DNA of 64,000 bases. It comes from Escherichia coli (GTDB taxonomy: Bacteria; Pseudomonadota; Gammaproteobacteria; Enterobacterales; Enterobacteriaceae). Both the position numbers and the translations under genes were made by a program. How positions within the stretch are numbered: the stretch's first letter is position 1; every line of letters starts with the position of its first letter. The stretch lies in assembly GCF_024223415.1 (NCBI RefSeq), contig NZ_CP100501.1. The stretch is one strand, 5' to 3'. The notes below the pieces were generated by a model. The model was not told the DNA's origin. It saw only the letters and a program-made list of their open reading frames with translations, and ran no database searches. This document shows, piece after piece, positions 1 through 64,000 of the stretch.

Positions 1-10099: not shown

Positions 10100-11097
10100 C
10101 AGTTCAGCCCCATTTTTCTCAGCTGCTCGCCCACCTGCTCCGCGCCGTAAAGCGTGCGAATGGTCGGATTCATCGCCTGACCGTCCATGACCACGATATG
10201 GCCTTTTTTCACCGCCTCCAGCTGGCTGACGGCGGGATCGCTTTTGAGGAATTTGATCTTCTCCTCGGCTTTATCCAGCGCCCAGCGGTTACGATCCAGG
10301 CTGGCGACCACGATCACATCCGGGTTGGCGGCAATAATGCTCTCCCAGCTCACCGTGGGCCACTCGGTTTCGGAGGTAATCGCATTATGTCCGCCCAGCA
10401 CGCTGGCGATAAATCCGGAGGCGCTGTTTTTGCCGCCGACATAGGCATCGGCCGAAGGTGAGGCGCTGGAGAACCAGAAGACGAAGGAGAGATCCTTTTT
10501 GCTTTTACCAAACTCCTGGCGCAGGTCGGCTTCACGTTTTTTGAAATCGGCAATCAGCGCCTGACCACGATCTTCGACGTTGAAAATGCGGGAAAAATCG
10601 CTAATTTCCTGATACAGCCAGGTCATATCCCACAGCTTTTGCCGGCTGCCGTACATATCGCCGGTGGCCTTTTTGGTGGCGCACACCCCCGGTGAGACGT
10701 AGCTGTTCACGCCGACGGTGGCGAGATCTTCACGCCTGGCGACTTTGCTTTCCGGCCCCAGCAGCAGCGGCAACTGGGCGGGAACGAAATCAGGATTTTG
10801 CGCCAGCACCGATTCCAGGCTCGGAATTTCCACCGTCAAGGTTTTAATCTTCGCGTTTTGCTCAGCCAGCTGCGGTAAAACGCTGGTCGGCCAGAAGGCG
10901 CTGGCGACCACCTGCTTTTGCAGCCCGAGCAGCAGCAGAATTTCGACCGTATTTTGCCCCAGCGCGACCACGCGCTCCGGCGGCCGGGTGAAGGTCTCCT
11001 GATAGCCGCAGTTTTCAATCGTCAGGGGGTAGGTTGTTGCCAGCGCGGAACTGACGGCGGTGAACATCAAGCCTAACGCGCAAAGGACCTTCTTCAT
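10099..11097 (-). CDS. eitA: Periplasmic substrate-binding protein of an iron/siderophore-type ABC transporter (EitA-like)
   Basis: 332-aa ORF with N-terminal signal peptide MKKVLCALGLMFTAVSSALA; first gene of the operon. Confidence 0.85.
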   Translation of the reverse strand: MKKVLCALGLMFTAVSSALATTYPLTIENCGYQETFTRPPERVVALGQNTVEILLLLGLQKQVVASAFWPTSVLPQLAEQNAKIKTLTVEIPSLESVLAQNPDFVPAQLPLLLGPESKVARREDLATVGVNSYVSPGVCATKKATGDMYGSRQKLWDMTWLYQEISDFSRIFNVEDRGQALIADFKKREADLRQEFGKSKKDLSFVFWFSSASPSADAYVGGKNSASGFIASVLGGHNAITSETEWPTVSWESIIAANPDVIVVASLDRNRWALDKAEEKIKFLKSDPAVSQLEAVKKGHIVVMDGQAMNPTIRTLYGAEQVGEQLRKMGLN

Positions 11098-11212
11098 TAA
11101 ACGCTATCCTTGTAAACAGGCGAGTGGATGACCAGCAAATGGGAGTAATGCAAATGAAACTCATTATTATCGCGGGGTTTTATACAATGCCATATTTACA
11201 GTGTCAATGTGT

Positions 11213-11420
11213 TCTTGCCCCCTTATTTCCAGACAGGGGTTGTATCTTAAGTTAATGTTACCCGCTGACGTCGATATTCTCGCGGAGAGCGATAACCCAA
11301 CGCACTGTGCGGATGGTTTTCATTGTAATGTTCGATCGCCACTGCAAGATTATGCAATGCCGTTCTTACATTCGGTTTCGGCATGAACGCGATGTAGTCT
11401 TCCTTGGGGTCCGCTTGGAA
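11213..11420 (-). mobile_element. Relic of an IS2-like right end (IR plus 3' end of OrfB), diverged
   Basis: Aligns by eye with the IS2 IRR/OrfB 3' end at about 75 percent identity; no intact ORF. Confidence 0.4.
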
Positions 11421-11451
11421 AACGGAAAATATCCCACGCTAAGACTATTTT

Positions 11452-12042
11452 CTATACAGTAACAGTTTGCTGTTTCGCTCTAACTCTCAGAATTGTTTGC
11501 CGTGTGGTTCGGAATTCCCTGGCAATAGCACTTATACTTGCTCCAGACTTAATGTGTTCGAGTACCTTCTGTTTTTGTTCTTCATTTAATACCGGTGGGC
11601 GACCAAAACGTTTTCCTGCATCCCGTGCTCTTGCTATCCCTGAATAAGTTCGTTCAAGTAAAAGATCTCGTTCAAATTCAGCGACCGCTGAAATCACTTG
11701 CATTGTCATTTTTCCTGCCGGACTGGTCAGATCAACACCACCTAATGCCAGGCAATGTACCCTGATGCCAGATTCGGTCAGTTGCTCCACTGTTTTCCTG
11801 ATATCCATTGCATTACGACCGAGGCGATCCAGTTTTGTGACTATCAATACATCGCCACTTTCCAGACGATCAAGCAACCGGTTAAAACCTGGACGTTCAC
11901 TGGCTGCTACTGATCCACTAATTTGTTCTTCGATTATTCGTTGGGGTCTGACGTTAAAACCCGCGCTTTCGATTTCCCGACGTTGATTTTCGGTCGTCTG
12001 TTCCAGAGTGGAAACCCGACAATAGGCAAAAATTCGAGACAT
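11452..12042 (-). CDS. Serine recombinase (resolvase/invertase family)
   Basis: 196-aa ORF, N-terminus [15 protein letters not shown] with catalytic Ser, C-terminal HTH. Confidence 0.9.
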
Positions 12043-12085
12043 AGTGAGATCTTCTGTACGAAATGGGTGTACATATTATAATGCA

Positions 12086-12157
12086 TGTCCGAAAGTAATT
12101 TCGCTGACTTTCGGATATATCTGTTTAACAATGTCCGAAACCGGTCGATTTCGGACA
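12086..12157. promoter_or_regulatory. res-like site: paired inverted repeats upstream of the resolvase gene
   Basis: TCCGAAAGT-N10-ACTTTCGGA (12088..12115) and perfect TGTCCGAAA-N8-TTTCGGACA (12132..12157), 45-115 bp from the resolvase start. Confidence 0.5.
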
Positions 12158-12542
12158 CCAAAACCACTGTTGTCCCGCCATTCTGGCGATTCCTGAAAGC
12201 CCTTTGGCTAAAAAATAGTCTTAACATGGTTTATTTTCCGAATTCCAAACTGACCCCGCTAACGCGGAGATACGTCCCGACTTCGGGTAAACCCTCGTCG
12301 GGACCACTCCGACCGCGCACAGAAGCTCTCTCATGGCTGAAAGCGGGTATGGCTTAGCAGGGCTGGGGATGGGTAAGGTGAAATCTATCAATCAGTACCG
12401 GCTTACGCCGGGCTTCGGCGGTTTTACTCCTGTGCCATATGCAACAACGGAGTGCCGCCTTACATGCGCTGACGCGCATTATTTGCCTTGTTCCGTCTGA
12501 AACTAATCACTATGATTAAATATGATTAACAACTAATCGGGT

Positions 12543-12827
12543 ATGCAAATGAAAAACAATACCGCACAGGCAACAAAAGTCATTACCGCGCATGTGCCAT
12601 TACCAATGGCTGATAAAGTCGACCAGATGGCCGCCAGACTGGAACGCTCCCGGGGCTGGGTTATCAAACAGGCGCTTTCTGCATGGCTTGCCCAGGAGGA
12701 GGAGCGTAATCGCCTGACGCTGGAAGCCCTGGACGATGTGAAATCCGGACAGGTTATCGACCATCAGGCTGTACAGGCCTGGGCGGACAGCCTCAGTACT
12801 GACAATCCGTTACCGGTGCCACGCTGA
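12543..12827 (+). CDS. Ribbon-helix-helix antitoxin (ParD/CopG-like)
   Basis: 94-aa ORF overlapping the downstream toxin by ATGA. Confidence 0.75.
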   Translation: MQMKNNTAQATKVITAHVPLPMADKVDQMAARLERSRGWVIKQALSAWLAQEEERNRLTLEALDDVKSGQVIDHQAVQAWADSLSTDNPLPVPR

Positions 12828-13102
12828 TGGAACTGAAGTGGACCAGTAAGGCGCTTTCTGATTTGGCGCGGTTATATGATTTTCTGGTGCTGGCCAGTAA
12901 ACCTGCGGCCACCAGAACGGTGCAGTCCCTGACACAGGCACCGGTCATTCTGTTAACTCATCCACGTATGGGAGAACAGTTGTTTCAGTTTGAACCCAGG
13001 GAGGTCAGACGGATTTTTGCTGGCGAGTACGAAATCCGTTACGAACTTAATGGCCAGACTATTTATGTATTGCGCCTGTGGCACACACGAGAAAACAGGT
13101 AG
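12827..13102 (+). CDS. RelE/ParE-family toxin
   Basis: 91-aa ORF, C-terminal ...YVLRLWHTRENR typical of RelE/ParE. Confidence 0.8.
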   Translation: MELKWTSKALSDLARLYDFLVLASKPAATRTVQSLTQAPVILLTHPRMGEQLFQFEPREVRRIFAGEYEIRYELNGQTIYVLRLWHTRENR

Positions 13103-13207
13103 ATTGTGTGTGGGGACAACTTAACATAGCCTGCAGATATTAATTCTGGAACATTATTATCAGGCCAGATATTTTTCATTCCATTAAATAATCTTGTAGG
13201 AGATAAA

Positions 13208-13447
13208 ATGAATTACGATGAAATAACGAAAATTACCGCTGAACGTATTAGCGACTACATGACCGAAGCAGTTAATACAGACTCTATAGCCGTTGCGGAA
13301 ATGTTTCATAACGCTGCATGGGGAGTGCGAACATTGTGGTTTGAACTCGTCACAAAAATAGATATGGATATACATAAAAAGAACAGGTATGCGAGTTATG
13401 ATCTTAGAAGGAAAATCGAAATACAGCATGAAGAGTTTCACGTATAG
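13208..13447 (+). CDS. Hypothetical protein (AT-rich island)
   Basis: 79-aa ORF with plausible RBS; no recognisable motif. Confidence 0.3.
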
Positions 13448-13609
13448 GAAATTGAAAAACTAAGCGATACCACTGTCCGCGTCTTATGCCTCGTGCGGTA
13501 AGCTGTTTTTCACATCACGCCGGTGTTTTTTCTCTCTGCGTGGTCGGTTTTTATACTGCGGATGGGGTTTTTTATCCTTTCCCCGGATTGCTGACACACT
13601 TACCCTGTA

Positions 13610-14902
13610 TCAGGCCGGCACATACCTCAGCAGACTGATATCCCGCGCGTTTTTCTTCAGCCCTGATACATTCAGCCCCGCAAGGGCCCGGCGGTATACC
13701 ATCCGGCCGCCACACAGCACGCATTCGAACGGGTCACGACTCAGGAACTGTTTCACCATTTGTGCATAGCACACTTTCGCCACCGGTTCCGGTTTATCCA
13801 TCCCCAGAGCTCGGTACACCTGCGGCAGCTTCTCTCCACACCCCCGGTTGGCAAGGAACCCGAAGTACCTCACCATCTTAAAAAACTTCTCCGGGATGTG
13901 CTGTTTCATCCTCGCGACCAGCTCACGCTGCGTCAGCGTTTCCGTCGCTGTCTCTCCCGTTTTGTGGTCCAGGTAACGGAAGCTCAGGCTCGCCCCTCCG
14001 TTGTAATGTGCCAGCCGGGAAGCCGCTATTGGTGGCTTCTTCAGATAACGACCCAGGTAGCGTGCCGTATTCCGCCCGCCGGCCGTCTTCTTCGACATGT
14101 ACACATGCCAGTATTTTCCGCCGGCTTTCAGCACCAGGCTTCTCCACTGTGATTCCGTCGTGATATGTGACAACGACTCCGGCATCGCCATCCCCTCTGA
14201 CCACGCTTTCAGAAGCAACTGCCGTATATTCCACATCCACCGCGAACGCATTGCGTCTTTCAGGAAGCTCAGCTTTTTCCACTGACCGTGCTTATTCAGC
14301 CCCCCGCAGGTTACTGACACATGTACATGCGGATGCCAGTTGAGACGACGGCCATATGTGTGGATGGCGCAGAAGATACCGGGTTCCAGCCCCCGTTTTC
14401 GGGCGGCATACAGCAGCCAACGGTTGCTTTCGAACACCGGCCACAGCGTGTCCGGCAGGGTGAAGACCAGGTGTACCCAGTCGCAGTCAGGAAGACGATT
14501 CAGCTGTGTCGCTGTCCACAGGTCTGTGGCCTTTTTTCCGCAGGACGGGCAGGCACGGCTGCCACATGAGTTAGTGACGTATCTGACGTGGGGACAGTCA
14601 GGTTTATCGCAGTTGTATTCCTTCACGCCCAGTATCCGCGTGCCGCAGGCCAGCATTTTGGTGACAGCCTCAACCTCGATATCGCGCAGACCGCCCGCAT
14701 CCAGGAAGGACGTCCAGCACTGGTTGGCTGTGAACAGGCGTTTCAGCGGACGGGGCTGAAAATCACCACCACTTCGGGTCATCCATCCTGCACGCTCCAT
14801 CTGATAATGTTCTGACAGGTAAAAATAATATCCCGCATGATTTGTGTGCTCATGATTTCTGATAATATCAGATATGGTTTTATCATCAATGATGAAAATC
14901 AT
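13610..14902 (-). CDS. IS91-family (HUH rolling-circle) transposase
   Basis: Cys-rich zinc-binding N-terminus, HxH (HPHVHV) and paired-Tyr region; true start probably internal (MERAGWMTRSGG...). Confidence 0.85.
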   Translation of the reverse strand: MIFIIDDKTISDIIRNHEHTNHAGYYFYLSEHYQMERAGWMTRSGGDFQPRPLKRLFTANQCWTSFLDAGGLRDIEVEAVTKMLACGTRILGVKEYNCDKPDCPHVRYVTNSCGSRACPSCGKKATDLWTATQLNRLPDCDWVHLVFTLPDTLWPVFESNRWLLYAARKRGLEPGIFCAIHTYGRRLNWHPHVHVSVTCGGLNKHGQWKKLSFLKDAMRSRWMWNIRQLLLKAWSEGMAMPESLSHITTESQWRSLVLKAGGKYWHVYMSKKTAGGRNTARYLGRYLKKPPIAASRLAHYNGGASLSFRYLDHKTGETATETLTQRELVARMKQHIPEKFFKMVRYFGFLANRGCGEKLPQVYRALGMDKPEPVAKVCYAQMVKQFLSRDPFECVLCGGRMVYRRALAGLNVSGLKKNARDISLLRYVPA

Positions 14903-15139
14903 ATCTGATATGATTTTATGTGAATTGCTTAATTAGCATATCATTTGCCCGTTTCCCGCCGTGCAGATCCGGTTTCCGGCGAAGTCGGATCGACCTAATC
15001 TTTGTTTCTGATATGAACATCTCGGAGAGGTGTAAGCAATGGTATAAACGAAATGTATTATGTATCTGCATCACAGCATGCGGGCACATTTTGCGGCAGG
15101 ATATGAATCCCCCCGGAATAACTGGCAAAGGACAGATAA

Positions 15140-17234
15140 ATGGACATTGAAATACGCCACTGCAATAACATCGTACGAGCACATATCACCCTCACTGCCG
15201 ATAAACTGAACATTAAGTTTGCGCCAAATGGTACTGGAAAAAGTACGCTGTCACGGGCCATAAGCTGTGCGGCGCGGGACGACATTCAGGGACTACAGGC
15301 ACTGATGCCCTTCCGGCTGCGCGGAGAAAACCCCGATAGCACCGGGCCCATTGTCATCGGTGCTGACGGGATTGGGGACGTGATGTGCTTCAACGAGGAG
15401 TACGTCAGTCAGTTTACGTTCCAACCGGACGAGCTCATCAGTGACAGCTTTAATATTCTTATCCGCAATCAAGCCCATGCGGAAAGAGAGCGTGAAATAG
15501 AAGAAATGACGCAAAAGATCCGGGCTGTTTTCACGGATCACACTGAGCTGAACTCTCTGATAGACCATCTACAGGAACTCAGTAATGCTTTCAAATCAAC
15601 CAGTTCCGGGATTTCACGTTCTTCAACCGGCATGAGAGGTCTGTCAGGCGGAAATAAAATACACCACATTCCGGCTGGTCTTGAGAACTATCAACCCTAC
15701 ATCCGCAGTGAACGCCGCGTGGAATGGATTGACTGGCAGACAAAGGGACTCGAGTTTTCGCCCCTTTCGGATGGCTGCTGTCCGTTCTGTACCGGTGATA
15801 TCACGGGAAAGGAAGCACAAATTCGCCAAGTCAGAGAGGAATACGATAAATCCACCATTAAAAATGACGGAGAGCGCCAGAGAACGCCTTCTGGCCATTA
15901 CTATGCTTCAGAACGGTCCGGAAGCCGAACATATCGAGTACCTAGTGGCGTTGAAACGCCAGACCGATACGCTGACAGAGAAACTCACTGCGCTGAGAGG
16001 CCTGAATGTTTTCAGCCTGCAGGAACAGCAGAACGTTCGGGAGGTGCTCACTGCCAGGTTGATTGACCTGCAGTTCTTCCCTGATCTGCAATCCGAACTC
16101 ATGCAGGGGATCACCGACAGACTGAACGCGGCCCTTATGGACCTGATAAACCTTGCCGGACCGCTGCAGGGAAAAATTAACCGGCACCGGGACAGCATGA
16201 TCCGGCTGATCGCACAGCACAAAACAAACATCAATAATTTCCTCACTTATGCAGGCTATAAATACAGGGTGGATATAGCCGGCGAGGGAGAGCAGAGAAA
16301 ACTCAGGCTACGACACATAGATTTTGACGGGTACGTCAGCGGCGGTAGCCAGCATCTCAGCTATGGAGAACGGAACGCCTTTGCGATTGTGTTATTCATG
16401 TATGAATGCCTGTCAAAAAACCCGGGACTGATTATCCTTGATGATCCCATATCTTCTTTTGATAAAAACAAGAAGTTTGCCATTCTTGAAATGCTGTTCA
16501 GACGTGCAAGTGGTGAATGCCTGAAGAACCGGACTGTACTTATGCTGACGCATGACGTGGAGCCTGTGATTGACACGCTGAAGTCAGTCAGAAGGTTGTT
16601 CAGTAATCAGGTGACCGCCTCCTGCCTGCGCCTGTCTGCTGGAGTCATAGAAGAATTACCTGTTAACGACGGCGATATCATGACATTCATGCAGATCTGC
16701 AAATCCATCACCGCGTCAGCAGACTGTGAGGAGATCATTAAGCTCATCTATCTTCGTCGCTACTTTGAAATCGTTGACGAACGTGGTGATGCTTATCAGC
16801 TTCTATCCAATCTATTCCATCGACGCGTCGCCCCGCTGGATTATCGCGAGCCTGCCGCTGCGGGCTCGGGCTATCCCAAAATGGCTCCTGAGAAAATTCA
16901 GCAGGCCTTGCGGGATATCCGGGAGTATGTGGACAGTTTTGATTACCCGCGACTTCAGGCTCTCGTCAGCAGCCCAGATGAAATAAAAAACCTGTACCGT
17001 CGCTGTCGTAACGGCTATGAAAAACTGCAGGTATTCCGTTTACTGGAACTGGATCAGGACCATCCGGTAATACGAAAATTCGTTAACGAAACGTACCACA
17101 TTGAAAATGAGTTCATCTGTCAACTAGATCCGTCCAGATTCGATCTCATCCCGGAGTACGTGATTATGGAATGTGACAAGTTCATCGCCCTGCCACCGGC
17201 AGCAAACCAGAGCTCGGTTGCCCGTATCGCTTGA
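15140..17234 (+). pseudogene. Rad50/RloC-like ABC ATPase with CxxC hook-like motif and about 240-aa C-terminal domain of unknown function; split by a frameshift in an A5 run
   Basis: Walker A FAPNGTGKST (N-terminal ORF 15140..16066); CPFC motif mid-insert; ABC signature LSYGERNAF, Walker B LIILDD, H-loop LMLTHD (C-terminal ORF, other frame); frames rejoin if one A is removed at 15860..15864. Confidence 0.65.
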
Positions 17235-17395
17235 GCCACTGTTTTTGCCGCCGGAAGATAGGCTTTAGCTCCCTGATAGTCTGATCTTCGAAGATACCCT
17301 ACAGTTTAGGACCGCTTACTGTAGATATCTGTTAAAACAGCCCGTATACGGGCTGTTTCTTGGTGCCCTTATCTCCTGACTTTGAAAAGAGTGTC

Positions 17396-17812
17396 TTACT
17401 TCACCCAGTCTTCCAGCACCAGGTCAGGCACTCGCTCAAATTCTCTTGTATTATTCGTTACCAGTATCGCCCCGGCGGCGATGGCGTGCCCGGCAATCGC
17501 CGTGTCGTTCGGGCCGATCGGCGTCCCGGCCAGCCGCAGTGCCACTTTAATCTTCGTGGTGGCGTCTACTGCGGCGCGATCCCAGGGCAGGATGGCATCG
17601 AGGCGGGCGCAGAATTCATCGACCAGTTGGACGTGACGTGGTGAGGCCTTTGGGCCGGTAGCCCCGAAGCGCATTTCAGAGTAGGTGATGGCCGAGACCA
17701 CTATACGGTGGCCGCGTAGCACCGCCTGCTCCAGACGCTTCAGGACGGCTTCTGGCTGTTCACGCATGATGAACGAGCAGATACAGGTATCAAGCATATA
17801 AGTCTTGTTCAC
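17396..17812 (-). CDS. vapC: PIN-domain toxin VapC (VagD-like)
   Basis: MLDTCICSF... PIN signature; overlaps upstream antitoxin gene. Confidence 0.85.
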   Translation of the reverse strand: MNKTYMLDTCICSFIMREQPEAVLKRLEQAVLRGHRIVVSAITYSEMRFGATGPKASPRHVQLVDEFCARLDAILPWDRAAVDATTKIKVALRLAGTPIGPNDTAIAGHAIAAGAILVTNNTREFERVPDLVLEDWVK

Positions 17813-18039
17813 AGGTTAAATCGCCCTTCGTCGCTGACAACATCCTCGCGCTCCGCCATAAAATCTGGATCGGCTTTTTCGTACTCTAGGAATGATCCCC
17901 AGGTTGGCCGGACGGGGCGCAGGATGATGCTGTCCCCTTCCCGGACGATCTCGAGCTCGCTCACCCCCTCAAAATCCAGATCACGAGGCAGACGGATGGC
18001 GCGGTTGTTGCCATTTTTAAATATCGATACGGTTCTCAT
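17809..18039 (-). CDS. vapB: AbrB/SpoVT-type antitoxin VapB (VagC-like)
   Basis: 76-aa ORF MRTVSIFKNGNNRAIRLP..., 4-bp overlap with vapC. Confidence 0.8.
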   Translation of the reverse strand: MRTVSIFKNGNNRAIRLPRDLDFEGVSELEIVREGDSIILRPVRPTWGSFLEYEKADPDFMAEREDVVSDEGRFNL

Positions 18040-18598
18040 GTTCTTTCTCTCCCGAGCATATGGATATGTGAAACATATCCGGAATATTCAAAGCACCGGG
18101 TGTGTGCATATGTTTAGTATAGGCAGATGTGTGGCATATGTATAGCGGTAGCATATGTAGATGCCATGCATATGTTTAGCATATCCCTATTTCTTTCTTT
18201 TTTATCGGAGATCCGAAAAAAGGTTGTTCAGGATCTTCCTCTCCCCCCACACAACGCCACCTCCTGTAAGCACAACATGTGGTGCCGGATTCAGCTGCTG
18301 ATGACACTATATGTTGTGTCATCTCCCTGACCTGTGATGCGTCGCGCAGGGGCGGAAAACAGCGATATGATGATTTCCTCAGCGTGGTACACTTCCGGAA
18401 AGTTGTGATATTCTGGAAAGTCGGATCTGACGGAAACGGCTCTCCGGTAATTTAACGGCGTGGTTATATGGATGCTTGTTATCATGGTGATGATGATAAC
18501 GGCATGATGTTATCAGACGGCGTGACGGTAAGGGCAGTGATGATGGATGACGTTATCGCATGACCGTCCCTGCCCGGAAAAGAAAAAAGGAGTCACCC

Positions 18599-19012
18599 AT
18601 GTTTTTTATTAAGAATGAAGGTCAGGCTGTCGCCAGAACGGATTACTGGCAGTCTGTACAGGCGCAGGCCGGATATGTCTACCTCAGCTGGAATGCCGGC
18701 GCAGCCAGGCTGCTTGTCCCGGATGCGGCAAAACATTTACTCAGGGAGATGCGGGGGGCTGAGTACGTCATCATCAGTAAGGGAACGCTGCATGGCCGCG
18801 ATGCGCTGGAACTGATATTTGAAGACGGCAGCGATGCGCCGTTCGTGATCCACATGCTGAGCGAGCAGTGCGATCGCCTGCTCCCCGAAAACAACCAGGG
18901 CGGGGGTTTTGTTGTCACCGTCTGGACGCGTGGCGGTAACCAGCTCCGTTATCCGGGAAAGTACCGTGTTGTGGAAAACCTGCCCGACGTTTCCCCGTGG
19001 AGTGAACACTGA
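18599..19012 (+). CDS. Hypothetical protein upstream of the recombinase
   Basis: Start at ATG 18599 with AAGGAG RBS; stop overlaps the recombinase start (TGATATG). Confidence 0.5.
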   Translation: MFFIKNEGQAVARTDYWQSVQAQAGYVYLSWNAGAARLLVPDAAKHLLREMRGAEYVIISKGTLHGRDALELIFEDGSDAPFVIHMLSEQCDRLLPENNQGGGFVVTVWTRGGNQLRYPGKYRVVENLPDVSPWSEH

Positions 19013-19013
19013 T

Positions 19014-19799
19014 ATGCAGCACCTGCCGGCACCGATCCACCATGCCCGGGATGTCGCTCAGCTTCCTGTTGCCATCGATTATCCGGCAGCGCTGGCACTC
19101 CGCCAGATGTCGATGGTTCATGATGAACTGCCAAAATACCTGCTGGCCCCTGAAGTGAGCGCCCTGCTCCATTACGTCCCGGATCTGCGCCGCAAGATGC
19201 TGCTGGCCACACTGTGGAACACCGGTGCGCGCATTAATGAAGCACTGGCGCTGACGCGGGGGGATTTTTCGCTTGCGCCCCCGTATCCGTTTGTGCAGCT
19301 GGCCACTCTGAAGCAGCGGACAGAAAAAGCCGCCAGGACGGCAGGAAGAATGCCCGCCGGTCAGCAGACTCACCGGCTGGTTCCGCTTTCCGACACCTGG
19401 TACCTCAGCCAGCTGCAGACGATGGTGGCCACACTGAAAATCCCCATGGAACGGCGTAATAAACGAACAGGCAGGACAGAGAAAGCGCGGATCTGGGAAG
19501 TGACGGACAGAACGGTCAGGACCTGGATTGGGGAGGCGGTTGCCGCCGCTGCCGCTGATGGTGTGACGTTCTCTGTCCCGGTCACGCCACATACGTTCCG
19601 CCATTCCTATGCGATGCACATGCTGTATGCCGGTATACCGCTGAAGGTCCTGCAGAGCCTGATGGGGCATAAGTCCATCAGCTCAACGGAGGTCTACACG
19701 AAGGTGTTTGCACTGGATGTCGCGGCGCGCCATCGTGTGCAGTTCGCTATGCCGGAAGCCGATGCGGTAGCGCTGATAAAACAACTTGAGAGGCGTTAA
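19014..19799 (+). CDS. Tyrosine site-specific recombinase (FimB/XerC-like)
   Basis: C-terminal HTFRHS...LMGHKSISSTEVYTKV with R-H-R-Y residues; track ORF 18909..19799 includes an unlikely N-terminal extension. Confidence 0.85.
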   Translation: MQHLPAPIHHARDVAQLPVAIDYPAALALRQMSMVHDELPKYLLAPEVSALLHYVPDLRRKMLLATLWNTGARINEALALTRGDFSLAPPYPFVQLATLKQRTEKAARTAGRMPAGQQTHRLVPLSDTWYLSQLQTMVATLKIPMERRNKRTGRTEKARIWEVTDRTVRTWIGEAVAAAAADGVTFSVPVTPHTFRHSYAMHMLYAGIPLKVLQSLMGHKSISSTEVYTKVFALDVAARHRVQFAMPEADAVALIKQLERR

Positions 19800-20039
19800 A
19801 AAGCCGTATTCGCGGTTCAGTCAAGGGGGAGCTGGTGCATCCATCTGTGGAAGATAGAGCACCAAACTCATAGAGGCCACGTTCTCAGGCCAGAACAGTC
19901 TTATATCTCTGGCGCTGACAACCCATAGTACTTGCCTGGATGGGAAACTCTTCTTGTGCTGAGCGTAAGAGCCATCTGCCGGAACGCTTCCTCGCCAGTT
20001 CGCTCGCTACGCACAGTTACATGGCTGCGGCGAGGGCTG

Positions 20040-20400
20040 CCTGATTCTAATAATGATATTTCAGCATGATAGCAGCAATAAAATAGATTGCAGCTATCAT
20101 GCTGTACACATACGGCCTAGCGCTCTGCTTATGTTATGCTATCTGCAATCTTGCGGCAATCTTGCTTCATCTGTCGATGCGATTCTGAATGAGGTTTCTT
20201 TTATTGTTAACGTGACACAAGTATTCGGCTGTCAATTCCAGCACTCTGCTAAGTAGCAAGATTTAATCTTGCTACTAGATTTTTTATTGTTGCAATCTTG
20301 CTGCAAGCTGTTATCTTGTTCTGGAAGAGTTACTCTACCTAACCTCAATCTGGTTTATATTGATGTTTGCTGCAAGATAGCAGCAAGTAAAGGGGGCTAA
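20040..20400. repeat. Array of GCAATCTTGC/GCAAGATTGC-type repeats and palindromes upstream of parA (putative operator/centromere)
   Basis: Recurrent motif at about 20065, 20140, 20255, 20290 and 20365; repeated again at 21410..21500. Confidence 0.55.
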
Positions 20401-21033
20401 ATGGCCTGGATAGTTGGTTTTATTTCTCAGAAAGGTGGTGTGGGCAAAAGCACTAAAGCGAGAGCGTTAGCGCGTGAAGCATCCGCCTGTGGTATCAAAA
20501 CAAAATTAGCTGATCTCGACTTGGAACAGGCAACGAGTGCTGAGTGGCATCGTAGACGTCTGTCAGCTGGTTTGTCACCGGTTGCTTCAGTTGAAGTGTT
20601 TTCAACAGCAAAGCAGGCGATAGAATCTGCCGGCGATTTTGACCTTCTGATTCTTGATGGCCCTGCTCGTGCAAGTAAAGGTACTTCAGAAATTGCTAAG
20701 GTCGCCGACCTTATCGTCCAGCCAACGGGGGCCTCCCTTGACGATCTTGTCCCGGCAATTAAAGTTTTCAACGCGTTGGTAAAAGAAGGTATACCACGTT
20801 CAAAACTGGTCTTCGCTTTAAGCCGGGTAGGTACCGAAGCGGAAGAGCTGGATGCTCGTGCATATATCAGTGAAGCAGGTTATGAAACTTTATCTGGATG
20901 CCTTTTTGAGAAGCCAGCATACAGAAAAGCGATGAATTCAGGACTCGCTGTGACAGAAACACGTTATAAAGGTTTAAACGAGAGAGCTGATGAACTTATC
21001 CAGGCACTCATCGATAAGATTGGAGAAGAGTAA
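20401..21033 (+). CDS. parA: ParA-family partition ATPase (small type Ib)
   Basis: Deviant Walker A KGGVGKST at the N-terminus; 210 aa. Confidence 0.85.
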   Translation: MAWIVGFISQKGGVGKSTKARALAREASACGIKTKLADLDLEQATSAEWHRRRLSAGLSPVASVEVFSTAKQAIESAGDFDLLILDGPARASKGTSEIAKVADLIVQPTGASLDDLVPAIKVFNALVKEGIPRSKLVFALSRVGTEAEELDARAYISEAGYETLSGCLFEKPAYRKAMNSGLAVTETRYKGLNERADELIQALIDKIGEE

Positions 21034-21407
21034 TGGCTGATGCGTCAAAACTTAGAACTAAAAGAACCCGTAGTGGGTTGGGGGTACCCCCGGGCCCCGA
21101 CGAAGTGGCTACCAGCTTGAATGCGCCTGAGATAGCTCCGGCTGTCGCTGCCACTGATGTTCAGAGACAACAGGCAGACTCATCGCCAGTGCACCATGAG
21201 CCTGTGGTTACGCAAACTGTGACCGAGGTATATACCCGCCGCGATGGCCGTTCTGCCAGAAAAACAAACAGGACGCTGGCATTTGCAACACGTGTCACAC
21301 CTGCTTTCGACCAAGAGATCCGGGATATCGCAGAGCGTGAGGGGTTGAAACTGGTGGAAGTTCTGGAAAAAGCAGTTGAGGCATATAAGGAAAAACAGGG
21401 CTATTAA
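21033..21407 (+). CDS. Putative centromere-binding partner of ParA (ParG/ParB-like)
   Basis: 124-aa ORF directly after parA (ATGA overlap), followed by a second repeat block. Confidence 0.5.
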   Translation: MADASKLRTKRTRSGLGVPPGPDEVATSLNAPEIAPAVAATDVQRQQADSSPVHHEPVVTQTVTEVYTRRDGRSARKTNRTLAFATRVTPAFDQEIRDIAEREGLKLVEVLEKAVEAYKEKQGY

Positions 21408-21409
21408 TC

Positions 21410-21500
21410 CGGGATGCAGCAATCTTGCTGCATTCTTTTTTTGTGTGCAATCTTGCAGCAAGATTTATGCTAGATAAATGCTAGATTGCTGCAAGATAAA
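21410..21500. repeat. Second block of GCAATCTTGC-type repeats, upstream of stbA
   Basis: gcagcaatcttgctgcattc ... tgcaatcttgcagcaagattt ... ctagattgctgcaagataaa. Confidence 0.5.
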
Positions 21501-21645
21501 TGATATAATGCTCAAATTGAGTAGTTAACTGCCCCAGGTAAGTACGCAGCTTGAGTACTTACCTGTGGTTTATGAACGTATTTACTTAATGTGAGTAGTT
21601 ATTGGGTGAAGATTAATACTCAAATTGAGTATAAATGGAGATGGT

Positions 21646-22620
21646 ATGAGAATTTTTTGCGATGATGGTTCTACAAATGTGAAACTTGCCTGGTTTGAAG
21701 GCAAGACGCTGAAAAGTGCGGTATCAGTGAACTCTTTTCGCCATAACTGGAAAGTCGAGGGCTTAGGCAGCAGTCGTACCTATAACTATTTGCTTGATGG
21801 CCGTAAATATACCTACGACCCGGTCAGCGAAGATGCGATCAGCACGACTCATATTGAGTATCAGTACTCTGATACAAATGTGTTGGCAGTTCACCACGCA
21901 TTACTGAACAGTGGAATTGAACCCCAGGAGATCGATCTCACCGTTACGTTACCTATCAGCGAGTTTTACACGGCCGACTGCCAGAAAAATACGCTTAACA
22001 TTGAGAGAAAAATTCGCAACCTGATGCGGGAAGTCACCCTGAACAAAGGGGGAACTTTTACCATTAAAAGCGTTGAAGTGATGCCTGAATCACTCCCGGC
22101 TGTATTTACTCGCCTAGTTGCTGACAATGTTGGTCAGTACGAAAAATCATTGGTTATCGATCTCGGTGGTACAACTCTGGATGTCGGGGTTATTGTTGGC
22201 CAGTTTGAGGATGTTTCGGCTGTACATGGTAATCCTGATATTGGTGTATCAATGGTCACGAAAGCCACGCTCACTGCACTGAAAATGGCCAGCAGTGATA
22301 CCAGTCCAATGATTGCTGACGAGTTGATCAAAAACAGGAAGAACCTGGATTTTGTGGGGCAGGTTGTAAATGAGGTTTCTAAACTAAATCTGGTGCTGGA
22401 TACCATTGATACAGCGATAAATAAACTGGGCGAGCTAGTTGTTGATGATTTGCTGCAGTATCGAAACGTAAACCGCGTATATATTGTCGGAGGCGGGGCT
22501 GCACTCATTGCTGATGCTGTTCGTAAGGCATGGAACCACCTTGGCGAAAAGGTGGTTCTTATGGATGAACCTCAGACAGCGCTGGTCCAGGCTATTGCAC
22601 GCTTCAAAGCGGAGGAGTAA
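21646..22620 (+). CDS. stbA: Actin-like segregation ATPase StbA/ParM
   Basis: MRIFCDDGSTNVKLAW N-terminus (actin-fold phosphate-1 motif); start at ATG 21646 with GGAG RBS. Confidence 0.85.
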   Translation: MRIFCDDGSTNVKLAWFEGKTLKSAVSVNSFRHNWKVEGLGSSRTYNYLLDGRKYTYDPVSEDAISTTHIEYQYSDTNVLAVHHALLNSGIEPQEIDLTVTLPISEFYTADCQKNTLNIERKIRNLMREVTLNKGGTFTIKSVEVMPESLPAVFTRLVADNVGQYEKSLVIDLGGTTLDVGVIVGQFEDVSAVHGNPDIGVSMVTKATLTALKMASSDTSPMIADELIKNRKNLDFVGQVVNEVSKLNLVLDTIDTAINKLGELVVDDLLQYRNVNRVYIVGGGAALIADAVRKAWNHLGEKVVLMDEPQTALVQAIARFKAEE

Positions 22621-22623
22621 TCG

Positions 22624-23016
22624 ATGTACGACGGCGAAGAAAGGAAAAAACTTTCACTCTACCTTCACCCGGAGGACTCTGCCGATTGTCTTGCACTGGC
22701 TGAAATCGAAACTGTTCCCCGGAAAAAACGGGGGGAGTTATATCGGCAGGCTTTGATAACCGGCCTGATAATGCATCAGCTTGATGAGAGAATTCCCGCC
22801 GTGTTAACCGCGCTATTCACCAGAGAACTGAATGCGGATGAGGTCATTAGTCAGATTGCCAGGATAACAGGCTGGAAACCCTCCTCCGGTGATTTAAAAG
22901 AGGTACTGAAGGCGTTGGGAGGGCTTCAGAGTACAGTTTCACCAGAACTCTCTCAGGATGACGGTGAACAGGCCCGTCTGAAAGCGGCTAGGGTGAAGAT
23001 GCAAAAGCTAATCTAA
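22624..23016 (+). CDS. stbB: StbB/ParR-like partition adaptor
   Basis: 130-aa ORF immediately downstream of stbA. Confidence 0.6.
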   Translation: MYDGEERKKLSLYLHPEDSADCLALAEIETVPRKKRGELYRQALITGLIMHQLDERIPAVLTALFTRELNADEVISQIARITGWKPSSGDLKEVLKALGGLQSTVSPELSQDDGEQARLKAARVKMQKLI

Positions 23017-23171
23017 AAAAGTCTCGCTCCGTGAAACCTGCAAAATTTCTCGGGGTGTGCGGCTTAATTTTTAGATTTCCGCGTTTCCCGTCATTTGAGT
23101 CAATGGAGTGCTGGTTGACAGCTCCCTGCTCTGAAGGACGGGGATTCCCACATATGCAGCCAGATTTCCGG

Positions 23172-23279
23172 CTAGTGTGGTTTCAGACGTTGTTCGATTT
23201 CATTCTGTAGCGCCTGAAGTGTGCCTGATTTGAGGTTTTTTGTGCTCTGGCGGTCGAAAAGAATTTCAATGCGGATCAT
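23172..23279 (-). CDS. DinI/ImpC-like small ORF, apparently truncated (35 codons)
   Basis: MIRIEILFDRQSTKNLKSGTLQALQNEIEQRLKPH resembles the DinI N-terminus; GGGAGA RBS; LexA box just upstream. Confidence 0.35.
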   Translation of the reverse strand: MIRIEILFDRQSTKNLKSGTLQALQNEIEQRLKPH

Positions 23280-23300
23280 GTTCTCATCTCCCTTTTATTT

Positions 23301-23320
23301 TACTGTGTATATATACAGTA
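23301..23320. promoter_or_regulatory. LexA (SOS) box
   Basis: TACTGTGTATATATACAGTA, one mismatch from the CTGT-N8-ACAG consensus palindrome. Confidence 0.65.
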
Positions 23321-23672
23321 TTCTAATAACTGAATCCACACACAGTCAAATGTCATTGTTGTGACTAAAAAACGCTCAATTCTCTGAGAGTGTGGCTGTA
23401 TGCCTGCTGTGGACTGCTGTGTCCAGCTTATCCACAGCATTTTGTGCACGGTTCTGTGGACAAAATACCTGGTTACCCAGGCCGTGCCGGCACGTTAACC
23501 GGGCTGCATCCGATGCAAGTGTGTCGCTGTCGCCGGCCTTCTCACCCGGTCACGTTTCGTCGTTCCTCCTCCACGAGCTGCGGCTTCGGGGCCGCACCTG
23601 CATTCGTATGCGGTCGCCCGGTTACAGGTGCGGCACGGCCTGATGGAGGCCGCATGTGAGAGGAGAATTCCC

Positions 23673-24599
23673 ATGCCAAACTGGTGCTCAAATCGTATGT
23701 ATTTTTCTGGTGAACCGGCACAGATTGCTGAGATTAAACGACTGGCCAGCGGTGCAGTCACACCGTTTTATCGCCGCGCCACAAATGAAGGTATTCAGCT
23801 GTTTCTGGCCGGAAGTGCCGGACTTCTGCAGACCACTGAAGATGTGCGGTTTGAACCATGTCCCGGACTGACGGCTGCCGGACGTGGCGTTGTATCGCCG
23901 GAGAATATCGCGTTCACCCGCTGGCTGACATACCTGCAGGACGGTGTACTGCTGGATGAGCAAAACTGCCTGATGCTGCATGAACTCTGGCTGCAGAGCG
24001 GTACTGGACAGCGTCGCTGGGAAGGATTACCGGACGATGTCAGGGATACCATCACCGCACTTTTCACCGCAAAAAGAGGTGACTGGTGTGGCTTCTGGAG
24101 TAACGAAGATGTATCGGTGTGGTGGAACCGTCTGTGTGACAACGTACTGCCGGAAAAAACCATGCCGTTTGACCTGCTGACGGTTCTGCCCACCCGCCTG
24201 GATGTTGAAGTGAATGGCTTTAACGGTGGTGTTCTGAACGGTGTTCCTTCTGCATATCACTGGTATACGGAACGGTATGGCGTGAAGTGGCCTGTGGGGT
24301 ATGAGGTGAATATCAGTAATCAGGGAGACAACTTCATTAAGGTGGATTTCGACACGCCGTGGTGTCAGCCGGAAAGCGACGTTATTGCAGAATTAAGCCG
24401 CCGTTTCAGCTGCACGCTGGAGCACTGGTATGCCGAACAGGGCTGTGATTTCTGTGGCTGGCAGTTGTATGAGCGCGGAGAGCTCGTTGATGTGCTGTGG
24501 GGGGAACTGGAATGGTCTTCCCCGACAGATGACGATGAGCTGCCGGAAGTCACCGGACCTGCGTGGATAGTCGACAATGTGGCGCATTATGGCGGATGA
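23673..24599 (+). CDS. Hypothetical leading-region protein
   Basis: Start MPNWCSNRMYF at ATG 23673 with GAGAGGAG RBS; conserved-looking, function unknown. Confidence 0.6.
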   Translation: MPNWCSNRMYFSGEPAQIAEIKRLASGAVTPFYRRATNEGIQLFLAGSAGLLQTTEDVRFEPCPGLTAAGRGVVSPENIAFTRWLTYLQDGVLLDEQNCLMLHELWLQSGTGQRRWEGLPDDVRDTITALFTAKRGDWCGFWSNEDVSVWWNRLCDNVLPEKTMPFDLLTVLPTRLDVEVNGFNGGVLNGVPSAYHWYTERYGVKWPVGYEVNISNQGDNFIKVDFDTPWCQPESDVIAELSRRFSCTLEHWYAEQGCDFCGWQLYERGELVDVLWGELEWSSPTDDDELPEVTGPAWIVDNVAHYGG

Positions 24600-24981
24600 A
24601 GTATGACGGAGACGGGCGGGCAACTGCCCGTTTCTTTTCCGGTAAAGGATGTCGCCATGCTCCTCTTTTTACTGCGCCGGCTGACGCGGCGCGGCATAAA
24701 CGCTGCCTGTGGTCAGTGTCCCGCGTCCGGTGGGCACGGGACGGGCGCTTTTACCGCTCCCGGCTGGCGTCGGTGACAGTGTACGCCAGCCTGTCGCCCT
24801 TTTCTGATGAACGCCCTTCAAGCCGCTTTCGCGGCATAACCTTGCCGTCAAACAGACGACGGCTGCGGTATTCCACGGTCGGCCTGACCCGTTACCGGAC
24901 GCGGTGAACAGCCCACAGGCAGCGGGGAACGGGCACCACAGGGGTGCCCTCCCGGTGCCCCCTGTAAGAGAAGGAGCTGTT

Positions 24982-25665
24982 ATGTCCCGTTTTATCCTGG
25001 GTGACTGCGTGCGTGTTATGGCCACGATTCCTGATAACGCCATTGATTTCATATTAACCGATCCGCCATATCTCGTCGGTTTCCGTGACCGTTCCGGGCG
25101 CACCATTGCCGGTGACGTTAATGATGACTGGCTGCAACCGGCCTGTAATGAGATGTACCGCGTACTCAAAAAAGACGCGCTGATGGTCAGCTTCTACGGC
25201 TGGCACCGTATTGACCGCTTTATGGCGGCCTGGAAACGCGCCGGATTCAGCGTGGTTGGCCACCTGGTCTTCACCAAAAACTACACATCCAAATCTGCGT
25301 ATGTCGCGTACCGCCACGAATGCGCTTACATCCTGGCAAAGGGCAGTCCGGCCCGGCCCCGTAACCCGCTGCCGGATGTGCTGGGCTGGAAATATTCGGG
25401 CAACCGCCATCACCCGACGGAAAAGCCCGTTACCAGCCTGCAACCGCTGATTGAGAGCTTCACACATCCGAACGCGATTGTGCTGGATCCGTTTGCAGGC
25501 AGCGGTTCAACCTGCGTGGCCGCCCTTCAGTCCGGACGCCGGTATATCGGTATCGAGCTGCTTGAACAGTATCACCGTGCCGGACAGCAACGACTGGCCG
25601 CCGTGCAACGGGCCATGCAGCAGGGGGCCGCGAATGATAACTGGTTTATGCCGGAGGCTGCGTAA
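24982..25665 (+). CDS. Orphan DNA methyltransferase (N6-adenine/N4-cytosine class, beta-group order)
   Basis: DPPY motif near the N-terminus and FAGSGST near the C-terminus; start MSRFILGD with GAAGGAG RBS; no adjacent restriction gene. Confidence 0.85.
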   Translation: MSRFILGDCVRVMATIPDNAIDFILTDPPYLVGFRDRSGRTIAGDVNDDWLQPACNEMYRVLKKDALMVSFYGWHRIDRFMAAWKRAGFSVVGHLVFTKNYTSKSAYVAYRHECAYILAKGSPARPRNPLPDVLGWKYSGNRHHPTEKPVTSLQPLIESFTHPNAIVLDPFAGSGSTCVAALQSGRRYIGIELLEQYHRAGQQRLAAVQRAMQQGAANDNWFMPEAA

Positions 25666-25887
25666 ATGAACTATGCCGGACACGAAAAACTTCGCGCCGA
25701 CGTGGCGGAGGTGGCCAATGCCATGTGCGACCTGCGTACAACCATGAATGAGATGGAGCGGCGGTACAGCTTTAATGCTGACACCCTGCCGGAACGTCTG
25801 GTGCGTCAGACGTTGTTTCGCGCAAACCGCCTCCTGATGGAGGCATATACCGAAATTCTGGAACTGGATTCCTGCTTCAAAGATTGA
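25666..25887 (+). CDS. Hypothetical small protein
   Basis: 73-aa ORF tightly packed after the methyltransferase. Confidence 0.5.
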   Translation: MNYAGHEKLRADVAEVANAMCDLRTTMNEMERRYSFNADTLPERLVRQTLFRANRLLMEAYTEILELDSCFKD

Positions 25888-25900
25888 GAAGGAGACGAGA

Positions 25901-26335
25901 ATGTACGGAACATGCGAAACGCTATGCCGGGCGCTGGCAGCAAAGTATCCGGGAGATACGCCGCTGATGCTGGTTATCTGGTCCCCGGAAGAAATTCAGG
26001 CCCTCGCTGACGGAATGGATATTTCCCTGTCCGATCATGAAATCAGGACTGTCCTGGCGCGGCTGGCGGACATCCCGGAAGACCAGCGGACTGAGTCCGG
26101 TATTTCTTCCGGCGTGGCGATGGAGATTATCAGCAACGTGAGCGAAAACCGCCAGGTGACCGTCCCGGCTGAACTGCTGGCGTCCCTGATTCAGACCGCC
26201 GAACAGGCACTGTGGAAACGTGAATGGGCCGCCCGTGATTACGGCCTCGCCGTCCCGGAATGCGTCACCCGCCGTCAGGCGGTGGTTAATCAGGCCCGCA
26301 TCCTGCTGAAAAACAACCCACACGAAAACGACTGA
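25901..26335 (+). CDS. Hypothetical leading-region protein
   Basis: 144-aa ORF; shares a ...R.VTVPA.LL... block with the ORF at 28037..28456. Confidence 0.55.
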   Translation: MYGTCETLCRALAAKYPGDTPLMLVIWSPEEIQALADGMDISLSDHEIRTVLARLADIPEDQRTESGISSGVAMEIISNVSENRQVTVPAELLASLIQTAEQALWKREWAARDYGLAVPECVTRRQAVVNQARILLKNNPHEND

Positions 26336-26379
26336 TGTTATCGCCGCCTTCGGGCGGCGATTCAGGGAGACCATGAATC

Positions 26380-27150
26380 ATGAACAAAACGCTGAATGCA
26401 CTGGTTTGTCACCACGCCCGTAACCTGCTGCTGGCGCAGGGCTGGCCGGAAGAGACGGATGTTGACCAGCGTAACCCGAAGTATCCGGGCTGGATCAGCA
26501 TTTATGTTCTGCTGGATGCGCCCCGGCTGGCGACGTTACTTATCAACCGTCACGGCGGCGTACTGCCGCCGCTCCTGGCCTCCGCCATTCACAAACTGAC
26601 CGGAACCGGGGCGGAAGTTGTACTGTCCGGCAGTCAGTGGCAGTCGCTGCCGGTACTTCCGGCAGACGGAACGCAGGTGTCTTTCCCGTATGCCGGAGAA
26701 TGGCTGACCGAAGACGAAATCAGGGCAGTTCTTGATGCAGTGCGCGATGCGGTACGCAGTGTCAGTTGCCGGGTGACAGAAGATGCGCGGCGTATCAGGG
26801 CGGCGCTGACCACAACCGGTCAGACGTTGCTGACCCGCCAGACGCGGCGCTTTCGCCTGGTTGTGAAGGAAAGCGATCACCCCTGCTGGCTCGATGAAGA
26901 CGACGAAAACCTGCCCGTGGTGCTCGATGCCATCCTGAACCGGGGCGCTCGTTTTTCTTCGGTGGAAATGTATCTGGTCAGTGAGTGTGTGGAGCATATC
27001 CTGTCCAGTGGGCTGGCCTGCGATGTGCTGCGTATACCGGATGAACCGCCCCGCCGGTGGTTTGACCGTGGTGTTCTGCGGGAGGTGGTCCGGGAAGCCC
27101 GGGCCGAAATCCGCAGCATGGCGGATGCCCTGGCAAAAATCCGGAAATGA
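26380..27150 (+). CDS. Hypothetical leading-region protein
   Basis: 256-aa ORF with RBS. Confidence 0.55.
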
Positions 27151-27217
27151 TGACGCTGGCGGGGAAAAATCTCCGCCTTTTCCAGCCGGTCCCCGGAAAG
27201 AGCAAAAGGATGTCGCC

Positions 27218-27548
27218 GCAGGCTCCGCTTTACTCGGCCATGCGGGGCATGGCCTTGTGGGTTTTCAGTTATGTGGCCTCAGCGTCGTGTGCGGGCTGTG
27301 CCGTGCCTCCATCGTAGCCGGGCTTCTGCGGGCGGGTTGCAAGGTAAGGTGAACCGCTGCGGTCACCCGGTCCCTCCTTCCCGTCTGCCGTGATTTTCCG
27401 GTCGTTCACCCGCTCAGATTTCGCGGTCTCACCCTCCAACTCCCGCCAGCCGTGTGCGTCAGGCTGCGGCTTCCCTTGCGCCCTTGCAACCCTGCAGGCC
27501 CGGCAAAGATGGAGGCACGGCACCGCCCGGTGTCGCGGAATATGTGAA
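27218..27548 (+). repeat. Leading-region repeat family A, copy 1 (single-strand promoter-like)
   Basis: About 330 bp, near-identical by eye to 34139..34478; ends about 17 bp before the klcA start. Confidence 0.6.
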
Positions 27549-27564
27549 CAACGGAGGAAATCCC

Positions 27565-27990
27565 ATGCAGTATGCGAAACCTGTCACCCTGAACGTTGAA
27601 GAGTGCGACCGCCTTTCTTTTCTGCCTTACCTGTTTGGCAACGATTTTCTGTATGCCGAGGCGTATGTGTACGCGCTGGCGCAAAAAATGATGCCGGAAT
27701 ATCAGGGAGGCTTCTGGCATTTCATCCGCCTGCCGGACGGTGGCGGTTACATGATGCCGGATGGCGACCGTTTTCATCTGGTCAACGGTGAAAACTGGTT
27801 TGACCGCACTGTGAGTGCTGATGCCGCAGGCATCATTGTTACGTCTCTTGTGATTAACCGCCAGTTGTGGCTGTACCACGACAGCGGGGATGCGGGACTG
27901 ACACACCTGTACCGGATGCGTGATGCGCAGTTGTGGCGTCACATCGAATTTCACCCCGAATGCAACGCGATTTACGCGGCACTGGACTGA
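27565..27990 (+). CDS. klcA: Antirestriction protein KlcA/ArdB family
   Basis: MQYAKPVTLNVEECDRLSFLPYLFGNDFLYAE... with GGAGGA RBS. Confidence 0.85.
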   Translation: MQYAKPVTLNVEECDRLSFLPYLFGNDFLYAEAYVYALAQKMMPEYQGGFWHFIRLPDGGGYMMPDGDRFHLVNGENWFDRTVSADAAGIIVTSLVINRQLWLYHDSGDAGLTHLYRMRDAQLWRHIEFHPECNAIYAALD

Positions 27991-28036
27991 TTAACGGACG
28001 GGGCGGCAATGCCGCCCCTGTAAAGGAGACGAGAAC

Positions 28037-28456
28037 ATGTACTGTACTGTTAAAGAAATTATCCGCGAAGTGCTGAATACAGACGTGCCGGACAGTGAAT
28101 GTGTTTTTGCCGTGGTGCTGACCCGCGGGGATGTGCGCCACATAGCCCGGGACTGGAACCTGTCAGACGATGAGCTGGAAACCGTCATGCAGCGGCTGGA
28201 CGATGCTTTTGTATATGGCGCATGTGACAGAGTTGTTTCCGATATTGTCAATGAACTGATGGAGGAAAAGCGCGTAAACCGTCTTGTAACAGTTCCTGCG
28301 GTGCTGCTGGAAAAAGTGATGGTGATGGCTGGTAGTGAAATTTATCGCCTCCATGCTGTAGGGAGCGAGAACGGGGGCGACGGTGACGCATTTGTCAGGG
28401 AAGAACGTGAGATTATGCGGGTAATGCGTCAGGCGCTGGACGGGGAGAACGGGTAA
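28037..28456 (+). CDS. Hypothetical leading-region protein
   Basis: 139-aa ORF, paralog-like to 25901..26335. Confidence 0.55.
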   Translation: MYCTVKEIIREVLNTDVPDSECVFAVVLTRGDVRHIARDWNLSDDELETVMQRLDDAFVYGACDRVVSDIVNELMEEKRVNRLVTVPAVLLEKVMVMAGSEIYRLHAVGSENGGDGDAFVREEREIMRVMRQALDGENG

Positions 28457-28647
28457 TGAATATCAGCACGGAAACCCGCGAAATTCTGCGTAATTACAGG
28501 GCCGTGATTAATGCGCGGCGTCGTGAAATGGGGCAGAAACCGCTCACCACCGCGCAGATTGTTGATGAAATCTGTGATTTTGTGGCGAATCAGCAGGCGG
28601 TTTTCCTCGGTGGTCACTATATCCTTCAGGGCAGCAGGCACAGGTGA
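28456..28647 (+). CDS. Hypothetical small protein
   Basis: 63-aa ORF overlapping the upstream stop. Confidence 0.4.
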   Translation: MNISTETREILRNYRAVINARRREMGQKPLTTAQIVDEICDFVANQQAVFLGGHYILQGSRHR

Positions 28648-28832
28648 TACAGGGGCAGGCGGTGGAGGCCGCCTGTCAGCCCGCGCGAAAACCCCTGGCA
28701 GGCTGGCGCCTGCCGGAAGGGATGCGGGCCACGCTGGCGCGTCGCCCGTTACCCTTCCTGTTGGTGACAGGCGTTGTTTCAGGAAGTACCTGTTACAGAC
28801 CTGTCGTTAAAGAACCTTCTTACACATGCGCC

Positions 28833-29395
28833 CCTTCGGCTCCCGGCTGCCTGGCGGCATCCGGTCGTCAGGCCCGACTCCGACAGGCAGCTGCTGGCGC
28901 ACCCGCCAGTCTCCGCCGAACCCGCTGGCGCGGTTTCGGGCTGTCGCTACGGTCCGATGCGTGAAAACCCGGGCTTGCAGCGACCGTTCCGGTCGCGCCG
29001 CCTCTGTCGCGCCGTGACCTGCGCTCCCTGCACACCTGACGGTGTGTGAGGAAACTGCGCCTGATGGCGCAGCAGTCCTCCCTCCTGCCGCCACCTCTGC
29101 GGCCTGTTTCCCGCTGTGGACTTTCCGGGGGGCAGACGTAACCCCCTCCCGTTCCATCTGTCCAGGGTGAGATGCACCGGCCACAAAATTTTTAGCCATG
29201 AACCCGGCAAAAAATTTTGCGTCCGCCCCCGGACAGCTGCCCCGTGAGGCGGTAAACGGGCCCCCATCGGAAAGGTCCACTGCGGGGAGAAACCCCTGTG
29301 AAGTGGACGGCAGGAGGAGCTTTCGCTCCTCTGAAGGGGCACATGAACGTCCCGTCGCCGGTATCCGGTTTATCTCACATCTTTCAGTCAGGAGG
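28833..29395 (+). repeat. Leading-region repeat family B, copy 1 (single-strand promoter-like), upstream of ssb
   Basis: About 560 bp GC-rich block, highly similar by eye to 35179..35720 and, over its 3' about 360 bp, to 38229..38585. Confidence 0.6.
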
Positions 29396-29400
29396 TTCTT

Positions 29401-29922
29401 ATGAGTGCACGTGGTATCAACAAGGTCATCCTCGTCGGGCGTCTGGGCAATGATCCGGAAGTCTGTTACATCCCCAACGGGGGCGCAGTGGCAAACCTGC
29501 AGGTCGCCACGTCAGAAAGCTGGCGCGACAAACAGACGGGGGAGATGCGGGAGCAGACGGAATGGCACCGCGTGGTGCTGTTCGGCAAGCTCGCGGAAGT
29601 GGCTGGTGAATATCTGCGCAAGGGCGCGCAGGTCTACATCGAGGGGCAACTCCGTACCCGTAGCTGGGAGGATAACGGTATCACCCGTTACGTCACTGAA
29701 ATTCTTGTTAAGACCACGGGCACCATGCAGATGCTGGGGAGTGCACCACAGCAGAACGCTCAGGCGCAACCGAAGCCTCAGCAGAATGGGCAGCCACAGA
29801 GTGCTGACGCGACGAAAAAAGGTGGCGCGAAAACGAAAGGCCGTGGACGTAAGGCCGCGCAGCCGGAGCCTCAGCAGCCGTCTGAACCCGCGTATGACTT
29901 CGATGACGACATTCCGTTCTAA
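29401..29922 (+). CDS. ssb: Single-stranded DNA-binding protein
   Basis: [21 protein letters not shown]... OB-fold N-terminus, acidic C-terminal tail DFDDDIPF. Confidence 0.95.
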
Positions 29923-29950
29923 CGAAAGACAGTGACAACCGCCCCGTCCA

Positions 29951-30211
29951 GTGCGGGGCATCACCGGAGAGATGAGGATGAGCGAATATTTCAGAATACT
30001 TCAGGGACTGCCTGACGGTCCTTTTACCCGCAAACATGCCGAAGCCGTTGCCGCACAGTACCGGAATGTCTTTATCGAGGATGATCAGGGAACGCATTTT
30101 CGCCTGGTTGTCCGCAATAACAGTGGCCTGGTCTGGCGTACCTGGAATTTTGAGGACGGTGCCGGGTACTGGATGAACCATGCCATCCGTGATTTCGGCA
30201 TTCTTAAGTAA
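29951..30211 (+). CDS. Hypothetical small protein
   Basis: 86-aa ORF between ssb and the ParB-like gene. Confidence 0.5.
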
Positions 30212-30274
30212 GAGAGGTGCCGGACGGGAACGCGTCCGGCAGACATACAACCATCCCGGTCAAAGGAGAAATAT

Positions 30275-32233
30275 ATGTCAGTTACAGAGTCTAAGACAAA
30301 AACGGAGCGTAAATCCAGCCGTAAACCTGCAAAAACGCAGGAAACCGTCCTGTCAGCCCTGCTGGCGCAGACGGAGGAAGTGAGCGTGCCGCTGGCCTCG
30401 CTGATTAAATCACCGCTGAATGTGCGCACGGTGCCGTATTCTGCGGAGTCTGTCAGCGAACTGGCGGACTCCATTAAAGGTGTCGGCCTGTTACAGAATC
30501 TGGTTGTTCATGCCCTGCCAGGTGACCGTTACGGTGTCGCCGCAGGCGGTCGCCGACTGGCTGCACTCAACATGCTGGCAGAGCGTGGCATCCTTACGGC
30601 TGACTGGCCTGTACGCGTGAAGGTTATTCCGCAGGAGCTGGCGACTGCCGCATCAATGACTGAAAACGGTCATCGTCGGGATATGCACCCTGCTGAACAG
30701 ATCGCCGGATTCCGCGCAATGGCGCAGGAAGGCAAAACACCTGAGCAGACTGGCGACCTGCTGGGCTATTCACCCCGCCACGTCCAGCGAATGCTGAAAC
30801 TGGCAGACCTTGCACCCGTCATCCTTGATGCGCTGGCAGAAGACCGCATCACCACCGAACACTGTCAGGCGCTGGCGCTGGAGAACGACACCGCGCGTCA
30901 GGTGCAGGTGTTTGAAGCCGCCTGCCAGTCAGGATGGGGCGGTAAACCGGATGTGCGGGTTATCCGCAACCTGATTACCGAAAGTGAAGTGGCGGTGGCG
31001 GGGAACAGTAAATTCCGCTTCGTGGGGGCTGATGCCTTCTCGCCAGACGAACTGCGCACCGATTTGTTCAGCGATGACGGGGACGGTTATGTCGACCGCG
31101 TGGCGCTCGATGCCGCCCTGCTGGAAAAACTCCAGGCTGTCGCTGAACACCTTCGGGAAGCCGAAGGCTGGGAATGGTGCGCCGGGCGCATGGAGCCTGT
31201 CGGTGAGTGCCGTGAGGATGCCGGAACATACCGCTGTCTGCCGGAGCCGGAAGCGGTGCTGACGGAGGCGGAATACGAACGCCTGAACGAACTGATGACG
31301 CGTTACGACGCGCTGGAAAACCAGTGTGAGGAATCCGACCTGCTGGAAGCAGAAATGAAGCTGATGCGCTGCATGGCGAAGGTCAGAGCGTGGACGCCGG
31401 AGATACGTGCCGGAAGCGGTGTGGTGGTGTCCTGGCGTTATGGCAACGTATGTGTCCAGCGTGGTGTGCAGTTGCGCAGTGAAGATGACGCGACTGACGA
31501 CGCTGACCGCACGGAACAGGTGCAGGAGAAAGCGTCAGTGGAGGAAATCAGCCTGCCGTTGCTGACGAAAATGTCCTCAGAGCGCACGCTGGCAGTCCAG
31601 GCGGCACTCATGCAGCAGCCGGACAAATCCCTGACACTGCTGGCATGGACGCTCTGCCTGAATGTGTTTGGCAGCGGGGCGTACAGTAAACCAGCACAAA
31701 TCAGCCTGGAATGTGAACATTATTCGCTGACCAGCGATGCGCCATCGGGGAAGGAAGGTGCCGCATTCATGGCGCTGATGGCAGAAAAATCCCGTCTTGC
31801 AGCCCTGCTGCCGGAGGGATGGTCACGGGACATGACGACATTCCTGTCCCTCAGTCAGGAGGTGCTGTTATCCCTGCTCAGTTTCTGCACCGCATGCAGC
31901 CTTAACGGTGTCCAGACCCGTGAGTGTGGTCACACGTCACGCAGTCCGCTTGACTCGCTGGAAATCGCTATCGGATTCCACATGCGCGACTGGTGGCAGC
32001 CGACAAAAGCAAACTTCTTCGGACACCTGAAAAAGCCACAAATTATCGCAGCCCTGAATGAGGCCGGACTGTCCGGTGCCGCACGGGACGCGGAGAAGAT
32101 GAAGAAAGGTGATGCGGCTGAACATGCAGAGCACCATATGAAAGACAACCGCTGGGTTCCAGGCTGGATGTGTGCACCACATCCACAGACAGATGCCACT
32201 GAACGCACCGATAACCTGGCTGATGCCGCCTGA
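30275..32233 (+). CDS. ParB/Srx-like nuclease-domain protein of the leading region
   Basis: 652-aa ORF; N-terminal ParB-type block (...LQNLVVHALPGDRYGVAAGGRRLAAL...). Confidence 0.8.
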   Translation: MSVTESKTKTERKSSRKPAKTQETVLSALLAQTEEVSVPLASLIKSPLNVRTVPYSAESVSELADSIKGVGLLQNLVVHALPGDRYGVAAGGRRLAALNMLAERGILTADWPVRVKVIPQELATAASMTENGHRRDMHPAEQIAGFRAMAQEGKTPEQTGDLLGYSPRHVQRMLKLADLAPVILDALAEDRITTEHCQALALENDTARQVQVFEAACQSGWGGKPDVRVIRNLITESEVAVAGNSKFRFVGADAFSPDELRTDLFSDDGDGYVDRVALDAALLEKLQAVAEHLREAEGWEWCAGRMEPVGECREDAGTYRCLPEPEAVLTEAEYERLNELMTRYDALENQCEESDLLEAEMKLMRCMAKVRAWTPEIRAGSGVVVSWRYGNVCVQRGVQLRSEDDATDDADRTEQVQEKASVEEISLPLLTKMSSERTLAVQAALMQQPDKSLTLLAWTLCLNVFGSGAYSKPAQISLECEHYSLTSDAPSGKEGAAFMALMAEKSRLAALLPEGWSRDMTTFLSLSQEVLLSLLSFCTACSLNGVQTRECGHTSRSPLDSLEIAIGFHMRDWWQPTKANFFGHLKKPQIIAALNEAGLSGAARDAEKMKKGDAAEHAEHHMKDNRWVPGWMCAPHPQTDATERTDNLADAA

Positions 32234-32284
32234 TGAACAACCACACCGCCCCGCCGGAGACGGGGCGGCAGCAAGGGAGATACC

Positions 32285-32722
32285 GTGATGAAAACTGAAC
32301 TGACCCTGAATGCCCTGCAGTCCATGAACGCACAGGAATATGAAGATATCCGTGCTGCGGGAAGCGATATGCGCCGTAATCTCACTCACGAGGTGATGCG
32401 TGAAGTGGACGCACCGGCTAACTGGATGATGAATGGCGAGTATGGCAGTGAGTTCGGGGGCTTTTTCCCCGTCCAGGTTCGTTTCACGCCAGCCCACGAA
32501 CGTTTCCACCTGGCATTATGTTCGCCGGGAGACGTCTCTCAGCTCTGGATGCTGGTTCTGGTGAGTGGTGGTGGACAGCCTTTCGCCGTCGTTCAGGTGC
32601 AACATATCTTCACGCCTGTCGCGATCAGTCACACGCTGGCGCTCGCCGCGACACTTGATGCGCAGGGATACAGTGTTAACGACATCATTCATATTTTGAT
32701 GGCAGAAGGAGGTCAGGCATGA
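32285..32722 (+). CDS. psiB: Plasmid SOS inhibition protein B
   Basis: [28 protein letters not shown]...; upstream of and overlapping psiA. Confidence 0.9.
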
Positions 32723-33438
32723 GCGCACGTTCACGGGCACTGATCCCCCTCAGCGCAGAACAACAGGCCGCTATGCAGGCTGTGGCTGTCACCGAACAAC
32801 GTCGTCGTCAGGGACGCACACTTTCAGCATGGCCTTATGCCACCGCTTTCTTTCGCTGCCTGAATGGCAGTCGCCGGATTTCGCTGACCGATCTCCGCTT
32901 TTTTGCCCCTGCGCTGACGAAGGAGGAATTTCATGGCAACCGTCTCCTGTGGCTGGCTGCAGTGGACAAACTGATTGAAAGTTTTGGTGAAGTCTGTGTT
33001 CTTCCCCTGCCATCCGATGCGGGGCATCGTTTGTTCCCGTCCGTTCCTTTTCGTGAAGGTGAGCGGCGTCGTCAGAAAACCACGCTGACAGAGCAGAAAT
33101 ACAGCCGCCAGCGGGAACGTGAGGCAGAACGACGGGAACGGGAATACCAGACATGTTTTGCTCAGGCGCAGATTGACCTTGCGTTTCATACTCCCGCCAC
33201 GGTCGGAAGCTGGTTGTCCCGCTGGTCTGGTGTTGTTGAGGAGCATGATCTGGAAACGATTTTCTGGGGGTGGTGCGGGCGTTTTCCATCACTGTCATCA
33301 TTTGACCGGTTTTTCTGGCAGGAGGAACCACTCTGGCGGTTGATTTTTGAAGCCGGTGAGGCCGGTCGTGGTGCACCGGTACAGGTACGTGCACTTGAGC
33401 AGTGGATGATCCCGAACAAGCTGGAGAACGTAATATGA
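32719..33438 (+). CDS. psiA: Plasmid SOS inhibition protein A
   Basis: 239-aa [25 protein letters not shown]... Confidence 0.9.
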
Positions 33439-34031
33439 TGAAATCAGACGAAAAATACCAGGTTCCCGCGTGGATGCGACCTCTGTTGCCGTTGCTCTGC
33501 AACACCGGGGAGAACGATCCGGAAGAACTGCTGAATGATACAGAAACCACTGCCAGTGCGAATGTTGTCCGTTATGTGCTGATAGTTGCTGTGCGGTCGC
33601 AGGTTGATCTGCTGCAGCTTCTGTACAGGAAAGGGCTGTTGCGCACAGAGATACCAGGTGGCTTTTCACCGGAAGAAGCGCAGGAACTCCTGGATAATCT
33701 GGTGCGCAGCCATATCAGCAGGGCGCTGTCGGGTGAGCGAATGGCAGCCCGTGACAGGAATGCCGATCTGGCCTGGATTCGACAGCAACTGGTCGATGCC
33801 GCCTGGTTTGTCCGTGCCACACTGGAAGCGCATGGGATGAGCGTCGGAAATGAGAGTCCCCCTGCTCAGCCGGAGACAATGCCGGACATACAGACACGGG
33901 AACTGGTGATGTTGATCAAGCGACTGGCATCATCGCTGAAAGCGGTGAAACCGGACAGTTGTGTGGTGCGTGAAGCGCAGGACTGGCTGCGCGACAGAAA
34001 ACTTGTGAGCATCACGGATGTTCTTCGGTGA
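33435..34031 (+). CDS. Hypothetical leading-region protein
   Basis: Start MMKSDEKYQ; overlaps the psiA stop. Confidence 0.55.
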   Translation: MMKSDEKYQVPAWMRPLLPLLCNTGENDPEELLNDTETTASANVVRYVLIVAVRSQVDLLQLLYRKGLLRTEIPGGFSPEEAQELLDNLVRSHISRALSGERMAARDRNADLAWIRQQLVDAAWFVRATLEAHGMSVGNESPPAQPETMPDIQTRELVMLIKRLASSLKAVKPDSCVVREAQDWLRDRKLVSITDVLR

Positions 34032-34138
34032 ACCAGTGGAGGTATGCTTGAGGAGCAGGGACATGCCGGTCATGATCGTTTCGTTCCAGGGGTGGTCTGG
34101 AGATCATGCGGCGTGTCCTCTGCACTCGCCGGAATAAG

Positions 34139-34478
34139 GACGTCGCCGCCGGCTCCGCTTTTACCCGGCCATGCGGGGCATGGCCTTGTGGGTTTTCAGC
34201 TCTGTGGCCTCAGCGTCGTGTGCGGGCTGTGCCGTGCCTCCATCGTAGCCGGGCTTCTGCGGGCGGGATGCAAGGTAAGATGAACCGCTGCGGTCACCCG
34301 GTCCCTCCTTCCCGTCTGCCGTGATTTTCCGGTCGTTCACCCGCTCAGATTTCGCGGTCTCACCCTCCAACTCCCGTCAGCCGTGCGCGTCGGGCTGCGG
34401 CTTTCCTTGCGCCCTTGCATCCCTGCAGGCCCGGCAAAGATGGAGGCACGGCACCGCCCGGTGTCGCAGAACATGTGA
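34139..34478 (+). repeat. Leading-region repeat family A, copy 2, upstream of ardA
   Basis: Near-identical by eye to 27218..27548. Confidence 0.6.
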
Positions 34479-34495
34479 CTATGGAGGATTCGGGA

Positions 34496-34996
34496 ATGTC
34501 TGTTGTTGCACCTGCTGTATACGTTGGAACCTGGCACAAATATAACTGCGGAAGCATCGCCGGCCGCTGGTTTGACCTGACCACGTTTGATGATGAACGC
34601 GATTTTTTCGCCGCCTGCCGTGCCCTTCACCAGGATGAAACCGATCCGGAACTGATGTTTCAGGATTATGAGGGTTTCCCGGGGAATATGGCCTCTGAAT
34701 GTCATATCAACTGGGCCTGGGTTGAAGGCTTCCGCCGGGCACGGGATGAAGGCTGCGAAGAGGCTTATCGTCTCTGGGTGGATGATACCGGTGAGACGGA
34801 TTTTGACAGCTTCCGCGATGCCTGGTGGGGCGAGGCTGACAGTGAGGAGGCTTTTGCGGTTGAGTTCGTCAGTGATACCGGCCTGCTGGCTGACGTGCCG
34901 GAGACGGTGGCGCTCTATTTTGACTATGAGGCGTATGCGCGGGATTTATTCCTGGACTCCTTCACCTTTATTGACGGTCATGTGTTCCGTCGGTGA
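34496..34996 (+). CDS. ardA: Antirestriction protein ArdA
   Basis: MSVVAPAVYVGTWHKYNCGSIAGRWFDLTTFDDERDFF..., strongly acidic 166-aa protein; GGAGGA RBS. Confidence 0.9.
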   Translation: MSVVAPAVYVGTWHKYNCGSIAGRWFDLTTFDDERDFFAACRALHQDETDPELMFQDYEGFPGNMASECHINWAWVEGFRRARDEGCEEAYRLWVDDTGETDFDSFRDAWWGEADSEEAFAVEFVSDTGLLADVPETVALYFDYEAYARDLFLDSFTFIDGHVFRR

Positions 34997-35178
34997 TTTA
35001 CTCCCCCGCTCCGGCGGGGGTATGGCCTGCCGGGCCGCCGGAAAACCCTGGCAGGCTTACGCCTGCCTGAAATACAGGAGGGCCGCGCCTGCGGCGCTGC
35101 CCTTCCTGCCCGTCATGGTGTGAGGCATTTTTCTGTTTTGTCGTTTCTGTTGTTCTGATGCCCGGAGGCGGGGACACC

Positions 35179-35720
35179 CTTCGGCTCCCGGCTGCCTGGC
35201 GGCATCCGGTCGTCGGCCCGACTCCGACAGGCAGCTGCTGGCGCACCCGCCAGTCTCCGCCGAACCCGCTGGCGCGGTTTCGGGCTGCCGCTACGGTCCG
35301 ATGTCTGAAAAACCAGGCCTGCAGCGACCGTTCCGGTCGCGCCGCCCCTGTCGCGCCGGAAACGGCGCTCCCTGCACACCTGACGGTGTGTAAGGCCACT
35401 GCGCCTGATGGCGCAGTCAACCCTTCCGCCGCCACCCCTGCGGCCTGTTTCCCGCTGTGGACTTTCCGGGGGCTGAAGCGGCCACAACACGGGGCAGCCG
35501 TCCAGGGGAGAGATGTACCAGCCACAAAACTTTTTGCCGCAGGCGTCAAAAACTTTTGCGTCTGCCCCCGGACAACTGCCCCGTGCCGTGGCAGTCGCTG
35601 CCCCATCGGAAAGGTCCACTGCGGGGAGAAACCCCGAAGAAGTGGACGGCAGAAGGGGCTTTCGCCCCTCCGGGGGAGCAACCGGTCGGCCCGGCGACCT
35701 GATTCAGCAGAAGGAGACGT
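35179..35720 (+). repeat. Leading-region repeat family B, copy 2
   Basis: Similar by eye to 28833..29395; immediately upstream of the ORF at 35725. Confidence 0.6.
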
Positions 35721-35724
35721 TTTC

Positions 35725-36159
35725 ATGACAGTCAGCAGCACGATTTCCGTTTTTTGCCGAGACGGGGTGTTCCGTACCGTTTACTGCCACCTGCACGGTG
35801 AGCCGACCTGGAACGGTCGCATCCTGCATACCCACTATGCCACCGGTCAGCTGGCCGAAGCCCTGGTTGAACACGGAGATATCCGTTGCCTCGGTCCCCG
35901 TTGCGACAAACCCGCCGGGCATACGCTTCAGAACCCGGTGGACGGTGTGACGGCTTATTACGGACGTGACAGTGGTTTCCGGATGGACAGTGAGGCGCGT
36001 GAGTACCGTTCTTTCAGGGAGGCTATTGCCACTGAAAGCACTGAAGAGGTGCGCTTCCATTATGTGTTCATCGACGGCTACTGGAAGGTGATGTACCGCA
36101 CGCCGGAAGGCTGGAAGATGAAAGCGCTCGCGCTGGCACTGCGTCGCTGTCCGGAATGA
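35725..36159 (+). CDS. Hypothetical leading-region protein
   Basis: Start MTVSSTISVF at ATG 35725 with GAAGGAGA RBS; 144 aa, Cys/His-containing. Confidence 0.6.
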   Translation: MTVSSTISVFCRDGVFRTVYCHLHGEPTWNGRILHTHYATGQLAEALVEHGDIRCLGPRCDKPAGHTLQNPVDGVTAYYGRDSGFRMDSEAREYRSFREAIATESTEEVRFHYVFIDGYWKVMYRTPEGWKMKALALALRRCPE

Positions 36160-36250
36160 AAAAAAGCAGGGCGATAAACCCTGCCTCTCTCCGCCGCTGC
36201 TTCCCGGCCAGGAAGAGCGGCAGTCATCAACAACATAAGGAGAAATATTT

Positions 36251-36517
36251 GTGAGACCATCAATTATCTTCGCAACCGCCGAGTATGTAAAGCGTCTGCG
36301 TGAAGAGTGCCTGCGGGAGAATAAACCCCTGCACCGCCATACCCGCTTCAGACGTCAGGAGCTGGCACAGGATGAGATTAACCCGGACGTCCTGGCGATG
36401 AGCGGTCATATCGCCAGACGCTGCAGTGAGCAGAAGCGGGTGCGTATCCCCGCCATGAAAGTCAGCGAATGGGGCCACCTGCTCCGCGCGCTTGAAATTG
36501 AACGGGTCTGTCACTGA
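36251..36517 (+). CDS. Hypothetical small protein
   Basis: 88-aa ORF from GTG with AAGGAG RBS. Confidence 0.4.
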   Translation: MRPSIIFATAEYVKRLREECLRENKPLHRHTRFRRQELAQDEINPDVLAMSGHIARRCSEQKRVRIPAMKVSEWGHLLRALEIERVCH

Positions 36518-36581
36518 TTAACCCTTGCCGTCTGCCTGTGCAGGCGGCAGGATACGTTCAGACATCTCACCAGGAGGAACC

Positions 36582-37460
36582 GTGAGTAAGAAGAAAAACA
36601 CCACAACGCCCACGCCGCATGATGCCGCGTTCCGGTCGTTCCTGGCGAATCCCGACGTTGCCAGGGATTTTCTGGAGTTGCATCTTCCTGCGGAGTACCG
36701 GCAGTTGTGCGACCTGTCCACCCTGAAGCTGGAACCCGCCACCTTTGTTGAGCCGGACCTGCATCAGTACGCCAGCGATATCCTCTGGAGTGTGAAAACC
36801 ACCGGGGGTGAAGACGGCTATGTTTATACGCTCATCGAGCACCAGAGCACCGAAAATCTGTACATGCCTTTTCGCATGTTACGTTACAGTGTGGCGGCGA
36901 TGCAGAGACATCTGGAGCAGCACAAAACGTTGCCACTGGTCATTCCGGTGCTGTTCTATCACGGTGAGCGCAGCCCGTACCCGTACAGCATGAACTGGCT
37001 GGACTGTTTTGAGAATCCGGCACTTGCGGCTAAAATATACACAAAGCCGTTTCCGCTGGTTGATATCACTGTCGTTGATGACAATGAAATCATGAACCAT
37101 CGCCGGATGGCCGCACTGACGCTGCTGATGAAGCATATCCGCCATCGTGACATGATGGAGCTGCTGGACAAACTCCCGCAGGTCATGGTGGAAATTTCAG
37201 ACGAGCAGGTGCGTGTTCTGATTCATTACATCGTTAACGCAGGGGACACTGTATCACCGGAATTTATGCGGGCGCTGGCCGAGCGCCTGCCGCAGCATGA
37301 GGATAAACTGATGACAATCGCAGAACGTCTTGAGCAGAAAGGTGCGCTTGAAAAAGCCCTGGCCATTGCGCGTCAGCTTCAGAAAATGGGGATGACACCT
37401 GAGCAGATTAAGCAGGCCACCGGACTTTCCGAAGCTGAACTGAAAAAAGTCATTCACTGA
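36582..37460 (+). CDS. Rpn-family (YhgA-like, PD-(D/E)XK) recombination-promoting nuclease
   Basis: Start GTG 36582 after AGGAGGA; MSKKKNTTTPTPHDAAFRSFLANPDVARDFLELHLP... is the hallmark Rpn N-terminus. Confidence 0.85.
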   Translation: MSKKKNTTTPTPHDAAFRSFLANPDVARDFLELHLPAEYRQLCDLSTLKLEPATFVEPDLHQYASDILWSVKTTGGEDGYVYTLIEHQSTENLYMPFRMLRYSVAAMQRHLEQHKTLPLVIPVLFYHGERSPYPYSMNWLDCFENPALAAKIYTKPFPLVDITVVDDNEIMNHRRMAALTLLMKHIRHRDMMELLDKLPQVMVEISDEQVRVLIHYIVNAGDTVSPEFMRALAERLPQHEDKLMTIAERLEQKGALEKALAIARQLQKMGMTPEQIKQATGLSEAELKKVIH

Positions 37461-37521
37461 TGAGAGCATCACAGCCCGGCAAAATGCCGGGCTTTTTGCC
37501 AGCAGGAGCAGAGCAAACAGC

Positions 37522-37728
37522 ATGACGATTGCAGAACGTCTTATACAGAAAGGTTTCGACGAGGGTTTTAAAGAAGGTTTTAAAGAAGGTTTTAAACAAG
37601 GAGCTCTTGAAGTGGCGCGGGAAATAGCCTGCCGGCTTCGGGATATAGGCTGGTCGCCGGAACGGATTCAGGAGGTCACGGGACTTTCCGGTGAAGAACT
37701 GAAAAAGCTGTTTCCTGATGAGCAGTAG
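37522..37728 (+). CDS. Stand-alone small protein resembling the Rpn C-terminal tail domain, with (EGFK)3 repeat
   Basis: MTIAERLIQKG...GWSPERIQEVTGLSGEELKK parallels the Rpn C-terminus MTIAERLEQKG...GMTPEQIKQATGLSEAELKK. Confidence 0.55.
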   Translation: MTIAERLIQKGFDEGFKEGFKEGFKQGALEVAREIACRLRDIGWSPERIQEVTGLSGEELKKLFPDEQ

Positions 37729-37758
37729 CCTGGCATTCAGCCAGGCTGTGAATCACGC

Positions 37759-38010
37759 TCACACATCCTCTGCCGTTTCCCCCAGTTCATTTTCCAGTCG
37801 CCTGATGATATCTGCCTTACGCATCCCCTGCATGTGAGGCAGCAGGTCACGGACTGAAAGTGCCTGGGTGGTCCTCCAGACGGTGACGTCCACCTGTTCC
37901 GCATTTTCCCAGGCGTGCCATGTTCTCTGCGTCACGCCAAATTCTCTGGCCGCTTTTTCGCGTGACCAGAGCATGCTTTTTCGCCAGATTCGCAGTTCCC
38001 ATCCGGTCAT
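37759..38010 (-). CDS. Small putative HTH DNA-binding protein
   Basis: 83-aa ORF on the opposite strand to its neighbours. Confidence 0.45.
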   Translation of the reverse strand: MTGWELRIWRKSMLWSREKAAREFGVTQRTWHAWENAEQVDVTVWRTTQALSVRDLLPHMQGMRKADIIRRLENELGETAEDV

Positions 38011-38228
38011 AAAACACCTTTGAAAAAGTGAAAAAACTTCACTTTATTTTATCATCACAATTGCCAAATCAGCGCGATAAATAAGTGTAAAAAAGTGAAG
38101 AAATTTCACTTTTTTTGGTTGTAAATGTCGTGCGGTTTTCTCTGTTTTCACCTGTGCGGGAGTGGTGTGCCAGTGACCACCACATGCCATTGTTGTGCCG
38201 TCGTTTTTCTTCAGTCGCGCCGGATGCG

Positions 38229-38585
38229 GCGCTCCCTGCACACCTTACGGTGTGTAAGGCCACTGCGCCTGATGGCGCAGCTGCCTCTGCCTGTCTGCCG
38301 CCGCACTGCGGCCTGTTCTCCGCAGACGGACTTTCCGGGGGTACATACACGACCACATCCCGTTTCAGTCGTCCAGGGGAGAGATGTACCAGCCACAAAA
38401 CTTTTTGCCGCAGGCGTCAAAAACTTTTGCGTCTGCCCCCGGACAACTGCCCCGTGACGTGGTGAGCGTCCCCCGTCGGAAAGGTCCACTGCGGGGAAAT
38501 CCCCGAAGACCCGGACGGCAGAAGGAGCTTCGCTCCTCCGGGAAATGACCTGGCTGACCCGGCAGTCGTGACGATGAGGAGACAA
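38229..38585 (+). repeat. Leading-region repeat family B, copy 3 (shorter), upstream of the ORF at 38587
   Basis: Similar by eye to the 3' about 360 bp of the other B copies. Confidence 0.55.
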
Positions 38586-38586
38586 T

Positions 38587-39438
38587 GTGATGAATCAGAC
38601 TTTACCCACTGCTGACCTGAATACTGCCGGCACGACAGATGTTATTCCGTCTGTGGCTATCGACCGCATCATCGCGCAGCGTAACGAAGGTATTGCACTG
38701 TTCATGCAGGCGATGGAATGCCTGGCGACAGCGCGCAGGATTCTGCTCGATGCTTCCGGTGACATTTTTCTCTACGGGTTTGAAGACTGCGTGACTGACT
38801 CCGTTCGATGCATGGATAAACCGGAAGAAGCGAAAAGGAATATCACCCGTCTTGCCGACCGGAAAATCTGGGACCGCCTGATGACAGATACGGGCATGTA
38901 CACCTTCATGAGTTCATGCCAGCGTGATGAGTGGAACAGCCAGCTGATGAGCGACACCTGTCCTGAAATCACCCTGGACAATGTACTGGCAACATTCCGC
39001 CATCTTAATGCCAGCAAGATGCAGACATTTGAACAGGGACTGATTGATGTCTACCGGAAATTGTCATGGGATTACAGAACCAATAATCCCTGCCGTCTGG
39101 GCAAGAAAATCATTATTGAAAACCTGCTGTACCGCTGGAGTAACGGGCGTGTGACGCTGGACTGCAGCAGACGGGAGGCACTGGATGACCTGGTACGTCC
39201 GTTTTATCTGCTGGAGGGGCGCAACGTTCCTGACTTCAGGAACAGCATCGGGGCGCAGTATGGTGAATTTCTCAGGAACGGCGACAATGTCGGTAAGTTG
39301 TTAGAAGGGGAATATTTTACGGTGCGTGGCTACCAGAAAGGGACCGTACACATTGTCTTTAAGCGTTCTGACCTTGTTGAAAAACTGAATGATATTATTG
39401 CACGGCATTATCCTGGTGCATTGCCGCCACGAGTCTGA
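38587..39438 (+). CDS. Hypothetical protein; first plus-strand leading-region gene next to oriT
   Basis: 283-aa ORF with GAGGAG RBS, directly behind B-repeat copy 3. Confidence 0.65.
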   Translation: MMNQTLPTADLNTAGTTDVIPSVAIDRIIAQRNEGIALFMQAMECLATARRILLDASGDIFLYGFEDCVTDSVRCMDKPEEAKRNITRLADRKIWDRLMTDTGMYTFMSSCQRDEWNSQLMSDTCPEITLDNVLATFRHLNASKMQTFEQGLIDVYRKLSWDYRTNNPCRLGKKIIIENLLYRWSNGRVTLDCSRREALDDLVRPFYLLEGRNVPDFRNSIGAQYGEFLRNGDNVGKLLEGEYFTVRGYQKGTVHIVFKRSDLVEKLNDIIARHYPGALPPRV

Positions 39439-39523
39439 TTAAACAGAAAAGCCCTGGTATTTATGCCGGGGCTTTTTTTTCTGTAATCATCATAATCTCA
39501 GAACACGATGTGACATTGTCACA

Positions 39524-39865
39524 TCAATTGTTGTTCATATCGATGCCATCTTTCCTGCCTGAATCTGTCTTTTTAGGTGCTGTTTTAGAGGAAGAACGGC
39601 GGGATGTTTTTTTCGATTCTGCTTCCCGAATAATGTCACGAAGTGCCTTCTCTCCTACTTCATACCCTGCATTTTTGAGCGTGTCACGAATATCTGCCAG
39701 TGTATAACCCTTTGTCCTTACCAGGACAATAATGTCATCACGAATGGCATCAAGAAAATCACGCAATGTTTTCCGTTGAGCGGTGAGATCTGGCAATTCC
39801 GATAAAGCAGCTTTTGCCAGCTGGATGTCATCATCTGAGTAAAATTTTTTAGAAGCCATTGGCAC
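39524..39865 (-). CDS. Hypothetical protein adjacent to oriT (basic C-terminal tail)
   Basis: 113-aa ORF; C-terminal KKTSRRSSSKTAPKKTDSGRK. Confidence 0.5.
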   Translation of the reverse strand: MPMASKKFYSDDDIQLAKAALSELPDLTAQRKTLRDFLDAIRDDIIVLVRTKGYTLADIRDTLKNAGYEVGEKALRDIIREAESKKTSRRSSSKTAPKKTDSGRKDGIDMNNN

Positions 39866-39959
39866 TTTCTCTCCGTTTAATCTTGAAGCCTGATTTTATC
39901 ATCAAAAACTGACTCCTGGCAGGGCTGCGCCCTGCCTCTGCCGTCTGCATAAGACTATG

Positions 39960-60603: not shown

Positions 60604-62763
60604 TTATTGTTTTATTCCGTCTTTATCATCTCTATTAATATTTTTCAGTTTTTCTTCACGAACGCCAGGTGTTCTGCGCATATTGGTATTACCTCCGGCA
60701 ATAATATCTTTGACGGATGAAACCATATTCCCCAGCATATTAACACCGTCACGTCCGCCCAGAAAATTAATCACATGGTCAGGCAGATAAGCCTGAAGCG
60801 CAAAAACGGCCGCAACCAGCGTGGTACAGACTCGGGCATAAATCAGCAAAAATCCTGCCATGCTGAATAGCCCCGTCAGGGAGTCTGTCTGTACATTGGC
60901 CAGTGCAGCTCCAAACAACGAATTTAGAATGGTTCCGGCAGCAATGATAGCGACTGACGCAAAGAAGAACCCGAATACCATCAGCAGCGGTCTGATCATG
61001 CTGTCTATCAGGTAGATGTAACCGTAAGCGGCCCGGCTTCCCCGGTCCTGGCTTGTTCCCAGGTGGGTGGCCGCCCAGAGGGGGCCAGCAGCACATCCAA
61101 TCAGCACGCTGACTATCCAGTTACCAATGCCGGTCATCCAGAAGATAAACGGAATAAACGGCAGGTAAATGGATAACGAAAAGCCGGCACAGAACAGCAA
61201 AAACAGCAGGAAGTAGAGCGGTGGAGCGGCTGCTTCCATAAAAGCCTTTGCAGCCTCAGGTAAGCCCGTAACGGTATTAACCAGCCGACCAAAAATGGAG
61301 TTGCTGCCGGCAGTCGAAAGCACCCTGACTGTGGTATAACCCGCCCAGATGCTTTCAGTAATGCCCATAGTGTAATCACCGATATTTTTCATTTTTATCA
61401 GTGGGTTTAGTTGGTCAGTGGTTGTGCCGGTTTTTGTAAAGATTGTTGCTACATTATTTGTAAGTTCTACTCCAGGAATTGAACTTAAAATAGCACTTTG
61501 CGGATCGTTACTGCCTGCGCTGTTATATTCATTTGCTGATTTTAATGTTCCCAGTGCAGGAGTATACGTTGAGTTCTGTAGCTGTGCCTGGTAAGCCCCC
61601 TTGACTTCCTTCAGGAACTCCGTATCCCCGGCTTCGCCCAGTGACGAGACGCCACTCACAGTAGGAGCGCGGTTGGCCAGGTCTTCCAGTCGCTGGTTGG
61701 CGGTGGCAAAGGTCTGGTACCAGGCGCCCAGGGCAACCCAGCCGTAGGTGGTCAGGTAGGATTTCAGCTGCTCCCTGCGCTCAGTTTCTGCGTTATCTGC
61801 CGGCAACGCCTTCTGCACCGTTTCTTCATACCGGTTGGCAGCCTTCTGAATACGGCTTTCAATATCCGGCAGGTTGCCGTTACCCGTGTCGCGTCGGGTC
61901 CGGTACGCTGACACAAATTCCTGCGCCGCGCTGTCCAGGTCACGGAGCATGGTATCCATGGCGGAGCGCTGTGCCGTCAGAACCCCCTGATATTCCGTTT
62001 CAATGAAGGGATTGAAAAAATGGGCCAGCGCGGACTGCTTGTTACTGCCGTTTCCTTTCACGGAGAGACTCACACTCCCGCAGGTGGCGCTGCCATTTGA
62101 GACGGTGACGGTATATCTGCCATTCTCTGTCCGTGAGGATTCGCTCATGGGCGGCGTTGATGAACGTGCGGTACGGTTAAAGTCATCGAGGCCCGTATTC
62201 ATGGCGTGTTTGCACAGTTCCATCTCCAGTATTCCCCGTGCTGCCGTGCGGGTGGAGACATGTACTGGCTGTACGGTCATTGAATAGCCTTCAGCGATGT
62301 TTTCTGCCGCTGTCTGAACCATGATATTGGCGGAACCGATGCCCATGATGGATGCGCCCCACAGCATGACCAGTTGTGCCAGACTCCAGCCGGAAGCGGT
62401 GGGCACAATCATCATAAAACCGCTCACAATACTGAGCATTCCGACGACGTCCCGTCCGTTGTTAAAGACATTGCCCTGGTGTCCCGTGCGGACAGCATGA
62501 CGGATACCAATAAACAGAAACCAGACTATCCCCATCGTGGCGATAATTGCGTTAAACACCATGAACAGGTTGCCAATGATGGTGTTGCTGCTGGCTGTCA
62601 GGGGATTTGTGACCACATCACCAAAAATGGTGACCAGTGCCTGGCGCGACAGGTCATCCGGATTGGTGGCGGCACTCACAATGTCCTGATAGGTGACGAA
62701 AGCCTGTGCAGGTACGGCAGCCAGCGCCAGACCTGCACTCAGTGCTCTGGGTATGATTTTCAC
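60604..62763 (-). CDS. traY: IncI1-type transfer protein TraY (polytopic membrane protein)
   Basis: 719-aa ORF with multiple hydrophobic segments. Confidence 0.75.
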   Translation of the reverse strand: MKIIPRALSAGLALAAVPAQAFVTYQDIVSAATNPDDLSRQALVTIFGDVVTNPLTASSNTIIGNLFMVFNAIIATMGIVWFLFIGIRHAVRTGHQGNVFNNGRDVVGMLSIVSGFMMIVPTASGWSLAQLVMLWGASIMGIGSANIMVQTAAENIAEGYSMTVQPVHVSTRTAARGILEMELCKHAMNTGLDDFNRTARSSTPPMSESSRTENGRYTVTVSNGSATCGSVSLSVKGNGSNKQSALAHFFNPFIETEYQGVLTAQRSAMDTMLRDLDSAAQEFVSAYRTRRDTGNGNLPDIESRIQKAANRYEETVQKALPADNAETERREQLKSYLTTYGWVALGAWYQTFATANQRLEDLANRAPTVSGVSSLGEAGDTEFLKEVKGAYQAQLQNSTYTPALGTLKSANEYNSAGSNDPQSAILSSIPGVELTNNVATIFTKTGTTTDQLNPLIKMKNIGDYTMGITESIWAGYTTVRVLSTAGSNSIFGRLVNTVTGLPEAAKAFMEAAAPPLYFLLFLLFCAGFSLSIYLPFIPFIFWMTGIGNWIVSVLIGCAAGPLWAATHLGTSQDRGSRAAYGYIYLIDSMIRPLLMVFGFFFASVAIIAAGTILNSLFGAALANVQTDSLTGLFSMAGFLLIYARVCTTLVAAVFALQAYLPDHVINFLGGRDGVNMLGNMVSSVKDIIAGGNTNMRRTPGVREEKLKNINRDDKDGIKQ

Positions 62764-62837
62764 GGTAACTCCGGAACCGAAGGGGATGCCCGGGCATCAG
62801 CCCCCGGAATGAGGAAAAGAAATTGCAGACCGGACGG

Positions 62838-63407
62838 TCAGTACTGCCGGTGGGTAATGGCCAGCCATGTGGCCTGTTTCCAGCCGTGCCGGGCCTGCAG
62901 GTAATCGGGGAAGGTGCCCTGTTCGTCCTCGCTGACCCGCCGTTCATTCAGCTGCCAGAGGCGGTATGACGCAATCAGGGCTTTTGAGGCACACAGTGCT
63001 GCAATGGTGCTCATCAGTAACAGGCAGACCAGGATACGTATCAGGGTGATGACCGGCAGTGCGGTGGCCGCAAGGGCCATACCACACAGCAGAAGTACCG
63101 GTATCATCATCAGCCAGAATCCTGTCCGCCAGAACATCCTGCGACGTCGCAGACGCCGGTCCAGTTCGTCGACCGTCAGTCCGCTGGCCCTGACCGCTTC
63201 CTCCCAGGTCATACAGACCGGACTCTCCGGTTGCCGGTCGGGCATGAGGCGCTTCAGGCGCGTTTTATGCTGGTCCAGCATATGGCGGCAGCTGCGCAGC
63301 ATCCAGCGGGTTTCTGCCAGTGGTGCGAACAGATTTATCCCTATATCACCGATGCGGCGGAGACGGGGGGCCGGTTTTTTTTCGTCGATGCTGTTGTCGT
63401 CTTTCAT
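62838..63407 (-). CDS. traX: IncI1-type transfer protein TraX
   Basis: 189-aa membrane ORF between traW and traY. Confidence 0.65.
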   Translation of the reverse strand: MKDDNSIDEKKPAPRLRRIGDIGINLFAPLAETRWMLRSCRHMLDQHKTRLKRLMPDRQPESPVCMTWEEAVRASGLTVDELDRRLRRRRMFWRTGFWLMMIPVLLLCGMALAATALPVITLIRILVCLLLMSTIAALCASKALIASYRLWQLNERRVSEDEQGTFPDYLQARHGWKQATWLAITHRQY

Positions 63408-63937
63408 CTTACGCTCCCCTGGCTCATGGCCTGTGACAGTTCGCCAAGGCGCTGTCCGTAATACTGCCGTGCGGCCAGCGCAAGTTGCTGCCCGGCGATA
63501 ACGTTACCCTGACGAATCTGCTCTTTCAGGTCGTTCATCTGCCAGTTCAGCAGGGCGGTGGTGCGCAGCAGTTCACGGAGAAGGTTATCGCCTTCCATGC
63601 CCTGCAGATCCTGCTGCCAGTCGGTGTTTGCATAGCGTCTGCCGGCTTCAAAGGCCTCAAACTCCCGCTGGCTCATGTGACCACGGGTGCGGGCCTCTGA
63701 TGATGCGGTCCGGTCAAAATATGCCGCAGCGGATGGTGACTGCAGGGCTTCAGTCAGCGCTCCACGGGTGGCCTCATTAGGGGTGCTGTCAGCTATCAGT
63801 GACAGTTGCGGATGAGAGGCGGCATCGATGATGCCGTTGTATTCATTCTGCAGGCCCACATACGTGCGCCCGGTCTGTGTTCCCACTTCACCTTTCCCCG
63901 GGGCACGACCCGCTGACGGTCTGGCGGTGTTTTTCAT
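63404..63937 (-). CDS. traW: IncI1-type transfer protein TraW; 5' end may lie beyond the window
   Basis: ORF overlapping the traX start; gene-order inference. Confidence 0.5.
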   Translation of the reverse strand: MKNTARPSAGRAPGKGEVGTQTGRTYVGLQNEYNGIIDAASHPQLSLIADSTPNEATRGALTEALQSPSAAAYFDRTASSEARTRGHMSQREFEAFEAGRRYANTDWQQDLQGMEGDNLLRELLRTTALLNWQMNDLKEQIRQGNVIAGQQLALAARQYYGQRLGELSQAMSQGSVR

Positions 63938-64000
63938 GTAAGCCGTGGCAGCATCAATCTGTTTCTGATCCCAGGTGAGGGCGGCAGGGGTATCTGCTGT

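Follow-up and report, generated by a model that had tools for sequence, protein, structure and literature searches.

Our analysis suggests that the segment 11406-12257 of the window (the whole 64-kb stretch of Escherichia coli DNA under study) is most probably a non-autonomous, TIME-RES-type relic of the Tn3 family, made by an exchange at res site I, which brought a toxin-antitoxin (TA) pair of the plasmid backbone alongside it. The locus is a well-explained mosaic and not a new system: the resolvase with its res site and the TA pair are neighbours by history rather than components of one module. What looks like a neat "resolvase + res + TA" module on the ColV/ColBM virulence plasmids of avian-pathogenic E. 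coli is a mosaic of three unrelated histories, and serves as a caution that gene neighbourhoods should not be read as modules.

The resolvase gene and its flanking inverted repeats

The intact tnpR gene (11452-12042, minus strand) encodes a 196 aa serine resolvase that matches the Pfam families Resolvase (1.1e-38) and HTH_7 (3.3e-9) and displays the features of the small serine recombinases, namely an N-terminal catalytic domain, the nucleophilic serine, the DRLGR arginine cluster and a C-terminal HTH. Its catalytic motifs, including ERT, are retained in alignment with Gin and gamma-delta. The minus-strand resolvase ORF, the RHH and ParE ORFs on the plus strand and the intergenic gap all occupy the positions given for them in the preliminary description, which had grouped them as a transposon-style stability module. 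Sequence matches of the product to the PDB are headed by the Gin invertase (7e-30), slightly above the gamma-delta (7e-25) and Tn3 (3e-24) resolvases, and in NCBIfam the Mpi invertase family comes out on top, at a score far under its cutoff. The lead of Gin counts against the origin favored here and, along with the Mpi match, speaks for a DNA invertase or a native multimer-resolution enzyme of the plasmid, unrelated to transposition, with the repeats as its own sites; that the recombinase plausibly acts today as a dimer resolvase for the plasmid would fit the latter version. We consider such an origin extremely improbable, because Tn3-family inverted repeats (IRs) flank the gene and the same tnpR-res, at 97-99% nucleotide identity, stands divergently beside a 2,985-bp Tn3-family tnpA in intact transposons with target site duplications (TSDs). 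Further, a single crossover site on the plasmid makes an invertible segment impossible, and the multi-subsite architecture of res differs from paired simple sites; no second site I that would form two inverted crossover sites of the Gin/Hin type was recovered in the 64-kb window or the reference plasmid. The initial attribution of the resolvase to a Tn3-family transposon is thus upheld, and the finding named there as fatal to it, a recombinase of the invertase or plasmid-resolvase kind with no tie to transposons, did not emerge.

The closest named parent is ISSba14 (ISfinder, Tn3 family; Shewanella baltica), whose TnpR shares 86.7% amino acid and 81.6% nucleotide identity with that of the window. 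Intact ISSba14-like relatives are 3,818 bp (3.8-kb) elements with the order IR-tnpR-res-tnpA-IR and perfect 38-bp IRs, bounded by the TSDs TATAT in L009 and TTTAT in L011. The left 740 bp of the window element, which reach from the IR to the middle of site I, are 97-99.9% identical at the nucleotide level to L008, L009 and L011. ISSba14 and its relatives in E. coli and E. albertii share with the window copy identical 38-bp IRs, the res subsites and the divergent tnpR-res-tnpA organisation, whereas in the window copy the sequence from the right arm of site I onward comes from another element, leaving it without tnpA and the cognate right IR. The name Tn5403 was considered for the intact transposon and dropped, as papers call Tn5403 merely a cryptic Tn3-family element and annotation supports only ISSba14.

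The left terminal IR is a 38-bp, Tn3-family, ISSba14-like sequence on the plus strand (11406-11443; GGGGTCCGCTTGGAAAACGGAAAATATCCCACGCTAAG) that occurs once in the window; the intact elements L008, L009, L011 and L016 have exactly this sequence as the IR at each end. In four independent transposon copies the homology starts at 11406, each with a different left flank. In the window this flank is the end relic of an IS3-family element (11213-11405, minus strand; ISEc48-like, IS2 group), which was truncated by the transposon insertion. The relic shares 97.5% identity with a segment bearing the annotation ISEc48-family transposase, as compared with ~71-73% for IS2, and an ORF within it (11247-11384) matches Pfam rve_3. 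An IS2-like end relic had been described at 11213..11420; the relic is real, with ISEc48 as its closest relative, and its end needs to be moved to 11405, the transposon IR following from 11406. The same IR, beside the tnpR stop, has been invaded at position ~22 by IS5075 in the sister plasmid CP032263. IS5075 is known to target Tn21-type IRs (PMC8269217), and the target specificity of IS5075/IS4321 is also indicated by the reference list of PMC11187229.

The right terminal IR (12220-12257, minus strand; reverse complement GGGGTCAGTTTGGAATTCGGAAAATAAACCATGTTAAG) is more diverged, being identical to the left IR at 30/38 positions. A search for a partner IR at ≤3 mismatches missed it, and it was revealed by relatives and by a self-BLAST comparison that pairs 11406-11454 with 12257-12209 in inverted orientation (81.6% over 49 bp, E = 1e-5). 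Homologous IRs terminate the elements L018, L007 and L006. Both ends of the 852-bp unit thereby carry 38-bp terminal IRs of the Tn3-family (GGGG...ACGCTAAG type); the preliminary description had proposed a search for such repeats and had itself passed over these two. Homology to the plasmid backbone sets in at ~12250-12258, where it meets or overlaps the right IR's outer end. The placement of this junction is uncertain by a few bases, since the terminal 8 bp of the IR on that side look like the uninterrupted target (CTGAC).

Between these IRs the 852-bp element contains tnpR and res only. The remnant of tnpA that the preliminary description had suggested looking for is absent: tblastn with the ISSba14 TnpA recovered nothing in the window. 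On the reference plasmid pAPEC-O1-ColBM, no Tn3-family transposase is annotated in 1-102003 and 140000-174241 of the record (the part of the record in between falls within the window), and the remainder of that plasmid has no additional IR or site I of the ISSba14-like family. Two attributes of an autonomous Tn3-family transposon are therefore wanting, namely TnpA (a DDE transposase of about 1,000 aa) and the 5-bp duplication, the sequences flanking the unit being tcctt and gctaa. A comparable tnpA-less architecture of 850 bp, with 87% identity, is found in a Providencia plasmid.

These two units raise the prospect that IR-tnpR-res-IR moves as a non-autonomous transposon in its own right, and that this portable resolution cassette was inserted whole with transposase supplied in trans. 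Both IRs are present, the diverged Providencia copy has the same layout, and TIME-RES, with the same architecture, transposes at about 8e-5 with a 5-bp TSD (PMC4133298). Nevertheless, whole insertion appears unlikely, as a 5-bp duplication is missing both here and around the Providencia copy (tcaaa/tattt), and the window pairs flanks of unrelated origin, on the left an IS relic next to the eit operon and on the right a replicon-associated block. Moreover, in all 99 plasmids that cover at least 80% of a junction query (12000-12320) the hybrid junction is joined to the same backbone block and never to another right flank, and this query located no other high-identity insertion site of the unit.

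The res site and its crossover subsite

The gap between tnpR and the RHH ORF measures exactly 500 bp (12043-12542). The res site proper occupies just ~115 bp of it. Adjacent to tnpR is a conserved, site III-like subsite (12055-12080; TGTACGAAA..TGTAC..ATTATA) with columns that do not vary among 7 elements sharing 71-100% identity; the half-site that begins at 12055 has 1 mismatch, and clear dyad symmetry is absent. By analogy with Tn3, this subsite probably overlaps the tnpR promoter. The res site II-like subsite (12085-12118) spans 34 bp, with 12-nt arms, a 10-nt spacer and one mismatch (92% complementary), around the core TGTCCGAAA-N14-TTTCGGATA at 12086-12117, and its half-site columns are conserved among relatives. 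The crossover site, res site I (12132-12157), is a 26-bp inverted repeat of 12+2+12 nt, which contains a perfect TGTCCGAAA-N8-TTTCGGACA and, read as 12-nt arms with 2 nt between them, is 92% complementary. The two inverted-repeat subsites were thus correctly located in the preliminary description, which overlooked the third at 12055-12080.

These repeats exceed chance. The 9-mer TGTCCGAAA has 3 exact copies in the 64-kb window, all at res, and on both strands at ≤1 mismatch 5 copies are packed into 103 bp, whereas the remaining window has 10. Across five diverged relatives, 33/45 half-site columns are invariant versus 28/67 of the other res columns (Fisher p = 0.001). The occurrence of the same tnpR-res in intact Tn3-family elements and the retention of the half-sites in relatives argue that the repeats represent the res subsites of the resolvase, as had been proposed. 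With tnpR and conserved subsites lying between it and, in relatives, tnpA, the cointegrate-resolution module is present.

The gamma-delta and Tn3 systems show a comparable plan, with a small serine recombinase bearing a C-terminal HTH and several dyad subsites in a res located between divergent tnpR and tnpA. The gamma-delta res site II is 34 bp long, the same length as the site II-like subsite of the window. Several differences are nevertheless apparent: the window TnpR is only distantly related (E ~1e-24), its site I measures 26 bp (12+2+12) around a GT centre as opposed to 28 bp with an AT centre in gamma-delta, the centres of sites I and II are separated by ~43 bp rather than ~53 bp, and the tnpR-proximal subsite is not clearly dyad.

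The structure of site I bears on the origin of the locus. Homology to the intact transposons ends at 12147/12148, the centre of the site, where the intact copies read TGTCCGAAACCGGTCGTTTTCGGTCA. From there the sequence is that of a Tn3-derived miniature element, whose 112-bp right end (12146-12257) comprises half of site I, ~60 bp and then the IR. This segment shares ~93% identity with the right end of ~285-bp IR-to-IR elements, L018 (plasmid OY754854) and L007, and the BLAST alignments of these TIME-like ends are bounded exactly at 12146 and 12257. On these alignments site I is a hybrid, with a left arm from the ISSba14-like transposon and a right arm from the TIME-like element. Since the transposon homology stops at the centre of the palindrome and miniature-element DNA begins at the same point, the palindrome is best read as a hybrid res site I, the scar of a resolvase exchange, mapped to within a few bases of its centre. 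Exchange at res site I between members of the Tn3 family is documented (PMC7157771). The TIME-like relatives L018 and L007 carry TA at the centre of site I and the window has the non-palindromic GT, so that a direct exchange with either of them would leave a mismatch. pCoo, however, carries a related site with a CCGGT centre. Neither the true right-hand parent of the hybrid nor the reciprocal product of the exchange was recovered.

The toxin-antitoxin pair and the replicon-adjacent block

Beyond the outer end of the right IR lies a non-coding block of ~230 bp (12258-12490) that is normally situated ~600 bp downstream of repA in replicons of the IncFII group and the I-complex. At least 5,000 plasmids carry it with 90-99% identity, and it follows repA in L004 and L005. 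An Rfam scan of 10500-14000 at E ≤ 1 returned no RNA family, and the DNA fold z scores of the block are modest (-1.9 and -2.7). As a candidate primase G-site the block shows no similarity to phage (G4), and as a Frpo-type single-strand initiation signal it shares no strings with the published Frpo, ssiD and ssiE.

Downstream of the block, on the plus strand, are a promoter-like and an operator-like region (12497-12542), an RHH antitoxin of the CopG type (12543-12827; 94 aa, Pfam RHH_1 1.2e-10) and a ParE-family toxin (12827-13102; 91 aa, Pfam ParE_toxin 1.8e-16). The promoter-like match is at 12497-12526, and the operator-like direct repeats comprise two copies of TATGATTAA at 12511-12529 and two of AACTAATC at 12501-12508 and 12531-12538. 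These sites lie 340-400 bp from site I, and the same sequence is found upstream of the TA pair in pSE11-1. The antitoxin gene precedes the toxin gene, and the stop codon of the former and the start codon of the latter share 1 nt, which is the layout of type II ParE/RHH systems. The nearest solved structures of the antitoxin, 7ETR_A and 6XRW_B, are CopG-family partners of ParE-type toxins, and those of the toxin, 6XRW_A and 7ETR_C, belong to the same two complexes. Each protein thus matches the corresponding partner in the ParE/CopA-type (RHH antitoxin) type II TA systems (PDB 7ETR, 6XRW), and the two genes overlap and are coupled, in the order antitoxin-toxin; the similarity to these systems is only weak (E ~0.005), and the window ParE is a predicted toxin. 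Neither NCBIfam nor Pfam provided a match for the hypothetical gene that follows, orf79 (13208-13447, plus strand), NCBIfam being uninformative for the TA pair as well; its homologues (WP_0011050xx) follow the TA pair in L012 and L013, plasmids of the IncK2/Z and IncFII types.

The preliminary description had regarded this pair as adjacent cargo of the transposon, and there is some basis for a Tn3-family fragment with an integral TA module beside res site I, possibly run from the res promoters: the resolvase and res are truly transposon-derived, and gene order and orientation fit the published divergent tnpR/tnpA layout with a TA pair neighbouring res site I ('<tnpR A> T> tnpA>'; PMC7157771). 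The comparative data speak strongly for a different origin. An outward-facing IR (12220-12257) and the 230-bp block intervene between res and the TA genes, and in L008, L009, L011 and L016 res is followed immediately by tnpA and a TA pair is absent. The segment made up of the block, RHH, ParE and orf79 has its colinear counterpart shortly after repA in three plasmids (L004, L012 and L013; IncI-gamma/K1, IncK2/Z and IncFII), as expected of replicon-adjacent backbone. Further, the TA pair is present in 1,450 plasmids and only 19 have it uninterrupted together with the resolvase, and the pair possesses its own promoter-like site and operator-like repeats. On these sequence comparisons the pair is plasmid backbone rather than transposon cargo, and integral cargo, now quite improbable, is largely refuted.

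The TA modules of Tn3-family transposons surveyed by Lima-Mendez et al. 2020 (PMC7157771) are nonetheless instructive, since they likewise include RHH/ParE-type pairs that read away from tnpR on the site I side and were likewise assembled via exchange at res site I. Those modules are integrated in the transposon, whereas here the right IR ends at 12257 and the TA genes start at 12543, outside the element and 385 bp from site I, with a promoter of their own. Co-inheritance is also not apparent, as the intact transposon copies are without the TA pair, and the pair, a part of the IncK/I-gamma/IncFII backbone, typically follows repA.

Probable assembly of the locus and its predicted present-day role

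The above observations favor an assembly in three steps. An ISSba14-like transposon would have entered an ISEc48-like IS beside the eit operon, and a miniature Tn3-derived element would have entered a site just upstream of the replicon-adjacent block in a plasmid segment of the IncK/I-gamma or IncFII type. The resolvase would then have recombined the two res site I sequences, swapping tnpA for the end of the miniature element. Such a res x res exchange would join two DNA contexts and leave the backbone RHH/ParE pair, with its own promoter, within 385 bp of res. Our literature search found no paper on the relic beside eitABCD.

The nearest precedent is TIME-RES of Pseudomonas sp. (Szuplewska et al. 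2014), a hybrid of tnpR-res with a TIME end, in which the IRs have 8 mismatches and transposition was shown experimentally (PMC4133298). Both units are non-autonomous members of the Tn3 family with ~38-40-bp IRs differing at 8 positions, and in each the core of tnpR and res is near-identical to that of a complete transposon, the transposase being absent from the window unit. In both, a miniature TIME element contributed the opposite end (~100 bp with the IR), giving a hybrid 'portable resolution system'. They differ in their parents (ISSba14-like in the window, Tn5563 for TIME-RES) and in size, with a resolvase of 196 aa in an 852-bp element as compared with 309 aa in 1,186 bp. Additionally, the window copy has no target duplication, its mobility is only putative, and its breakpoint is mapped to the centre of res site I. 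The TIME-RES class, described in Pseudomonas, thereby appears to extend to the Enterobacterales (E. coli and Providencia). The type of miniature element whose end supplied 12146-12257 (L018, L007) measures ~285 bp from IR to IR, bears res-like half-sites and also resembles in plan the Pseudomonas TIMEs and IS101 of pSC101, which has a resolution site usable by the gamma-delta and Tn3 resolvases (PMC4133298); those elements show no sequence relationship to the enterobacterial mini-elements, whose activity is putative.

A further reading, to which we give only a small chance, is that the locus was caught in the act as an intermediate in the process by which Tn3-family transposons gain TA modules beside res site I. 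Miniature Tn3-derived elements carrying res would insert beside plasmid TA cassettes; in thousands of IncFII plasmids a relic of the same miniature-element end as in the window also sits shortly after pemK. Resolvase exchange with a resident transposon would stitch the backbone TA pair beside res; one more exchange, or decay of the IR, could then turn the pair into internal cargo.

As for the mosaic as it stands, resolvase function, dimer resolution, ParE toxicity and operator binding by the RHH protein are all inferred from family membership. TnpR would bind the half-sites of the TGTCCGAAA type in the single res copy and, in plasmid dimers, would synapse the two directly repeated res copies to yield monomers; it may also repress its own promoter. 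Independently of res, ParE, an expected gyrase poison, would together with the RHH antitoxin kill or arrest plasmid-free segregants, and the antitoxin is predicted to repress its own synthesis at the TATGATTAA repeats. The locus is hence likely to comprise a single-copy res/resolvase able to resolve plasmid dimers, beside an independent addiction module; the former may aid dimer resolution of ColV/ColBM plasmids and the latter their persistence. The 38-bp IRs and mini-elements described here, hitherto unannotated, are flagged as hot spots of recombination and IS5075 insertion in widely circulating plasmids.

The resolvase gene and its terminal repeats

The locus falls in a stretch (11200-13200) that is 99.9% identical to pAPEC-O1-ColBM (NC_009837.1, IncFIB/FIC), a virulence plasmid of avian-pathogenic E. 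coli; there its three genes have the eit iron-transport operon on one side and an IS91-family transposase on the other, and carry nothing beyond the labels "recombinase family protein", "ribbon-helix-helix domain-containing protein" and "RelE/ParE family toxin". The serine resolvase, ribbon-helix-helix (RHH) antitoxin and RelE/ParE toxin of the preliminary description are all borne out, as is the 500-bp intergenic region: the minus-strand resolvase gene (tnpR; 11452-12042) encodes a 196 aa protein matching Pfam Resolvase (1.1e-38) and HTH_7, and is separated by exactly 500 bp from two plus-strand ORFs which share one base and match RHH_1 (12543-12827) and ParE_toxin (12827-13102). The resolvase ORF is intact, with conserved catalytic motifs. 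Among PDB sequences it is closest to the Gin invertase, narrowly above the gamma-delta and Tn3 resolvases, which might point to a DNA invertase; however, the lack of a second crossover site in the window and on the rest of pAPEC-O1-ColBM, taken together with the transposon context of the gene, excludes an invertase role.

The sequence GGGGTCCGCTTGGAAAACGGAAAATATCCCACGCTAAG (11406-11443), located 8 bases beyond the stop codon of the resolvase gene and unique in the window, has the form of a 38-bp Tn3-family terminal inverted repeat (IR). Close relatives of the resolvase gene (97-99% nucleotide identity) occur in plasmids of E. coli (CP012500, AP026094) and E. albertii (CP117648), where tnpR is divergent from an intact 2,985-bp Tn3-family transposase gene (tnpA) across a 160-bp gap. 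In an alignment of the window with these three, the shared homology opens exactly at the first G of the left IR, and the four left flanks are all different. The intact element of CP012500 spans 3,818 bp and ends in a perfect inverted copy of the left IR, and 5-bp duplications accompany the E. albertii (TATAT) and AP026094 (TTTAT) copies. A Shewanella relative, which has identical terminal repeats and bears the ISfinder name ISSba14 in its annotation, encodes a TnpR 86.7% identical to that of the window. In the sister plasmid CP032263 an IS5075 sits at about position 22 of the left IR; IS5075 and IS4321 insert specifically into the terminal repeats of Tn21-like Tn3-family transposons (PMC8269217; reference 1 of PMC11187229). 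The tnpA-bearing relatives, the alignment start, the perfect far IR, the duplications and the IS5075 insertion together show that 11406-11443 is a genuine Tn3-family terminal repeat. Thus, the transposon derivation proposed for the resolvase stands, though the 38-bp IRs themselves had been overlooked. IS5075 (IS4321 in other plasmids) lies within this left IR in several sister plasmids (comparison locus L002, 1729-3058), so that insertion sequences have repeatedly entered the unannotated repeat in ColV/ColBM plasmids.

A search for Tn3-family IRs and a tnpA remnant had been proposed as a check. A second IR was found, inverted, at 12220-12257 (reverse complement GGGGTCAGTTTGGAATTCGGAAAATAAACCATGTTAAG); it matches the left IR at 30/38 positions, and the pair is recovered in self-BLAST at 81.6% over 49 bp (E = 1e-5). 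No tnpA remnant was detected in the window by tblastn with ISSba14 TnpA, and the rest of pAPEC-O1-ColBM yielded neither another IR core nor another site I of the family. The two repeats make 11406-12257 an 852-bp unit consisting of IR, tnpR, the resolvase site (res), about 60 bp and IR. It has no transposase, and its flanks (tcctt and gctaa) show no 5-bp duplication; the position of the right junction is known only to within a few bases in that the uninterrupted target also has CTGAC. An identically organized 850-bp element in a Providencia plasmid (87% identity) is likewise without a duplication. The unit shares the already described architecture of the Pseudomonas TIME-RES, a hybrid of the Tn5563 tnpR-res with a ~100-bp end of a TIME (miniature Tn3-derived element), which has 8 IR mismatches and, as a "portable RES system", was shown by experiment to be capable of transposition (PMC4133298).

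A hybrid palindrome at the probable res site I

Both inverted-repeat subsites of the preliminary description, one of them perfect, were recovered: a distal dyad, TGTCCGAAA-N8-TTTCGGACA (12132-12157; a 26-bp site with 12-nt arms), and a second dyad, TGTCCGAAA-N14-TTTCGGATA (12086-12117; a 34-bp site with 12-nt arms). The 9-mer TGTCCGAAA is strongly clustered, with all three exact copies of the 64 kb in the res region, and five copies with at most one mismatch inside 103 bp. Across an alignment of seven tnpR-tnpA intergenic regions (71-100% identical), conservation peaks in the block nearest tnpR (12055-12080; TGTACGAAA..TGTAC..ATTATA) and over the half-sites of both dyads; when five non-redundant lineages are compared, invariant columns make up 33/45 of those in half-sites versus 28/67 of the others (p = 0.001). 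By position, and by analogy with Tn3 and gamma-delta, the proximal block, second dyad and distal dyad would correspond to res sites III, II and I. The invariant ATTATA of the proximal subsite would suit a -10 element. As each plasmid monomer has a single res, the resolvase would be expected to act in plasmid dimer resolution and auto-repression.

Identity to the intact transposons stops within the distal dyad, the first difference being at 12148: the intact copies read TGTCCGAAACCGGTCGTTTTCGGTCA and then the tnpA leader, and the window TGTCCGAAACCGGTCGATTTCGGACA and then unrelated DNA. The segment 12146-12257 recurs elsewhere as a discrete unit (BLAST matches bounded at 12146 and 12257/12261), being ~93% identical to the right-hand end of miniature elements that measure ~285 bp from IR to IR, and ~80% identical to a relic immediately 3' of pemK in IncFII plasmids. 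Since the transposon identity ends inside the dyad and the remainder is a separate unit elsewhere, the "perfect" palindrome is a chimaera in which an ISSba14-like transposon supplied the left arm and a miniature element the right, the two meeting at the centre of the dyad. Such a junction is the mark left when a resolvase exchanges strands at res site I, as documented for other Tn3-family members (PMC7157771). The 26-bp site I has a non-palindromic GT centre; the two miniature elements examined have TA and a relic in pCoo has CCGGT. The true right-hand parent, which was not found, probably resembled the pCoo relic.

The miniature elements, which end in the same kind of repeat, are unannotated, TIME- or IS101-like and carry res-like half-sites; one lies in a ColE-type colicin plasmid (L018, OY754854; 1325-1611) and one in a ColV plasmid, next to cvi (L007; 2830-3105), with no target duplication evident at either. 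The pemK relic, present in many IncFII plasmids (L006, 3161-3275), comprises a degenerate site I separated by about 75 bp from an outward-facing Tn3-type IR (82.1%, and 78.7% over 94 bp, against window 12137-12248), and is another toxin-antitoxin (TA) system touching a site I remnant. In pCoo (L022, 1500-2385) the truncated res and right-end relic directly adjoins another Tn3-type IR, after which comes a gene for a 213-aa recombinase; a member of the same recombinase family lies in comparison locus L003 (9640-10281), beside an N-terminal tnpA fragment.

The toxin-antitoxin pair and its replicon context

The preliminary description placed the TA pair as adjacent transposon cargo. The counterpart of window 12258-13102 in pSE11-1 (IncI-gamma/K1) is colinear with it and begins ~600 bp downstream of repA, with a conserved non-coding block followed by the same RHH and ParE genes; the order repA, block, RHH, ParE and orf79 homologue is also seen in an IncK2/Z plasmid and a pO157-like IncFII plasmid. 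At ≥90% nucleotide identity the TA pair occurs in 1,450 plasmids and the block alone in at least 5,000, versus only 19 with resolvase and TA together uninterrupted; the res/right-end/block junction is present in 99. The pair's own promoter-like site (12497-12526) overlaps direct repeats (two TATGATTAA, two AACTAATC), all identical in pSE11-1. Toxin and antitoxin both have as nearest solved structures the partners of the ParE/CopG-type complexes 7ETR and 6XRW, at weak significance (E ~0.005). Lying outside the right IR in what is elsewhere repA-downstream DNA, the RHH/ParE pair is not transposon cargo, and the DNA past the right IR is a different entity. The Tn3-family layout is matched only superficially: in transposon-borne modules of the form "<tnpR A> T> tnpA>" (PMC7157771) the TA lies inside the element adjoining site I, unlike that of the window, which does neither. 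As the IncFII repA of pAPEC-O1-ColBM is itself followed by a different TA (Phd/RelE), the block and RHH/ParE pair here are a stray piece left from a second replicon. Antitoxins of the RHH type are repressors of the operon that encodes them. Gyrase is poisoned by toxins of the ParE family (PMC7157771). Resolvase/res and TA would each stabilize the plasmid independently.

The slot right after the replicon-downstream block varies between plasmids in its type II TA cassette (RHH/ParE, YacAB, RelE/HTH or Phd/RelE; pSE11-1 L004 1981-2540, L009 1949-2496, L005 3332-3930, L020 6489-7024) and has the look of a site where addiction modules are frequently swapped.

Proposed assembly of the mosaic and neighboring features

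We suggest that an ISSba14-like transposon first entered an ISEc48-like IS3-family element beside eit; the IS relic noted earlier on the 3' side of the resolvase is present (11213-11405), but is closer to ISEc48 (97.5%) than to IS2 (~71-73%). A miniature element would then have entered the upstream edge of the replicon-adjacent block in an IncK/I-gamma or IncFII-type segment, and the resolvase would have crossed the two site I sequences, deleting or separating tnpA and repA and joining the two contexts. The locus is an ordinary but well resolved mosaic: the plasmid and its genes are known, every part is of a known kind (Tn3 family, TIME-RES, ParE/RHH TA), and the IR-bounded element, hybrid site I and TA origin had so far been unannotated, with no paper describing them found in the literature. 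The original finding was real and its interpretation half right.

On the right, an IS91-family transposase gene (13610-14902) directly after orf79 limits the replicon-derived segment; in the ColV plasmid orf79 is inverted beside the miniature element, indicating further rearrangements at this junction. Beyond it, an AAA-family ATPase gene (15140-17234) consists of two overlapping ORFs in different frames (15140-16066, 15681-17234), versus one 2,139-bp CDS in NC_009837.1, suggesting a frameshift in the window copy.

The ~230-bp block (12258-12490) is 90-99% conserved; its place in replicons of the IncFII and I-complex groups is ~600 bp 3' of repA (L004 1700-1930, L005 3001-3230), and it recurs in the leading region of pAPEC-O1-ColBM (L019 6150-6373). 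It contains several G+C-rich hairpins, has no Rfam or phage match and no similarity to published Frpo, ssiD or ssiE sequences, and is possibly a priming signal. An IS110-family element breaks it in 108 plasmids (L003 6162-7636, inserted at window ~12360). The oddest side finding is that the transposase 3' end and downstream non-coding sequence of this element (L003 6303-6449) are 86.6% identical to block positions 74-222, so that an uninterrupted paralogue of the sequence it targets lies within the element itself, adjoining the position at which IS1111-type elements encode their guide (seek/bridge) RNA.

What the first reader, a model, noticed from the sequence alone, without database searches (positions are those of the whole stretch)
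13450..15139. IS91-family element positioned to mobilise the adjacent ATPase gene
IS91-family elements transpose by rolling circle and can co-mobilise DNA beyond the upstream end of the transposase gene. Here the transposase (13610..14902, minus strand) has the ATPase gene 237 bp beyond its 5' side, the geometry expected for one-ended transposition cargo.
Basis: inference. Interest (0 to 1): 0.25.

Follow-up and report, generated by a model that had tools for sequence, protein, structure and literature searches.

The report
Decayed IS91-family remnant beside ATPase pseudogene
This is a broken, stranded copy of a known IS91-family jumping gene that sits next to, but has not carried, a common plasmid ATPase gene (itself broken here), so the finding is ordinary.

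Summary
The IS91-family call is right, but the element is a remnant and there is no sign that it mobilised the ATPase. The IS-derived DNA is 13440..14778. It has an intact oriIS end and a 390-aa tnpA (13610..14782, minus strand). It lacks about 375 bp that a full 1713-bp relative has: the small upstream ORF and the terIS hairpin. The IS joins the flank through a 6-bp microhomology (GGATGA) that contains the tnpA ATG. TnpA also lacks 12 residues of a helix that is gap-free in 57 homologues. The base quartet next to oriIS is TTTC, not a canonical target. However, both IS junctions sit at the same site in every public plasmid that has them (6 of 72,556 PLSDB plasmids; 24 and 27 of 5,426 E. coli genomes). 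The ATPase occurs in 560 genomes, mostly without the IS. IS-free relatives keep both flanks in the same order. The best explanation is an insertion followed by a deletion. The ATPase is a PADLOC PDC-S06 defence candidate, and a 44-bp deletion has frameshifted it here.

The parts
13208..13447 (+). Small hypothetical gene downstream of the RHH/ParE toxin-antitoxin pair, truncated by the IS insertion. Its last 8 bases are IS DNA. The intact form is 93 aa.
   Evidence: An intact paralogue in L001 continues ...GAGTTTC|AGAAAATGACAGAGCG. An intact 93-aa gene is present in L006. The continuation sequence is absent from the window.
13436..13439 (+). Tetranucleotide 5'-TTTC abutting oriIS on the bottom strand. 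This is a non-canonical target or initiation context.
   Evidence: Sequence read. The full relative L003 has GTTC at this position. TTTC is not among more than 1000 mapped IS91 insertion targets, and the paper describes the flanking tetranucleotide as essential (PMC13181058).
13440..14778 (-). IS91-family (ISSbo1-like) fragment of 1339 bp. It contains the oriIS end and tnpA. It lacks the upstream small ORF and terIS.
   Evidence: Boundaries come from comparison with a full 1713-bp copy (L003 4004..5716), its empty site (L005) and the IS-free plasmid L002. The fragment is 94% identical to copies annotated as ISSbo1 family.
13440..13609 (-). oriIS end: a 170-bp non-coding stretch 3' of tnpA, ending in ...TTTTTCAATTTCCTATACGT in the tnpA orientation.
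   Evidence: This is the only match to the oriIS terminus in the window. The terminal 91 bp are 100% identical to IS91-family copies in other contexts (H276, H277). Hairpins are only imperfect, as the literature describes.
13610..14782 (-). tnpA, 390 aa. The HUH motif (HPHVH), the YLGRY tyrosines and the Zn-binding cysteines are present. There is a 12-aa in-frame deletion.
   Evidence: The protein is identical to the 402-aa TnpA of CH4804 except for the deletion.
14404..14416 (-). Site of a 36-bp in-frame deletion between CTGCTG repeats. It removes LLNDVCRLAVEN.
   Evidence: The segment is gap-free with conserved positions 123, 124, 127 and 131 in 57 homologues. It lies in predicted helix 121-141 of the HUH core.
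14779..14784 (-). 6-bp microhomology GGATGA at the IS/flank junction. It overlaps the tnpA ATG (14782..14780) and follows the ATG of the deleted hyp86 gene (14786..14784).
   Evidence: Three-way comparison of the window, L002 and L003.
14783..14902 (-). It is flank DNA, not IS DNA.
   Evidence: Identical DNA is present in IS-free plasmids.
14779..15139 (.). Divergent intergenic region between the (deleted) hyp86 gene and the ATPase gene. It contains a promoter-like site on the minus strand (14889..14862) and an imperfect palindrome (14862..14917).
   Evidence: The promoter scan found 4 sites against 2.3 expected, so this is weak evidence.
15140..17234 (+). AAA_13-type ATPase gene (PADLOC candidate defence family PDC-S06). 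It is a pseudogene here because of a 44-bp deletion at 15864/15865 between ACCTGAC repeats.
   Evidence: The intact 712-aa homologue matches PDC-S06 at E 3e-286. All listed E. coli genome hits retain the 44 bp.
17396..18039 (-). vapC and vapB toxin-antitoxin pair, always linked to the ATPase. The shared module ends at 18225.

Best explanation
This is an immobile, decaying remnant of an IS91-family (ISSbo1-like) insertion sequence that marks an old rearrangement junction in the accessory region of a plasmid. It is not a transposon carrying the ATPase.

The inferred history has five steps. (1) A full-length element inserted, oriIS end first, into the small gene downstream of the RHH/ParE pair, next to 5'-TTTC. 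(2) A microhomology-mediated deletion or illegitimate recombination at GGATGA joined the tnpA start codon to the translation start of the hyp86 gene, which lies divergently upstream of the ATPase. This removed the IS upstream ORF, terIS, the rest of the small gene and several kb of backbone. (3) A second slippage deletion of 36 bp between CTGCTG repeats removed 12 residues of a conserved helix in TnpA. (4) In the public pAPEC-O1-ColBM lineage a 1-bp deletion then frameshifted tnpA. (5) In the window's lineage a 44-bp deletion inactivated the ATPase instead.

The ATPase-vapBC module is resident plasmid backbone or accessory DNA that ended up next to the IS through the deletion. The junction sequences, the synteny, the distribution and the protein deletion are shown directly. 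The order of events and the loss of transposase activity are inferred.
For: The IS boundaries are defined by a full copy and its empty site. L003 4004..5716 is 1713 bp, inserted at GTTC with no target duplication, and its terIS hairpin ACCACG..GCAGCC-GCCA-GGCTGC..CGTGGT|TC folds with z = -2.3. In the window, IS homology stops at 14784 and flank homology starts at 14779, so the overlap is the 6-bp GGATGA. No terIS-like sequence exists anywhere in the window.

IS-free relatives keep the two flanks in the same order and orientation. pUTME-7-1 (L011) has RHH-ParE ... DUF6404-hyp196-hyp86-ATPase-vapCB, with L011 1501-2323 matching window 12395-13217 and L011 5188-8676 matching window 14781-18225. 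L008 shows the same arrangement.

The right junction is complete in only 6 of 72,556 PLSDB plasmids and 24 of 5,426 E. coli genomes. Twenty-two of those genomes hold the whole 7-kb context. The left junction is at the same site in 27 genomes. The 36-bp-deleted IS variant occurs nowhere else.

The plasmid of strain CH4804 has the same IS copy and the same junction with an undeleted 402-aa TnpA, so the junction predates the 36-bp deletion. The deleted 12 residues are gap-free and conserved in 57 family members at 39-96% identity. They form more than half of helix 121-141 in a model with pLDDT 90. TTTC is absent from more than 1000 mapped IS91 targets, and the flanking tetranucleotide is described as essential (PMC13181058).
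Against: No direct ancestor was found that has both the same small-gene allele and an intact intervening region, so a single intramolecular deletion cannot be told apart from recombination between two plasmids. tnpA is an open frame in this window, with the HUH and Y-x3-Y motifs intact and an oriIS identical to copies elsewhere, so residual activity is not excluded by sequence alone. Loss of function from the 12-aa deletion is inferred from conservation and a predicted structure, not measured. Nothing in the public collections searched matches the window's IncI-complex backbone more closely than about 96% identity, so its closest relatives could not be inspected.
Confidence: 0.8

Rival explanations
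1. One reading: an active IS91-family element whose rolling-circle transposition from oriIS runs through tnpA and, failing to terminate, co-mobilises the adjacent ATPase gene. Under this reading the ATPase is, or is about to become, one-ended-transposition cargo.
For: The geometry is correct, because the ATPase lies on the terIS side (PMC13181058). terIS and the Orf121-like ORF, which in IS91 promotes accurate termination and inhibits transposition, are both absent, so any initiation would necessarily run on into the flank. The tnpA frame is open with its catalytic motifs. The oriIS terminal 91 bp are identical to copies elsewhere. tnpA now sits behind the hyp86 promoter and RBS region.
Against: The unit is never found at a second site in 72,556 plasmids or 5,426 genomes. 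The ATPase is found without the IS in about 96% of the genomes that carry it. The far-end signature is absent. A 12-aa deletion removes part of an invariant-length conserved helix. The oriIS-flanking tetranucleotide TTTC is non-canonical. In 23 public relatives tnpA is additionally frameshifted. The cargo gene is a pseudogene here.
Confidence: 0.05
2. The IS/flank junction arose by recombination between two different plasmids, one carrying the IS in the small gene and the other carrying hyp86-ATPase-vapBC. This would be cointegrate formation or mosaic assembly at the GGATGA microhomology, rather than an intramolecular deletion.
For: These plasmids are visibly mosaic. The window shares 7180..18482 with the IncF plasmid pAPEC-O1-ColBM at 99.9% identity but continues into an IncI-complex backbone at about 96% identity. 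Homology breakpoints recur at 18225 and 18482 in several plasmids. CH4804 has different DNA after 236 bp of flank.
Against: Both flanks occur in the same order and orientation within a few kb in IS-free plasmids, which makes a simple deletion the more economical account. The sequence data cannot separate the two.
Confidence: 0.12
3. The truncated IS is the product of premature termination of rolling-circle transposition inside the element, so that a terIS-less copy was inserted as such.
For: Such a product would carry oriIS and lack terIS, as observed here.
Against: A simple insertion would be followed by the continuation of the target gene (AGAAAATGACAGAGCG...), which is absent. None of the tetranucleotides at the possible junction positions (CGGG, GGGT, GGTC, GTCA, TCAT, CATC, ATCC) resembles the GTTC/CTCG cleavage sites.
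Confidence: 0.02

Closest known systems
ISSbo1 and IS91 isoforms (IS91 family, HUH/Y2 rolling-circle insertion sequences of Escherichia and Shigella plasmids)
   Same: TnpA is 93-98% identical to full-length copies and DNA is 92-97% identical. The oriIS terminus is the same. The HUH, YxxxY and Zn-finger motifs are the same. The full relative inserts at GTTC without target duplication.
   Different: This copy lacks terIS and the upstream small ORF, lacks 12 residues of TnpA, and abuts TTTC instead of GTTC or CTTG. The full relative uses GTTC at terIS, like IS801 and IS1294, rather than the CTCG of IS91 itself, and its upstream ORF is 90 aa overlapping tnpA by 20 nt rather than orf121 (PMC13181058). 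The ISSbo1 name is taken from RefSeq annotation of hits, not tested against ISfinder.
ISCR elements (IS91-related 'common regions' that lack terIS and are thought to mobilise adjacent genes)
   Same: The architecture is the same: oriIS plus transposase gene, no terIS, and adjacent genes on the run-on side.
   Different: The transposase here is a typical IS91-family protein with the N-terminal Zn domain, not an ISCR-clade protein. terIS loss here is a one-off deletion in one plasmid lineage. There is no evidence of spread with different adjacent genes.
The IS91 family transposase annotated in pAPEC-O1-ColBM (NC_009837.1, locus APECO1_RS26225) between the eit operon region and the AAA ATPase/vapBC
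   Same: It is the same insertion at the same site with the same junctions, at 99.9% identity.
   Different: The window's copy keeps one base (14577) that the public copies lack, so its frame is open. The window's ATPase and eitC carry deletions that the public copies do not. The plasmid backbone to the right of 18482 is different.

Membership tests
IS91 family insertion sequence | HUH/Y2 transposase with an N-terminal zinc-binding domain | tested here: met
   Pfam Zn_Tnp_IS91 scores 77.9 bits (cutoff 26.3) and Y2_Tnp 195 bits (cutoff 20.9). NCBIfam transpos_IS91 scores 291.5 bits (cutoff 125). HPHVH, YLGRY and the cysteines align with invariant columns.
IS91 family insertion sequence | oriIS end downstream of tnpA with the conserved terminus | tested here: met
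   The terminus ...TTTTTCAATTTCCTATACGT is identical to the full copy L003, whose end was fixed by an empty-site comparison. The terminal 91 bp are identical to copies elsewhere.
IS91 family insertion sequence | Canonical target tetranucleotide (GTTC/CTTG type) flanking oriIS | tested here: not met
   The flank is TTTC. TTTC is not among the targets listed in Table 2 of PMC13181058.
IS91 family insertion sequence | terIS end (subterminal hairpin plus cleavage tetranucleotide) upstream of tnpA | tested here: not met
   IS homology ends at the tnpA ATG. The terIS sequence of L003 has no match with up to 3 mismatches in the 64-kb window.
IS91 family insertion sequence | Full-length, gap-free transposase core | tested here: not met
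   A 12-aa deletion lies in a segment with 0 gaps in 57 homologues, within predicted helix 121-141.
One-ended-transposition cargo unit (IS91/IS1294 type) | Cargo lies beyond the terIS side of the IS | tested here: met
   The ATPase starts 357 bp beyond the tnpA start, on the side opposite oriIS.
One-ended-transposition cargo unit (IS91/IS1294 type) | The same IS-plus-cargo unit is found at two or more different insertion sites | tested here: not met
   Both junctions are always at the same site and in the same context: 6 PLSDB plasmids, and 24 and 27 E. coli genomes.
One-ended-transposition cargo unit (IS91/IS1294 type) | The far end of the cargo abuts the continuation of the sequence interrupted at oriIS | tested here: not met
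   The continuation AGAAAATGACAGAGCGTGAGCAAGTACC is absent from the window with up to 3 mismatches.
One-ended-transposition cargo unit (IS91/IS1294 type) | Transposase activity of the resident copy | not testable with these tools
   Only inference from conservation and structure is available.
PADLOC PDC-S06 candidate defence ATPase (the neighbouring gene) | Full-length match to the PDC-S06 profile | tested here: inconclusive
   The intact homologue (L001, 712 aa) matches over 1-698 at E 3e-286. The window's copy is split by a 44-bp frameshifting deletion. The defence function itself is untested.

The most novel reading that the evidence does not exclude
The GGATGA deletion turned an ordinary IS91-family element into a natural ISCR-like element that can only transpose one-ended. 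It has an intact oriIS, no terIS and no Orf121-type inhibitor or termination factor, and tnpA has been captured behind a host plasmid promoter and RBS. In its undeleted form (the 402-aa TnpA of the CH4804 plasmid), and perhaps residually in this window, it could copy adjacent DNA of variable length (defence-candidate ATPase, vapBC, colicin genes) to new replicons. That would be a snapshot of how ISCR-type gene-capturing elements arise.
Probability: 0.05. Interest if true: 0.5.

Novelty: already known. Interest (0 to 1): 0.1.

Why it matters
It matters little beyond correct annotation. The element is an already-annotated IS91-family transposase gene of the pAPEC-O1-ColBM plasmid lineage. The work shows three things that should stop over-interpretation of the IS and ATPase adjacency as cargo. 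The IS is a terIS-less remnant with a damaged transposase. The ORF start that a naive reader takes is flank DNA. The neighbouring ATPase, a candidate phage-defence gene that is widespread on enterobacterial plasmids, is resident backbone and is inactivated here. The only wider interest is the speculative parallel with the origin of ISCR elements.

Tried and rejected
1. I first suspected a large internal deletion in TnpA. The NCBIfam profile covers positions 7-355 of 356, and the real lesion is only 12 aa.

2. I followed NZ_CP025846 (L004/L007, IncI-gamma/K1), where a full IS91-family copy lies about 540 bp from a truncated ATPase, as a possible independent case of one-ended transposition. I rejected it. 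The IS there is a simple insertion with GTTC at both junctions inside an IS3-family element, and that element is what truncates the ATPase.

3. I followed NZ_CP059918 (L003), where a full copy lies 2.3 kb from the ATPase in the same orientation. It is a simple insertion into gajA with a clean empty site (L005), and it is only 92-97% identical to the window's copy, so it is not the ancestor.

4. L008 (NZ_CP010139) was tested as a direct IS-free ancestor. Its yacAB allele is unrelated at the DNA level. L011 is a better syntenic comparator, but IS903B interrupts it.

5. I looked for stable oriIS hairpins. The folds are not better than shuffled sequence (z = -0.65 and -0.29), which fits the 'imperfect palindromes' described in the literature but adds nothing.

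6. No solved structure of an IS91-family transposase was found by sequence search. Foldseek against the PDB gave only insignificant HUH relaxase and AAV Rep hits with E above 0.04.

7. The promoter scan found 4 sites against 2.3 expected in shuffles, too weak to claim that tnpA is expressed.

8. A literature search for this IS in pAPEC-O1-ColBM found only a passing mention of IS91-like sequences near aatA.

Full report
**Observation.** The region holds a 430-aa ORF at 13610..14902 on the minus strand. It matches the two Pfam domains of IS91-type transposases, Zn_Tnp_IS91 (E 5.9e-22) and Y2_Tnp (E 1.5e-57). It also matches the NCBIfam equivalog transpos_IS91 at 291.5 bits against a cutoff of 125. 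An ATPase-like ORF starts at 15140.

**Where the IS really starts and ends.** The window from 7180 to 18482 is 99.2-99.9% identical to pAPEC-O1-ColBM (NC_009837.1, locus L001).

- Thousands of other plasmids share only the part from 14779 rightwards. One example is p14EC020b (L002). There the ATPase is preceded by two small divergent genes, an 85/86-aa one called hyp86 here and a 196-aa one called hyp196 here, and there is no IS.
- A full-length relative is present in NZ_CP059918 (L003). Its ends were fixed by comparison with an empty site in NZ_CP029978 (L005). It spans 1713 bp (L003 4004..5716) and is inserted after 5'-GTTC with no target duplication.
- On the bottom strand the L003 copy begins ACGTATAGGAAATTG (oriIS) and ends ...GCAGCCGCCAGGCTGCCGTGGTTC (terIS hairpin plus GTTC). 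It encodes a 402-aa TnpA and a 90-aa upstream ORF.
- Against this yardstick the window's IS DNA runs from 13440 to 14778. The oriIS terminus at 13440 is the only such match in the window.
- Homology to the IS continues to 14784 and homology to the IS-free flank begins at 14779. The two are therefore joined across a 6-bp microhomology, GGATGA.
- That hexamer contains the tnpA ATG (14782..14780). It lies just after the ATG of hyp86 (14786..14784), whose body has been deleted.
The true tnpA is 13610..14782 (390 aa).
- About 375 bp of the IS are missing, namely the upstream ORF and terIS. No terIS-like sequence occurs anywhere in the 64-kb window.

**State of the transposase.**

- The window's TnpA is identical to the 402-aa protein of the same IS copy in the plasmid of strain CH4804 (L009), except for an in-frame loss of LLNDVCRLAVEN. 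The loss is a 36-bp deletion between CTGCTG repeats.
- In an alignment of 57 full-length family members (39-96% identity) this segment has no gap in any sequence. It also contains four nearly invariant positions.
- An AlphaFold2 model of the intact protein has mean pLDDT 90.3 and pTM 0.87. It places the segment in a 21-residue helix (121-141) that links the strand carrying the FTLP motif to the strands leading into the HUH motif.
- Losing 12 of those 21 residues very probably damages the catalytic core. This is an inference, not a measurement.
- HPHVH, YLGRY and the zinc-binding cysteines are retained.
- All public copies of the 36-bp-deleted variant also lack one base that the window has at 14577. 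Those copies are frameshifted, whereas the window's frame is open.

**State of oriIS.** The terminal 91 bp are identical to IS91-family copies in unrelated contexts, so the end itself looks intact. The tetranucleotide that abuts it is TTTC. A recent experimental study of IS91 calls this flanking tetranucleotide essential. Among more than 1000 mapped insertions it lists CTTG, GTTC and a few rarer variants, but not TTTC (PMC13181058).

Rolling-circle transposition starts at oriIS and runs through tnpA towards terIS, and failures of termination carry along DNA beyond terIS (PMC13181058). The ATPase lies on that side. The comparative evidence is nevertheless negative.

- The right junction (14690..14870) is complete in 6 of 72,556 PLSDB plasmids and 24 of 5,426 complete E. 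coli genomes.
- The left junction (13350..13530) is found in 27 genomes, always at the same site in the same small gene.
- Twenty-two genomes hold the whole 7-kb context 11400..18400 in one piece.
- The ATPase segment itself is present in 560 genomes, so about 96% of its carriers lack this IS junction.
- The uninterrupted small gene continues AGAAAATGACAGAGCG.... That continuation should flank the far end of any one-ended-transposition insert, but it is absent from the window.
- In CH4804 the same IS copy and junction are followed, after 236 bp, by unrelated genes rather than the ATPase. In pLH10-b-1-A the IS is further truncated and no ATPase follows.
- Two other plasmids have a full IS91-family copy near the ATPase, NZ_CP059918 and NZ_CP025846. 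Both proved to be simple two-ended insertions, into gajA and into an IS3-family element respectively.

**Most likely history.** IS-free relatives carry the two flanks in the same order and orientation a few kb apart. In pUTME-7-1 (L011) the order is RHH-ParE, then IS903B, colicin Ia remnants, DUF6404, hyp196 and hyp86, then ATPase-vapCB. L011 1501-2323 matches window 12395-13217, and L011 5188-8676 matches window 14781-18225. L008 is similar.

The simplest account has two steps. The IS inserted into the small gene next to ParE. A microhomology-mediated deletion then ran from the tnpA start codon to the hyp86 start codon. The 36-bp tnpA deletion came later, because CH4804 has the junction without it. 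Recombination between two plasmids at the same microhomology cannot be excluded, since these plasmids are clearly mosaic.

**The neighbouring gene.** The intact homologue is 712 aa. It has weak Pfam AAA_13 matches and an essentially full-length match to the PADLOC candidate defence family PDC-S06 (E 3e-286). It is always followed by vapCB. In the window a 44-bp deletion between ACCTGAC repeats at 15864/15865 frameshifts it. All listed hits among the 560 E. coli genomes retain the 44 bp.

**Comparison with what is known.** The element is a member of the IS91 family by its transposase and its oriIS. RefSeq annotates its closest relatives as ISSbo1 family. As a copy it fails three features of a functional family member: terIS, a canonical flanking tetranucleotide and an undeleted transposase core. 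Its architecture, with oriIS and a transposase gene but no terIS, resembles ISCR elements, but it is a one-off deletion derivative with no sign of spread. The same locus is already annotated as 'IS91 family transposase' in pAPEC-O1-ColBM and its relatives.

**Verdict.** The family and the geometry are right, but the ORF start, the IS boundaries and the integrity of the ATPase are wrong. Novelty: already known. Interest: 0.1.

Noticed in passing
window 15864/15865: A 44-bp deletion between ACCTGAC direct repeats frameshifts the PDC-S06-type ATPase gene. All listed E. coli genome hits (of 560 genomes carrying the gene) and every plasmid inspected retain the 44 bp.
   Followed up: yes
window 8979..8988 (eitC): An 80-bp deletion between GCGGC repeats, relative to pAPEC-O1-ColBM and CH4804, frameshifts the eitC ABC-transporter ATPase gene (ORFs 8381..9004 and 8796..9065). 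With the tnpA and ATPase deletions, this makes three microhomology-flanked deletions within 8 kb.
   Followed up: partly
window 14577: The window has one base (A on the + strand) that all public copies of the 36-bp-deleted tnpA lack. Those copies are frameshifted, whereas the window's tnpA frame is open.
   Followed up: yes
window 18225..64000: To the right of vapB the window leaves pAPEC-O1-ColBM (IncF) and continues as an IncI-complex (K/B/O/Z-like) backbone only about 96% identical to anything in PLSDB. It has a MOBP relaxase (40436..43138), trbC (50963..53236) and a traY/dotA-like gene (60604..62763). The source plasmid is therefore a mosaic not represented in the collections searched.
   Followed up: partly
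window 2207..5704: A large autotransporter adhesin gene (aatA-like, as described for pAPEC-O1-ColBM) lies next to the eitABCD iron-uptake operon, upstream of the region studied.
   Followed up: no
L001 15771..16230 (pAPEC-O1-ColBM): A second, intact copy of the ParE 3' end plus the small gene lies 5.4 kb to the right of vapB. As a result, 403-bp direct repeats bracket IS91 remnant-ATPase-vapBC-integrase-colicin M/B genes in that plasmid. This could be a trace of circle integration or recombination. It is not present in the window.
   Followed up: no
L003 4004..5716 (NZ_CP059918.1): A full-length ISSbo1-like IS91-family element is inserted at GTTC inside gajA of a plasmid-borne Gabija (GajA/GajB) system, with a clean empty site in NZ_CP029978.1.
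   Followed up: yes
window 14862..14917: An imperfect palindrome lies in the divergent intergenic region between the deleted hyp86 gene and the ATPase gene. It may be an operator. It overlaps the promoter-like site on the minus strand.
   Followed up: no
window 18225/18226 and 18482: Homology breakpoints recur in several unrelated plasmids (L002, L003, L008 and L011 end at 18225/6; L001 and L007 end at 18482). This suggests that the ATPase-vapBC block is a discrete module with a fixed right-hand boundary.
   Followed up: no

What the first reader, a model, noticed from the sequence alone, without database searches (positions are those of the whole stretch)
15140..17234. Frameshifted Rad50/RloC-like zinc-hook ABC ATPase next to IS91: candidate defence or abortive-infection gene
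The two ORFs 15140..16066 and 15681..17234 are one gene split by an extra A in the A5 run at 15860..15864; removing one A joins ...EYDKSTIK to MTESARERLL.... The joined protein (about 700 aa) has Walker A (FAPNGTGKST) at the N-terminus, an insert of roughly 370 aa with a CPFC (CxxC) motif near its centre, then ABC signature (LSYGERNAF), Walker B (LIILDD) and H-loop (LMLTHD), then about 240 aa with no motif I recognise. This matches Rad50-like hook ATPases and the RloC/PrrC anticodon-nuclease family. The homopolymer frameshift could be inactivation, an on/off switch, or a sequencing error.
Basis: partly seen in the sequence, partly recalled or inferred. Interest (0 to 1): 0.7.

Follow-up and report, generated by a model that had tools for sequence, protein, structure and literature searches.

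The report
Broken plasmid copy of RloC-like ATPase
This is a copy, broken by a 44-base deletion, of a very common plasmid gene for a Rad50-like ATPase that is already listed as a candidate anti-phage defence gene; the gene family is interesting but untested, and this copy cannot work.

Summary
The two overlapping ORFs (15140..16066, 15681..17234) are real and are one disrupted gene. The cause is not an extra A. Intact alleles, such as WP_000350635.1 (712 aa) on pAPEC-O1-ColBM, have the same A5 run. The window instead lacks 44 bp directly after it (junction 15864|15865). This removes conserved residues N242-L257 and shifts the frame. No record in 72,556 plasmids or 5,426 E. coli genomes has this junction, while more than 600 carry the intact gene.

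The intact protein matches PADLOC candidate model PDC-S06 end to end (E=1e-273) and Pfam AAA_13. Its predicted head folds like SMC/Rad50. It has an invariant CPFC in a helical insert and a family-specific all-helical C-terminal domain. That domain has invariant R554, K661 and H668 and only weak HEPN-like fold matches.

Homologues (~55% identity across phyla) sit directly after type III res genes, inside a type I R-M locus, next to Hachiman or Fic, on prophage contigs, or alone. No partner gene is conserved.

So the RloC/PrrC-like architecture and defence context are supported. RloC membership is not shown, because the Arg-x3-Glu-x36-52-His triad spacing is not met. The homopolymer-switch idea is refuted. 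The finding is a pseudogene, or a sequence artefact, of an already catalogued candidate.

The parts
15128..15132 (+). Putative ribosome-binding site AAGGA, 7 nt before the ATG at 15140
   Evidence: Read directly from the sequence. Inferred, not tested.
15140..15864 (+). 5' part of the disrupted gene: codons 1-241 in the native frame plus 2 nt. It encodes the N-terminal ATPase lobe and the first half of the helical insert.
   Evidence: Identical to the first 725 nt of the intact allele in NC_009837.1.
15218..15247 (+). Walker A / P-loop FAPNGTGKST (residues 27-36)
   Evidence: N30, G31, G33, K34 and S35 are invariant in alignment A1. G31 and K34 are invariant in the diverse alignment A3.
15779..15790 (+). 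CPFC motif (C214-P-F-C217), a zinc-hook-like CxxC in a short knuckle between helices of the insert
   Evidence: C214, P215 and C217 are invariant in A1. In A3, which goes down to 28% identity, C214 is invariant and P215 and C217 are at least 90% conserved.
15864..15865 (+). Deletion junction. The 44 bp present in all other alleles are missing between these two bases. This shifts the frame and removes residues N242-L257.
   Evidence: prefix match of 725 nt, then the 44-bp gap; the listed best records align in two pieces spanning 44 extra bases; the junction 44-mer is absent from both collections.
15865..16066 (+). Out-of-frame tail of ORF1 (67 non-native residues, then TGA)
   Evidence: translation compared with the reference protein.
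15681..15863 (+). Out-of-frame head of ORF2 (TTG start, 61 non-native codons). This is not part of the native protein.
   Evidence: In the native gene this stretch is read in the ORF1 frame.
15867..17234 (+). 3' part of the gene: native codons 258-712 plus the stop, now in a different frame from the start codon
   Evidence: There is one substitution against NC_009837.1 (L696F, 17181-17183).
16356..16382 (+). ABC signature LSYGERNAF (residues 421-429)
   Evidence: S422, G424 and N427 are invariant in A3.
16428..16445 (+). Walker B LIILDD (residues 445-450). The pair D449-D450 is invariant, so the second acidic residue is Asp rather than the usual Glu.
16539..16556 (+). H-loop LMLTHD (H486 invariant)
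16665..17231 (+). Family-specific all-alpha C-terminal domain (residues 524-712), the putative effector. Invariant residues across the family are R554 (16755-16757), K661 (17076-17078) and H668 (17097-17099). E558 (16767-16769) is near-invariant.

Best explanation
The locus is an inactivated copy of a single-gene module that is very common on IncF-type plasmids of Enterobacteriaceae (WP_000350635.1, 712 aa, annotated 'AAA family ATPase').

Shown: a 44-bp internal deletion at 15864|15865 removes 16 conserved residues just after the CPFC motif and shifts the frame. Only an N-terminal 241-aa fragment with a nonsense tail can be made from the native start. The signature, Walker B and H-loop half of the ATPase and the C-terminal domain are cut off from it.

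Shown: the intact protein belongs to PADLOC candidate family PDC-S06 and Pfam AAA_13. It has an SMC/Rad50-type ABC ATPase head, split by a helical insert of about 290 aa that carries an invariant CxxC. A family-specific helical C-terminal domain follows.

Inferred: by analogy with RloC and PrrC, the ATPase and hook part senses a signal of infection or failed restriction, such as DNA ends or a change in a restriction enzyme. It then releases the C-terminal domain, which is most likely a metal-independent HEPN-like RNase using R554/E558 and K661/H668. This would shut down translation and abort infection.

In this window the gene is dead, unless the deletion is an error in the sequence.
For: Lesion:
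- the same A5 run is present in the reference, and 44 bp are missing in the window.
- 655 plasmid records and 561 E. coli genome records hold most of the query, and every listed record carries the 44 extra bases.
- the deletion allele is found nowhere else.
- the deleted residues include the invariant N242, L253 and G254.

Identity:
- PDLC04889 PDC-S06, E=1.3e-273, covering residues 1-683 against positions 1-688 of 693.
- Pfam AAA_13.
- SMC, Rad50, RecN and RecF heads.
- full-length model, pLDDT 82.8.

One gene, not two:
- More than 3,600 homologues of about 700 aa.
- No conserved neighbouring gene in 26 loci.

Defence context:
- The gene lies directly downstream of type III res in three unrelated loci.
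- It lies inside a type I hsd locus.
- It lies next to Hachiman HamB, Fic and a TIR protein.
- 22 full-length relatives are on IMG/VR viral contigs, and it matches phrog_2801.
- This context fits the description of ABC-HEPN proteins in PMC3710099.

Effector:
- R554, K661 and H668 are invariant, and E558 near-invariant, down to 28% identity.
- K661-x6-H668 lies in helix 657-672 of the domain-only model. In the full-length model the helix ends at 665 and residues 666-674 have pLDDT below 50. HEPN domains carry Rx4-6H at such a position, at the end of helix 3.
Against: - No experiment on this family was found. PDC-S06 is only a candidate.
- The basic residue of the putative Rx4-6H motif is Lys, not Arg, and the residue after it is Phe, not polar.
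- The RloC triad spacing is not met.
- The insert is a set of shorter helices (the longest has 53 residues), not a long Rad50-style coiled coil.
- Half of the homologues examined sit alone among housekeeping genes.
- The deletion may be an error in this sequence. A second private deletion lies 7 kb away.
Confidence: 0.72

Rival explanations
1. One reading: one extra A in the A5 run (15860-15864) splits the gene, possibly as a reversible slipped-strand on/off switch.
For: Deleting one A does formally restore an open frame of 697 codons.
Against: - The intact allele has the same A5 run. The real difference is a 44-bp deletion next to it.
- The 'repaired' product lacks 16 conserved residues.
- No record with a different run length appears among the listed best records, which all show the 44-bp gap and 99.4-100% identity otherwise.
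Confidence: 0.02
2. The gene is intact in the organism. The 44-bp gap is an error or alteration in this particular sequence, from assembly, cloning or editing, and not biology.
For: - The junction is unique among about 78,000 plasmid and E. coli genome records.
- The ORF1 product is absent from the large assembly index.
- A second private deletion of 80 bp lies in the same stretch, which is otherwise 99.9% identical to the reference. It removes the Walker A of an iron-transporter ATPase at ~8988.
- The 44-bp deletion has no flanking microhomology.
Against: - Small deletions that make pseudogenes are normal in plasmid accessory genes.
- Truncated alleles of this same gene are common. P0008 (544 aa) has 896 member sequences, and AFDB holds fragments of 184-582 aa.
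- The 80-bp deletion is flanked by a short direct repeat (GCGGC), as expected for replication slippage.
- Typical sequencing errors are 1-bp indels, not 44-80 bp.
Confidence: 0.25
3. The intact protein is a true RloC orthologue, a zinc-responsive anticodon nuclease that excises the wobble nucleotide.
For: - The architecture is the same: ABC ATPase, CxxC insert and C-terminal domain. Pfam AAA_13 matches.
- An R554-x3-E558 motif resembles RloC R692-x3-E696 and PrrC R320-x3-E324.
- It is occasionally linked to type I and type III R-M loci, as reported for RloC.
Against: - No conserved His lies 36-52 residues after the Glu. H575 (x16) is not invariant, and the invariant H668 is at x109.
- The protein is about 90 aa shorter than GkaRloC (804 aa).
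- The C-terminal part of AAA_13 is not matched.
- The C-terminal domain finds only its own family in 1.84 billion representatives and in AFDB50.
Confidence: 0.15
4. It is not an immune gene but an SMC/Rad50-like DNA-maintenance, repair or plasmid-stability ATPase.
For: - The head fold matches SMC, Rad50, RecN and RecF.
- On IncF plasmids it lies in the maintenance region near VapBC, RelE/ParE and recombinases.
- Several homologues are solitary among housekeeping genes.
Against: - It has no Mre11/SbcD-type or kleisin-type partner and no conserved neighbour at all.
- Its distribution is patchy and horizontally spread, with about 55% identity across phyla.
- It is repeatedly placed after res genes or inside hsd loci, next to Hachiman, and on prophage contigs.
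- It is lost or truncated in many plasmids.
- It matches a PADLOC candidate model.
Confidence: 0.08

Closest known systems
PADLOC candidate system PDC-S06 (model PDLC04889); Pfam AAA_13 / InterPro 'CR006 P-loop domain' proteins
   Same: The HMM matches end to end (E=1.3e-273). The C-terminal domain alone also matches it (E=5e-64). It is a single-gene module. The intact E. coli protein is the representative of a 1,587-member cluster.
   Different: The window copy carries a private 44-bp frameshifting deletion. PDC-S06 is a computational candidate, and no functional test was found in the searchable literature.
RloC (Geobacillus kaustophilus, Acinetobacter baylyi), a Rad50-like zinc-hook ABC ATPase fused to an anticodon nuclease
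   Same: The N-terminal ABC ATPase is interrupted by a helical insert with a central CxxC. A C-terminal domain of about 190 aa carries an Arg-x3-Glu motif. It is a stand-alone gene that is sometimes R-M linked.
   Different: The triad His spacing is not met (x109, or x16 to a non-invariant His, against x36-52). The protein is shorter (712 against 804 aa). The insert is built of shorter helices. The C-terminal domain shows no detectable similarity outside its own family.
PrrC (EcoPrrC), an anticodon nuclease embedded in the type Ic R-M locus EcoprrI
   Same: It is an ABC-type NTPase followed by a C-terminal RNase-like domain. It is genetically coupled to restriction enzymes in a subset of loci: inside hsdM-hsdS...hsdR in L004, and directly after type III res in L002, L013 and L039.
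   Different: PrrC has no CxxC/coiled-coil insert and is about 400 aa. The PADLOC PrrC model matches only residues 406-458, the ABC signature region (E=3e-4). The plasmid copy here has no adjacent R-M genes.
ABC-HEPN proteins of Anantharaman et al. 2013 (PrrC/RloC/APECO1_4465 group)
   Same: The description fits. They are fused to an ABC ATPase, often lie in R-M operons with RhuM-like or Fic/Doc genes, and are also found in prophages. Compare the RhuM gene in L013, Bro-N in L004, Fic in L019, and the viral contigs.
Rad50/SbcC and SMC proteins
   Same: The ATPase head fold matches. The CPxC motif is at the centre of the insert. From my own knowledge, Rad50 hooks read CPVC or CPLC.
   Different: There is no long antiparallel coiled coil (the longest helix has 53 residues). 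There is no Mre11/SbcD partner. There is an extra C-terminal domain.

Membership tests
PADLOC PDC-S06 | Full-length match to a PDC-S06 profile HMM | tested here: met
   PDLC04889, E=1.3e-273, residues 1-683 against positions 1-688 of 693 (frame-repaired product); the C-terminal domain alone, E=5.1e-64.
PADLOC PDC-S06 | Single-gene system with no obligatory partner | tested here: met
   across 26 loci, no flanking ORF family is shared by more than 3 loci, and those 3 loci are closely related to each other.
Pfam AAA_13 (PF13166) | HMM match to the split P-loop domain | tested here: met
   residues 21-142 against positions 16-120 (E=1e-4), and 403-474 against 497-572 (E=5e-9). PF13166 is also precomputed for nearly all homologues.
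SMC/Rad50-type ABC ATPase | Walker A, Q-loop, ABC signature, Walker B and H-loop, with an SMC-like head fold | tested here: met
   Motifs are conserved. Foldseek against PDB gives SMC, condensin, cohesin, Rad50, RecN and RecF heads at E=1e-6 to 3e-4. Walker B reads DD rather than DE.
SMC/Rad50-type ABC ATPase | Long antiparallel coiled coil emerging from the head | tested here: inconclusive
   residues 100-390 are helical but broken into helices of about 6-53 residues. Coordinates and PAE were not available, so helix pairing could not be checked.
Rad50/RloC zinc hook | Conserved CxxC at the centre of the insert | tested here: met
   C214-P-F-C217 is invariant in A1. In A3, C214 is invariant and C217 is at least 90% conserved. 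No other Cys or His in the insert is conserved family-wide. Two Zn ligands per chain would fit an intermolecular hook; this is an inference.
Rad50/RloC zinc hook | Zn2+ binding and dimerisation through the hook | not testable with these tools
   This needs metal analysis, SEC-MALS or a multimer model.
RloC | C-terminal catalytic triad Arg-x3-Glu-x36-52-His (PMC2610378) | tested here: not met
   R554-x3-E558 is present, but no conserved His follows at 36-52 residues. H575 is at x16 and is not invariant in A3. The invariant H668 is at x109.
RloC | Sequence or profile homology of the C-domain to RloC orthologues | not testable with these tools
   No RloC sequence or model was available. Indirect evidence: the C-terminal part of AAA_13 is unmatched, and the C-terminal domain finds only its own family.
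RloC / PrrC | Anticodon nuclease activity and self-limiting toxicity | not testable with these tools
   This needs an experiment.
PrrC | PrrC profile match across both the NTPase and nuclease domains, with no insert | tested here: not met
   the PADLOC PrrC model matches only residues 406-458 (E=2.9e-4). The protein has an insert of about 290 aa.
HEPN superfamily | Four-helix up-down bundle with an insert between helices 2 and 3 | tested here: inconclusive
HEPN superfamily | Rx4-6H motif at the end of helix 3, followed by a polar residue after the Arg | tested here: inconclusive
   The invariant K661-x6-H668 lies in a helix that is followed by a low-confidence loop in the full-length model. 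However, Lys replaces Arg and Phe follows it. The definition is from PMC3710099.
Phase-variable (homopolymer) gene | Alleles that differ in the length of the repeat tract | tested here: not met
   Reference and window both have A5. The difference is a 44-bp deletion.

The most novel reading that the evidence does not exclude
This reading concerns the intact family, not this dead copy. It proposes an uncharacterised, unusually conserved second-line immune module: a Rad50-like zinc-hook ATPase whose C-terminal domain is a new nuclease type. That domain would be HEPN-like, with a K-x6-H site plus R554/E558, and distinct from the RloC/PrrC anticodon nuclease domain. The module would be coupled in cis or in trans to type III and type I restriction enzymes and would fire when restriction fails.
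Probability: 0.35. Interest if true: 0.55.

Novelty: already known. Interest (0 to 1): 0.25.

Why it matters
For this window the result is ordinary. It is a pseudogene, or a sequence artefact, of a gene present on hundreds of sequenced IncF plasmids, so it adds nothing functional to the plasmid.

The check does correct the record. The lesion is a 44-bp deletion, not a homopolymer slip, so there is no phase-variable switch here.

The family behind it is worth a bench test:
- It is about 55% identical across distant phyla.
- It is repeatedly placed right after type III res genes, inside type I hsd loci and on prophages.
- It has no partner gene.
- Its C-terminal domain matches nothing characterised.

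If the intact allele, which is available from pAPEC-O1-ColBM and many clinical plasmids, protects against phage, it would turn a PADLOC candidate into a defined system. It might also add a new effector domain to the RloC/PrrC class of R-M-backed abortive-infection nucleases.

Tried and rejected
1. Homopolymer slip or phase variation: rejected by direct comparison with the intact allele.
2. Repeat-mediated deletion: a CCTGAC direct repeat flanks the region, but recombination between its copies would remove 42 bp in frame. The observed loss is 44 bp with no microhomology.
3. Search for the same deletion elsewhere: junction 44-mer against PLSDB and E. coli genomes, and exact ORF1 product against the assembly index. 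All were empty.
4. NCBIfam: only sub-threshold ABC-transporter and SMC matches.
5. PDB by sequence: only ABC transporter NBDs at weak E-values for the full protein, and nothing for the C-terminal domain profile.
6. Pfam on the C-terminal domain: no match even at E<=10.
7. AFDB50 fold search with the C-terminal domain: the 50 matches listed (of 69 at E<=0.001) are all members of its own family, and none is annotated as an anticodon nuclease.
8. tblastn against 50,697 GenBank phage records: no match. However, phrog_2801 and IMG/VR contigs do hold relatives.
9. I tried to locate APECO1_4465, the ABC-HEPN prototype of PMC3710099, on the APEC O1 chromosome by position and in the paper's supplement. 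Both failed, so identity with that group is untested.
10. Literature searches for PDC-S06, WP_000350635, PF13166, AAA_13 and recent RloC work found no experimental test.
11. The promoter and terminator scan of the locus gave nothing above chance.
12. I considered comparing the C-terminal domain with the classical HEPN protein in L019. I dropped this because that protein lacks the catalytic motif, so a negative result would say nothing.
Full report
**1. Observation**

The window has two overlapping + strand ORFs, 15140..16066 (308 aa, ATG) and 15681..17234 (517 aa, TTG). An AAAAA run lies at 15860-15864.

**2. The real lesion**

Megablast of 14900-17400 against PLSDB found 1,047 records, of which 655 cover at least 80% of the query. 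Every listed top record aligned in two pieces spanning 2,545 rather than 2,501 bases, and was annotated as one 'AAA family ATPase'.

I compared the window directly with pAPEC-O1-ColBM (NC_009837.1; CDS 94942-97080, WP_000350635.1, 712 aa):
- The first 725 nt are identical, including the A5 run.
- The reference then has 44 extra bases, CCTGACCGCTATCATCAGACTGGTGGAAAACCTCGGTAATTACC.
- The sequences then continue identically, apart from one substitution (L696F).

So the frameshift is a 44-bp deletion at 15864|15865, not an inserted A.

A CCTGAC direct repeat lies nearby, but recombination between its copies would remove 42 bp in frame. The observed deletion has no microhomology.

The deletion removes residues N242-L257. 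These form most of helix 237-256, directly after the CPFC motif, and include the invariant N242, L253 and G254.

The allele is private to this window:
- A 44-mer across the junction has no match in 72,556 plasmids or in 5,426 complete E. coli genomes.
- The flanking 200 bp are found, with the 44 bp present in every listed record, in 668 plasmid records and 570 E. coli genome records.
- The exact ORF1 product is not on record in the large assembly index.

The same stretch, which is 99.9% identical to the reference, holds a second private deletion. It is 80 bp, flanked by GCGGC, and removes the Walker A of an iron-transporter ATPase at ~8988. I cannot tell whether these two deletions are real decay or defects of this particular sequence.

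**3. What the intact gene is**

Sequence and fold matches:
- PADLOC: model PDLC04889 (PDC-S06) matches end to end at E=1.3e-273. Other matches are weak: further PDC-S06 models, LmuB, mad3/mad8, AriA and PrrC (E=3e-4, ABC signature region only).
- Pfam: AAA_13 matches in two stretches.
- NCBIfam: nothing above cut-off.
- PDB by sequence: only weak ABC transporter NBD matches.

The family is large and strikingly conserved. There are more than 3,600 relatives of about 700 aa. They are about 55% identical between Enterobacteriaceae, Desulfobulbaceae, Kiritimatiellae, Cyanobacteria and Alphaproteobacteria, and the 40-sequence alignment has 69% mean column identity.

Structure from the AF2 model with that alignment (pLDDT 82.8):
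- An ABC head is formed by residues 1-100 and 390-522.
- A helical insert spans residues 100-390. Its helices run from about 6 to 53 residues, and CPFC (214-217) sits in a small knuckle.
- An all-alpha domain spans 524-712.
- Foldseek against PDB returns SMC, condensin, cohesin, Rad50, RecN and RecF heads (E=1e-6 to 3e-4).

In a more diverse alignment (down to 28% identity) the invariant residues are:
- the ATPase motifs (G31, K34, S422, G424, N427, D449, D450, H486);
- C214, with P215 and C217 at least 90% conserved;
- in the C-terminal domain, R554, K661, H668 and L677;
- near-invariant in that domain: R555, E558, S571, Y641, E642, K643, R648, E665, E670, N671, Q676, P686 and C693.

No other Cys or His of the insert is conserved. 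I infer from this that the hook is intermolecular, with two ligands per chain.

**4. The C-terminal domain**

Modelled alone, it is confident (pLDDT 84.9, pTM 0.80).

It matches nothing known by sequence:
- no Pfam family, even at E<=10;
- no PDB sequence;
- in PADLOC, only its own model.

A profile search of 1.84 billion representatives found 504 proteins. In the full-length ones the domain always lies at the C-terminus of proteins of about 700 aa, so it is specific to this family. The AFDB50 matches listed are all from the same family.

The layout fits the published HEPN description (PMC3710099):
- two N-terminal helices, one carrying R554-x3-E558;
- a variable insert (575-639);
- a helix carrying the invariant K661-x6-H668, followed in the full-length model by a low-confidence loop (residues 666-674, pLDDT below 50).

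However, Lys replaces the Arg of the motif, and the residue after it is not polar.

The RloC/PrrC triad is defined as Arg-x3-Glu-x36-52-His (PMC2610378). Here Arg-x3-Glu is present but the His spacing is not met. The effector is therefore plausibly a HEPN-like RNase, but this is an inference, not a demonstrated homology.

**5. Genomic context**

On the plasmid the gene stands alone between an IS91 transposase and vapBC, with relE/parE and a recombinase further upstream.

Elsewhere:
- It lies directly downstream of type III res in three unrelated loci: L002 (overlapping by 4 bp), L013 (with RhuM between mod and res) and L039.
- It lies inside a type I hsdM-hsdS...hsdR locus in L004.
- It lies next to Hachiman HamB in L037, after a Fic gene in L019, and near a TIR protein in L011.
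- It is solitary among housekeeping genes in L006, L009 and L020.

Twenty-two full-length relatives lie on IMG/VR viral contigs, many close to a contig end. The protein matches phrog_2801 (E=6e-104), although no GenBank phage record holds a relative.

No flanking ORF is conserved across 26 loci, so it is a one-gene module.

[quoted passage not shown] I could not retrieve APECO1_4465 to test whether it belongs to the same family.

**6. Mechanism**

Shown: the domain architecture, the conserved residues, the single-gene nature, the association with defence genes, and the disruption in this window.

Inferred: the protein works like RloC or PrrC. The ATPase and hook module holds the C-terminal domain inactive until infection, DNA damage or failure of restriction changes its state. 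The C-terminal domain then cleaves RNA and stops translation, which aborts the infection.

In this window the native start can only yield residues 1-241 plus 67 nonsense residues. The junction happens to create an in-frame ATG (15864-15866), but it has no recognisable ribosome-binding site, so the 3' part is probably not expressed (read from the sequence).

**7. Known or new**

The exact protein is in RefSeq and is the representative of a 1,587-member cluster. PADLOC already has a dedicated model for it.

I found no experimental work. One preprint notes that an E. coli AAA-ATPase called PDC-S06 by PADLOC 'may represent' a true positive. Other papers only list PDC-S06 in inventories.

Truncated alleles are common (a 544-aa variant with 896 member sequences; AFDB fragments), so loss of this gene is not unusual.

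**8. Verdict**

The finding is a disrupted copy of an already catalogued candidate defence gene, so interest is low for this locus. The intact family remains a reasonable target for experiment.

Noticed in passing
window 8983-8989 (gene remnant 8381..9004, - strand): This is a second private deletion relative to pAPEC-O1-ColBM. It is 80 bp, flanked by the short direct repeat GCGGC, inside the ATP-binding protein gene of the plasmid iron ABC transporter operon. It removes the Walker A (GPNGCGKS) coding segment and shifts the frame. No PLSDB record has this junction.
   Followed up: partly
window 13610..14902 (- strand), extra base at ~14577: The IS91-family transposase ORF is intact here (430 aa). 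The pAPEC-O1-ColBM copy lacks one base (window GTGACGT against reference GTGCGT) and is annotated as a CDS of 1,172 nt, which is not a multiple of three.
   Followed up: partly
window 17396..18039 (- strand) and 12543..13102 (+ strand): Two type II toxin-antitoxin pairs flank the region. VapC/VapB lies immediately downstream and convergent with the ATPase gene. An RHH antitoxin with a RelE/ParE toxin lies upstream of IS91. The names come from the annotation of the near-identical reference.
   Followed up: no
window 17334-17358: A perfect 7-bp stem, CAGCCCG-TATA-CGGGCTG, is flanked by AAAA on one side and TTT on the other. It lies between the convergent ATPase and vapC genes and looks like a bidirectional terminator. 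The terminator scan did not list it because the T run is short.
   Followed up: no
window 18482 onward; 15865-30000 compared: The window is collinear with, and about 99.9% identical to, pAPEC-O1-ColBM only up to ~18482. Beyond that the best PLSDB matches are ETEC plasmids (NC_009788.1, NZ_CP013193.1) at only ~96.6% identity. The source replicon is therefore a mosaic that is not represented closely in PLSDB.
   Followed up: partly
L002 6001-8100; L013 6001-8103; L039 6001-8118: In three unrelated loci (one MAG, two metagenome or viral contigs) the homologue starts within about 90 bp of, or overlaps, the end of a type III restriction res gene on the same strand. This suggests co-transcription with the R-M system.
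   Followed up: partly
L013 8129-12654: Directly downstream of the homologue in this type III R-M locus lies an SbcD-like (Metallophos/SbcD_C) and SbcC-like (AAA_23) gene pair, followed by DUF6880 and PRiA4_ORF3 genes. This may be a further defence module in the same island.
   Followed up: no
intact protein residues 449-450 (window 16440-16445): The Walker B motif ends in an invariant Asp-Asp (ILDDP) across the whole family, instead of the Asp-Glu usual in ABC ATPases. This may mean slow or regulatory ATP hydrolysis.
   Followed up: no
protein family: Truncated versions of this gene are widespread in databases. A 544-aa variant at 92% identity has 896 member sequences. AFDB holds fragments of 184-582 aa from E. 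coli, Salmonella and Klebsiella. This suggests repeated independent loss of function on plasmids.
   Followed up: no

Follow-up and report, generated by a model that had tools for sequence, protein, structure and literature searches.

A 64,000-nucleotide stretch of Escherichia coli DNA (the window) harbors a tandem of two distinct partition systems: a type Ib system with ParA and a small partner comes first, and a type II system with ParM and ParR follows. It is probable that the two form a double partition module of self-contained cassettes that have separate centromeres and are likely linked by one-way cross-talk. The module would reside on an IncI-gamma/K-type conjugative plasmid. The first cassette would produce, from one operon, the ParA ATPase and a 124-aa dimeric ribbon-helix-helix (RHH)-type centromere-binding protein (CBP), while the second is a ParMRC system with its own set of palindromic boxes.

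At least 301 sequenced plasmids from E. coli, Klebsiella, and Salmonella carry the four-gene block in nearly intact form, and diverged forms are found in Hafnia, Pectobacterium, Morganella, and Enterobacter. Its second gene is annotated as "hypothetical protein" everywhere. A literature search by Inc group, gene names, and RefSeq protein accessions returned no paper on the locus, only annotation-level mentions.

Gene identities and layout

The genes parA, partner, parM, and stbB/parR lie head to tail on the plus strand (Table 1), and the start codon of the partner overlaps the parA stop codon (TAATG). ParA carries KGGVGKST from residue 11 and, at 210 aa without an N-terminal DNA-binding domain, has the build of type Ib ParAs (~200-300 aa, no such domain). 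Its Pfam matches are CbiA and MipZ, and its score against the NCBIfam model ParA_partition is 93.6 bits, under the cutoff of 180. In the PDB, it matches ParF (4DZZ) and ParA (5U1G) with E ~5e-7, with residues 4-188 aligned.

ParM is actin-like and harbors both ParM domains (StbA_N PF06406, 2e-68; ParM C-terminal domain PF21523, 3.5e-43), and it is 67% identical to the pB171-type ParM. The pB171-type sequences compared here come from the locus L007 rather than from AB024946 itself; the ParR of this locus is ~97% identical to 2JD3. ParR of the window is homologous to its pB171-type counterpart (~48% identity), matches Plasmid_stab_B (PF10784, 3e-28), and aligns with the PDB entry 2JD3, "StbB protein", over residues 2-129 (E 1.3e-34). 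Full-length pB171 ParR has been crystallised (review PMC5016525), and 2JD3 appears to be that structure. The ParMR pair belongs to the type II ParMRC systems, in the lineage of pB171 par1. The profile and PDB matches thereby bear out the initial annotation, which had described a small ParA with its partner followed by a StbA/ParM-StbB pair.

Table 1. Coordinates of the genes, repeats, and putative regulatory elements of the locus in the window.
Feature	Position	Strand	Description or basis
Upstream repeat array, type Ib (parC1-like: putative operator and centromere)	20062..20387	.	Tetramer density; 11-bp phasing over 9 loci
18-bp inverted repeat, 7-bp spacer	20062-20104		Upstream-array sub-site
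Two direct 11-bp units	20145-20166		Upstream-array sub-site
Perfect palindrome AGTAGCAAGATT-T-AATCTTGCTACT, then T run	20252..20276	+	Motif site and terminator-like hairpin
11-bp units	20292-20313		Upstream-array sub-site
Inferred parA -10 element TATATT	20356..20361	+	AT-rich hexamer kept in relatives
parA-proximal putative operator GCTGCAAGATAGCAGC	20369..20384	+	Between inferred promoter and parA ribosome-binding site
parA	20401-21033	+	210-aa Walker-type partition ATPase
CBP (partner) gene	21033-21407	+	124-aa putative centromere-binding partner of ParA
Intrinsic terminator of parA operon	21411..21443	+	Stem is motif palindrome GCAGCAATCTTGCTGC, then T7
Downstream array (parC2-like), five consecutive 11-bp units	21447..21501	+	Sequence, phasing
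TGATATAAT, inferred extended -10 of parM promoter	21501..21509	+	Conservation
parC of ParMR (putative centromere)	21510..21631	.	Four 14-bp palindromic ParR boxes, consensus ACTCAAATTGAGTA
parM (stbA)	21646-22620	+	Actin-like segregation ATPase, 324 aa
parR (stbB)	22624-23016	+	130-aa putative centromere-binding adaptor of ParM

The ParA partner and its repeat arrays

An alignment of the 124-aa partner (A1), together with structural models, reveals a conserved basic peptide at the N-terminus and a conserved beta-alpha-alpha (RHH-like) domain at the C-terminus, joined by a variable linker. Pfam, NCBIfam, and PDB searches (the latter by phmmer and profiles) yield no sequence match. Comparisons by hhalign with Arc, CopG, omega, ParG, and Mnt and with pB171-type ParB give probabilities of <20%, with weak in-register matches at most. 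Against the 91-aa pB171-type ParB of L007 in particular, BLASTP returns no alignment at E <=100, and the hhalign probability is 0.2%.

The AF2 monomer has helices at residues 90-103 and 107-122 with a pLDDT of ~90, and the AF2 linked dimer (pTM 0.59) forms beta-alpha-alpha twice, gaining beta residues over the monomer. The Foldseek list for the monomer consists mostly of CopG (TM 0.74, rmsd 1.0 A), Arc, MatP-RHH, and ParG, while the best match of the linked dimer is single-chain Arc (1U9P; E 0.04, probability 0.99). The Foldseek E-values, from 0.04 to 2, are weak because the domain is tiny. The C-terminus is predicted to adopt an RHH fold, and on this predicted structure, the partner has the form expected of type Ib systems, i.e., a small CBP encoded directly downstream of parA with a C-terminal RHH domain. 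We infer that the partner is the CBP of the type Ib system.

Homologues of the partner in Pseudomonas/Xanthomonas plasmids share 45-50% identity with it, and those in the diverged tandem loci share 57-67%. The core of the DNA motif described below goes along with a conserved strand of the partner, FATRVT, and this core changes in a 37%-identical Rickettsia homologue, which was left out of the motif work because its repeat differs.

The motif GCAATCTTGC occurs in five exact copies in the 64 kb (20145, 20156, 20292, 21419, and 21447), all of which fall within 20145-20301 or 21419-21456, and the only further copies at <=1 mismatch are at 20372 and 21480. Motif enumeration thus confirms its presence both upstream of parA and between the two loci. 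Of the 14 window copies of the 7-bp core ATCTTGC/GCAAGAT, 10 fall inside the two clusters (binomial P about 3e-19, with the clusters taking up 452 of 64,000 bp), and so do 8 of the 9 copies of AATCTTGC. GCAA/TTGC tetramers reach 4.4 and 7.7 per 100 bp in the clusters vs 0.8 window-wide, and the three densest 91-bp windows of such tetramers in the whole sequence correspond to these two clusters. Whole-window shuffle counts for the motif are not significant by themselves; the signal lies in positional clustering, hence the binomial test.

GCAATCTTGC is one unit within an 11-bp-phased array of inverted GCAA/TTGC tetramers. Pooled over nine loci, tetramers of the same orientation are spaced by 11 bp (45 pairs), 22 bp (13), or 33 bp (12), with almost nothing between. 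Each repeat is an 11-bp element of the form GCAA-NN-TTGC-N with the core GCAAGAT. CBP would bind such phased arrays on either side of its operon.

The upstream array includes a hairpin (20252-20276; -14.7 kcal/mol, z -4.7) located 3' of a recombinase gene, as well as the putative parA operator. A two-hexamer consensus scan reported neither par promoter, and both were placed by conservation. The predicted transcription starts would be near 20368 for parA and near 21516 for parM. For parA, no convincing -35 was found; a -10-like AT-rich hexamer lies 5-8 bp upstream of the operator in most of 10 aligned loci. The GCWGC-N6-GCWGC of the operator is invariant (alignment A5), and in 9 of 10 diverged loci, a near-constant ~5-12 nt separates the operator from the parA Shine-Dalgarno sequence downstream of it; Morganella (L014) has a ~22-nt insert. 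Situated between promoter and ribosome-binding site, it would afford autorepression of the parA operon.

The downstream array would open with the terminator hairpin of the operon itself, after which come five phased units. The terminator (-16.2 kcal/mol, z -4.5) is kept in alignment A2, and L010 and L013 have equivalent hairpins with different stem sequences. The units are, in order, GCAATCTTGCA, GCAAGATTTAT, GCTAGATAAAT, GCTAGATTGCT, and GCAAGATAAAT. Across loci, the repeat arrays track the CBP gene; the motif is found on both flanks of parA-partner operons without parM in E. ludwigii (L002), Yersinia (L004), Erwinia (L012), and Pseudomonas/Xanthomonas (L005/L006). The second motif cluster is probably the ParA system's own downstream site, a parC1/parC2-like arrangement as in pB171 par2. 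In the manner of other type Ib systems, ParA-ATP would place the arrays, once coated by CBP, over the nucleoid, and the conserved basic N-terminal peptide of CBP would stimulate the ParA ATPase.

The repeats could in principle have nothing to do with partition, being chance terminator stems, targets of the adjacent tyrosine recombinase, or replication iterons. Two of the palindromes do fold as terminator-like hairpins, the recombinase gene ends 260 bp upstream, and the outermost sub-site is a spaced 18-bp inverted repeat. However, most units lie outside the hairpins, the motif is kept beside a divergent serine resolvase or another upstream gene (L003, L011, L012, and L014), and its core tracks the FATRVT strand and changes in Rickettsia. 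The recurrence of the 11-bp phasing across nine loci and the lack of an adjoining rep gene in the window led to rejection of the recombinase-site and iteron identities, and the non-partition reading as a whole has a negligible probability.

ParR boxes and the parM promoter

The ParMR system has a repeat set of its own. ParR boxes start at 21510, 21544, 21584, and 21618, and all window matches to ACTCAAATTGAGTA with <=3 mismatches fall within 21509-21860, a count reached in 0 of 100 shuffles. The boxes are situated between the inferred -10 and the Shine-Dalgarno sequence of parM, i.e., upstream of parM and overlapping its inferred promoter as is typical of type II parC repeats; the same box occupies the same place in L007 and L009. 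ParR bound to these four palindromes would act as a repressor of its own promoter and would also capture ParM filaments.

The motif GCAATCTTGC had been proposed to mark a centromere or operator common to both systems, whether StbB and the ParA partner both bind it or both motors make use of it. The position of the second cluster directly upstream of parM is compatible with this idea, as is the arrangement in pB171, where the cis region parC1 is said to serve two par loci. However, the two repeat sets are disjoint: there are no GCAA/TTGC tetramers in 21500-21645 and no ParR boxes in the region upstream of parA. Moreover, each set stays with its own protein in loci devoid of the other system, such that the motif flanks parA-partner operons without parM, while ParR's own boxes are common to pB171-type and ParM-only loci. 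Even in pB171, the two proteins reportedly bind unrelated repeat sets. The motif belongs to the ParA system alone, an outcome that had been named in advance as speaking against the initial proposal, and a shared centromere is very improbable.

The downstream array runs in unbroken 11-bp register up to the parM -10 element, and its fourth unit sits on the -35 position of the inferred parM promoter, which was missed by the two-hexamer scan because its -35 is weak. In the window, L003, L010, L011, L007, and L009, ParR box 1 is preceded at a distance of a few bp by a TATAAT-like hexamer, which is less clear in L013 and L014. The order of terminator, ATCTTGCNGCAA, GCTAGATTGC, -10, and ParR boxes recurs in six diverged tandem loci; ATCTTGCNGCAA is invariant across the six, and the position of GCTAGATTGC is kept in 3-4 of them. 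The array runs into the parM promoter in the Salmonella and Hafnia tandem loci and, less clearly, in that of E. cloacae. The presence of downstream units over the parM -35 region makes it plausible, from the sequence layout, that CBP damps parM-parR transcription in a one-way cross-talk. The type Ib ParB of pB171 is reported to repress the non-cognate parM promoter.

Alternatively, the two systems may be fully independent, with the downstream array serving the ParA system only and its overlap with the parM promoter reflecting tight packing without a regulatory effect. In line with this, the array is kept in relatives lacking parM, ParMR loci work alone elsewhere (L009), the ParR boxes are already available for autoregulation of the parM promoter, and the site at the -35 position is less clear in Pectobacterium (L013) and Morganella (L014). 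Tight packing does not readily account for the unbroken register up to the -10, nor for the spacing of GCTAGATTGC to the -10, which is kept in the window, L010, L011, and L017 and roughly in L003. In addition, the ParM-only locus L009 has a better -35 (TTGATG) and no such motif sites, and the array of L002 likewise runs into the TATAAT of the next downstream gene. Full independence is accordingly regarded as unlikely, although it retains some weight, and two cassettes with probable one-way cross-talk are the preferred reading.

Two extensions of the preferred reading are put forward tentatively. The locus may be a conserved, hierarchically wired double-par module in which CBP acts on the parM -35, or a composite centromere of ~220 bp (21415-21631) with two motors. 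If the former were true, the actin-type system would be expressed only when the protein of the ParA system is scarce. If the latter were true, two nucleoprotein complexes would lie side by side and engage two different motors.

Relation to known partition systems

Plasmid pB171 reportedly carries parMR as par1 and parAB with parC1 and parC2 as par2. The locus resembles it in having type II ParM/ParR as the immediate neighbor of a type Ib ParA/small-CBP locus, in the identity of the ParR box ACTCAAATTGAGTA (in L007), in the arrays that flank the type Ib operon, and in the putative CBP sites adjoining the parM promoter. The two systems are divergent in pB171 but tandem here; therefore, the parM-adjacent cis region is the downstream, parC2-like array and not the promoter-proximal parC1. 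Furthermore, ParA is only 29% identical to the pB171-type ParA (L007), the two operons are set apart by an intrinsic terminator, the repeats have another motif, and the CBP has 124 aa vs 91 aa with no detectable sequence similarity. With a non-homologous CBP, the locus is not assigned to the pB171 par2 (ParA/ParB) family, and only the flanking-array layout is common to both.

TP228 ParF/ParG/parH, pSM19035 delta/omega, and pCXC100 ParA/ParB share with the locus a small ParA, which is ParF-related here, and a CBP with a flexible basic N-terminus and a (here predicted) C-terminal beta-alpha-alpha domain. In such type Ib systems with small RHH CBPs, short direct and inverted repeat arrays also cover the operon promoter (PMC5016525). 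The differences lie in the CBP, which lacks a sequence match to ParG or omega, and in the 11-bp GCAA-NN-TTGC-N unit. Arrays on both sides of the type Ib operon are known from pESBL, pB171, and pSM19035 (PMC7602700).

The type Ib par of pESBL (IncI, E. coli O104:H4) consists of a small ParA and a ~100-aa ParB without recognisable homology and employs the octamer GATAACAA (PMC7602700). The plasmid backbone is related, and the pairing of a small ParA with a partner of no recognisable homology is similar, whereas the protein family and motif are different and no adjacent ParMR is described for pESBL. The octamer GATAACAA is clustered nowhere in the window, indicating that a pESBL-type system is absent there.

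True homologues of the partner, with the same C-terminal domain, are encoded in the parA-parB-parC loci of Pseudomonas/Xanthomonas (pMATVIM-7 and others), where a motif of the GCTAGAT type lies upstream and the stop codon is closely followed by a palindrome. This gene order is known from pRA2 (Kwong et al. 2001, via PMC3235114), with which the comparison is by gene order only. These loci differ in having a third gene that matches NCBIfam ParC and in lacking ParMR. The ParC model (NF041544) matches only the Pseudomonas homologue L005, and in the window, parM follows the partner gene; with no third parC gene downstream of the partner, assignment to the pRA2-type parABC group was rejected.

Both gene pairs are of known kinds, and the locus leaves the understanding of partition mechanisms unchanged. 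Naming the second gene as a type Ib CBP, with its motif and both arrays, corrects the "hypothetical protein" annotation. The defined motif and arrays also predict incompatibility determinants of these resistance and virulence plasmids. Finally, the module provides a second natural case, wired unlike pB171, for examining the coexistence of ParA-type and actin-type partition and any control of one by the other.

Gene content and plasmid setting

The block at 20040-23016 contains four genes, all on the plus strand and arranged head to tail. Their identities bear out the initial annotation of two partition systems in tandem: a type Ib cassette of parA and a 124-aa partner gene, and a type II cassette of parM/stbA and parR/stbB. 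The parA product matches NCBIfam ParA_partition under the cutoff, and its PDB match is ParF of TP228. According to a review, pB171 ParR has been crystallized at full length (PMC5016525).

Genes and repeat elements of the tandem partition block
Feature	Coordinates	Strand	Description
18-bp inverted repeat	20062-20104		CAGCATGATAGCAGCAAT / ATTGCAGCTATCATGCTG, 7-bp spacer
Two direct units	20145-20166		upstream region
Perfect palindrome	20252-20276		upstream region
Two units	20292-20313		upstream region
parA-proximal element	20369-20384		GCTGCAAGATAGCAGC, upstream region
parA	20401-21033	+	210 aa; deviant Walker A KGGVGKST; Pfam CbiA and MipZ
124-aa partner gene	21033-21407	+	ATG overlaps parA stop
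Downstream array	21447-21501		five consecutive 11-bp units: GCAATCTTGCA, GCAAGATTTAT, GCTAGATAAAT, GCTAGATTGCT, GCAAGATAAAT
Inferred parM -10 element	21501-21509		TGATATAAT, conserved hexamer upstream of ParR box 1
Four ParR boxes	21510, 21544, 21584, 21618		14-bp palindromes ACTCAAATTGAGTA, in 21500-21645
parM/stbA	21646-22620	+	both ParM domains, E 2e-68 and 3.5e-43
stbB/parR	22624-23016	+	PF10784, 3e-28; PDB 2JD3 'StbB protein', 1.3e-34

At the DNA level, the block is 99.7-99.8% identical to numerous IncI-gamma/K1-typed E. coli plasmids, including pBCE049-2, the E24377A plasmid NC_009788, and NC_007635. It is flanked on one side by a tyrosine recombinase gene and on the other by the leading region, which carries DUF1281, methylase, and antirestriction genes, ssb, and psiB. 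Colicin Ia-like and immunity genes are found upstream (about 14400-16700). A group II intron (ltrA) lies between parR and the DUF1281 gene in pBCE049-2 and is absent from the window (compared at 23300-24600).

Downstream of parR, homology stops near 23150, and umuDC, which follows parR in the pB171-type locus and in loci of E. cloacae, Salmonella, Hafnia, and Pectobacterium, is missing. A 35-aa minus-strand ORF (23172-23279) is identical to residues 1-35 of the DinI-like protein that adjoins umuDC in the pB171-type locus, and a LexA-box-like palindrome, TACTGTGTATATATACAGTA (23301-23320), is directly upstream of it. The segment 23150-23320 appears to be what a deletion has left of an SOS-mutagenesis module.

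No fewer than 301 plasmid records contain at least 80% of the 3.3-kb block. The order parA-partner-parM-parR also occurs in Salmonella, Hafnia, Pectobacterium, Morganella, and E. cloacae, with partners only 57-67% identical to that of the window. The closest outgroup of ParM and ParR is the pB171-type locus, in which they stand in divergent orientation to an unrelated type Ib pair, whereas the cassettes of the window are in tandem; judged by sequence, the ParM/ParR part is a ParMRC system of the pB171 lineage. A 2026 survey counted the combination of type I ribbon-helix-helix (RHH) ParB and type II systems in 971 PLSDB accessions (PMC13245405), and their co-occurrence is thus already known.

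The partner protein

Searches of Pfam, NCBIfam, and the PDB sequence set gave no match for the 124-aa partner, nor is it detectably similar to the pB171-type ParB. Aligning 32 homologues reveals three parts: a conserved basic N-terminal peptide (MADxSKLK...LGxPPGPDEVATSLNAPEIAP), a linker of variable length, and a strongly conserved C-terminal stretch of 55 residues (RRDGRSARKTNRTLAFATRVTPxFDxEIRDIAEREGLKLVEVLExAxxAYK). In the AlphaFold model, an extended segment leads into two confident C-terminal helices; in a model of two C-domains connected through a Gly-Ser linker, beta residues are gained in each half. Nearly all Foldseek matches of the monomer model are RHH proteins, namely CopG (TM 0.74, rmsd 1.0 A), Arc, the MatP RHH domain, NikA, CdbA, AmrZ, and ParG. 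The linked dimer best matches permuted single-chain Arc 1U9P (E 0.04, probability 0.99), and its next matches are F-plasmid relaxosome chains and AvtR. Because Foldseek E-values are weak for this very small domain and sequence-profile comparisons are marginal, the RHH fold is a well-supported prediction rather than a demonstration. The partner is a predicted centromere-binding protein (CBP) of type Ib, from a family so far unannotated.

Repeat architecture and assignment

A common motif had been noted upstream of parA and between the two loci, and enumeration agrees: exactly five copies of GCAATCTTGC occur in the 64 kb, three upstream of parA and two between the loci, and the only two one-mismatch copies fall within the same clusters. 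Ten of the 14 window copies of the core ATCTTGC/GCAAGAT lie inside 452 bp (binomial P 3e-19). GCAA/TTGC tetramers are 5-10 times denser in the clusters than in the whole window, and every other 91-bp stretch falls well short of this density.

The 10-mer is itself a single unit within a longer pattern. In nine related loci, the inverted tetramers of the arrays alternate between TTGC-N-GCAA and GCAA-NN-TTGC, and those of the same orientation are spaced by 11, 22, 33, 44, and 55 bp with almost none between, corresponding to one unit per helical turn. The downstream array has five such units, whereas the region upstream of parA harbors several shorter groups. Across ten diverged loci, GCWGC-N6-GCWGC is invariant in the parA-proximal element, and in most an AT-rich -10-like hexamer is directly 5′ of it. 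The element lies about 5-12 nt upstream of the parA Shine-Dalgarno in nine of the ten, Morganella having an insert of ~22 nt between them; this position would be that expected of an autoregulatory operator. The 18-bp inverted repeat, located 260 bp past the end of the tyrosine recombinase gene, shares 80% similarity with the parA-proximal operator and is therefore probably another CBP site; its geometry is also compatible with a recombinase core site.

Partner homologues occur in 459 plasmid records and in 243 protein clusters, and fifteen loci were examined. Loci with parA and partner and no parM, from E. ludwigii, Yersinia (pYV), Erwinia, Pseudomonas (pMATVIM-7), and Xanthomonas, carry the same motif family upstream and directly after the partner stop codon. 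Ahead of parM, no GCAA/TTGC tetramer occurs within 21500-21645. All window matches to the ParR box at up to three mismatches fall in 21509-21860, a count reached by 0 of 100 shuffles, and none is upstream of parA. The box also lies 5′ of parM in the pB171-type locus, whose ParR shares about 97% identity with 2JD3 (which we take to be the crystallized full-length pB171 ParR), and in a Serratia locus that has no neighboring ParA system. The repeat sets are thus disjoint, each accompanying its own DNA-binding protein, and the shared centromere initially proposed is not upheld. On these comparisons, the cluster at 21410-21500 is assigned to the ParA system as its own downstream site, with the repeats belonging to one system, and the four ParR boxes form the putative centromere of the ParM system. 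The ParA system thus has two arrays, a layout for which pB171 par2 (parC1, parC2), pSM19035, and pESBL are known precedents (PMC7602700).

A fifth box-like palindrome with one mismatch, ACTCATATTGAGTA (21847-21860), lies within the parM coding sequence and may be a by-product of T-H-I-E-Y codons or a further site for ParR. In plasmids of Escherichia sp. (L015, 2537-3202) and Klebsiella quasipneumoniae (L017, 1018-1207), the locus is interrupted by IS3-family insertions, either inside the ParR boxes or immediately past them; parM-parR is lost, and parA, partner, and downstream array are left. In the parM-less E. ludwigii locus (NZ_CP099326, 3364-4827), the downstream array meets TTATAAT and GGAG of a 452-aa ORF, which takes the place held by parM in other loci and matches nothing in Pfam, NCBIfam, or the PDB sequences.

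The predicted parM promoter and possible regulatory cross-talk

Directly 3′ of the partner stop codon, the palindrome GCAGCAATCTTGCTGC and T7 constitute an intrinsic terminator (-16.2 kcal/mol, z -4.5), with equivalent hairpins of different stem sequence in related loci; thus, parM requires a separate promoter. A TATAAT-like hexamer is located a few bp 5′ of ParR box 1 in the window, the pB171-type and ParM-only loci, and three of the five other tandem loci (E. cloacae, Salmonella, and Hafnia), being less clear in Pectobacterium and Morganella. With this -10 element, the parM start site would fall inside ParR box 1, the location that ParR autoregulation would predict. A consensus scan also returned a minus-strand promoter-like site (21500-21528; TTAACT, 17 nt, TATCAT), directed back into the partner gene and overlapping the inferred -10 element and ParR box 1, which probably arose by chance in AT-rich DNA.

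The first cassette's phased array reaches the parM -10 element in unbroken register, and a unit, GCTAGATTGC, occupies the -35 position. This position is kept in the window, Salmonella, Hafnia, and Klebsiella, and roughly in E. cloacae; the ParM-only Serratia locus lacks such units, and its -35 (TTGATG) is better. On the basis of the register and the -35 unit, the type Ib protein probably represses parM too. ParB of pB171 par2 reportedly represses the non-cognate par1 promoter (work of Ringgaard et al. in 2007). Possible one-way regulatory cross-talk of this kind is the sole non-routine element here.

What the first reader, a model, noticed from the sequence alone, without database searches (positions are those of the whole stretch)
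23172..23320. Near-consensus LexA box driving a 35-codon DinI/ImpC-like stub
TACTGTGTATATATACAGTA (23301..23320) is one mismatch from the LexA consensus and sits about 22 bp upstream of a minus-strand ORF with a good RBS that encodes MIRIEILFDRQSTKNLKSGTLQALQNEIEQRLKPH. This resembles the first about 35 residues of DinI-type SOS regulators and then stops. It looks like the promoter and 5' end of an imp-type (impCAB) operon whose remainder is deleted; the SOS-regulated promoter survives.
Basis: partly seen in the sequence, partly recalled or inferred. Interest (0 to 1): 0.4.

Follow-up and report, generated by a model that had tools for sequence, protein, structure and literature searches.

The report
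Decayed remnant of impCAB SOS operon
This is the leftover promoter, LexA operator and first 42 codons of a plasmid SOS mutagenesis operon (impCAB) whose other ~1.8 kb is gone; it is an ordinary gene relic found in about 185 sequenced plasmids and is still decaying.

Summary
A sigma-70 promoter (-35 TTGACT, -10 TAGAAT), a LexA box one mismatch from consensus (23301-23320), a second weak box (23328-23347), a GGGAG ribosome-binding site and a 35-codon ORF (23172-23279, minus strand) all match the 5' end of impCAB in I-complex and IncF plasmids. The ORF is 35/35 identical to the ImpC N-terminus. Intact loci read DUF1281 <- | box -> impC-impA-impB | <- stbB <- parM, and the window keeps both flanks.

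One correction: the ORF does not stop at the deletion edge. It stops at a TAC->TAG change in codon 36. impC homology runs six more codons to a junction at about 23151-23156, followed by 135 bp of unrelated sequence.

The same junction occurs in 185-186 PLSDB plasmids and 14 metagenome contigs, where the usual product is a 59-aa chimeric ORF. The TAG allele is a minority: 2 PLSDB plasmids, both EAEC pAA-type.

Stub alleles show independent nonsense and frameshift mutations, -10 changes and 2-bp operator deletions. None of these appeared in 12 sampled intact loci.

Best explanation: a non-functional relic. Its promoter is probably still LexA-repressed and now transcribes antisense toward stbB. 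Already known, low interest.

The parts
23344..23349 (-). -35 hexamer TTGACT of the imp promoter
   Evidence: Promoter scan. Identical in all 12 intact and 16 stub alleles aligned.
23328..23347 (+). Second, weak LexA-box-like site AACTGAATCCACACACAGTC, overlapping the -35 hexamer and spacer
   Evidence: Exact match to the pTF2 'impCAB -48' site, heterology index 13.49 (PMC12211044).
23320..23325 (-). -10 hexamer TAGAAT
   Evidence: Its last base is the first base of the LexA box.
23301..23320 (-). Main LexA (SOS) box TACTGTATATATACACAGTA, CTG-N10-CAG, one mismatch from consensus
   Evidence: Same position (-21 from the ATG) as the pTF2 impCAB box with heterology index 1.60.
23288..23292 (-). 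Ribosome-binding site GGGAG, 8 nt upstream of the ATG
   Evidence: Read from the sequence. Conserved in intact impC loci.
23172..23279 (-). 35-codon ORF plus stop, equal to impC codons 1-35
   Evidence: 35/35 identical to the ImpC N-terminus. No Pfam hit on its own.
23172..23174 (-). Nonsense codon TAG, derived from TAC (Tyr36) by a C->G change at window 23172
   Evidence: Alignments. All intact alleles have TAC or TCC here, and most stub alleles have TAC.
23152..23171 (-). Residual impC sequence (codons 37 to 42/43) lying beyond the stop
   Evidence: blastn homology to intact loci runs down to window 23152. Alignment.
23151..23156 (.). Deletion or replacement junction. Homology is unambiguous to impC nt 124 (23156) and possible up to nt 128 (23152).
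   Evidence: The identical junction is present in 185-186 PLSDB plasmids and 14 metagenome contigs.
23017..23151 (.). 135 bp between the stbB stop and the junction, not derived from IncI1-type impAB or its downstream DNA. It contains a 52-bp conserved island at 23031-23082.
   Evidence: Local alignment scores to L002/L003 fall within the shuffle range. The island is about 90% identical to a site in Klebsiella plasmids.
22624..23016 (+). stbB-type plasmid partitioning/stability gene, convergent with the stub
   Evidence: Annotated in homologous records.
23673..24599 (+). DUF1281 (yfaB-type) leading-region gene, divergent from the imp promoter. PGAP places its start at 23697.

Best explanation
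The segment is an inactive relic of the plasmid impCAB operon, which encodes a DinI-like regulator plus a UmuD'2C-like translesion polymerase. One ancestral event removed everything from impC codon 42/43 through impA and impB, at least 1.83 kb. It joined the remaining 5' end to the 3' flank of a different stbAB partition module. Whether that was an in-situ deletion or a module replacement is unresolved. This left promoter, operator, ribosome-binding site and a 59-codon chimeric ORF. In the lineage of this window a later TAC->TAG change cut the ORF to 35 codons. The peptide lacks over half of the DinI fold, including the C-terminal helix, so it should have no DinI or ImpC activity. In this allele the promoter and LexA box are intact. 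The most likely remaining activity is therefore a LexA-repressed, SOS-inducible transcript. With no convincing terminator downstream, it would run antisense into stbB. Shown here: homology, junction, nonsense mutation, distribution and decay in sister alleles. Inferred: LexA binding, promoter activity and antisense read-through.
For: Synteny and 95.5% identity to intact loci from the DUF1281 side down to impC nt 128. The stub is 35/35 identical to ImpC. Intact ImpC belongs to the DinI family, while the 59-aa stub scores 17.5 bits against a 24.2 cutoff and the 35-aa stub has no hit. The same junction occurs in 185-186 plasmids and 14 metagenome contigs, which points to a single old event. Among 16-21 stub alleles there are several disabling changes: TAG in 8; -1 and +1 frameshifts in the A-run in 3; a 2-bp operator deletion (CTG-N8-CAG) in 3, on two different box backgrounds; altered -10 in 2; and a 2-bp loss in the promoter spacer in 3. 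None of these appeared in 12 intact alleles sampled down the similarity ranking. Nucleotide diversity (pi) in the operator is 0.153 in stubs and 0.052 in intact loci. The homologous operator and promoter are SOS-induced in pTF2 (PMC12211044). impCAB overexpression is toxic (PMC10286972), which gives a plausible reason for its loss. No terminator-like site lies on the minus strand between 23172 and 22900.
Against: The CTG and CAG arms of the box are kept in every stub allele, and 13 of 16 keep the N10 spacing. The -35 hexamer never varies. impC codons 1-42 are the least variable part of the stub (4% variable columns). Some continuing constraint on the promoter or 5' region therefore cannot be excluded. 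No expression or LexA-binding data exist for this allele. The 69 bp at 23083-23151 has no identified source, so the ancestral structure is not reconstructed.
Confidence: 0.9

Rival explanations
1. The orphan SOS promoter has been co-opted. On DNA damage it produces an antisense RNA across stbB and parM, linking plasmid partition or stability to the SOS response, and this is why promoter and operator persist.
For: The geometry is convergent with stbB, 156 bp away. No terminator-like site lies on the minus strand, and the hairpin after stbB is weak on that strand (dG -17, z -0.3). The -35 hexamer and the CTG/CAG arms are invariant in 16 stub alleles.
Against: Three of 16 stub alleles have lost the operator spacing and two have a weakened -10, which is not what a selected regulator would show. 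The same elements are equally conserved in intact loci simply by descent. There are no transcript data.
Confidence: 0.07
2. The short ORF (35 aa here, 59 aa in most relatives) encodes a functional small protein, for example a minimal RecA-modulating peptide.
For: It has a good ribosome-binding site and an SOS promoter. Codons 1-42 are highly conserved among stub alleles. RefSeq annotates the 59-aa form as 'impC protein' or a hypothetical protein.
Against: The ORF length is not conserved: forms of 59, 35, 31 and 26 aa arise from independent nonsense and frameshift mutations. Residues 43-59 of the 59-aa form are read from unrelated DNA. Only profile positions 3-24 of 63 in the DinI model are matched. 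The C-terminal half that aligns with DinI residues 36-78 is absent. By established knowledge of DinI, recalled and not tested here, the C-terminal helix is the part that contacts RecA.
Confidence: 0.02
3. The palindrome and ORF are a chance co-occurrence unrelated to imp.
For: None.
Against: No shuffle of the window produced a comparable site. There is nucleotide-level homology of 95-98% to about 2,480 impC-bearing plasmids.
Confidence: 0

Closest known systems
impCAB operon of TP110 and I-complex plasmids (Lodwick, Owen & Strike 1990; characterised in pTF2, PMC12211044, and pMS7163B, PMC10286972)
   Same: Same promoter hexamers, same two LexA-box positions (-21 and -48), same ribosome-binding site, identical first 35 codons (42 at the DNA level), and the same location between stbB and the DUF1281 (yfaB) gene in the leading region.
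   Different: impC codons 43-82, impA and impB are absent. There is a premature TAG at codon 36. The adjacent stbAB module is a different allele: about 72% identical over a short stretch to the one in L003, and no blastn match to the one in L002.
The 59-aa 'impC protein' or hypothetical protein stub annotated in pCoo, pETEC_73, IncK2 and IncF plasmids (e.g. WP_000618107.1, WP_097469859.1)
   Same: Identical junction, flanks and promoter. It is the direct sister allele. IncK2 plasmid maps use 'impC' alone as a landmark (PMC5350095).
   Different: Those alleles keep TAC at codon 36 and read through the junction to 59 aa. The window allele, shared with two EAEC pAA-type plasmids (NZ_CP010239, NZ_LT719075), stops at 35 aa.
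E. coli DinI (PDB 1ghh) and Pfam PF06183
   Same: Intact ImpC aligns with DinI over residues 3-79. The stub corresponds to the N-terminal strand and first helix.
   Different: The stub covers under half of the domain and does not reach the family threshold.

Membership tests
impCAB operon (plasmid SOS mutagenesis operon) | LexA box overlapping a sigma-70 promoter about 21 nt upstream of impC | tested here: met
   Box at 23301-23320 abuts the -10 hexamer and lies 21 nt from the ATG. Same position as in pTF2 and in 12 intact loci.
impCAB operon (plasmid SOS mutagenesis operon) | Complete impC (82-aa DinI-like protein) | tested here: not met
   Only codons 1-42 remain, with a stop at codon 36.
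impCAB operon (plasmid SOS mutagenesis operon) | impA (UmuD-like) and impB (Y-family polymerase) downstream of impC | tested here: not met
   stbB follows 156 bp after the stub. The intervening 135 bp has no homology to impA, impB or their downstream DNA.
impCAB operon (plasmid SOS mutagenesis operon) | Position between stbB/parM and the DUF1281 (yfaB) gene of the leading region | tested here: met
DinI-like family (Pfam PF06183) | Domain match above the gathering score (24.2 bits) | tested here: not met
   The 35-aa ORF has no hit at E<=10. The 59-aa sister scores 17.5 bits and intact ImpC 65 bits.
DinI-like family (Pfam PF06183) | C-terminal acidic helix | tested here: not met
   The ImpC-DinI alignment spans residues 3-79 and the stub ends at residue 35. 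The functional role of the helix is from recalled literature and was not tested.
LexA (SOS) operator of Enterobacteriaceae | Palindrome CTG-N10-CAG close to TACTG(TA)5CAGTA | tested here: met
   One mismatch to the consensus, unique in the window, 0 of 100 shuffles.
LexA (SOS) operator of Enterobacteriaceae | Bound by LexA and derepressed on RecA activation | not testable with these tools
   Only indirect evidence: the homologous pTF2 site (two mismatches, heterology index 1.60) accompanies 21-fold ImpC induction in an SOS-constitutive strain.

The most novel reading that the evidence does not exclude
The orphaned, still LexA-controlled imp promoter is retained because its read-through transcript is antisense to stbB and parM, so DNA damage or conjugative entry transiently alters partition-gene expression. 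A related possibility is that the unusually variable centre of the operator reflects selection for different SOS induction thresholds.
Probability: 0.06. Interest if true: 0.4.

Novelty: already known. Interest (0 to 1): 0.1.

Why it matters
It matters little beyond annotation. It shows that this plasmid has lost its error-prone polymerase (ImpAB) and its DinI-like regulator, so it should not contribute SOS mutagenesis. The locus should be annotated as a pseudogene remnant rather than a small protein gene. The TAG allele is a handy lineage marker that links the window to EAEC pAA-type plasmids. The orphan LexA-regulated promoter facing the partition genes is a small, testable curiosity.

Tried and rejected
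- Pfam on the 35-aa peptide gave no hit, so similarity had to be shown through nucleotide homology and intact ImpC.
- Rfam with permissive thresholds on 22500-24000 gave nothing.
- I tested whether the 135 bp after the junction is a diverged impB 3' end or downstream DNA of IncI1/IncF loci. Local alignment scores (18-23) lay within the shuffle range (mean 21, max 32), so this was rejected.
- I tested whether the 52-bp island encodes the C-terminus of a conserved small protein, since PGAP calls a 71-aa ORF over it in one Salmonella plasmid. The window has stop codons in that frame, so this was rejected.
- I looked for an ancestor plasmid carrying 23083-23151 next to anything other than impC codon 42. 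None turned up in PLSDB.
- I looked for the 2-bp-deleted (N8) operator among intact impC plasmids. The only ungapped 81-base match listed was the stub plasmid NZ_CP010239. This is suggestive but not exhaustive, because only 40 rows are shown.
- I did not compute a heterology index, because I could not reproduce the Lewis et al. matrix reliably from memory.

Full report
**Observation.**
The + strand at 23301-23320 reads TACTGTGTATATATACAGTA. On the minus strand, which is the sense strand of the adjacent ORF, this is TACTGTATATATACACAGTA, one mismatch from the LexA consensus TACTG(TA)5CAGTA. It is the only site in the 64-kb window within three mismatches of that consensus, and none of 100 dinucleotide-preserving shuffles produced one. 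It is also the only CTGT-N8-ACAG in the window.

The minus-strand ORF 23172-23279 encodes the stated 35 residues. GGGAG lies 8 nt before the ATG, and 21 nt separate the box from the ATG. A promoter scan places -35 TTGACT at 23349-23344 and -10 TAGAAT at 23325-23320, with an 18-nt spacer. The last base of the -10 hexamer is the first base of the box.

**What it is.**
Searches of PLSDB show that about 2,480 plasmids carry this 174-bp promoter and 5' segment at 95-98% identity, nearly all annotated 'DinI-like family protein'. In intact loci the order is DUF1281 gene <- | box -> impC (82 aa) - impA/umuD (145 aa) - impB (Y-family polymerase, 424 aa) | <- stbB <- parM. Examples are the IncI-gamma/K1 plasmid NC_023276 and the IncF plasmid CP088457.

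The window has the same two flanks: parM 21625-22620, stbB 22624-23016, and the DUF1281 gene ending at 24599. blastn homology to the intact loci (95.5%) runs from the DUF1281 side down to window 23152, which is impC nucleotide 128, and then stops.

The 35 residues are identical to ImpC residues 1-35. Intact ImpC is a clear DinI-family protein: Pfam PF06183 at 65 bits and E 8e-18, and E. coli DinI (PDB 1ghh) at E 7e-6 aligned over residues 3-79. The 35-aa peptide alone hits nothing.

The ORF does not end at the deletion edge. The alignments show the stop is a TAC->TAG (Tyr36) substitution, the C at window 23172. It lies inside sequence that stays homologous to impC for six more codons. Homology is unambiguous to impC nt 124 (window 23156) and possible to nt 128 (23152).

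Most plasmids with the same junction keep TAC and so carry a 59-codon chimeric ORF, MIRIE...YPEIWLHMWESPSFRAGSCQPALH. RefSeq annotates it as 'impC protein' or 'hypothetical protein'. That 59-aa form scores only 17.5 bits on the DinI model against a cutoff of 24.2.

**Distribution.**
- 185-186 PLSDB records span the junction.
- A scan of metagenome contigs for a 27-mer across the junction found 14 more.
- Only two PLSDB records are 100% identical across the TAG. They are E. coli S50 plasmid A (which carries pet) and pAA of isolate C700-09, both enteroaggregative pAA-type.
- Of the 21 stub alleles aligned (window, 6 plasmids, 14 metagenome contigs), 8 carry the TAG.
- Over 24 kb the window is closest, at about 95%, to I-complex (IncK2/B/O-like) backbones.
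- IncK2 plasmid maps in the literature use 'impC' alone as a landmark (PMC5350095).
- More than 80% of I-complex plasmids keep intact impCAB under strong purifying selection (PMC10286972). The window therefore belongs to the minority that lost it.

**Relic or function?**
I compared 16 stub alleles that include the promoter with 12 intact alleles taken at even steps down the similarity ranking.

The intact alleles all keep -35, -10, the 18-nt spacer, CTG-N10-CAG and an open 82-codon frame. Their boxes differ only at positions 10, 11, 14 and 19.

The stub alleles show several apparently independent disabling events:

| Change in stub alleles | Alleles |
|---|---|
| TAG nonsense at codon 36 | window, L004, L005, L009, L010, L012, L015, L018 |
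| -1 frameshift in the A-run | L010, L018 |
| +1 frameshift in the A-run | L014 |
| 2-bp loss in the operator centre (CTG-N8-CAG), on two box backgrounds | L004; L010 and L018 |
| -10 changes | TAGAGT in L001, TAGAAA in L014 |
| 2-bp loss in the promoter spacer | L011, L016, L017 |

Nucleotide diversity (pi) in the operator is 0.153 in stubs and 0.052 in intact loci. The rest of the segment gives 0.028 and 0.017. A query carrying the N8 operator found only the stub plasmid NZ_CP010239 as an ungapped match among the listed rows. This pattern is what a decaying pseudogene shows.

There are counterpoints. The -35 hexamer and the CTG/CAG arms never vary. Thirteen of 16 stubs keep N10. Codons 1-42 are the least variable part of the stub.

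**How it most likely works now.**
In this allele the promoter hexamers and spacer are identical to those of intact operons, and the operator is closer to consensus (one mismatch) than the pTF2 operator (two mismatches). That operator has a published heterology index of 1.60, and ImpC and ImpA rise 21- and 9-fold in an SOS-constitutive strain (PMC12211044). The second weak site reported there at -48, AACTGAATCCACACACAGTC, is present exactly at 23328-23347.

I therefore infer that the promoter is still LexA-repressed and SOS-inducible. This is inferred, not shown. Its transcript would encode a 35-aa fragment lacking over half of the DinI fold.

No terminator-like site lies on the minus strand before stbB. 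The hairpin just after stbB is stable on the + strand (dG -24, z -2.2) but not on the minus strand (dG -17, z -0.3). The transcript would therefore probably run antisense into stbB. Whether that has any consequence is unknown.

Loss of impCAB is easy to rationalise, because its overexpression causes a severe growth defect (PMC10286972).

**Origin of the junction.**
The 135 bp between the stbB stop and the junction (23017-23151) has no detectable similarity to impA, impB or downstream DNA of the IncI1/IncF loci. The window's stbAB is also a different allele from those beside intact impCAB. The event may have been an in-situ deletion in an unsampled ancestor, or a replacement that brought in another stbAB module with its 3' flank.

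A 52-bp island (23031-23082) is about 90% identical to a site in roughly a thousand Klebsiella IncFIB-type plasmids. There it lies between sopAB and the 3' side of a umuD-umuC cluster. It does not appear to be coding. No PLSDB record carries 23083-23151 in any other context.

**Comparison and verdict.**
It works like, and descends from, the impCAB control region, but it is not a functional member of the impCAB or DinI families. impC is incomplete, impA and impB are absent, and the peptide fails the DinI model. The feature is already represented in databases and plasmid maps, so it is ordinary. Interest is low, at 0.1.

Noticed in passing
window 23385-23672: The ~290 nt between the imp promoter and the DUF1281 gene fold as single-stranded DNA into a long imperfect hairpin on either strand (dG -72 and -71.5 kcal/mol, z -5.4 and -5.1; main stem roughly 23476-23645). 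This resembles the Frpo/ssi-type single-strand promoter elements of plasmid leading regions. The two pAA plasmids lose homology inside it, at 23485 and 23566. Rfam has no hit.
   Followed up: partly
window 23031-23082: A 52-bp island just 3' of stbB is about 90% identical to a site in roughly 1,000 Klebsiella/Salmonella IncFIB-type plasmids. There it lies between sopAB and the 3' side of a umuD-umuC-'plasmid stabilization protein' cluster. It is not consistently coding. On the + strand it is part of a hairpin (23010-23080, dG -24, z -2.2) that may terminate stbAB.
   Followed up: partly
window 23301-23320 and homologous positions in L001-L034: The impC LexA operator is the most variable 20 bp of the locus even among intact operons (5 alleles in 12; pi 0.052 against 0.017 for the flanks). 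The CTG/CAG arms are fixed and the TA/CA/GC centre and position 19 vary. Some changes keep the palindrome (TGCTG...CAGCA). This could reflect repeat slippage, hairpin-templated repair, or tuning of the induction threshold.
   Followed up: partly
window 23673 vs 23697: RefSeq records start the DUF1281 gene at the ATG equivalent to 23697 (MYFSGEP...). An in-frame ATG at 23673 (MPNWCSNRMYF...) has GAGGAG 7 nt upstream and may be the true start.
   Followed up: no
window 23172-23174; L030 and L032: Codon 36 of impC is polymorphic: TAC in most plasmids, TCC (Ser) in two intact IncF alleles, and TAG in the window lineage.
   Followed up: no
window 20401-23016: Two partition-type modules sit side by side upstream of the stub: a ParA-family ATPase with a 124-aa partner (20401-21407), then parM/stbA and stbB (21625-23016). 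The same pairing occurs in pCoo, pETEC_73 and IncFIA/FIC plasmids.
   Followed up: no

What the first reader, a model, noticed from the sequence alone, without database searches (positions are those of the whole stretch)
23406..23463. Cluster of DnaA-box-like sequences at the distal edge of the leading region
A perfect DnaA box TTATCCACA (23428..23436) is flanked by TGTGGACAA (23455..23463, complement TTGTCCACA) and CTGTGGACT (23406..23414) in a GC-rich non-coding stretch just upstream of the first leading-region gene. This could be a DnaA-dependent priming or regulatory site.
Basis: seen in the sequence. Interest (0 to 1): 0.3.

Follow-up and report, generated by a model that had tools for sequence, protein, structure and literature searches.

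The report
Conserved DnaA-box inverted repeat, plasmid leading region
A perfect binding site for the host replication initiator DnaA, paired with an inverted weaker copy, sits at the far edge of the first-transferred part of this conjugative plasmid. It is conserved in thousands of plasmids, including F, and may be where the host starts copying the incoming single strand, but this is untested.

Summary
The core observation is real. TTATCCACA lies at 23428-23436 (+). Its inverted 1-mismatch copy TGTGGACAA lies at 23455-23463. The third "box" is really at 23407-23415, has 3 mismatches and is not conserved as a box. The window as a whole is not enriched in DnaA boxes, but a perfect box with a ≤1-mismatch partner within 60 nt arises in only 0.8% of simulated windows.

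Conservation is the stronger evidence. The ~83-bp module (23390-23472) occurs in ~4,150 IncI1/IncF plasmids, including classical F, about 95 bp past sopC. In Klebsiella, Citrobacter and Salmonella plasmids, where flanking DNA no longer aligns, the 9-mer varies only at position 3, the degenerate W of TTWTNCACA. The inverted TGTGGA core persists at spacings of 17, 18 or 28 nt. In Erwinia, Pantoea and Pluralibacter the same module sits elsewhere in the leading region.

The window's oriT nick motif puts the module on the transferred strand, 16.5 kb from nic, next to a large GC-rich hairpin typical of single-strand promoters.

Best guess (confidence about 0.35): a DnaA-box hairpin like the ABC-primosome "A site" that loads DnaB and primase on the incoming strand. 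A double-stranded DnaA-binding role is nearly as likely. Covariation does not prove the hairpin, and no function has been tested.

The parts
23428..23436 (+). Perfect R-type DnaA box TTATCCACA (box 1). It reads TGTGGATAA on the transferred, minus strand.
   Evidence: Invariant in 11 aligned plasmid lineages. Across 15 lineage sequences it varies only at position 3, and at position 1 once.
23455..23463 (-). Inverted weaker box TTGTCCACA (1 mismatch, at position 3), 18 nt from box 1 (box 2).
   Evidence: The core TGTGGA is kept in most lineages (two variants). Full variants are TGTGGACAA, TGTGAATAA (a perfect TTWTNCACA match), TGTGGACAG, TGTGGATAT and TGTGGAGGA.
23407..23415 (-). CTGTGGACT. Not a credible DnaA box (CAGTCCACA, 3 mismatches). 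It is the left arm of a 9-bp perfect inverted repeat with box 1 (23405-23413 with 23431-23439).
   Evidence: Present only in the E. coli-type (IncI1/F) variants and itself variable there (GGACTG, GGATTG, GGGCTG, GGAGTG).
23390..23472 (.). The conserved module. It is bounded by recurrent homology breakpoints at about 23390 (the F-type sopC junction) and about 23473 (plasmids where parC abuts the big hairpin directly).
   Evidence: About 4,150 PLSDB records carry at least 80% of it.
23405..23466 (-). Predicted alternative small hairpins on the transferred strand. Hairpin A pairs 23405-23414 with 23430-23439. Hairpin B pairs 23428-23437 with 23454-23463. A third pairs 23439-23449 with 23456-23466.
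   Evidence: DNA folds: -18.1 kcal/mol, z = -4.5 for the minus strand. The same hairpins appear in the 301-nt context. Inverted repeats I3, I5 and I6.
23478..23642 (-). Large GC-rich (67%) imperfect hairpin directly next to the module, upstream of the DUF1281 gene. A candidate single-strand-DNA promoter (ssi-type element).
   Evidence: (301 nt, -75.6 kcal/mol, z = -6.7). For context on ssDNA promoter classes see PMC12672017. Its identity with the published 'class 3/ssp3' promoter could not be established.
23673..24599 (+). DUF1281 gene (yfaB/yccB-like), the first gene of the leading region in transcription order.
   Evidence: Pfam PF06924 and PF18406 on homologues.
40000..40007 (-). oriT nick-region motif CATCCTG|T on the minus strand, upstream of nikA/nikB. 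It defines the minus strand as the transferred strand and the DNA below 40 kb as the leading region.
   Evidence: nikB relaxase at 40436-43138. The match to the IncP/IncI nick consensus YATCCTG|Y and to R64 oriT is from memory.

Best explanation
The module is a DnaA recognition element that acts on the incoming single strand. Steps 1-2 are shown or read from the sequence; steps 3-5 are inferred.

1. During conjugation the minus strand enters the recipient 5'-first from nic at about 40.0 kb.
2. The module, 16.5 kb behind nic, enters just after the large promoter-type hairpin.
3. The inverted copies let the strong 9-mer fold into a short duplex stem. In E. coli-type plasmids it pairs with the left or right copy; in Klebsiella, Citrobacter, Salmonella, Erwinia and Pluralibacter types it pairs with the right copy.
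4. Host DnaA binds this duplex box and recruits DnaB-DnaC, as at the ABC-primosome 'A site'.
5. DnaB then moves 5'->3' along the still-entering strand, away from the leading region. DnaG lays primers, and Pol III extends them back toward oriT.

This would start discontinuous complementary-strand synthesis at or behind the leading region while leaving that region single-stranded for a time.
For: - The box is a perfect R-type DnaA box with an inverted partner.
- Phylogenetic footprint: the 9-mer is the longest invariant run across IncI1, F-type, Klebsiella and Citrobacter lineages whose flanks and spacers have diverged beyond alignment. Over 15 lineage sequences it changes only at the W position of TTWTNCACA, and once at position 1.
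- The module moves as a unit. It lies upstream of the DUF1281 hairpin in E. coli, Klebsiella, Salmonella and Citrobacter. It lies between the methylase and antirestriction operons in Erwinia and Pantoea, and after DUF1281 in Pluralibacter. With one exception, all these sites are in leading-region intergenic DNA, and the strong box is always on the coding strand.
- It is on the transferred strand, as shown by the nic motif on the minus strand and by gene order.
- Folds put the box core in a stem in nearly every lineage folded. In Erwinia the spacer is itself a 9-bp GC hairpin stacked on a 9-bp box stem (-15.4 kcal/mol, z = -3.6). The transferred strand folds better than the + strand there, because the conserved TTGTCCACA partner gives G.T on that strand and A.C on the other.
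- Precedent: a single DnaA box in an ssDNA hairpin is enough for DnaA/DnaB/DnaC/DnaG priming (PMC6127211, PMC3105425, PMC3737561).
- In F, conversion outside the leading region keeps pace with DNA entry, and distal leading loci convert before proximal ones (preprint 10.64898/2026.01.09.698686). That fits a start at or behind the distal edge. F carries the module at 52610-52645.
- One predicted non-mobilizable plasmid has a 1-nt deletion inside the box.
Against:
- Hairpin stability is no better than shuffles in several lineages (z from -0.2 to -1.5; one fold has no box stem at all).
- Covariation on the proposed stem equals the shuffled controls: 83% of cells paired, with 249 of 500 shuffles at least as high. 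The inverted repeat alone therefore does not prove a hairpin.
- G.T wobble preference for the transferred strand is not consistent across lineages.
- Spacer lengths are restricted to 17, 18 or 28 nt, a difference of about one helical turn. That suggests a double-stranded phasing constraint.
- The module is dispensable in some plasmids typed as conjugative: parC abuts the big hairpin directly in L025, and C. werkmanii L012 lacks it.
- IncI1 plasmids classically carry their own transferred primase (from memory; not checked in this window), so host priming may be redundant.
- A copy sits between convergent chromosomal-type genes on Pantoea dispersa megaplasmids, outside any conjugation context.
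- No paper in the searchable library links DnaA to leading regions.
Confidence: 0.35

Rival explanations
1. A DnaA-binding site that works on double-stranded DNA. After establishment, DnaA occupies the strong box and cooperatively the weak inverted one. It would then act as a regulator, insulator or roadblock at the boundary of a leading-region operon. Examples are damping read-through from sopAB or parMR into genes meant to be silent in duplex form, or slowing complementary-strand synthesis into the leading region.
For: - The same conservation evidence for DnaA recognition applies.
- Spacers have unrelated sequences but lengths of only 17, 18 or 28 nt, a difference of about 10-11 bp, as expected for helical phasing on duplex DNA.
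- There is no covariation signal specific to a hairpin, and several lineages have weak hairpins.
- In the window and in F an upstream same-strand operon (parMR, sopAB) points into the module.
- The Pantoea megaplasmid copy lies in ordinary double-stranded context.
Against: - No sigma-70-like promoter overlaps the boxes on the + strand, so classical repression is not apparent.
- Upstream context differs between plasmids: divergent impCAB in IncI1, sopC in F, a small ORF in Klebsiella. There is therefore no constant read-through to block.
- Centre-to-centre distances of 26-27 or 37 bp are half-integral turns, which is awkward for contact between two bound proteins.
- This reading does not explain why the module keeps to leading-region intergenic DNA, next to the large single-strand hairpin in the DUF1281 and Erwinia contexts, nor why the Erwinia spacer is itself a strong hairpin.
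Confidence: 0.25
2. The conserved feature is the inverted repeat TCCACAG...CTGTGGA, acting as a small hairpin or operator for something other than DnaA. Candidates are an accessory element of the adjacent single-strand promoter or a plasmid-encoded protein. On this reading the DnaA-box match is incidental.
For: - The most conserved part shared by both arms is the 6-7 nt core.
- The module directly abuts the base of the large hairpin, 15 nt away.
- A 10-mer GCTGTGGACT of the left arm recurs in the Frpo-type repeats at 29113 and 35454.
Against: - Conservation of box 1 extends asymmetrically into TTAT, which is exactly the DnaA 9-mer. The only tolerated variation is at the known degenerate position. 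The partner arm does not mirror this, which a symmetric operator or a pure stem would not predict.
- In the Klebsiella, Salmonella Rubislaw and Pluralibacter lineages (and with A in place of the final G in two Klebsiella plasmids) the flanks give GTTATCCACAG, as in oriC R1/R4 (from memory).
- The 10-mer recurrence is close to chance, since the two Frpo copies are duplicates of one another.
Confidence: 0.15
3. No function. A chance DnaA-box match has hitch-hiked on a recently spread, highly similar leading-region cassette.
For: - Most of the ~4,150 carriers are 90-100% identical, so their number says little.
- The window is not enriched for boxes.
- Some plasmids lack the module.
Against: - The box and its inverted core persist where spacer and flanks are randomised, in Klebsiella, Citrobacter, Salmonella, Erwinia, Pantoea and Pluralibacter. 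They also persist at different positions in the leading region.
- BLAST homology to the Erwinia copy starts exactly at the box in about 40 Pantoea plasmids.
Confidence: 0.1

Closest known systems
ABC-primosome 'A site' (Masai, Nomura & Arai 1990; Masai & Arai 1995; Carr & Kaguni 2002): an ssDNA hairpin carrying one DnaA box R1 sequence
   Same: A single strong TTATCCACA that can be presented as duplex within a stem on DNA that is otherwise single-stranded. It is plasmid-borne (the A site's plasmid origin is from memory). Only host proteins would be needed.
   Different: - The hairpins here are short (6-11 bp) and often marginally stable.
- Two or three alternative partner arms exist.
- The site is in a conjugative leading region beside a promoter-type hairpin.
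Frpo / ssi class 1-3 single-strand DNA promoters of F and IncI1 plasmids (Masai & Arai 1997; Bates 1999; PMC9849209; PMC12672017)
   Same: Same neighbourhood and same strand logic: elements that only make sense on the transferred strand, in intergenic DNA upstream of leading operons. Frpo transcripts also prime DNA synthesis.
   Different: - The module is about 60 nt, not a 150-300-nt stem-loop.
- It has no reconstituted -35/-10.
- It shares no homology with the Frpo-type repeats in this window.
- It would use DnaA rather than RNA polymerase.
DnaA boxes of plasmid origins (F oriS, R1 oriR, pSC101, P1 oriR) and the DnaA box near the pBR322 origin
   Same: The same 9-mer, read by the same host protein, to bring in DnaB.
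   Different: No iterons, rep gene or DUE-like AT-rich element travels with the module. The nearby AT-rich stretch is the impC promoter and is absent in F. The module lies 16.5 kb from nic at a leading-region boundary, not in a replicon.

Membership tests
DnaA box (R-type, TTATCCACA / TTWTNCACA) | 9-mer match to the consensus | tested here: met
   Perfect match at 23428-23436. The partner at 23455-23463 has 1 mismatch. The third site has 3 mismatches and does not qualify.
DnaA box (R-type, TTATCCACA / TTWTNCACA) | Selective conservation of the 9-mer, with variation confined to degenerate positions | tested here: met
   Invariant in alignment A4. Of 15 lineage sequences, 12 have TTATCCACA, one TTTTCCACA, one TTGTCCACA and one GTATCCACA.
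DnaA box (R-type, TTATCCACA / TTWTNCACA) | Bound by DnaA | not testable with these tools
   Needs EMSA, footprinting or ChIP.
ABC-primosome A-site-type single-strand initiation signal | Lies on DNA that exists single-stranded in vivo | tested here: met
   The nic motif on the minus strand at 40000-40007, and leading genes on + upstream of nikAB, make the minus strand the transferred strand. The nick consensus is from memory.
ABC-primosome A-site-type single-strand initiation signal | DnaA box held in the duplex stem of a stable hairpin | tested here: inconclusive
   The box core is in a predicted stem in nearly every lineage folded. However, z-scores range from -4.5 to about 0, one lineage shows no such stem, and covariation is no better than shuffles.
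ABC-primosome A-site-type single-strand initiation signal | DnaA-, DnaB-, DnaC- and DnaG-dependent priming on SSB-coated ssDNA | not testable with these tools
   A biochemical or M13 ssi assay is required.
ABC-primosome A-site-type single-strand initiation signal | Sequence relationship to the original A site | not tested
   The original papers are not held and no sequence was available.
Frpo / class 1 ssDNA promoter | Homology to Frpo/ssi repeats, and a long stem-loop that reconstitutes -35/-10 | tested here: not met
   The module is not part of the repeat families at 28.8-29.4, 35.2-35.7 and 38.2-38.5 kb. It forms only 6-11-bp stems. The neighbouring 23478-23642 hairpin, not the module, has that architecture.
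Plasmid vegetative origin | DnaA boxes together with iterons, an AT-rich unwinding element and an adjacent rep gene | tested here: not met
   No short direct repeats. The module is 48-52% GC. The neighbours are parMR, an impC remnant and DUF1281.

The most novel reading that the evidence does not exclude
The DnaA-box hairpin is the natural in vivo counterpart of the in vitro ABC primosome. On this reading it is a conserved entry point, in the leading regions of F, IncI1, IncFII(K) and Erwiniaceae plasmids, where recipient DnaA loads DnaB and primase on the incoming strand. It would thereby set where and when single-to-double-strand conversion begins, and so how long the single-strand promoters stay active.
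Probability: 0.3. Interest if true: 0.75.

Novelty: new member of a known kind. Interest (0 to 1): 0.5.

Why it matters
How the complementary strand is primed in the recipient during F-like conjugation is still not settled. Frpo transcripts can prime in vitro, yet rifampicin does not stop conversion. Recent single-cell work shows discontinuous synthesis that keeps pace with DNA entry outside the leading region (10.64898/2026.01.09.698686).

A conserved host-initiator site at or within the leading region would give a concrete, mutable candidate for the primosome loading point. It is only about 60 bp and is present in classical F at 52.6 kb. It would also give the ABC primosome a natural role. 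The timing of conversion controls how long anti-defence genes are expressed from single-strand promoters, so such a site could affect how well resistance plasmids establish in new hosts. If instead it is a double-stranded DnaA site, it would link leading-region control to the host replication cycle.

Tried and rejected
- **Box density as evidence.** Window-wide box counts are at background, so enrichment was rejected. Only the local pair is unusual.
- **The third box.** The site at 23407-23415 was rejected as a DnaA box: 3 mismatches and not conserved.
- **Covariation test.** The test of the box1:box2 stem on 13 lineages gave no signal above shuffles. The sequences were chosen for having the repeat, so the 83% pairing is partly circular.
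- **Strand-specific G.T analysis.** Results were mixed across lineages.
- **Promoter and terminator scans.** Only the impC promoter on the minus strand (23349-23320) was found, plus one terminator-like site at chance frequency. No promoter overlaps the boxes.
- **Rfam.** Nothing relevant.
- **Origin-like architecture.** No iterons were found, and the only AT-rich stretch is the impC promoter.
- **Literature.** No paper in the library links DnaA boxes to leading regions. F ssiD/ssiE are the Frpo copies and ssiA is near oriV-2. The original A-site papers are not held.
- **Identity of the big hairpin.** I could not decide whether 23478-23642 is the published class 3/ssp3 promoter. A second large hairpin lies directly upstream of the methylase gene, and figures and supplements were not available.
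- **Failed or wasted calls.** A first simulation timed out, and a first guess at pESBL coordinates hit the wrong region.

Full report
**What is in the sequence**

The window is a p746/pETEC_73-like IncI1-type plasmid. Around the finding, the layout is as follows.
- parM/parR run from 21625 to 23016 on the + strand.
- A truncated impC (dinI-like) gene lies on the minus strand at 23279-23172. It has a perfect LexA-type palindrome at 23303-23322 and a promoter-like site at 23349-23320.
- A 390-bp non-coding stretch follows, then the DUF1281 gene (ATG at 23673).
- Within that stretch, TTATCCACA is at 23428-23436 and TGTGGACAA at 23455-23463.
It matches the DnaA box in only 6 of 9 positions.
- The repeat finder shows three overlapping inverted repeats: 23405-23413 with 23431-23439 (9/9), 23428-23437 with 23454-23463 (9/10), and 23439-23449 with 23456-23466 (10/11).
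- The module is 48-52% GC. The GC-rich element (67%) is a 165-nt imperfect hairpin at 23478-23642.

**Is it more than chance?**

Across the window, boxes are at background: 4 TTWTNCACA against 4.64 expected, and 18 boxes with ≤1 mismatch against 12.7 expected. A perfect box with a ≤1-mismatch neighbour within 60 nt appeared in 0.8% of 2000 Markov simulations. That is suggestive but post hoc. The decisive evidence is comparative.

**Distribution**

- The 91-nt module matches 4,165 PLSDB records, 4,153 of them over ≥80% of its length. These are mostly Escherichia, Salmonella, Shigella and Klebsiella plasmids, in a few haplotypes.
- Homology blocks start at about 23390 in F-type plasmids, where the module directly follows sopC.
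- Classical F carries it at record positions 52,610-52,645, about 95 bp past the last sopC repeat.
- Some plasmids lack the module. In L025 and L026 a divergent parMRC abuts the big hairpin at the equivalent of 23473.
- The module is therefore a separable unit of about 83 bp. It travels with the leading region rather than with whatever lies upstream, and it is not indispensable.

**Phylogenetic footprint**

I anchored on the DUF1281 protein and collected diverged loci.
- In an 11-sequence alignment (IncI1, pCoo, F-type, C. freundii, K. pneumoniae) the longest invariant run is exactly TTATCCACA. TGTG.A.A is invariant in the partner.
- Further lineages keep the arrangement with unrelated spacers: K. 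pneumoniae pKAM260_3 and pRA111, Klebsiella sp. PL-2018, and Salmonella Pomona and Rubislaw.
- Box 1 variants are TTATCCACA, TTTTCCACA and TTGTCCACA. The only variable position is the W of TTWTNCACA.
- Box 2, read as a DnaA box, is TTGTCCACA, TTATTCACA (a perfect consensus match, in IncI1), CTGTCCACA, ATATCCACA or TCCTCCACA.
- C. werkmanii and many Pantoea and Erwinia loci have no box upstream of DUF1281.
- A C. portucalensis plasmid predicted to be non-mobilizable has a 1-nt deletion inside the box.

**The module appears at other positions in leading regions**

- Erwinia persicina, Pantoea eucrina and E. amylovora plasmids carry T(T/G)ATCCACA-N28-TGT(G/A)GACAA (perfect TTATCCACA in the first two, GTATCCACA in E. 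amylovora). It lies between the methylase operon and the antirestriction (KlcA/ArdB-type) operon.
- Pluralibacter carries TTATCCACA-N28-TGTGGACAA just after the DUF1281 gene.
- BLAST of the Erwinia region finds 45 records, mostly Pantoea plasmids. Most alignments begin exactly at the box.
- One exception to the leading-region rule: a 46-nt copy lies between convergent transporter and cupin genes on Pantoea dispersa megaplasmids of about 700 kb.

**Which strand, and what neighbours?**

- The window has CATCCTG|T on the minus strand at 40007-40000, inside a sequence I recognise (from memory) as R64-type oriT. It lies upstream of nikA and nikB, and nikB is a relaxase.
- All leading genes are on the + strand: DUF1281, methylase, antirestriction, ssb, parB-like, psiB and psiA.
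- The minus strand is therefore transferred and serves as template. DNA enters from 40 kb downward, and the module is 16.5 kb from nic, at the distal edge.
- On that strand the module follows the 23478-23642 hairpin (z = -6.7). This hairpin resembles the single-strand promoters described for F and pESBL (PMC9849209, PMC12672017).
- A second such hairpin precedes the methylase gene. I could not tell which of the two is the published class 3/ssp3 promoter.

**Structure**

- As ssDNA, the window's module folds at -18.1 kcal/mol (z = -4.5) on the transferred strand, with the box core paired to the left copy.
- In Klebsiella, Citrobacter and Salmonella the box pairs with the right copy, but stability is weak (z from 0 to -1.8).
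- In Erwinia the spacer is a 9-bp GC hairpin stacked on a 9-bp box stem (-15.4 kcal/mol, z = -3.6). The + strand scores -13.9 (z = -2.0).
- The recurrent TTGTCCACA partner gives a G.T wobble on the transferred strand and an A.C mismatch on the other strand. This strand preference is not consistent across lineages.
- A formal pair count on 13 lineages gives 83% of cells paired, but no covariation beyond shuffles.
- Spacer lengths are only 17, 18 or 28 nt even though spacer sequences are unrelated. That is a length constraint of about one helical turn, and it fits a duplex role at least as well as a hairpin role.

**Interpretation**

The asymmetric conservation matches its 9-mer and its known degeneracy.

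What DnaA does there is inferred. The best-supported mechanism is an A-site-like primosome assembly signal on the incoming strand (confidence about 0.35).
- The precedent is solid: one DnaA box in a hairpin suffices for DnaA-dependent DnaB loading and priming.
- DnaB's 5'→3' polarity would carry the primosome along the still-entering DNA, with primers extended back toward oriT.
- That fits F kinetics. Conversion keeps pace with entry outside the leading region, and distal leading loci convert before proximal ones.

The main rival is a double-stranded DnaA site acting as boundary, regulator or roadblock (about 0.25). A non-DnaA hairpin or operator (about 0.15) and no function (about 0.1) remain possible.

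**Novelty**

Nothing in the searchable literature connects DnaA boxes with leading regions. The known F ssi sites are elsewhere. If the mechanism holds, this is a new, widespread member of the A-site kind, and it is easy to test in F. If it does not hold, it is still a clearly conserved DnaA-type site of unknown role.

Noticed in passing
window 23172-23349: A truncated impC (dinI-like) gene on the minus strand: 35 codons of the 82-codon IncI1 ImpC, then a stop. Its LexA-type palindrome TACTGTGTATATATACAGTA (23303-23322) and a promoter-like site (23349-23320) are intact. impAB are missing, and parMR lies next door instead.
   Followed up: partly
window 23478-23642 and 24600-24990: Two large GC-rich imperfect hairpins on the transferred strand (z = -6.7 and -6.5), upstream of the DUF1281 gene and of the methylase gene. 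One is probably the published class 3/ssp3 single-strand promoter, but I could not tell which. The other would then be undescribed.
   Followed up: partly
window 27229-27528 / 34160-34459; 28832-29357 / 35177-35696 / 38214-38462: Repeat families in leading-region intergenic DNA. One is a 300-nt pair at 97% identity, upstream of the antirestriction gene and of a downstream operon. The other is a three-copy family upstream of ssb and later operons. They are consistent with class 2 and class 1 (Frpo/ssi) single-strand promoters.
   Followed up: no
window 23406-23415, 29113-29122, 35454-35463: The 10-mer GCTGTGGACT, the left arm of the module, recurs on the same strand inside the two Frpo-type repeats (3 found against 0.18 expected). 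Those two copies are duplicates of each other, so the excess is weak.
   Followed up: partly
L036 5003-5046 (Pantoea dispersa megaplasmid NZ_CP082347.1, about 500.7 kb): A 46-nt copy of the Erwinia-type module (TTATCCACA-N28-TGTGGACAG) lies between convergent RND-transporter and cupin genes on megaplasmids of about 700 kb in 8 listed records. This is outside any conjugation context. It may be a relic, or a sign of a more general role.
   Followed up: partly
L033 about 525-535 (C. portucalensis NZ_CP099369.1): The box carries a 1-nt deletion (TTACCACA) in a plasmid typed as non-mobilizable, with no relaxase. This is a single anecdote that fits relaxed selection once transfer is lost.
   Followed up: no
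L003 2968-2979 and 2673-2682 (K. pneumoniae pNU-CRE047_2): CCTGTCCACA, 30 nt upstream of the DUF1281 start codon, is perfectly complementary to the module's right arm TGTGGACAGG about 290 nt away. The pair could close a giant loop around the large hairpin. It is not conserved in the Citrobacter type.
   Followed up: no
window, whole: YATCCTGY occurs 17 times against 7.8 expected (0 of 100 shuffles reached 17). Only the copy at 40000-40007 is in an oriT context. The excess may simply reflect codon usage (ATC-CTG).
   Followed up: no
window 18846-18978: Two DnaA-box-like sites 124 bp apart: TGATCCACA on +, and TTTTCCACA on -, which is a consensus match. They lie inside or near a hypothetical gene upstream of a site-specific integrase gene.
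   Followed up: no

Follow-up and report, generated by a model that had tools for sequence, protein, structure and literature searches.

The leading region of an IncK2/Z-like conjugative plasmid from Escherichia coli: known anti-restriction genes, promoter-like hairpins and seven conserved small ORFs

The question raised by this locus is whether small ORFs lying among known anti-restriction genes encode further anti-defence proteins. The window, the whole stretch of DNA analysed here, comprises 64,000 nucleotides from Escherichia coli (NZ_CP100501.1). A first-pass annotation had described positions 24982-34996 as a leading region with klcA, ardA, psiB/psiA, ssb and a ParB-like gene, and this description was borne out by domain matches (Pfam, NCBIfam); ArdA, KlcA, PsiB, PsiA and the orphan methyltransferase each scored above the curated threshold. 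All of the ORFs listed there were recovered on the + strand at the same coordinates. The plasmid is a conjugative one of the I-complex (IncK2/Z-like, MOBP); the region is its leading region, oriented by the following features, which lie outside it.

39866-40091, no strand assigned: interval obliged to contain oriT, between a divergent 113-aa ORF and nikA
40092-40424: nikA
40436-43138: relaxase gene

With nikA and the relaxase gene at 40092-43138 and oriT within 39866-40091, the ardA start lies about 5 kb and the methyltransferase gene about 15 kb from oriT. This oriT-side layout (113-aa ORF, nikA, relaxase) is common to pCh101 and pESBL. Between 23.6 and 36.2 kb all genes are on the + strand and directed towards oriT, and from 23.6 to 39.4 kb all but one small HTH ORF point to nikA and the relaxase. 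The transferred strand is thus the template for the leading-region genes, and the minus strand enters the recipient first. More than 5000 PLSDB plasmids match the region, the best match over 10 kb being 95.8%.

The seven small ORFs correspond to YubE, YubF, YubG, YubJ, YubK, YubL and YgaA, and are genuine conserved genes, as the first-pass annotation had assumed. The DNA here is 55-64% GC, long spurious ORFs are numerous on either strand, and public records annotate doubtful CDSs within the hairpins described below, which might suggest that some of the seven are chance frames. That reading is extremely improbable and is already refuted by dN/dS values of 0.06-0.41 for all seven against F or IncK2/Z orthologues, the range seen in known genes. 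In addition, every one is preceded by a Shine-Dalgarno sequence, several are translationally coupled to the preceding gene, order and lengths are conserved in F and pESBL (YgaA not being in F), and most have strong family matches. Five of the seven were reported to match a PHROG family of their own at E <= 1e-30; the weaker PHROG outcomes were those of YubJ (DUF1380b, 2.2e-4), YgaA (only via its C-terminal ~50 residues) and YubK (no match). Pfam thresholds were reached by two, YubF (DUF1380) and YubL (DUF905).

The first block of genes is led by the methyltransferase.

24709-24924, - (transferred) strand: class-3-type ssDNA promoter hairpin (by homology), upstream of the methyltransferase operon in the intergenic interval 24600-24981
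24982-25665, + strand: orphan N6-adenine DNA methyltransferase of the M.EcoGIX / YfeA / YfbB family, 227 aa (PRK13699, Pfam N6_N4_Mtase)
25666-25887, + strand: YubE family protein (PF27407 in precomputed annotation), 73 aa (phrog_4830, E = 2.6e-34)
25901-26335, + strand: DUF1380 protein (YubF/YcgB), 144 aa, acidic, predicted helical
26380-27150, + strand: YubG/YchA/'YffB' family protein, 256 aa

The methyltransferase scored 134.7 bits with Pfam N6_N4_Mtase and 489 bits with the full-length NCBIfam model PRK13699 (cut-off 244). It is 91.6% identical to the F enzyme (YfeA), which is in turn 91% identical to M.EcoGIX. From its sequence we assign it as an M.EcoGIX-type single-strand DNA m6A methyltransferase. 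No endonuclease domain was detected beside it, the adjoining genes being DUF1281 and YubE, in agreement with its description as an orphan. Methylation of SAY on single strands and protection from restriction on entry are known in this family for M.EcoGIX only (Yamaichi 2015; Fomenkov 2020), and M.EcoGIX acts in complex with DNA polymerase I. YubE starts directly after the methyltransferase stop codon, has a dN/dS of 0.14 against F, and has a homologue in another locus (L008) that carries the label PF27407:YubE. YubF matched Pfam DUF1380 (PF07128) with 178 bits against a cut-off of 26, and the predicted structure of DUF1380 was a poor model. YubG gave a confident model (pLDDT 91), for which no structural neighbour was found among known structures in the PDB.

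The second block is that of klcA.

27206-27558, - strand: class-2 ssDNA promoter copy 1 (by homology), F ssp2 homologue, upstream of klcA
27565-27990, + strand: KlcA/ArdB anti-restriction protein, 141 aa (Pfam Antirestrict, 93.8 bits)
28037-28456, + strand: YubJ/YcjA, diverged DUF1380 paralogue, 139 aa, net charge -12
28456-28647, + strand: YubK/YffA, 63 aa, basic, its start overlapping the YubJ stop codon

KlcA is 97.9% identical to YubI/YfgB of F. A paralogous pair had been noted among the small ORFs, and YubF and YubJ (25901-26335 and 28037-28456) are indeed 29% identical (E = 3e-8). YubJ scored 19.7 bits with Pfam DUF1380, under the cut-off of 26, and because of this score and its similarity to YubF it is best described as a paralogue that has diverged beyond strict membership of Pfam DUF1380; sources name its homologues DUF1380 or YcjA. 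Its dN/dS is 0.27. YubK is 96.8% identical to its F counterpart in amino acids and 92.6% in nucleotides (dN/dS 0.06), and no match to a family or structure was found for it in Pfam, PHROG or the PDB.

The remaining genes extend from ssb to ardA.

28832-29357, - strand: class-1 (Frpo/ssi-type) ssDNA promoter (by homology), upstream of ssb
29401-29922, + strand: plasmid SSB (Pfam SSB, 123.7 bits)
29978-30211, + strand: DUF905 protein (YubL/YfjA; chromosomal relative YkfF; Pfam DUF905, 113.7 bits)
30275-32233, + strand: ParB-like CTP-binding, HTH DNA-binding protein, F YfjB/HerB orthologue, 652 aa (ParB_N and HTH_ParB)
32285-32722, + strand: PsiB, SOS inhibitor (Pfam PsiB, 191 bits)
32719-33438, + strand: PsiA (Pfam PsiA, 139.6 bits)
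33435-34031, + strand: YgaA, 198 aa, of a family that is narrow in the plasmid sample and missing in F
34136-34488, - strand: class-2 ssDNA promoter copy 2 (by homology), upstream of ardA
34496-34996, + strand: ArdA, DNA-mimic anti-restriction protein, 166 aa (Pfam ArdA, 105.6 bits)

The DUF905 gene had been annotated as 29951-30211; the gene stands, with its start most likely at ATG 29978 (77 aa, as in F) instead of GTG 29951. YubL has clear sequence homology to the chromosomal DUF905 protein YkfF of E. coli K-12 (PDB 2hjj, E = 3.7e-21); no function is assigned to that structure and none was found for YkfF in a literature search. Expression of YfjA, the YubL homologue of F, has been reported to be specific to transconjugants. 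The ParB-like protein was likewise confirmed as a gene, while the name nuclease is a historical Pfam label: the protein is 94% identical over 652/652 residues to F YfjB/HerB, which has a four-domain architecture, and it has the ParB N-terminal and HTH domains and all three DNA-contact residues R168, R172 and K175. YfjB has lately been given the name HerB; it binds CTP and reprograms transcription in the host (HerB preprint). Grouped earlier with the anti-restriction set, HerB is reported to act in this way and not to counter defence. Only 77 close homologues of YgaA were found, one bearing that name, and its dN/dS is 0.19-0.26. Over residues 73-151 the protein shares about 55% identity with the C-terminal third of phage proteins that carry an Ea22/DUF551 annotation, and matches to phrog_660 and phrog_924 (4.2e-9) cover its last ~50 residues; YgaA thus has a predicted module in common with lambdoid Ea22-type proteins. 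ArdA (pI 4.13, net charge -24) is 100% identical to ArdA of pCh101.

Repeated hairpin elements occupy the gaps between the gene blocks and correspond to the three published classes of ssDNA promoter, with one class-3, two class-2 and three class-1 elements in the window. As ssDNA, the class-3 element has a folding energy of -105.3 kcal/mol (z = -5.8 against shuffles), and it shares 95% identity with the sequence that precedes the methyltransferase gene in F; this class was defined in pESBL by 5' RACE. The two class-2 copies are 95-97% identical to each other, and copy 1 (ssDNA fold z = -4.6) is 88% identical to the region upstream of F klcA (ssp2), an element that blocks complementary-strand synthesis in F. 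The class-1 copies lie at 28832-29357, 35177-35696 and 38211-38542; the first folds at -173.9 kcal/mol (z = -9.9 against shuffles), and the element partly matches each of the two F Frpo regions (70-96%). No sigma-70 consensus was found on the + strand across 12 kb, and a simple linear consensus scan (>=8/12 matches) found no -35/-10 boxes in the hairpin arms. Because the scan placed no hexamers, promoter status is taken from the homology of the hairpins to elements that have been mapped on other plasmids.

One of the closest known systems is pESBL (IncI1), the window plasmid being an IncK2/Z-like relative. Yamaichi et al. (NAR 2015) and Wen et al. (NAR 2025) have described a gene order identical to that in the window, and by comparison of order and lengths, of the 14 ORFs that run from M.EcoGIX through ArdA, 10 are equal in length and four differ by 3-6 nt. 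The seven small ORFs are Hp9-Hp15 there, YchA and YgaA among them. As here, klcA and ardA are each preceded by a class-2 copy, three class-1 copies are present and a distinct element precedes the methyltransferase. Wen et al. have reported that the pESBL leading region consists of six zygotically induced operons under class 1, 2 and 3 ssDNA promoters; at 15 min their induction reached as much as ~500-fold, and 5' RACE located the start sites. In F (yfeA ... yffB, ssp2, yfgB ... ssb, yfjA, yfjB/herB, psiB, psiA) the genes from the methyltransferase to psiB are the same and in the same order, at 77-98% protein identity, and identity to the window elements is 88-95% for classes 2 and 3, whereas the class-1 match to Frpo is partial. 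F differs in its relaxase (MOBF, against MOBP here), and the F stretch examined is without annotated YgaA or ArdA; hok/flm and DUF932 genes come after psiB there. Samuel et al. (Nature 2024) have described oriT-adjacent islands with the transferred strand as template and known anti-defence genes, together with an orphan methyltransferase, SSB and Frpo-type promoters; the window is alike and no structural difference from these islands was seen. Overall, a canonical F/I-complex leading region, including ssDNA promoters and an early burst of expression, is very probably the best explanation of 24982-34996. The concept of such an early-gene set, standard in the DNA that F-type and I-type resistance plasmids transfer ahead of the rest, is already known (Samuel 2024; Wen 2025; Fraikin 2026).

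On this explanation, the minus strand would enter the recipient first as a single strand, on which the intergenic hairpins would serve as promoters, and because of these promoters host RNA polymerase would transcribe the + strand genes for a few minutes, until synthesis of the complementary strand turned the promoters off. The burst would supply a promiscuous single-strand m6A methyltransferase to blunt restriction, KlcA/ArdB and ArdA to inhibit type I restriction, SSB, PsiB and PsiA to suppress SOS, and HerB to reprogram host transcription. YubE, YubF, YubG, YubJ, YubK, YubL and YgaA would be co-transcribed within three of these operons. They may be small non-enzymatic binders of host factors met minutes after entry, as suggested solely by their small size, the absence of enzymatic domains and the acidity of some. 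Their benefit may be conditional on the recipient strain. All seven are dispensable in pESBL for maintenance and for transfer to laboratory E. coli. F without the promoter of the klcA operon (ssp2) is transferred at least 21-fold less into wild E. coli strains, 36-fold less into an EcoGIII recipient and 5-fold less into an EcoKI recipient.

Anti-defence roles for the seven ORFs are plausible, and to treat them as search places is a reasonable, published hypothesis, for which sequence and structure give no support. The structure prediction and remote homology proposed earlier as a check yielded no function for the ORFs, and the seven do not all belong to characterised families with non-defence roles. 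That at least one is a new anti-defence protein binding a defence protein directly (for example type II or other restriction, BREX or CRISPR) is a possibility we hold tentatively. Three genes of proven anti-restriction function are interspersed with the ORFs and transcribed together with them. Of the seven families, six, listed as 'uncharacterized', rank 2, 6, 7, 10, 11 and 14 among the top 100 leading-region families of Samuel et al.; YgaA is outside that list and is found only within a later family of small size. YubG homologues with 25-29% identity still adjoin ArdA or KlcA. Against this, no similarity to anti-restriction or anti-CRISPR proteins was found for the seven by sequence or structure searches, the Foldseek comparison of Samuel et al. 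with such structures is NA for nearly all family members, and the DNA mimic ArdA is more acidic than any of the seven.

The ORFs may instead be non-defence establishment factors that act on host physiology, on ssDNA-to-dsDNA conversion or on the activity of the methyltransferase, KlcA, SSB or PsiB, a reading to which we give slightly less than an even chance. HerB, encoded in the same operon as YubL, provides the precedent of a leading-region gene that need not be anti-defence, and hairpins of the leading region, together with the host helicase UvrD, govern synthesis of the complementary strand. Accessory partners are plausible because M.EcoGIX works with DNA polymerase I, and the DUF1380 paralogues each lie 3' of an anti-restriction gene in their own operon, with klcA immediately before YubJ, and the methyltransferase and YubE before YubF. 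However, a KlcA homologue in another locus (L006) has no DUF1380 gene after it, so DUF1380 is not an obligate KlcA partner.

Returning to direct anti-defence action, the 36-fold loss of F without ssp2 in the type II (EcoGIII) recipient leaves room for YubJ or YubK, since type I systems are the only ones against which KlcA/ArdB activity is documented. This pair behind klcA would appear to be the best anti-restriction candidates; the phenotype could, however, stem from KlcA itself or from effects on the upstream methyltransferase transcript. That at least one of the seven, with the YubJ/YubK pair or YubG in the lead, is a new kind of anti-defence protein seems to us rather unlikely. If true, it would explain why F without ssp2 is restricted by a type II system, beyond the known targets of KlcA.

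The region at 24982-34996 is an ordinary, well-studied leading region. Every credible gene between 23.6 and 36.2 kb is carried on the + strand, and since NikA (40092-40424) and a 900-aa MOBP relaxase (40436-43138) sit to the right, oriT must fall within 39866-40091, which makes the region the leading region. Its genes read towards oriT, the template being the transferred strand (here the minus strand). The 10-kb segment was matched by >5000 PLSDB plasmids, the top matches being IncK2/Z, MOBP, MPF_I plasmids with 95-96% identity, and the gene order is common to the window, the F plasmid and the IncI1 plasmid pESBL. The names of the seven ORFs in the following list are those of sources and papers.

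Genes of known family and the seven further ORFs of the leading region
24982-25665, + strand, N6-adenine methyltransferase (Pfam N6_N4_Mtase; NCBIfam PRK13699, 489 bits; cut-off, 244)
25666-25887, + strand, YubE, 73 aa (PF27407)
25901-26335, + strand, YubF/YcgB, 144 aa, first DUF1380 copy
26380-27150, + strand, YubG/YchA, 256 aa (yffB in Lesterlin group usage)
27565-27990, + strand, KlcA/ArdB (curated model match)
28037-28456, + strand, YubJ/YcjA, 139 aa, second DUF1380 copy (DUF1380b)
28456-28647, + strand, YubK/YffA, 63 aa
from 29978, + strand, YubL/YfjA, DUF905 ORF, most probably starting at ATG 29978 to give 77 aa, as in F
33435-34031, + strand, YgaA, 198 aa
34496-34996, + strand, ArdA (curated model match)

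Curated models bore out the methyltransferase, KlcA, ArdA, SSB, PsiB and PsiA named in the first-pass annotation, and its observation of this leading-region gene set is confirmed as a whole. Methyltransferases of the M.EcoGIX type have been reported to place m6A on single-strand SAY motifs and to shield the incoming plasmid from restriction in an orientation-dependent manner. The curated models also placed ParB_N and HTH_ParB domains in a protein of 652 aa. This gene is present as first described, but the label "nuclease-domain protein" is misleading: the product shares 94% identity with YfjB of F from end to end, and R168, R172 and K175, the residues that contact DNA, are kept. A 2026 preprint has renamed YfjB HerB and reported that this protein, which binds both CTP and the chromosome, reprograms transcription in the host, offsetting the cost of plasmid acquisition. 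HerB is thus a counter-example to the view that leading-region genes are all anti-defence.

The gene status of the seven ORFs lying between the known genes needed checking because the GC content of the region is high (55-64%) and chance ORFs of >100 codons are plentiful on both strands. All seven have a Shine-Dalgarno sequence and three are coupled to the upstream gene. For five of the seven there is a dedicated PHROG family (E <= 1e-30); the PHROG matches of DUF1380b and YgaA were weak or partial, and the PHROG search gave no match for YubK. Pfam thresholds were reached by two (DUF1380, 178 bits; DUF905, 114 bits). When codons were compared with those of orthologues from F or IncK2/Z plasmids, dN/dS came to 0.06-0.41 for these ORFs and 0.04-0.27 for the known genes. 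Judged by these sequence features, the seven ORFs are real genes. The paralogous pair noted among them also held, the two DUF1380 proteins being 29% identical (E = 3e-8); the second copy falls under the Pfam DUF1380 threshold (19.7 bits vs 26), and its homologues are named DUF1380 or YcjA in databases.

The gaps between the gene blocks are not random spacers but three groups of elements.

Elements in the gaps
27206-27558, 350-nt element (class-2), copy 1, before klcA
34136-34488, 350-nt element (class-2), copy 2, before ardA
28832-29357, ~500-nt element (class-1), before ssb
35177-35696, ~500-nt element (class-1)
38211-38542, ~500-nt element (class-1, Frpo/ssi-like), third copy, upstream of the DUF4942 gene at 38587-39438 and ~1.4 kb from oriT
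24600-24981, third element type, in the gap before the methyltransferase

The two 350-nt copies are 95-97% identical. As single strands of the transferred DNA, the three types all fold into long hairpins whose stability far exceeds that of shuffled sequences (z = -4.6 for the 350-nt type, -9.9 for the ~500-nt type and -5.8 for the pre-methyltransferase type), and they are 88-95% identical to their F counterparts, the Frpo type being partly homologous. In pESBL, six operons have been reported to be induced by as much as ~500-fold in the 15 minutes that follow entry. Each is driven by a single-strand DNA promoter, which belongs to class 1 (ssi/Frpo), to class 2 (the two copies upstream of klcA and ardA) or to class 3 (upstream of M.EcoGIX), and starts were determined by 5' RACE; the layout of elements in the window reproduces this picture. 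[quoted passage not shown] The window hairpins are placed as putative single-strand DNA promoters. No sigma-70 consensus was found on the + strand across 24.5-36.5 kb, and a scan for -35/-10 consensus within the hairpins gave nothing at >=8/12 matches; because this simple scan placed no boxes, promoter status here rests on homology. Public records hold "hypothetical protein" CDSs within the GC-rich hairpins at 24603-24908 and 28644-28964, with equivalents in the homologous loci L001 (5619-5924, 9682-9984) and L003 (3785-4090, 7808-8164); these are probably annotation artefacts, not genes. An Rfam scan matched no family within the region; elsewhere in the window it matched a sok antitoxin RNA (58936-59092), an AgrB-type antisense RNA (55817-55904) and three ALIL pseudoknots (6132-6218, 44391-44477 and 50042-50158).

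Homologues of YubG with 25-29% identity remain in leading regions, directly adjoining ArdA or KlcA, with DUF1281 and umuDC nearby and, on one contig, as an apparent tandem pair. In a more distant plasmid (GCA_044751685.1, locus L008, 6799-8789), 267-aa and 262-aa genes lie in tandem between DUF1380 and KlcA; the latter (P0337) is a YubG/YchA-family member, and the former, by size and position, looks like a second paralogue. From its conserved surroundings, the YubG family can be considered a stable leading-region component. The YgaA family is narrow, 77 close homologues having been found. Residues 73-151 of YgaA (33651-33887) share ~55% identity with the C-terminal third of lambdoid/Stx-phage proteins annotated as Ea22/DUF551 (e.g., L009, 2501-2749), which adjoin xis and int, a module common to the plasmid leading region and the phage early accessory region.

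Searches for function returned little. A PDB sequence search with all seven ORFs (profiles for two) gave a sole match, between DUF905 and YkfF (2hjj), a structure without known function, and viral contigs scanned with the DUF1380 alignment held no relatives. YubG (26701-26751) and DUF1380 (26024-26074, SLSDHEIRTVLARLADI) have in common a 17-residue motif with 41% identity, which was not significant by profile comparison (P = 0.095); hhalign found neither internal duplication in YubG nor a YubG-DUF1380 relationship. The reading of DUF1380 as a Pfam acyl-carrier "PP-binding" domain was rejected because the match (15-17 bits) is under the cut-off of 20.8. No functions were found in the literature on DUF1380, DUF905 and the Yub proteins, and none of the seven approaches the charge density of ArdA. 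Directly upstream of the methyltransferase operon, a DUF1281/Api92-like protein (23673-24599, 308 aa, pI 4.4, net charge -23) represents another uncharacterized leading-region family, with an overall acidity nearly that of ArdA. Behind the second class-1 hairpin, a 144-aa ORF (35725-36159) is annotated in the related plasmid pCh101 as "post-segregation killing protein PndC"; since it has no Pfam match and its PHROG matches are to unknown-function families only, the name seems to be a mislabel inherited from elsewhere.

The suggestion that these ORFs may encode new anti-defence activities coincides with the thesis put forward by Samuel et al. (2024). Among their top-100 leading-region families are DUF905 (rank 2), YffA/AreA (6), DUF1380 (7), YchA/YubG (10), YfcA (11) and YcjA/YubJ (14), all six labelled "uncharacterized", and nearly all members went unmatched when those authors compared them by Foldseek with structures of anti-CRISPR and anti-restriction proteins. 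Transposon sequencing of pESBL has shown the seven ORFs (Hp9-Hp15, including YchA and YgaA) to be non-essential for maintenance and lab-strain transfer, which fits a host-dependent benefit and also the lack of any role. The sole functional hint comes from F without ssp2, whose transfer was reported to fall 36-fold when the recipient carried EcoGIII (type II) and 5-fold when it carried EcoKI, the EcoGIII defect being rescued by substituting another single-strand promoter. Because EcoGIII is type II and the documented targets of KlcA/ArdB are type I systems, YubJ and YubK, co-transcribed with klcA, are candidates; this candidacy is our own and not a result of the ssp2 study. Overall, the anti-defence reading is a sound, already published hypothesis, which gained no strength from the present analyses and was not refuted by them.

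What these families do has already been raised as a question in published work, which names the same candidates and is being actively continued; the window adds no new element to that question. Thousands of resistance plasmids of Enterobacteriaceae, of the IncF and IncI-complex groups, carry these families, and their expression falls in the first minutes that follow transfer. An understanding of their function would explain the establishment of such plasmids in wild hosts and might give targets for blocking their spread.

Follow-up and report, generated by a model that had tools for sequence, protein, structure and literature searches.

Two near-identical repeats upstream of klcA/ardB and ardA as predicted class 2 single-stranded DNA promoters in an IncI1-type leading region

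Genes and repeats at the locus

The analysed stretch of Escherichia coli DNA (64,000 nucleotides of contig NZ_CP100501.1, hereafter the window) carries two antirestriction genes on the + strand, each preceded by one copy of a repeat designated family A (Table 1). The upstream gene is of the klcA/ardB type and is the first gene of an operon proposed to be driven by copy 1. In addition to its Pfam match it matches phrog_10132 (anti-restriction), and the RefSeq annotation of a close relative agrees. The second gene is ardA, which is proposed to be driven by copy 2.

The first-pass annotation of this DNA described two near-identical copies, which is borne out. A repeat search of the window delimited a core of 300 nt (27229-27528 and 34160-34459) with an identity of 97%, and due to this length and identity the repeat is real and chance is excluded. 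Comparison of the whole units with blastn yielded 94.9% identity over 354 nt. Aligning the copies with MAFFT, a check suggested by the same annotation, confirmed the repeat and gave the same limits as blastn. The copies had been described as ending 15-20 bp before the start codons; the gap from copy end to ATG was read as 17 nt for copy 1 (ATG at 27565) and 18 nt for copy 2 (ATG at 34496). The spacing between the copies is 6.9 kb.

Relatives of copy 1 were found in at least 5,000 plasmid records (the best 5,000, all with at least 80% identity), and identity was at least 95% in 1,340 of these best 5,000. One plasmid record was listed with four 'places', while its locus has only the two usual gaps, before klcA and at the ardA position; the remaining two places are attributed to arm-to-arm matches. 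An Rfam scan of 24000-41000 (E ≤ 1) gave no match in either copy.

The window represents an IncI1-type leading region and the transferred strand is the minus strand. The window is collinear with IncI1-type plasmids, among them pESBL, and the nick motif ACATCCTG/T (slash at the nick) is located on the minus strand at 40001-40006. The ssi1-3 sequences of ColIb-P9, which are numbered from the nick end, match the minus strand with identities of 99.4, 89.3 and 99.4%. For F, the end-capture primers of a recent preprint show the nascent strand to be of + sense (bioRxiv 10.64898/2026.01.09.698686). A sliding-window fold of the leading region featured six strong hairpins, which coincide with the six published promoter positions.

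Table 1 Location of the repeats, genes, hairpins and predicted promoter elements in the window
Feature	Position	Strand	Evidence
Family A copy 1, whole repeat unit, 5' of klcA/ardB-type gene	27206..27558	.	blastn and alignments
Family A copy 2, whole repeat unit, 5' of ardA	34136..34488	.	repeat search, MAFFT, blastn
klcA/ardB-type antirestriction gene	27565..27990	+	Pfam PF03230 Antirestrict, E = 9.6e-27
ardA antirestriction gene	34496..34996	+	Pfam PF07275, E = 5.9e-30; phrog_2059
Copy 1 main hairpin, transferred strand, predicted class 2 / ssp2-type single-strand promoter	27292..27529	-	DNA fold, outer pair 27529/27292
Copy 1 -35-like TTGCAA, non-template arm, paired with 27484-27489	27337..27342	-	sequence and duplex view
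Copy 1 -10-like TACGAT, non-template arm	27311..27316	-	duplex view; family-wide -10 pairing profile
Copy 1 template-arm complement TTGCAA-N15-AAAGAT, poor promoter when double-stranded	27484..27510	+	sequence; consensus scan
Copy 1 predicted transcription start, 7 nt beyond -10 box	27517	+	geometry
Copy 2 main hairpin, transferred strand	34223..34460	-	fold and duplex view
Copy 2 -35 TTGCAT	34268-34273	-	fold and duplex view
Copy 2 -10 TACGAT	34242-34247	-	fold and duplex view
Copy 2 predicted transcription start	about 34448	+	
Small flanking hairpin GGCCATGC-GGG-GCATGGCC followed by TTGTGGGTTTTCAG, inside copy 1 repeat	27236..27268	+	terminator-like scan flags 27241-27259
Copy 2 counterpart, small flanking hairpin and T-rich tract	34167..34199	+	sequence, alignment
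Family B (ColIb-P9 ssi1-3, class 1)	29004-29334, 35348-35672, 38212-38540	minus-strand match	sequence comparison with ssi1-3
Class 3 promoter	24621-25000	transferred strand	sliding-window fold

Hairpin structure and promoter boxes

Folding of the transferred strand, which the first-pass annotation had recommended, revealed a hairpin of about 240 nt in each copy. For copy 1, the minus-strand DNA folds with -90.9 kcal/mol (z = -5.0), and the + strand folds well too (-87.2 kcal/mol, z = -4.0). The hairpin core alone accounts for -75.7 kcal/mol in copy 1 and -72.1 kcal/mol in copy 2. In 300-nt sliding windows, for which Wen et al. set a folding energy below -75 kcal/mol, the minima are -80.5 and -84.4 kcal/mol for copies 1 and 2 (window mean -43.7, sd 12.9).

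The 3' arm of both hairpins carries TTGCAA/T-N20-TACGAT, with the -10 box opposite mismatches. Copies 1 and 2 differ by a compensatory T/A change at 27337 and 27489, and matches to the promoter-arm pattern were found in copy 2 at 34231-34254(-) and 34429-34452(+). When examined in the minimum-energy fold and the duplex view, the A between the T and C of TACGAT in copy 1 is paired on its own, both neighbours being unpaired. This key A of the box is thus paired in the minimum-energy fold, though mismatches flank it. On the + strand, a consensus scan found no sigma-70-type site in 26900-35800. Based on geometry, a start at 27517 would yield a leader of 48 nt with GGAGG ahead of the ATG at 27565.

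In the window copies, the non-template arm has a spacer of 20 nt and the template arm one of 15 nt, which is the reverse of the family norm (15-16 / 19-20). Since this spacer is unusual, promoter strength could differ from that of other family members. The 20/15 variant was observed in five unique elements of the survey described below, including the window (the others being L014, L017, L024 and L103).

A small flanking hairpin lies in the 5' part of each repeat (Table 1) and is conserved in alignments with pESBL and F. In + strand RNA it would be terminator-like and could insulate the module against read-through from upstream.

Survey of related hairpins in Enterobacterales

A degenerate arm pattern was scanned against one genome per species. 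About half of the matches came from GC-rich taxa and lacked a partner arm; they were dropped as chance matches. The resulting set comprises 86 related hairpins in Enterobacterales, 82 of which are unique.

Comparison of 27 relatives (median identity about 60%) showed compensatory changes in 25 of the 52 predicted pairs. Cells were paired in 94.6%, compared to 31-41% with the partners slid, and none of 500 shuffles reached the observed covariation score. The transferred strand is more stable than its complement in all 82 unique hairpins, and it has 67 G-T cells compared to 22 A-C cells. Consensus folding gives the two strands near equal energies (-27.9 and -27.4), so the strand bias rests on the energies of single sequences and on the wobble counts.

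The motif TAnnnT occurs on one arm only in 85 of 86 elements, an asymmetry that is in part by construction, as the search pattern demanded TA..T on one arm. With elements oriented by this arm, a Shine-Dalgarno sequence and ATG follow 29-44 nt beyond the hairpin in 76 of 77 cases, whereas the other side has them in 19 of 83. A bubble is present at the -10 box: just 10-13% of the elements have pairs at positions -11 to -9, compared to 94-100% at the flanking positions.

Classes of downstream genes were assigned with PHROGs and Pfam; NCBIfam features no models for ArdA, KlcA or DUF1281. The genes downstream of the 86 hairpins encode orphan methyltransferases (27), KlcA/ArdB (22), ArdA (21), DUF1281 (9) and other proteins (3). 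They are almost all anti-restriction genes, which broadly supports the earlier proposal of a module dedicated to antirestriction. The comparative data add a compact sequence signature by which further promoters of this type can be found, evidence for the fold from strand specificity and covariation, and a near-exclusive link to restriction-evasion genes.

Comparison with known single-stranded DNA promoters

In pESBL, hairpins 5' of klcA and ardA were described as 'class 2' ssDNA promoters, with induction seen by RNA-seq, and were set apart from class 1 (ssi1-3/Frpo) (Wen et al., NAR 2025, PMC12672017). Their transcription starts were mapped by 5'-RACE in transconjugants and are stated to match the predictions within the hairpin (PMC12672017). 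In plasmid F, the homologous element ssp2 is located 5' of yfgB. It is reported to act as a promoter and to stall complementary-strand synthesis at the stem base, independently of transcription and relieved by UvrD (bioRxiv 10.64898/2026.01.09.698686, preprint). Loss of ssp2 reduced transfer into restricting recipients, partly via lost yfgB expression (same preprint). We confirmed the position of ssp2 in F with the primers given there.

The hairpin core of the window copies is alignable with the pESBL klcA and ardA elements and with F ssp2, at 84-86% identity. The pESBL elements occupy the same loci in the IncI1 leading region, and the copies lie where the location rule for class 2 places such elements, immediately 5' of klcA/ardB and ardA with the transferred strand as template. 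The large transferred-strand hairpin, the loop, the GCCCGGCTAnnnT...GGCACGGC arms and the mismatched -10 box are all shared. The window copies are distinguishable by the stem between -35 and -10, which is rebuilt on both arms, with 4-5 additional nt on the non-template arm (20/15), compared to the template arm in pESBL and F (15/19). In addition, the -10 box is TACGAT instead of TAAGAT.

A clear homologue (78% over 360 nt) is the Frpo' 4 candidate (Samuel et al., Nature 2024, Supplementary Table 2), a computational candidate only, from an insect-gut metagenome, with a 15-nt (normal) non-template spacer and a TAAGAT -10 box. Near-identical plasmid copies of Frpo' 4 also sit upstream of an antirestriction gene.

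Class 1 elements (F Frpo1/Frpo2 = ssp1a/b and ColIb-P9 ssi1-3) follow the same principle as family A, in that a transferred-strand hairpin rebuilds a sigma-70 promoter. They are active only when single-stranded and share the leading region and orientation. However, their sequences show no similarity to family A and they precede ssb/psiB-type operons. Family A showed no similarity to family B in blastn (E < 1e-3) and none to the F ssiD sequence in a sensitive blastn search. The ssi1-3 sequences match family B only, so homology does not place family A in class 1; the two families are distinct, as had been suggested. The class 3 promoter (ssp3, 5' of M.EcoGIX) likewise forms a large transferred-strand hairpin, upstream of an orphan methyltransferase, but lacks the class 2 arm signature even at ≤2 mismatches. 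Roadblock activity is reported to be absent from ssp3 (bioRxiv 10.64898/2026.01.09.698686, preprint).

Another candidate came from the IncN plasmid R46, in which modules repeat ahead of ardA, ardB and further genes of the leading region. In R46 and pKM101 these modules go by the name of CUP (conserved upstream) elements (Delver and Belogurov 1997). Family A was rejected as such an element after alignment of five R46 upstream regions, which showed no real homology. The R46 regions carry an obvious double-stranded TTGAC-type promoter, whereas family A has none.

Based on homology to class 2 elements and on the transferred-strand hairpin with its boxes, we predict that the family A copies are very probably class 2 (ssp2-type) ssDNA promoters of an IncI1-type leading region. 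This is in line with the earlier suggestion of a shared, possibly single-strand-active promoter module. Class 2 elements at these loci are already known, and the value of the present assignment is confirmation.

Proposed mechanism

Homology, conserved structure, strand bias and position relative to the genes were shown in the present analysis. For homologues, other work has shown where transcription starts, that induction occurs in transconjugants and, in a preprint on F only, that the stem is a roadblock. The activity and exact starts of the window copies are inferred.

During conjugation, the minus strand would enter the recipient with its 5' end first, from the nick at about 40000. While it is single-stranded, each inverted repeat of about 240 nt would form a long hairpin, whose stem rebuilds a sigma-70 promoter with -35 TTGCAA/T and -10 TACGAT provided by the 3' arm as non-template strand. 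Mismatches lie opposite the -10 box in its upstream half, so this promoter would be partly pre-melted. Host RNA polymerase could then start near 27517 or 34448, read the 5' arm and continue on the single-stranded template beyond, so that mRNAs of the klcA operon and of ardA would be made before the complementary strand exists. Synthesis of that strand would abolish the hairpin, and expression would shut off, since the + strand of the resulting duplex offers only TTGCAA-N15-AAAGAT, which makes a poor promoter. Judging from its F homologue ssp2, the stem probably also halts synthesis of the complementary strand at the stem base, with release on unwinding by UvrD; the phase of expression from single-stranded DNA would thereby last longer. 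The predicted stall points are the stem bases at about 27291 (copy 1) and about 34222 (copy 2).

Alternative explanations

The hairpins could mainly be structural roadblocks or priming sites, with the spacer-swapped window copies having little promoter activity. F ssp2 is reported to stall synthesis at the stem base without need of transcription, class 1 elements were originally identified as single-strand initiation sites, and the 20/15 spacer is atypical. We nevertheless consider this very unlikely: -35, -10, bubble and distance to the ATG are all retained in the window copies, the spacer variant recurs among unique survey elements, and the 1,340 relatives with at least 95% identity among the best 5,000 plasmid records argue for selection. 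In F, moreover, the effect of ssp2 loss on transfer is exerted partly via yfgB expression.

It is highly improbable that the copies are a duplicated promoter with an operator palindrome, regulated in double-stranded form by a plasmid repressor like the IncN CUP elements. R46 does have repeated modules before ardA and ardB, and a dimeric regulator could bind a long inverted repeat, but the R46 regions align unconvincingly with family A and carry the TTGAC-type promoter, while the + strand is devoid of a sigma-70-type site (26900-35800). A stem of 240 nt, a conserved mismatch bubble at -10 and a bias of G-T over A-C in favour of one strand are also unexpected for an operator.

Just as improbable is a role of the hairpin as RNA, i.e. 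as terminator, processing site or attenuator in read-through from the upstream operon. The + strand folds stably too, and its terminator-like hairpin is located in the 5' part of the repeat. Against this, in all 82 hairpins the mRNA-complementary strand has the higher stability, and the wobble pairs favour it too (67 to 22); it also carries the conserved TAnnnT and TTGCAT boxes, whose geometry relative to the gene is fixed. The pESBL starts are reported to agree with promoter predictions inside the hairpin, meaning that the gene's own mRNA would lack most of it.

Finally, a small mobile or palindromic repeat could have landed by chance upstream of two genes and left the copies as remnants, an origin which the first-pass annotation had set against its own proposal. 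This would fit two near-identical copies with 6.9 kb between them and the presence of related sequences in at least 5,000 plasmid records, but it found no support and has a negligible probability. Across 77 elements, the orientation is constant, as is the distance to the ATG downstream. Between plasmids, the flanks of both copies are orthologues locus by locus. Neither a transposase gene nor terminal repeats or target duplications were noticed, and Rfam gave no match.

Significance and wider relationships

As class 2 promoters, the hairpins would provide the plasmid with anti-restriction proteins only minutes after it enters the cell, at a time when its DNA has yet to become double-stranded and open to restriction. 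The recent preprint states that such hairpins also keep the leading region single-stranded for longer (bioRxiv 10.64898/2026.01.09.698686). These effects contribute to the establishment of resistance plasmids in new hosts.

A wider reading, which we regard as tentative and on the whole doubtful when all its parts are taken jointly, is that the published class 2 promoters are the tip of a structurally conserved Enterobacterales superfamily of transferred-strand hairpins. Its members may share the arm signature GCCCGGCTAnnnT...GNCACGGC, the bubble spanning -11 to -9 and a spacer of unequal length on the two arms. They may be wired almost only to the restriction-evasion genes ArdA, KlcA/ArdB and orphan methyltransferase, and also to DUF1281. 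If this reading is true, the two full IncI1 copies would act as roadblocks one after the other, the spacer-swapped variant would adjust how strong the promoter or the roadblock is, and DUF1281 would be a candidate anti-restriction factor. A third, unreported member may be located upstream of the DUF1281 gene, at about 23400-23645, with counterparts in F and pESBL.

Family A repeats and their published relatives

In a repeat search of the window, family A was found as two direct repeats of 300 nt with 97% identity. Homology extends to 94.9% over 354 nt by blastn, and pairwise alignment reproduced these limits. The copies end 17 nt (copy 1, ATG at 27565) and 18 nt (copy 2, ATG at 34496) before the start codons of genes for a PF03230 Antirestrict (KlcA/ArdB-type) and a PF07275 ArdA protein (Pfam), as the first-pass annotation had described. 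In the 5' part of each repeat, a small GC hairpin is followed by TTGTGGGTTTT; both are also kept in pESBL and F (alignment). On the plus strand this arrangement is intrinsic-terminator-like and might shield each module from transcripts that read through from upstream.

Wen et al. (NAR 2025, PMC12672017) profiled the IncI1 plasmid pESBL in fresh transconjugants. Six leading-region operons were induced, with a large hairpin before each; the start sites of all six were mapped by 5' RACE. In their classification of ssDNA promoters, ssi1-3/Frpo are class 1, the hairpins 5' of klcA and ardA class 2 and the hairpin 5' of M.EcoGIX class 3; for classes 2 and 3 they report conservation in F. The F element was named ssp2 in a January 2026 preprint (bioRxiv 10.64898/2026.01.09.698686). 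According to the preprint, it drives yfgB, an ArdB homologue, and stalls complementary-strand synthesis at the stem base until resolved by UvrD, which leads to longer expression from other single-strand promoters and aids EcoKI evasion. A homologue was listed earlier as candidate Frpo' 4 (Samuel et al., Nature 2024).

Both pESBL elements and ssp2 align with the window copies over their whole length, with 84–86% identity over the hairpin core. Family A is real, and these class 2 homologues, with the modelled hairpin and its -35/-10 boxes, support its earlier reading as a shared, possibly single-strand-active promoter module, already described in December 2025. By homology with ssp2, family A probably also acts as a roadblock to complementary-strand synthesis. 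IncN CUP elements, our first guess, were rejected as unrelated on comparison with five R46 upstream regions, and Rfam gave no match to family A. Additions beyond the known class 2 are modest: a wider superfamily, -10 bubble statistics, a strand bias and a putative third, divergent hairpin upstream of a DUF1281 gene.

Features of the window discussed in the text
Feature	Position	Strand	Remarks
Family A copy 1, repeat	27229-27528		homology 27206-27558
Family A copy 2, repeat	34160-34459		homology 34136-34488
GC hairpin and TTGTGGGTTTT	27236-27268, 34167-34199	plus	copies 1, 2
Copy 1 hairpin	27292-27529	minus
Mosaic hairpin cores	27314-27508, 34245-34439		copies 1, 2; window vs pESBL
Spacer "bulge swap", copy 1	27317-27336, 27490-27504
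Spacer "bulge swap", copy 2	34248-34267, 34421-34435
A-GCCGCAGC motif, copy 1	27463-27472	minus	apical
GA-CGGG-GA motif, copy 1	27363-27372	minus	apical
Class-2-like hairpin (putative)	23400-23645	minus	upstream of DUF1281 gene 23697-24599
Its arm signature	23481-23504 (-), 23616-23639 (+)
Strong hairpin	24621-25000	minus	sliding fold
Strong hairpin	27221-27580	minus	sliding fold
Strong hairpin	28621-29400	minus	sliding fold
Strong hairpin	34161-34520	minus	sliding fold
Strong hairpin	34961-35780	minus	sliding fold
Strong hairpin	38161-38580	minus	sliding fold
Family B, ColIb-P9 ssi3	29004-29334	minus	99.4% identity; upstream of ssb
Family B, ColIb-P9 ssi2	35348-35672	minus	89.3% identity; upstream of 435-nt ORF
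Family B, ColIb-P9 ssi1	38212-38540	minus	99.4% identity; upstream of DUF4942 gene
oriT nick site (probable)	40001-40006	minus	just upstream of nikA

Transferred strand

The window is a leading region common to IncI-complex and IncF plasmids (megablast against plasmids). An annotated relative has the gene order DUF1281, methylase, ..., antirestriction gene, DUF1380, ..., ssb, parB-like, psiB, psiA, ..., ardA, ..., nikA, nikB, and the order in pESBL is that of the window. Several findings identify the minus strand as the one that is transferred and that serves all of these plus-strand genes as template. It carries ACATCCTG/T, which we take to be the RP4/R64-type nick region; ACATCCTG/TCCCG adjoins an inverted repeat and is probably the nick site of oriT. 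ColIb-P9 ssi1-3 sequences (AJ238399) match the minus strand, and the coordinates of this leading-region entry start counting at about window 40000. F is collinear with the window. There, the preprint's primers for capturing stalled nascent strands map to the plus strand on the upstream side of the hairpin, which means that nascent strands are of plus sense.

Fold and promoter elements

Folded as DNA, the transferred strand of copy 1 forms a long hairpin (-90.9 kcal/mol, z = -5.0). Its 3' (non-template) arm carries TTGCAA-N20-TACGAT, in which the T and C of the TACGAT box are without a pairing partner; the -35 box of copy 2 is TTGCAT. The only paired difference between the copies is a compensatory change within the -35 box (T/A at 27337 with A/T at 27489). 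The plus strand, complementary to the template arm, reads TTGCAA-N15-AAAGAT, the non-template arm thus having 5 extra nt between the boxes in this plasmid (20 vs 15). Sites of a spacer "bulge swap" are listed in the table. A consensus scan of plus-strand positions 26900-35800 found no sigma-70-type site. If transcription begins 7 nt downstream of the -10 box, the predicted starts lie near 27517 and 34448, with leaders of 48 nt that would include a Shine-Dalgarno sequence.

Related hairpins in Enterobacterales

The arm pattern GCCCGGYTANNNTNNNGNCACGGC was scanned against one genome per species. An inverted partner arm lay 91–207 nt from the match in 53 loci, all from Enterobacterales (Enterobacter, Pantoea, Erwinia, Yersinia, Cedecea, Rahnella and others) except a few MAG or mislabelled contigs. 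With the window, F and pESBL added, the set comprised 86 hairpins (82 unique). For 27 long-type hairpins of about 60% median identity, RNAalifold predicted 52 pairs; compensatory double changes occur at 25 of these. On this structure 94.6% of cells pair, compared to 31–41% with partners slid by 1–3 columns; the covariation score was 0.337, against 0.069 at most for slid versions, and was reached by none of 500 shuffles. The apical motifs A-GCCGCAGC and GA-CGGG-GA (transferred strand) are invariant in these 27 hairpins, which is not explained by the promoter boxes.

The transferred strand was more stable than its complement in 82/82 hairpins (mean gap 7.6 kcal/mol), with 67 G-T against 22 A-C cells. 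Consensus folding energies are nearly equal between the strands, so that the evidence for the bias comes from single-sequence energies and wobble counts.

TAnnnT occurs on one arm only in 85/86 elements; its presence on one arm was demanded by the search pattern, its absence from the partner arm is the observation. When hairpins were oriented by this arm alone, a Shine-Dalgarno sequence and ATG followed 29–44 nt past the hairpin in 76/77, compared to 19/83 on the opposite side. Positions -11 to -9 show Watson-Crick pairing in only 10–13% of elements, the flanking stem in 94–100%. The usual spacer is 15–16 nt on the non-template and 19–20 nt on the template arm, the extra nucleotides lying on the template arm in 54/82 hairpins; the reversed type of the window (20 vs 15) is found in five unique elements, with the window counted among them.

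The first gene after the 86 hairpins codes for a PRK13699/M.EcoGIX-type methyltransferase (27), KlcA/ArdB-type protein (22), ArdA (21), DUF1281 (9) or another protein (3). Based on these counts, the module is close to dedicated to restriction evasion, in line with the antirestriction function proposed before. In Enterobacter, Cedecea, Yersinia pestis, Pantoea, Rahnella and Erwinia, a class-2-type hairpin, not class 3, precedes the orphan methyltransferase (survey loci L010, L023, L044, L045, L057, L070, L096, L105, L108 and others). Two to three such hairpins often stand in a row before methylase, klcA, ardA and DUF1281 genes in other Enterobacterales.

Evolution of the two copies

Between the window and pESBL, 34/34 sites with a by-plasmid grouping fall inside the hairpin core. 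Grouping by locus is seen at 74 sites or gap columns, of which 73 fall outside. Core identity between copies is 97.1% in the window and 99.2% in pESBL, but about 84% between plasmids. Because cores are alike within a plasmid and flanks sort by locus, this sequence mosaic indicates gene conversion, or joint replacement, of cores within a plasmid.

Other hairpins of the window

When the whole window was folded in sliding segments of 300 nt (minus-strand mean -43.7, sd 12.9 kcal/mol), six strong hairpins stood out in the leading region. Three overlap family B, the second repeat family, which corresponds to ssi1-3 and consists of class 1 promoters; blastn found no similarity between the families, and their separation in the first-pass annotation holds. 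The hairpin at 24621-25000 (-105.8 kcal/mol, z = -5.7) lies immediately 5' of a gene for an orphan methyltransferase of the PRK13699 family (24982-25665). It is the counterpart of the published class 3 promoter and does not have the class 2 arm signature.

The hairpin upstream of the DUF1281 gene (-79.9 kcal/mol, z = -4.75) carries TTGCAT-N15-TAACGT, with AC within an internal loop, and its arm signature was found again in F and pESBL. Judged by sequence and fold, it may represent a third, divergent class-2-like element beside the two family A copies. It resembles the low-certainty Frpo*1/*3 candidates of Samuel et al.; Wen et al. (PMC12672017) report six induced operons only and make no mention of it.

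Two more segments, 7881-8240 and 9341-9800, had folding energies under -75 kcal/mol in the sliding 300-nt fold, the latter being equally stable on both strands.
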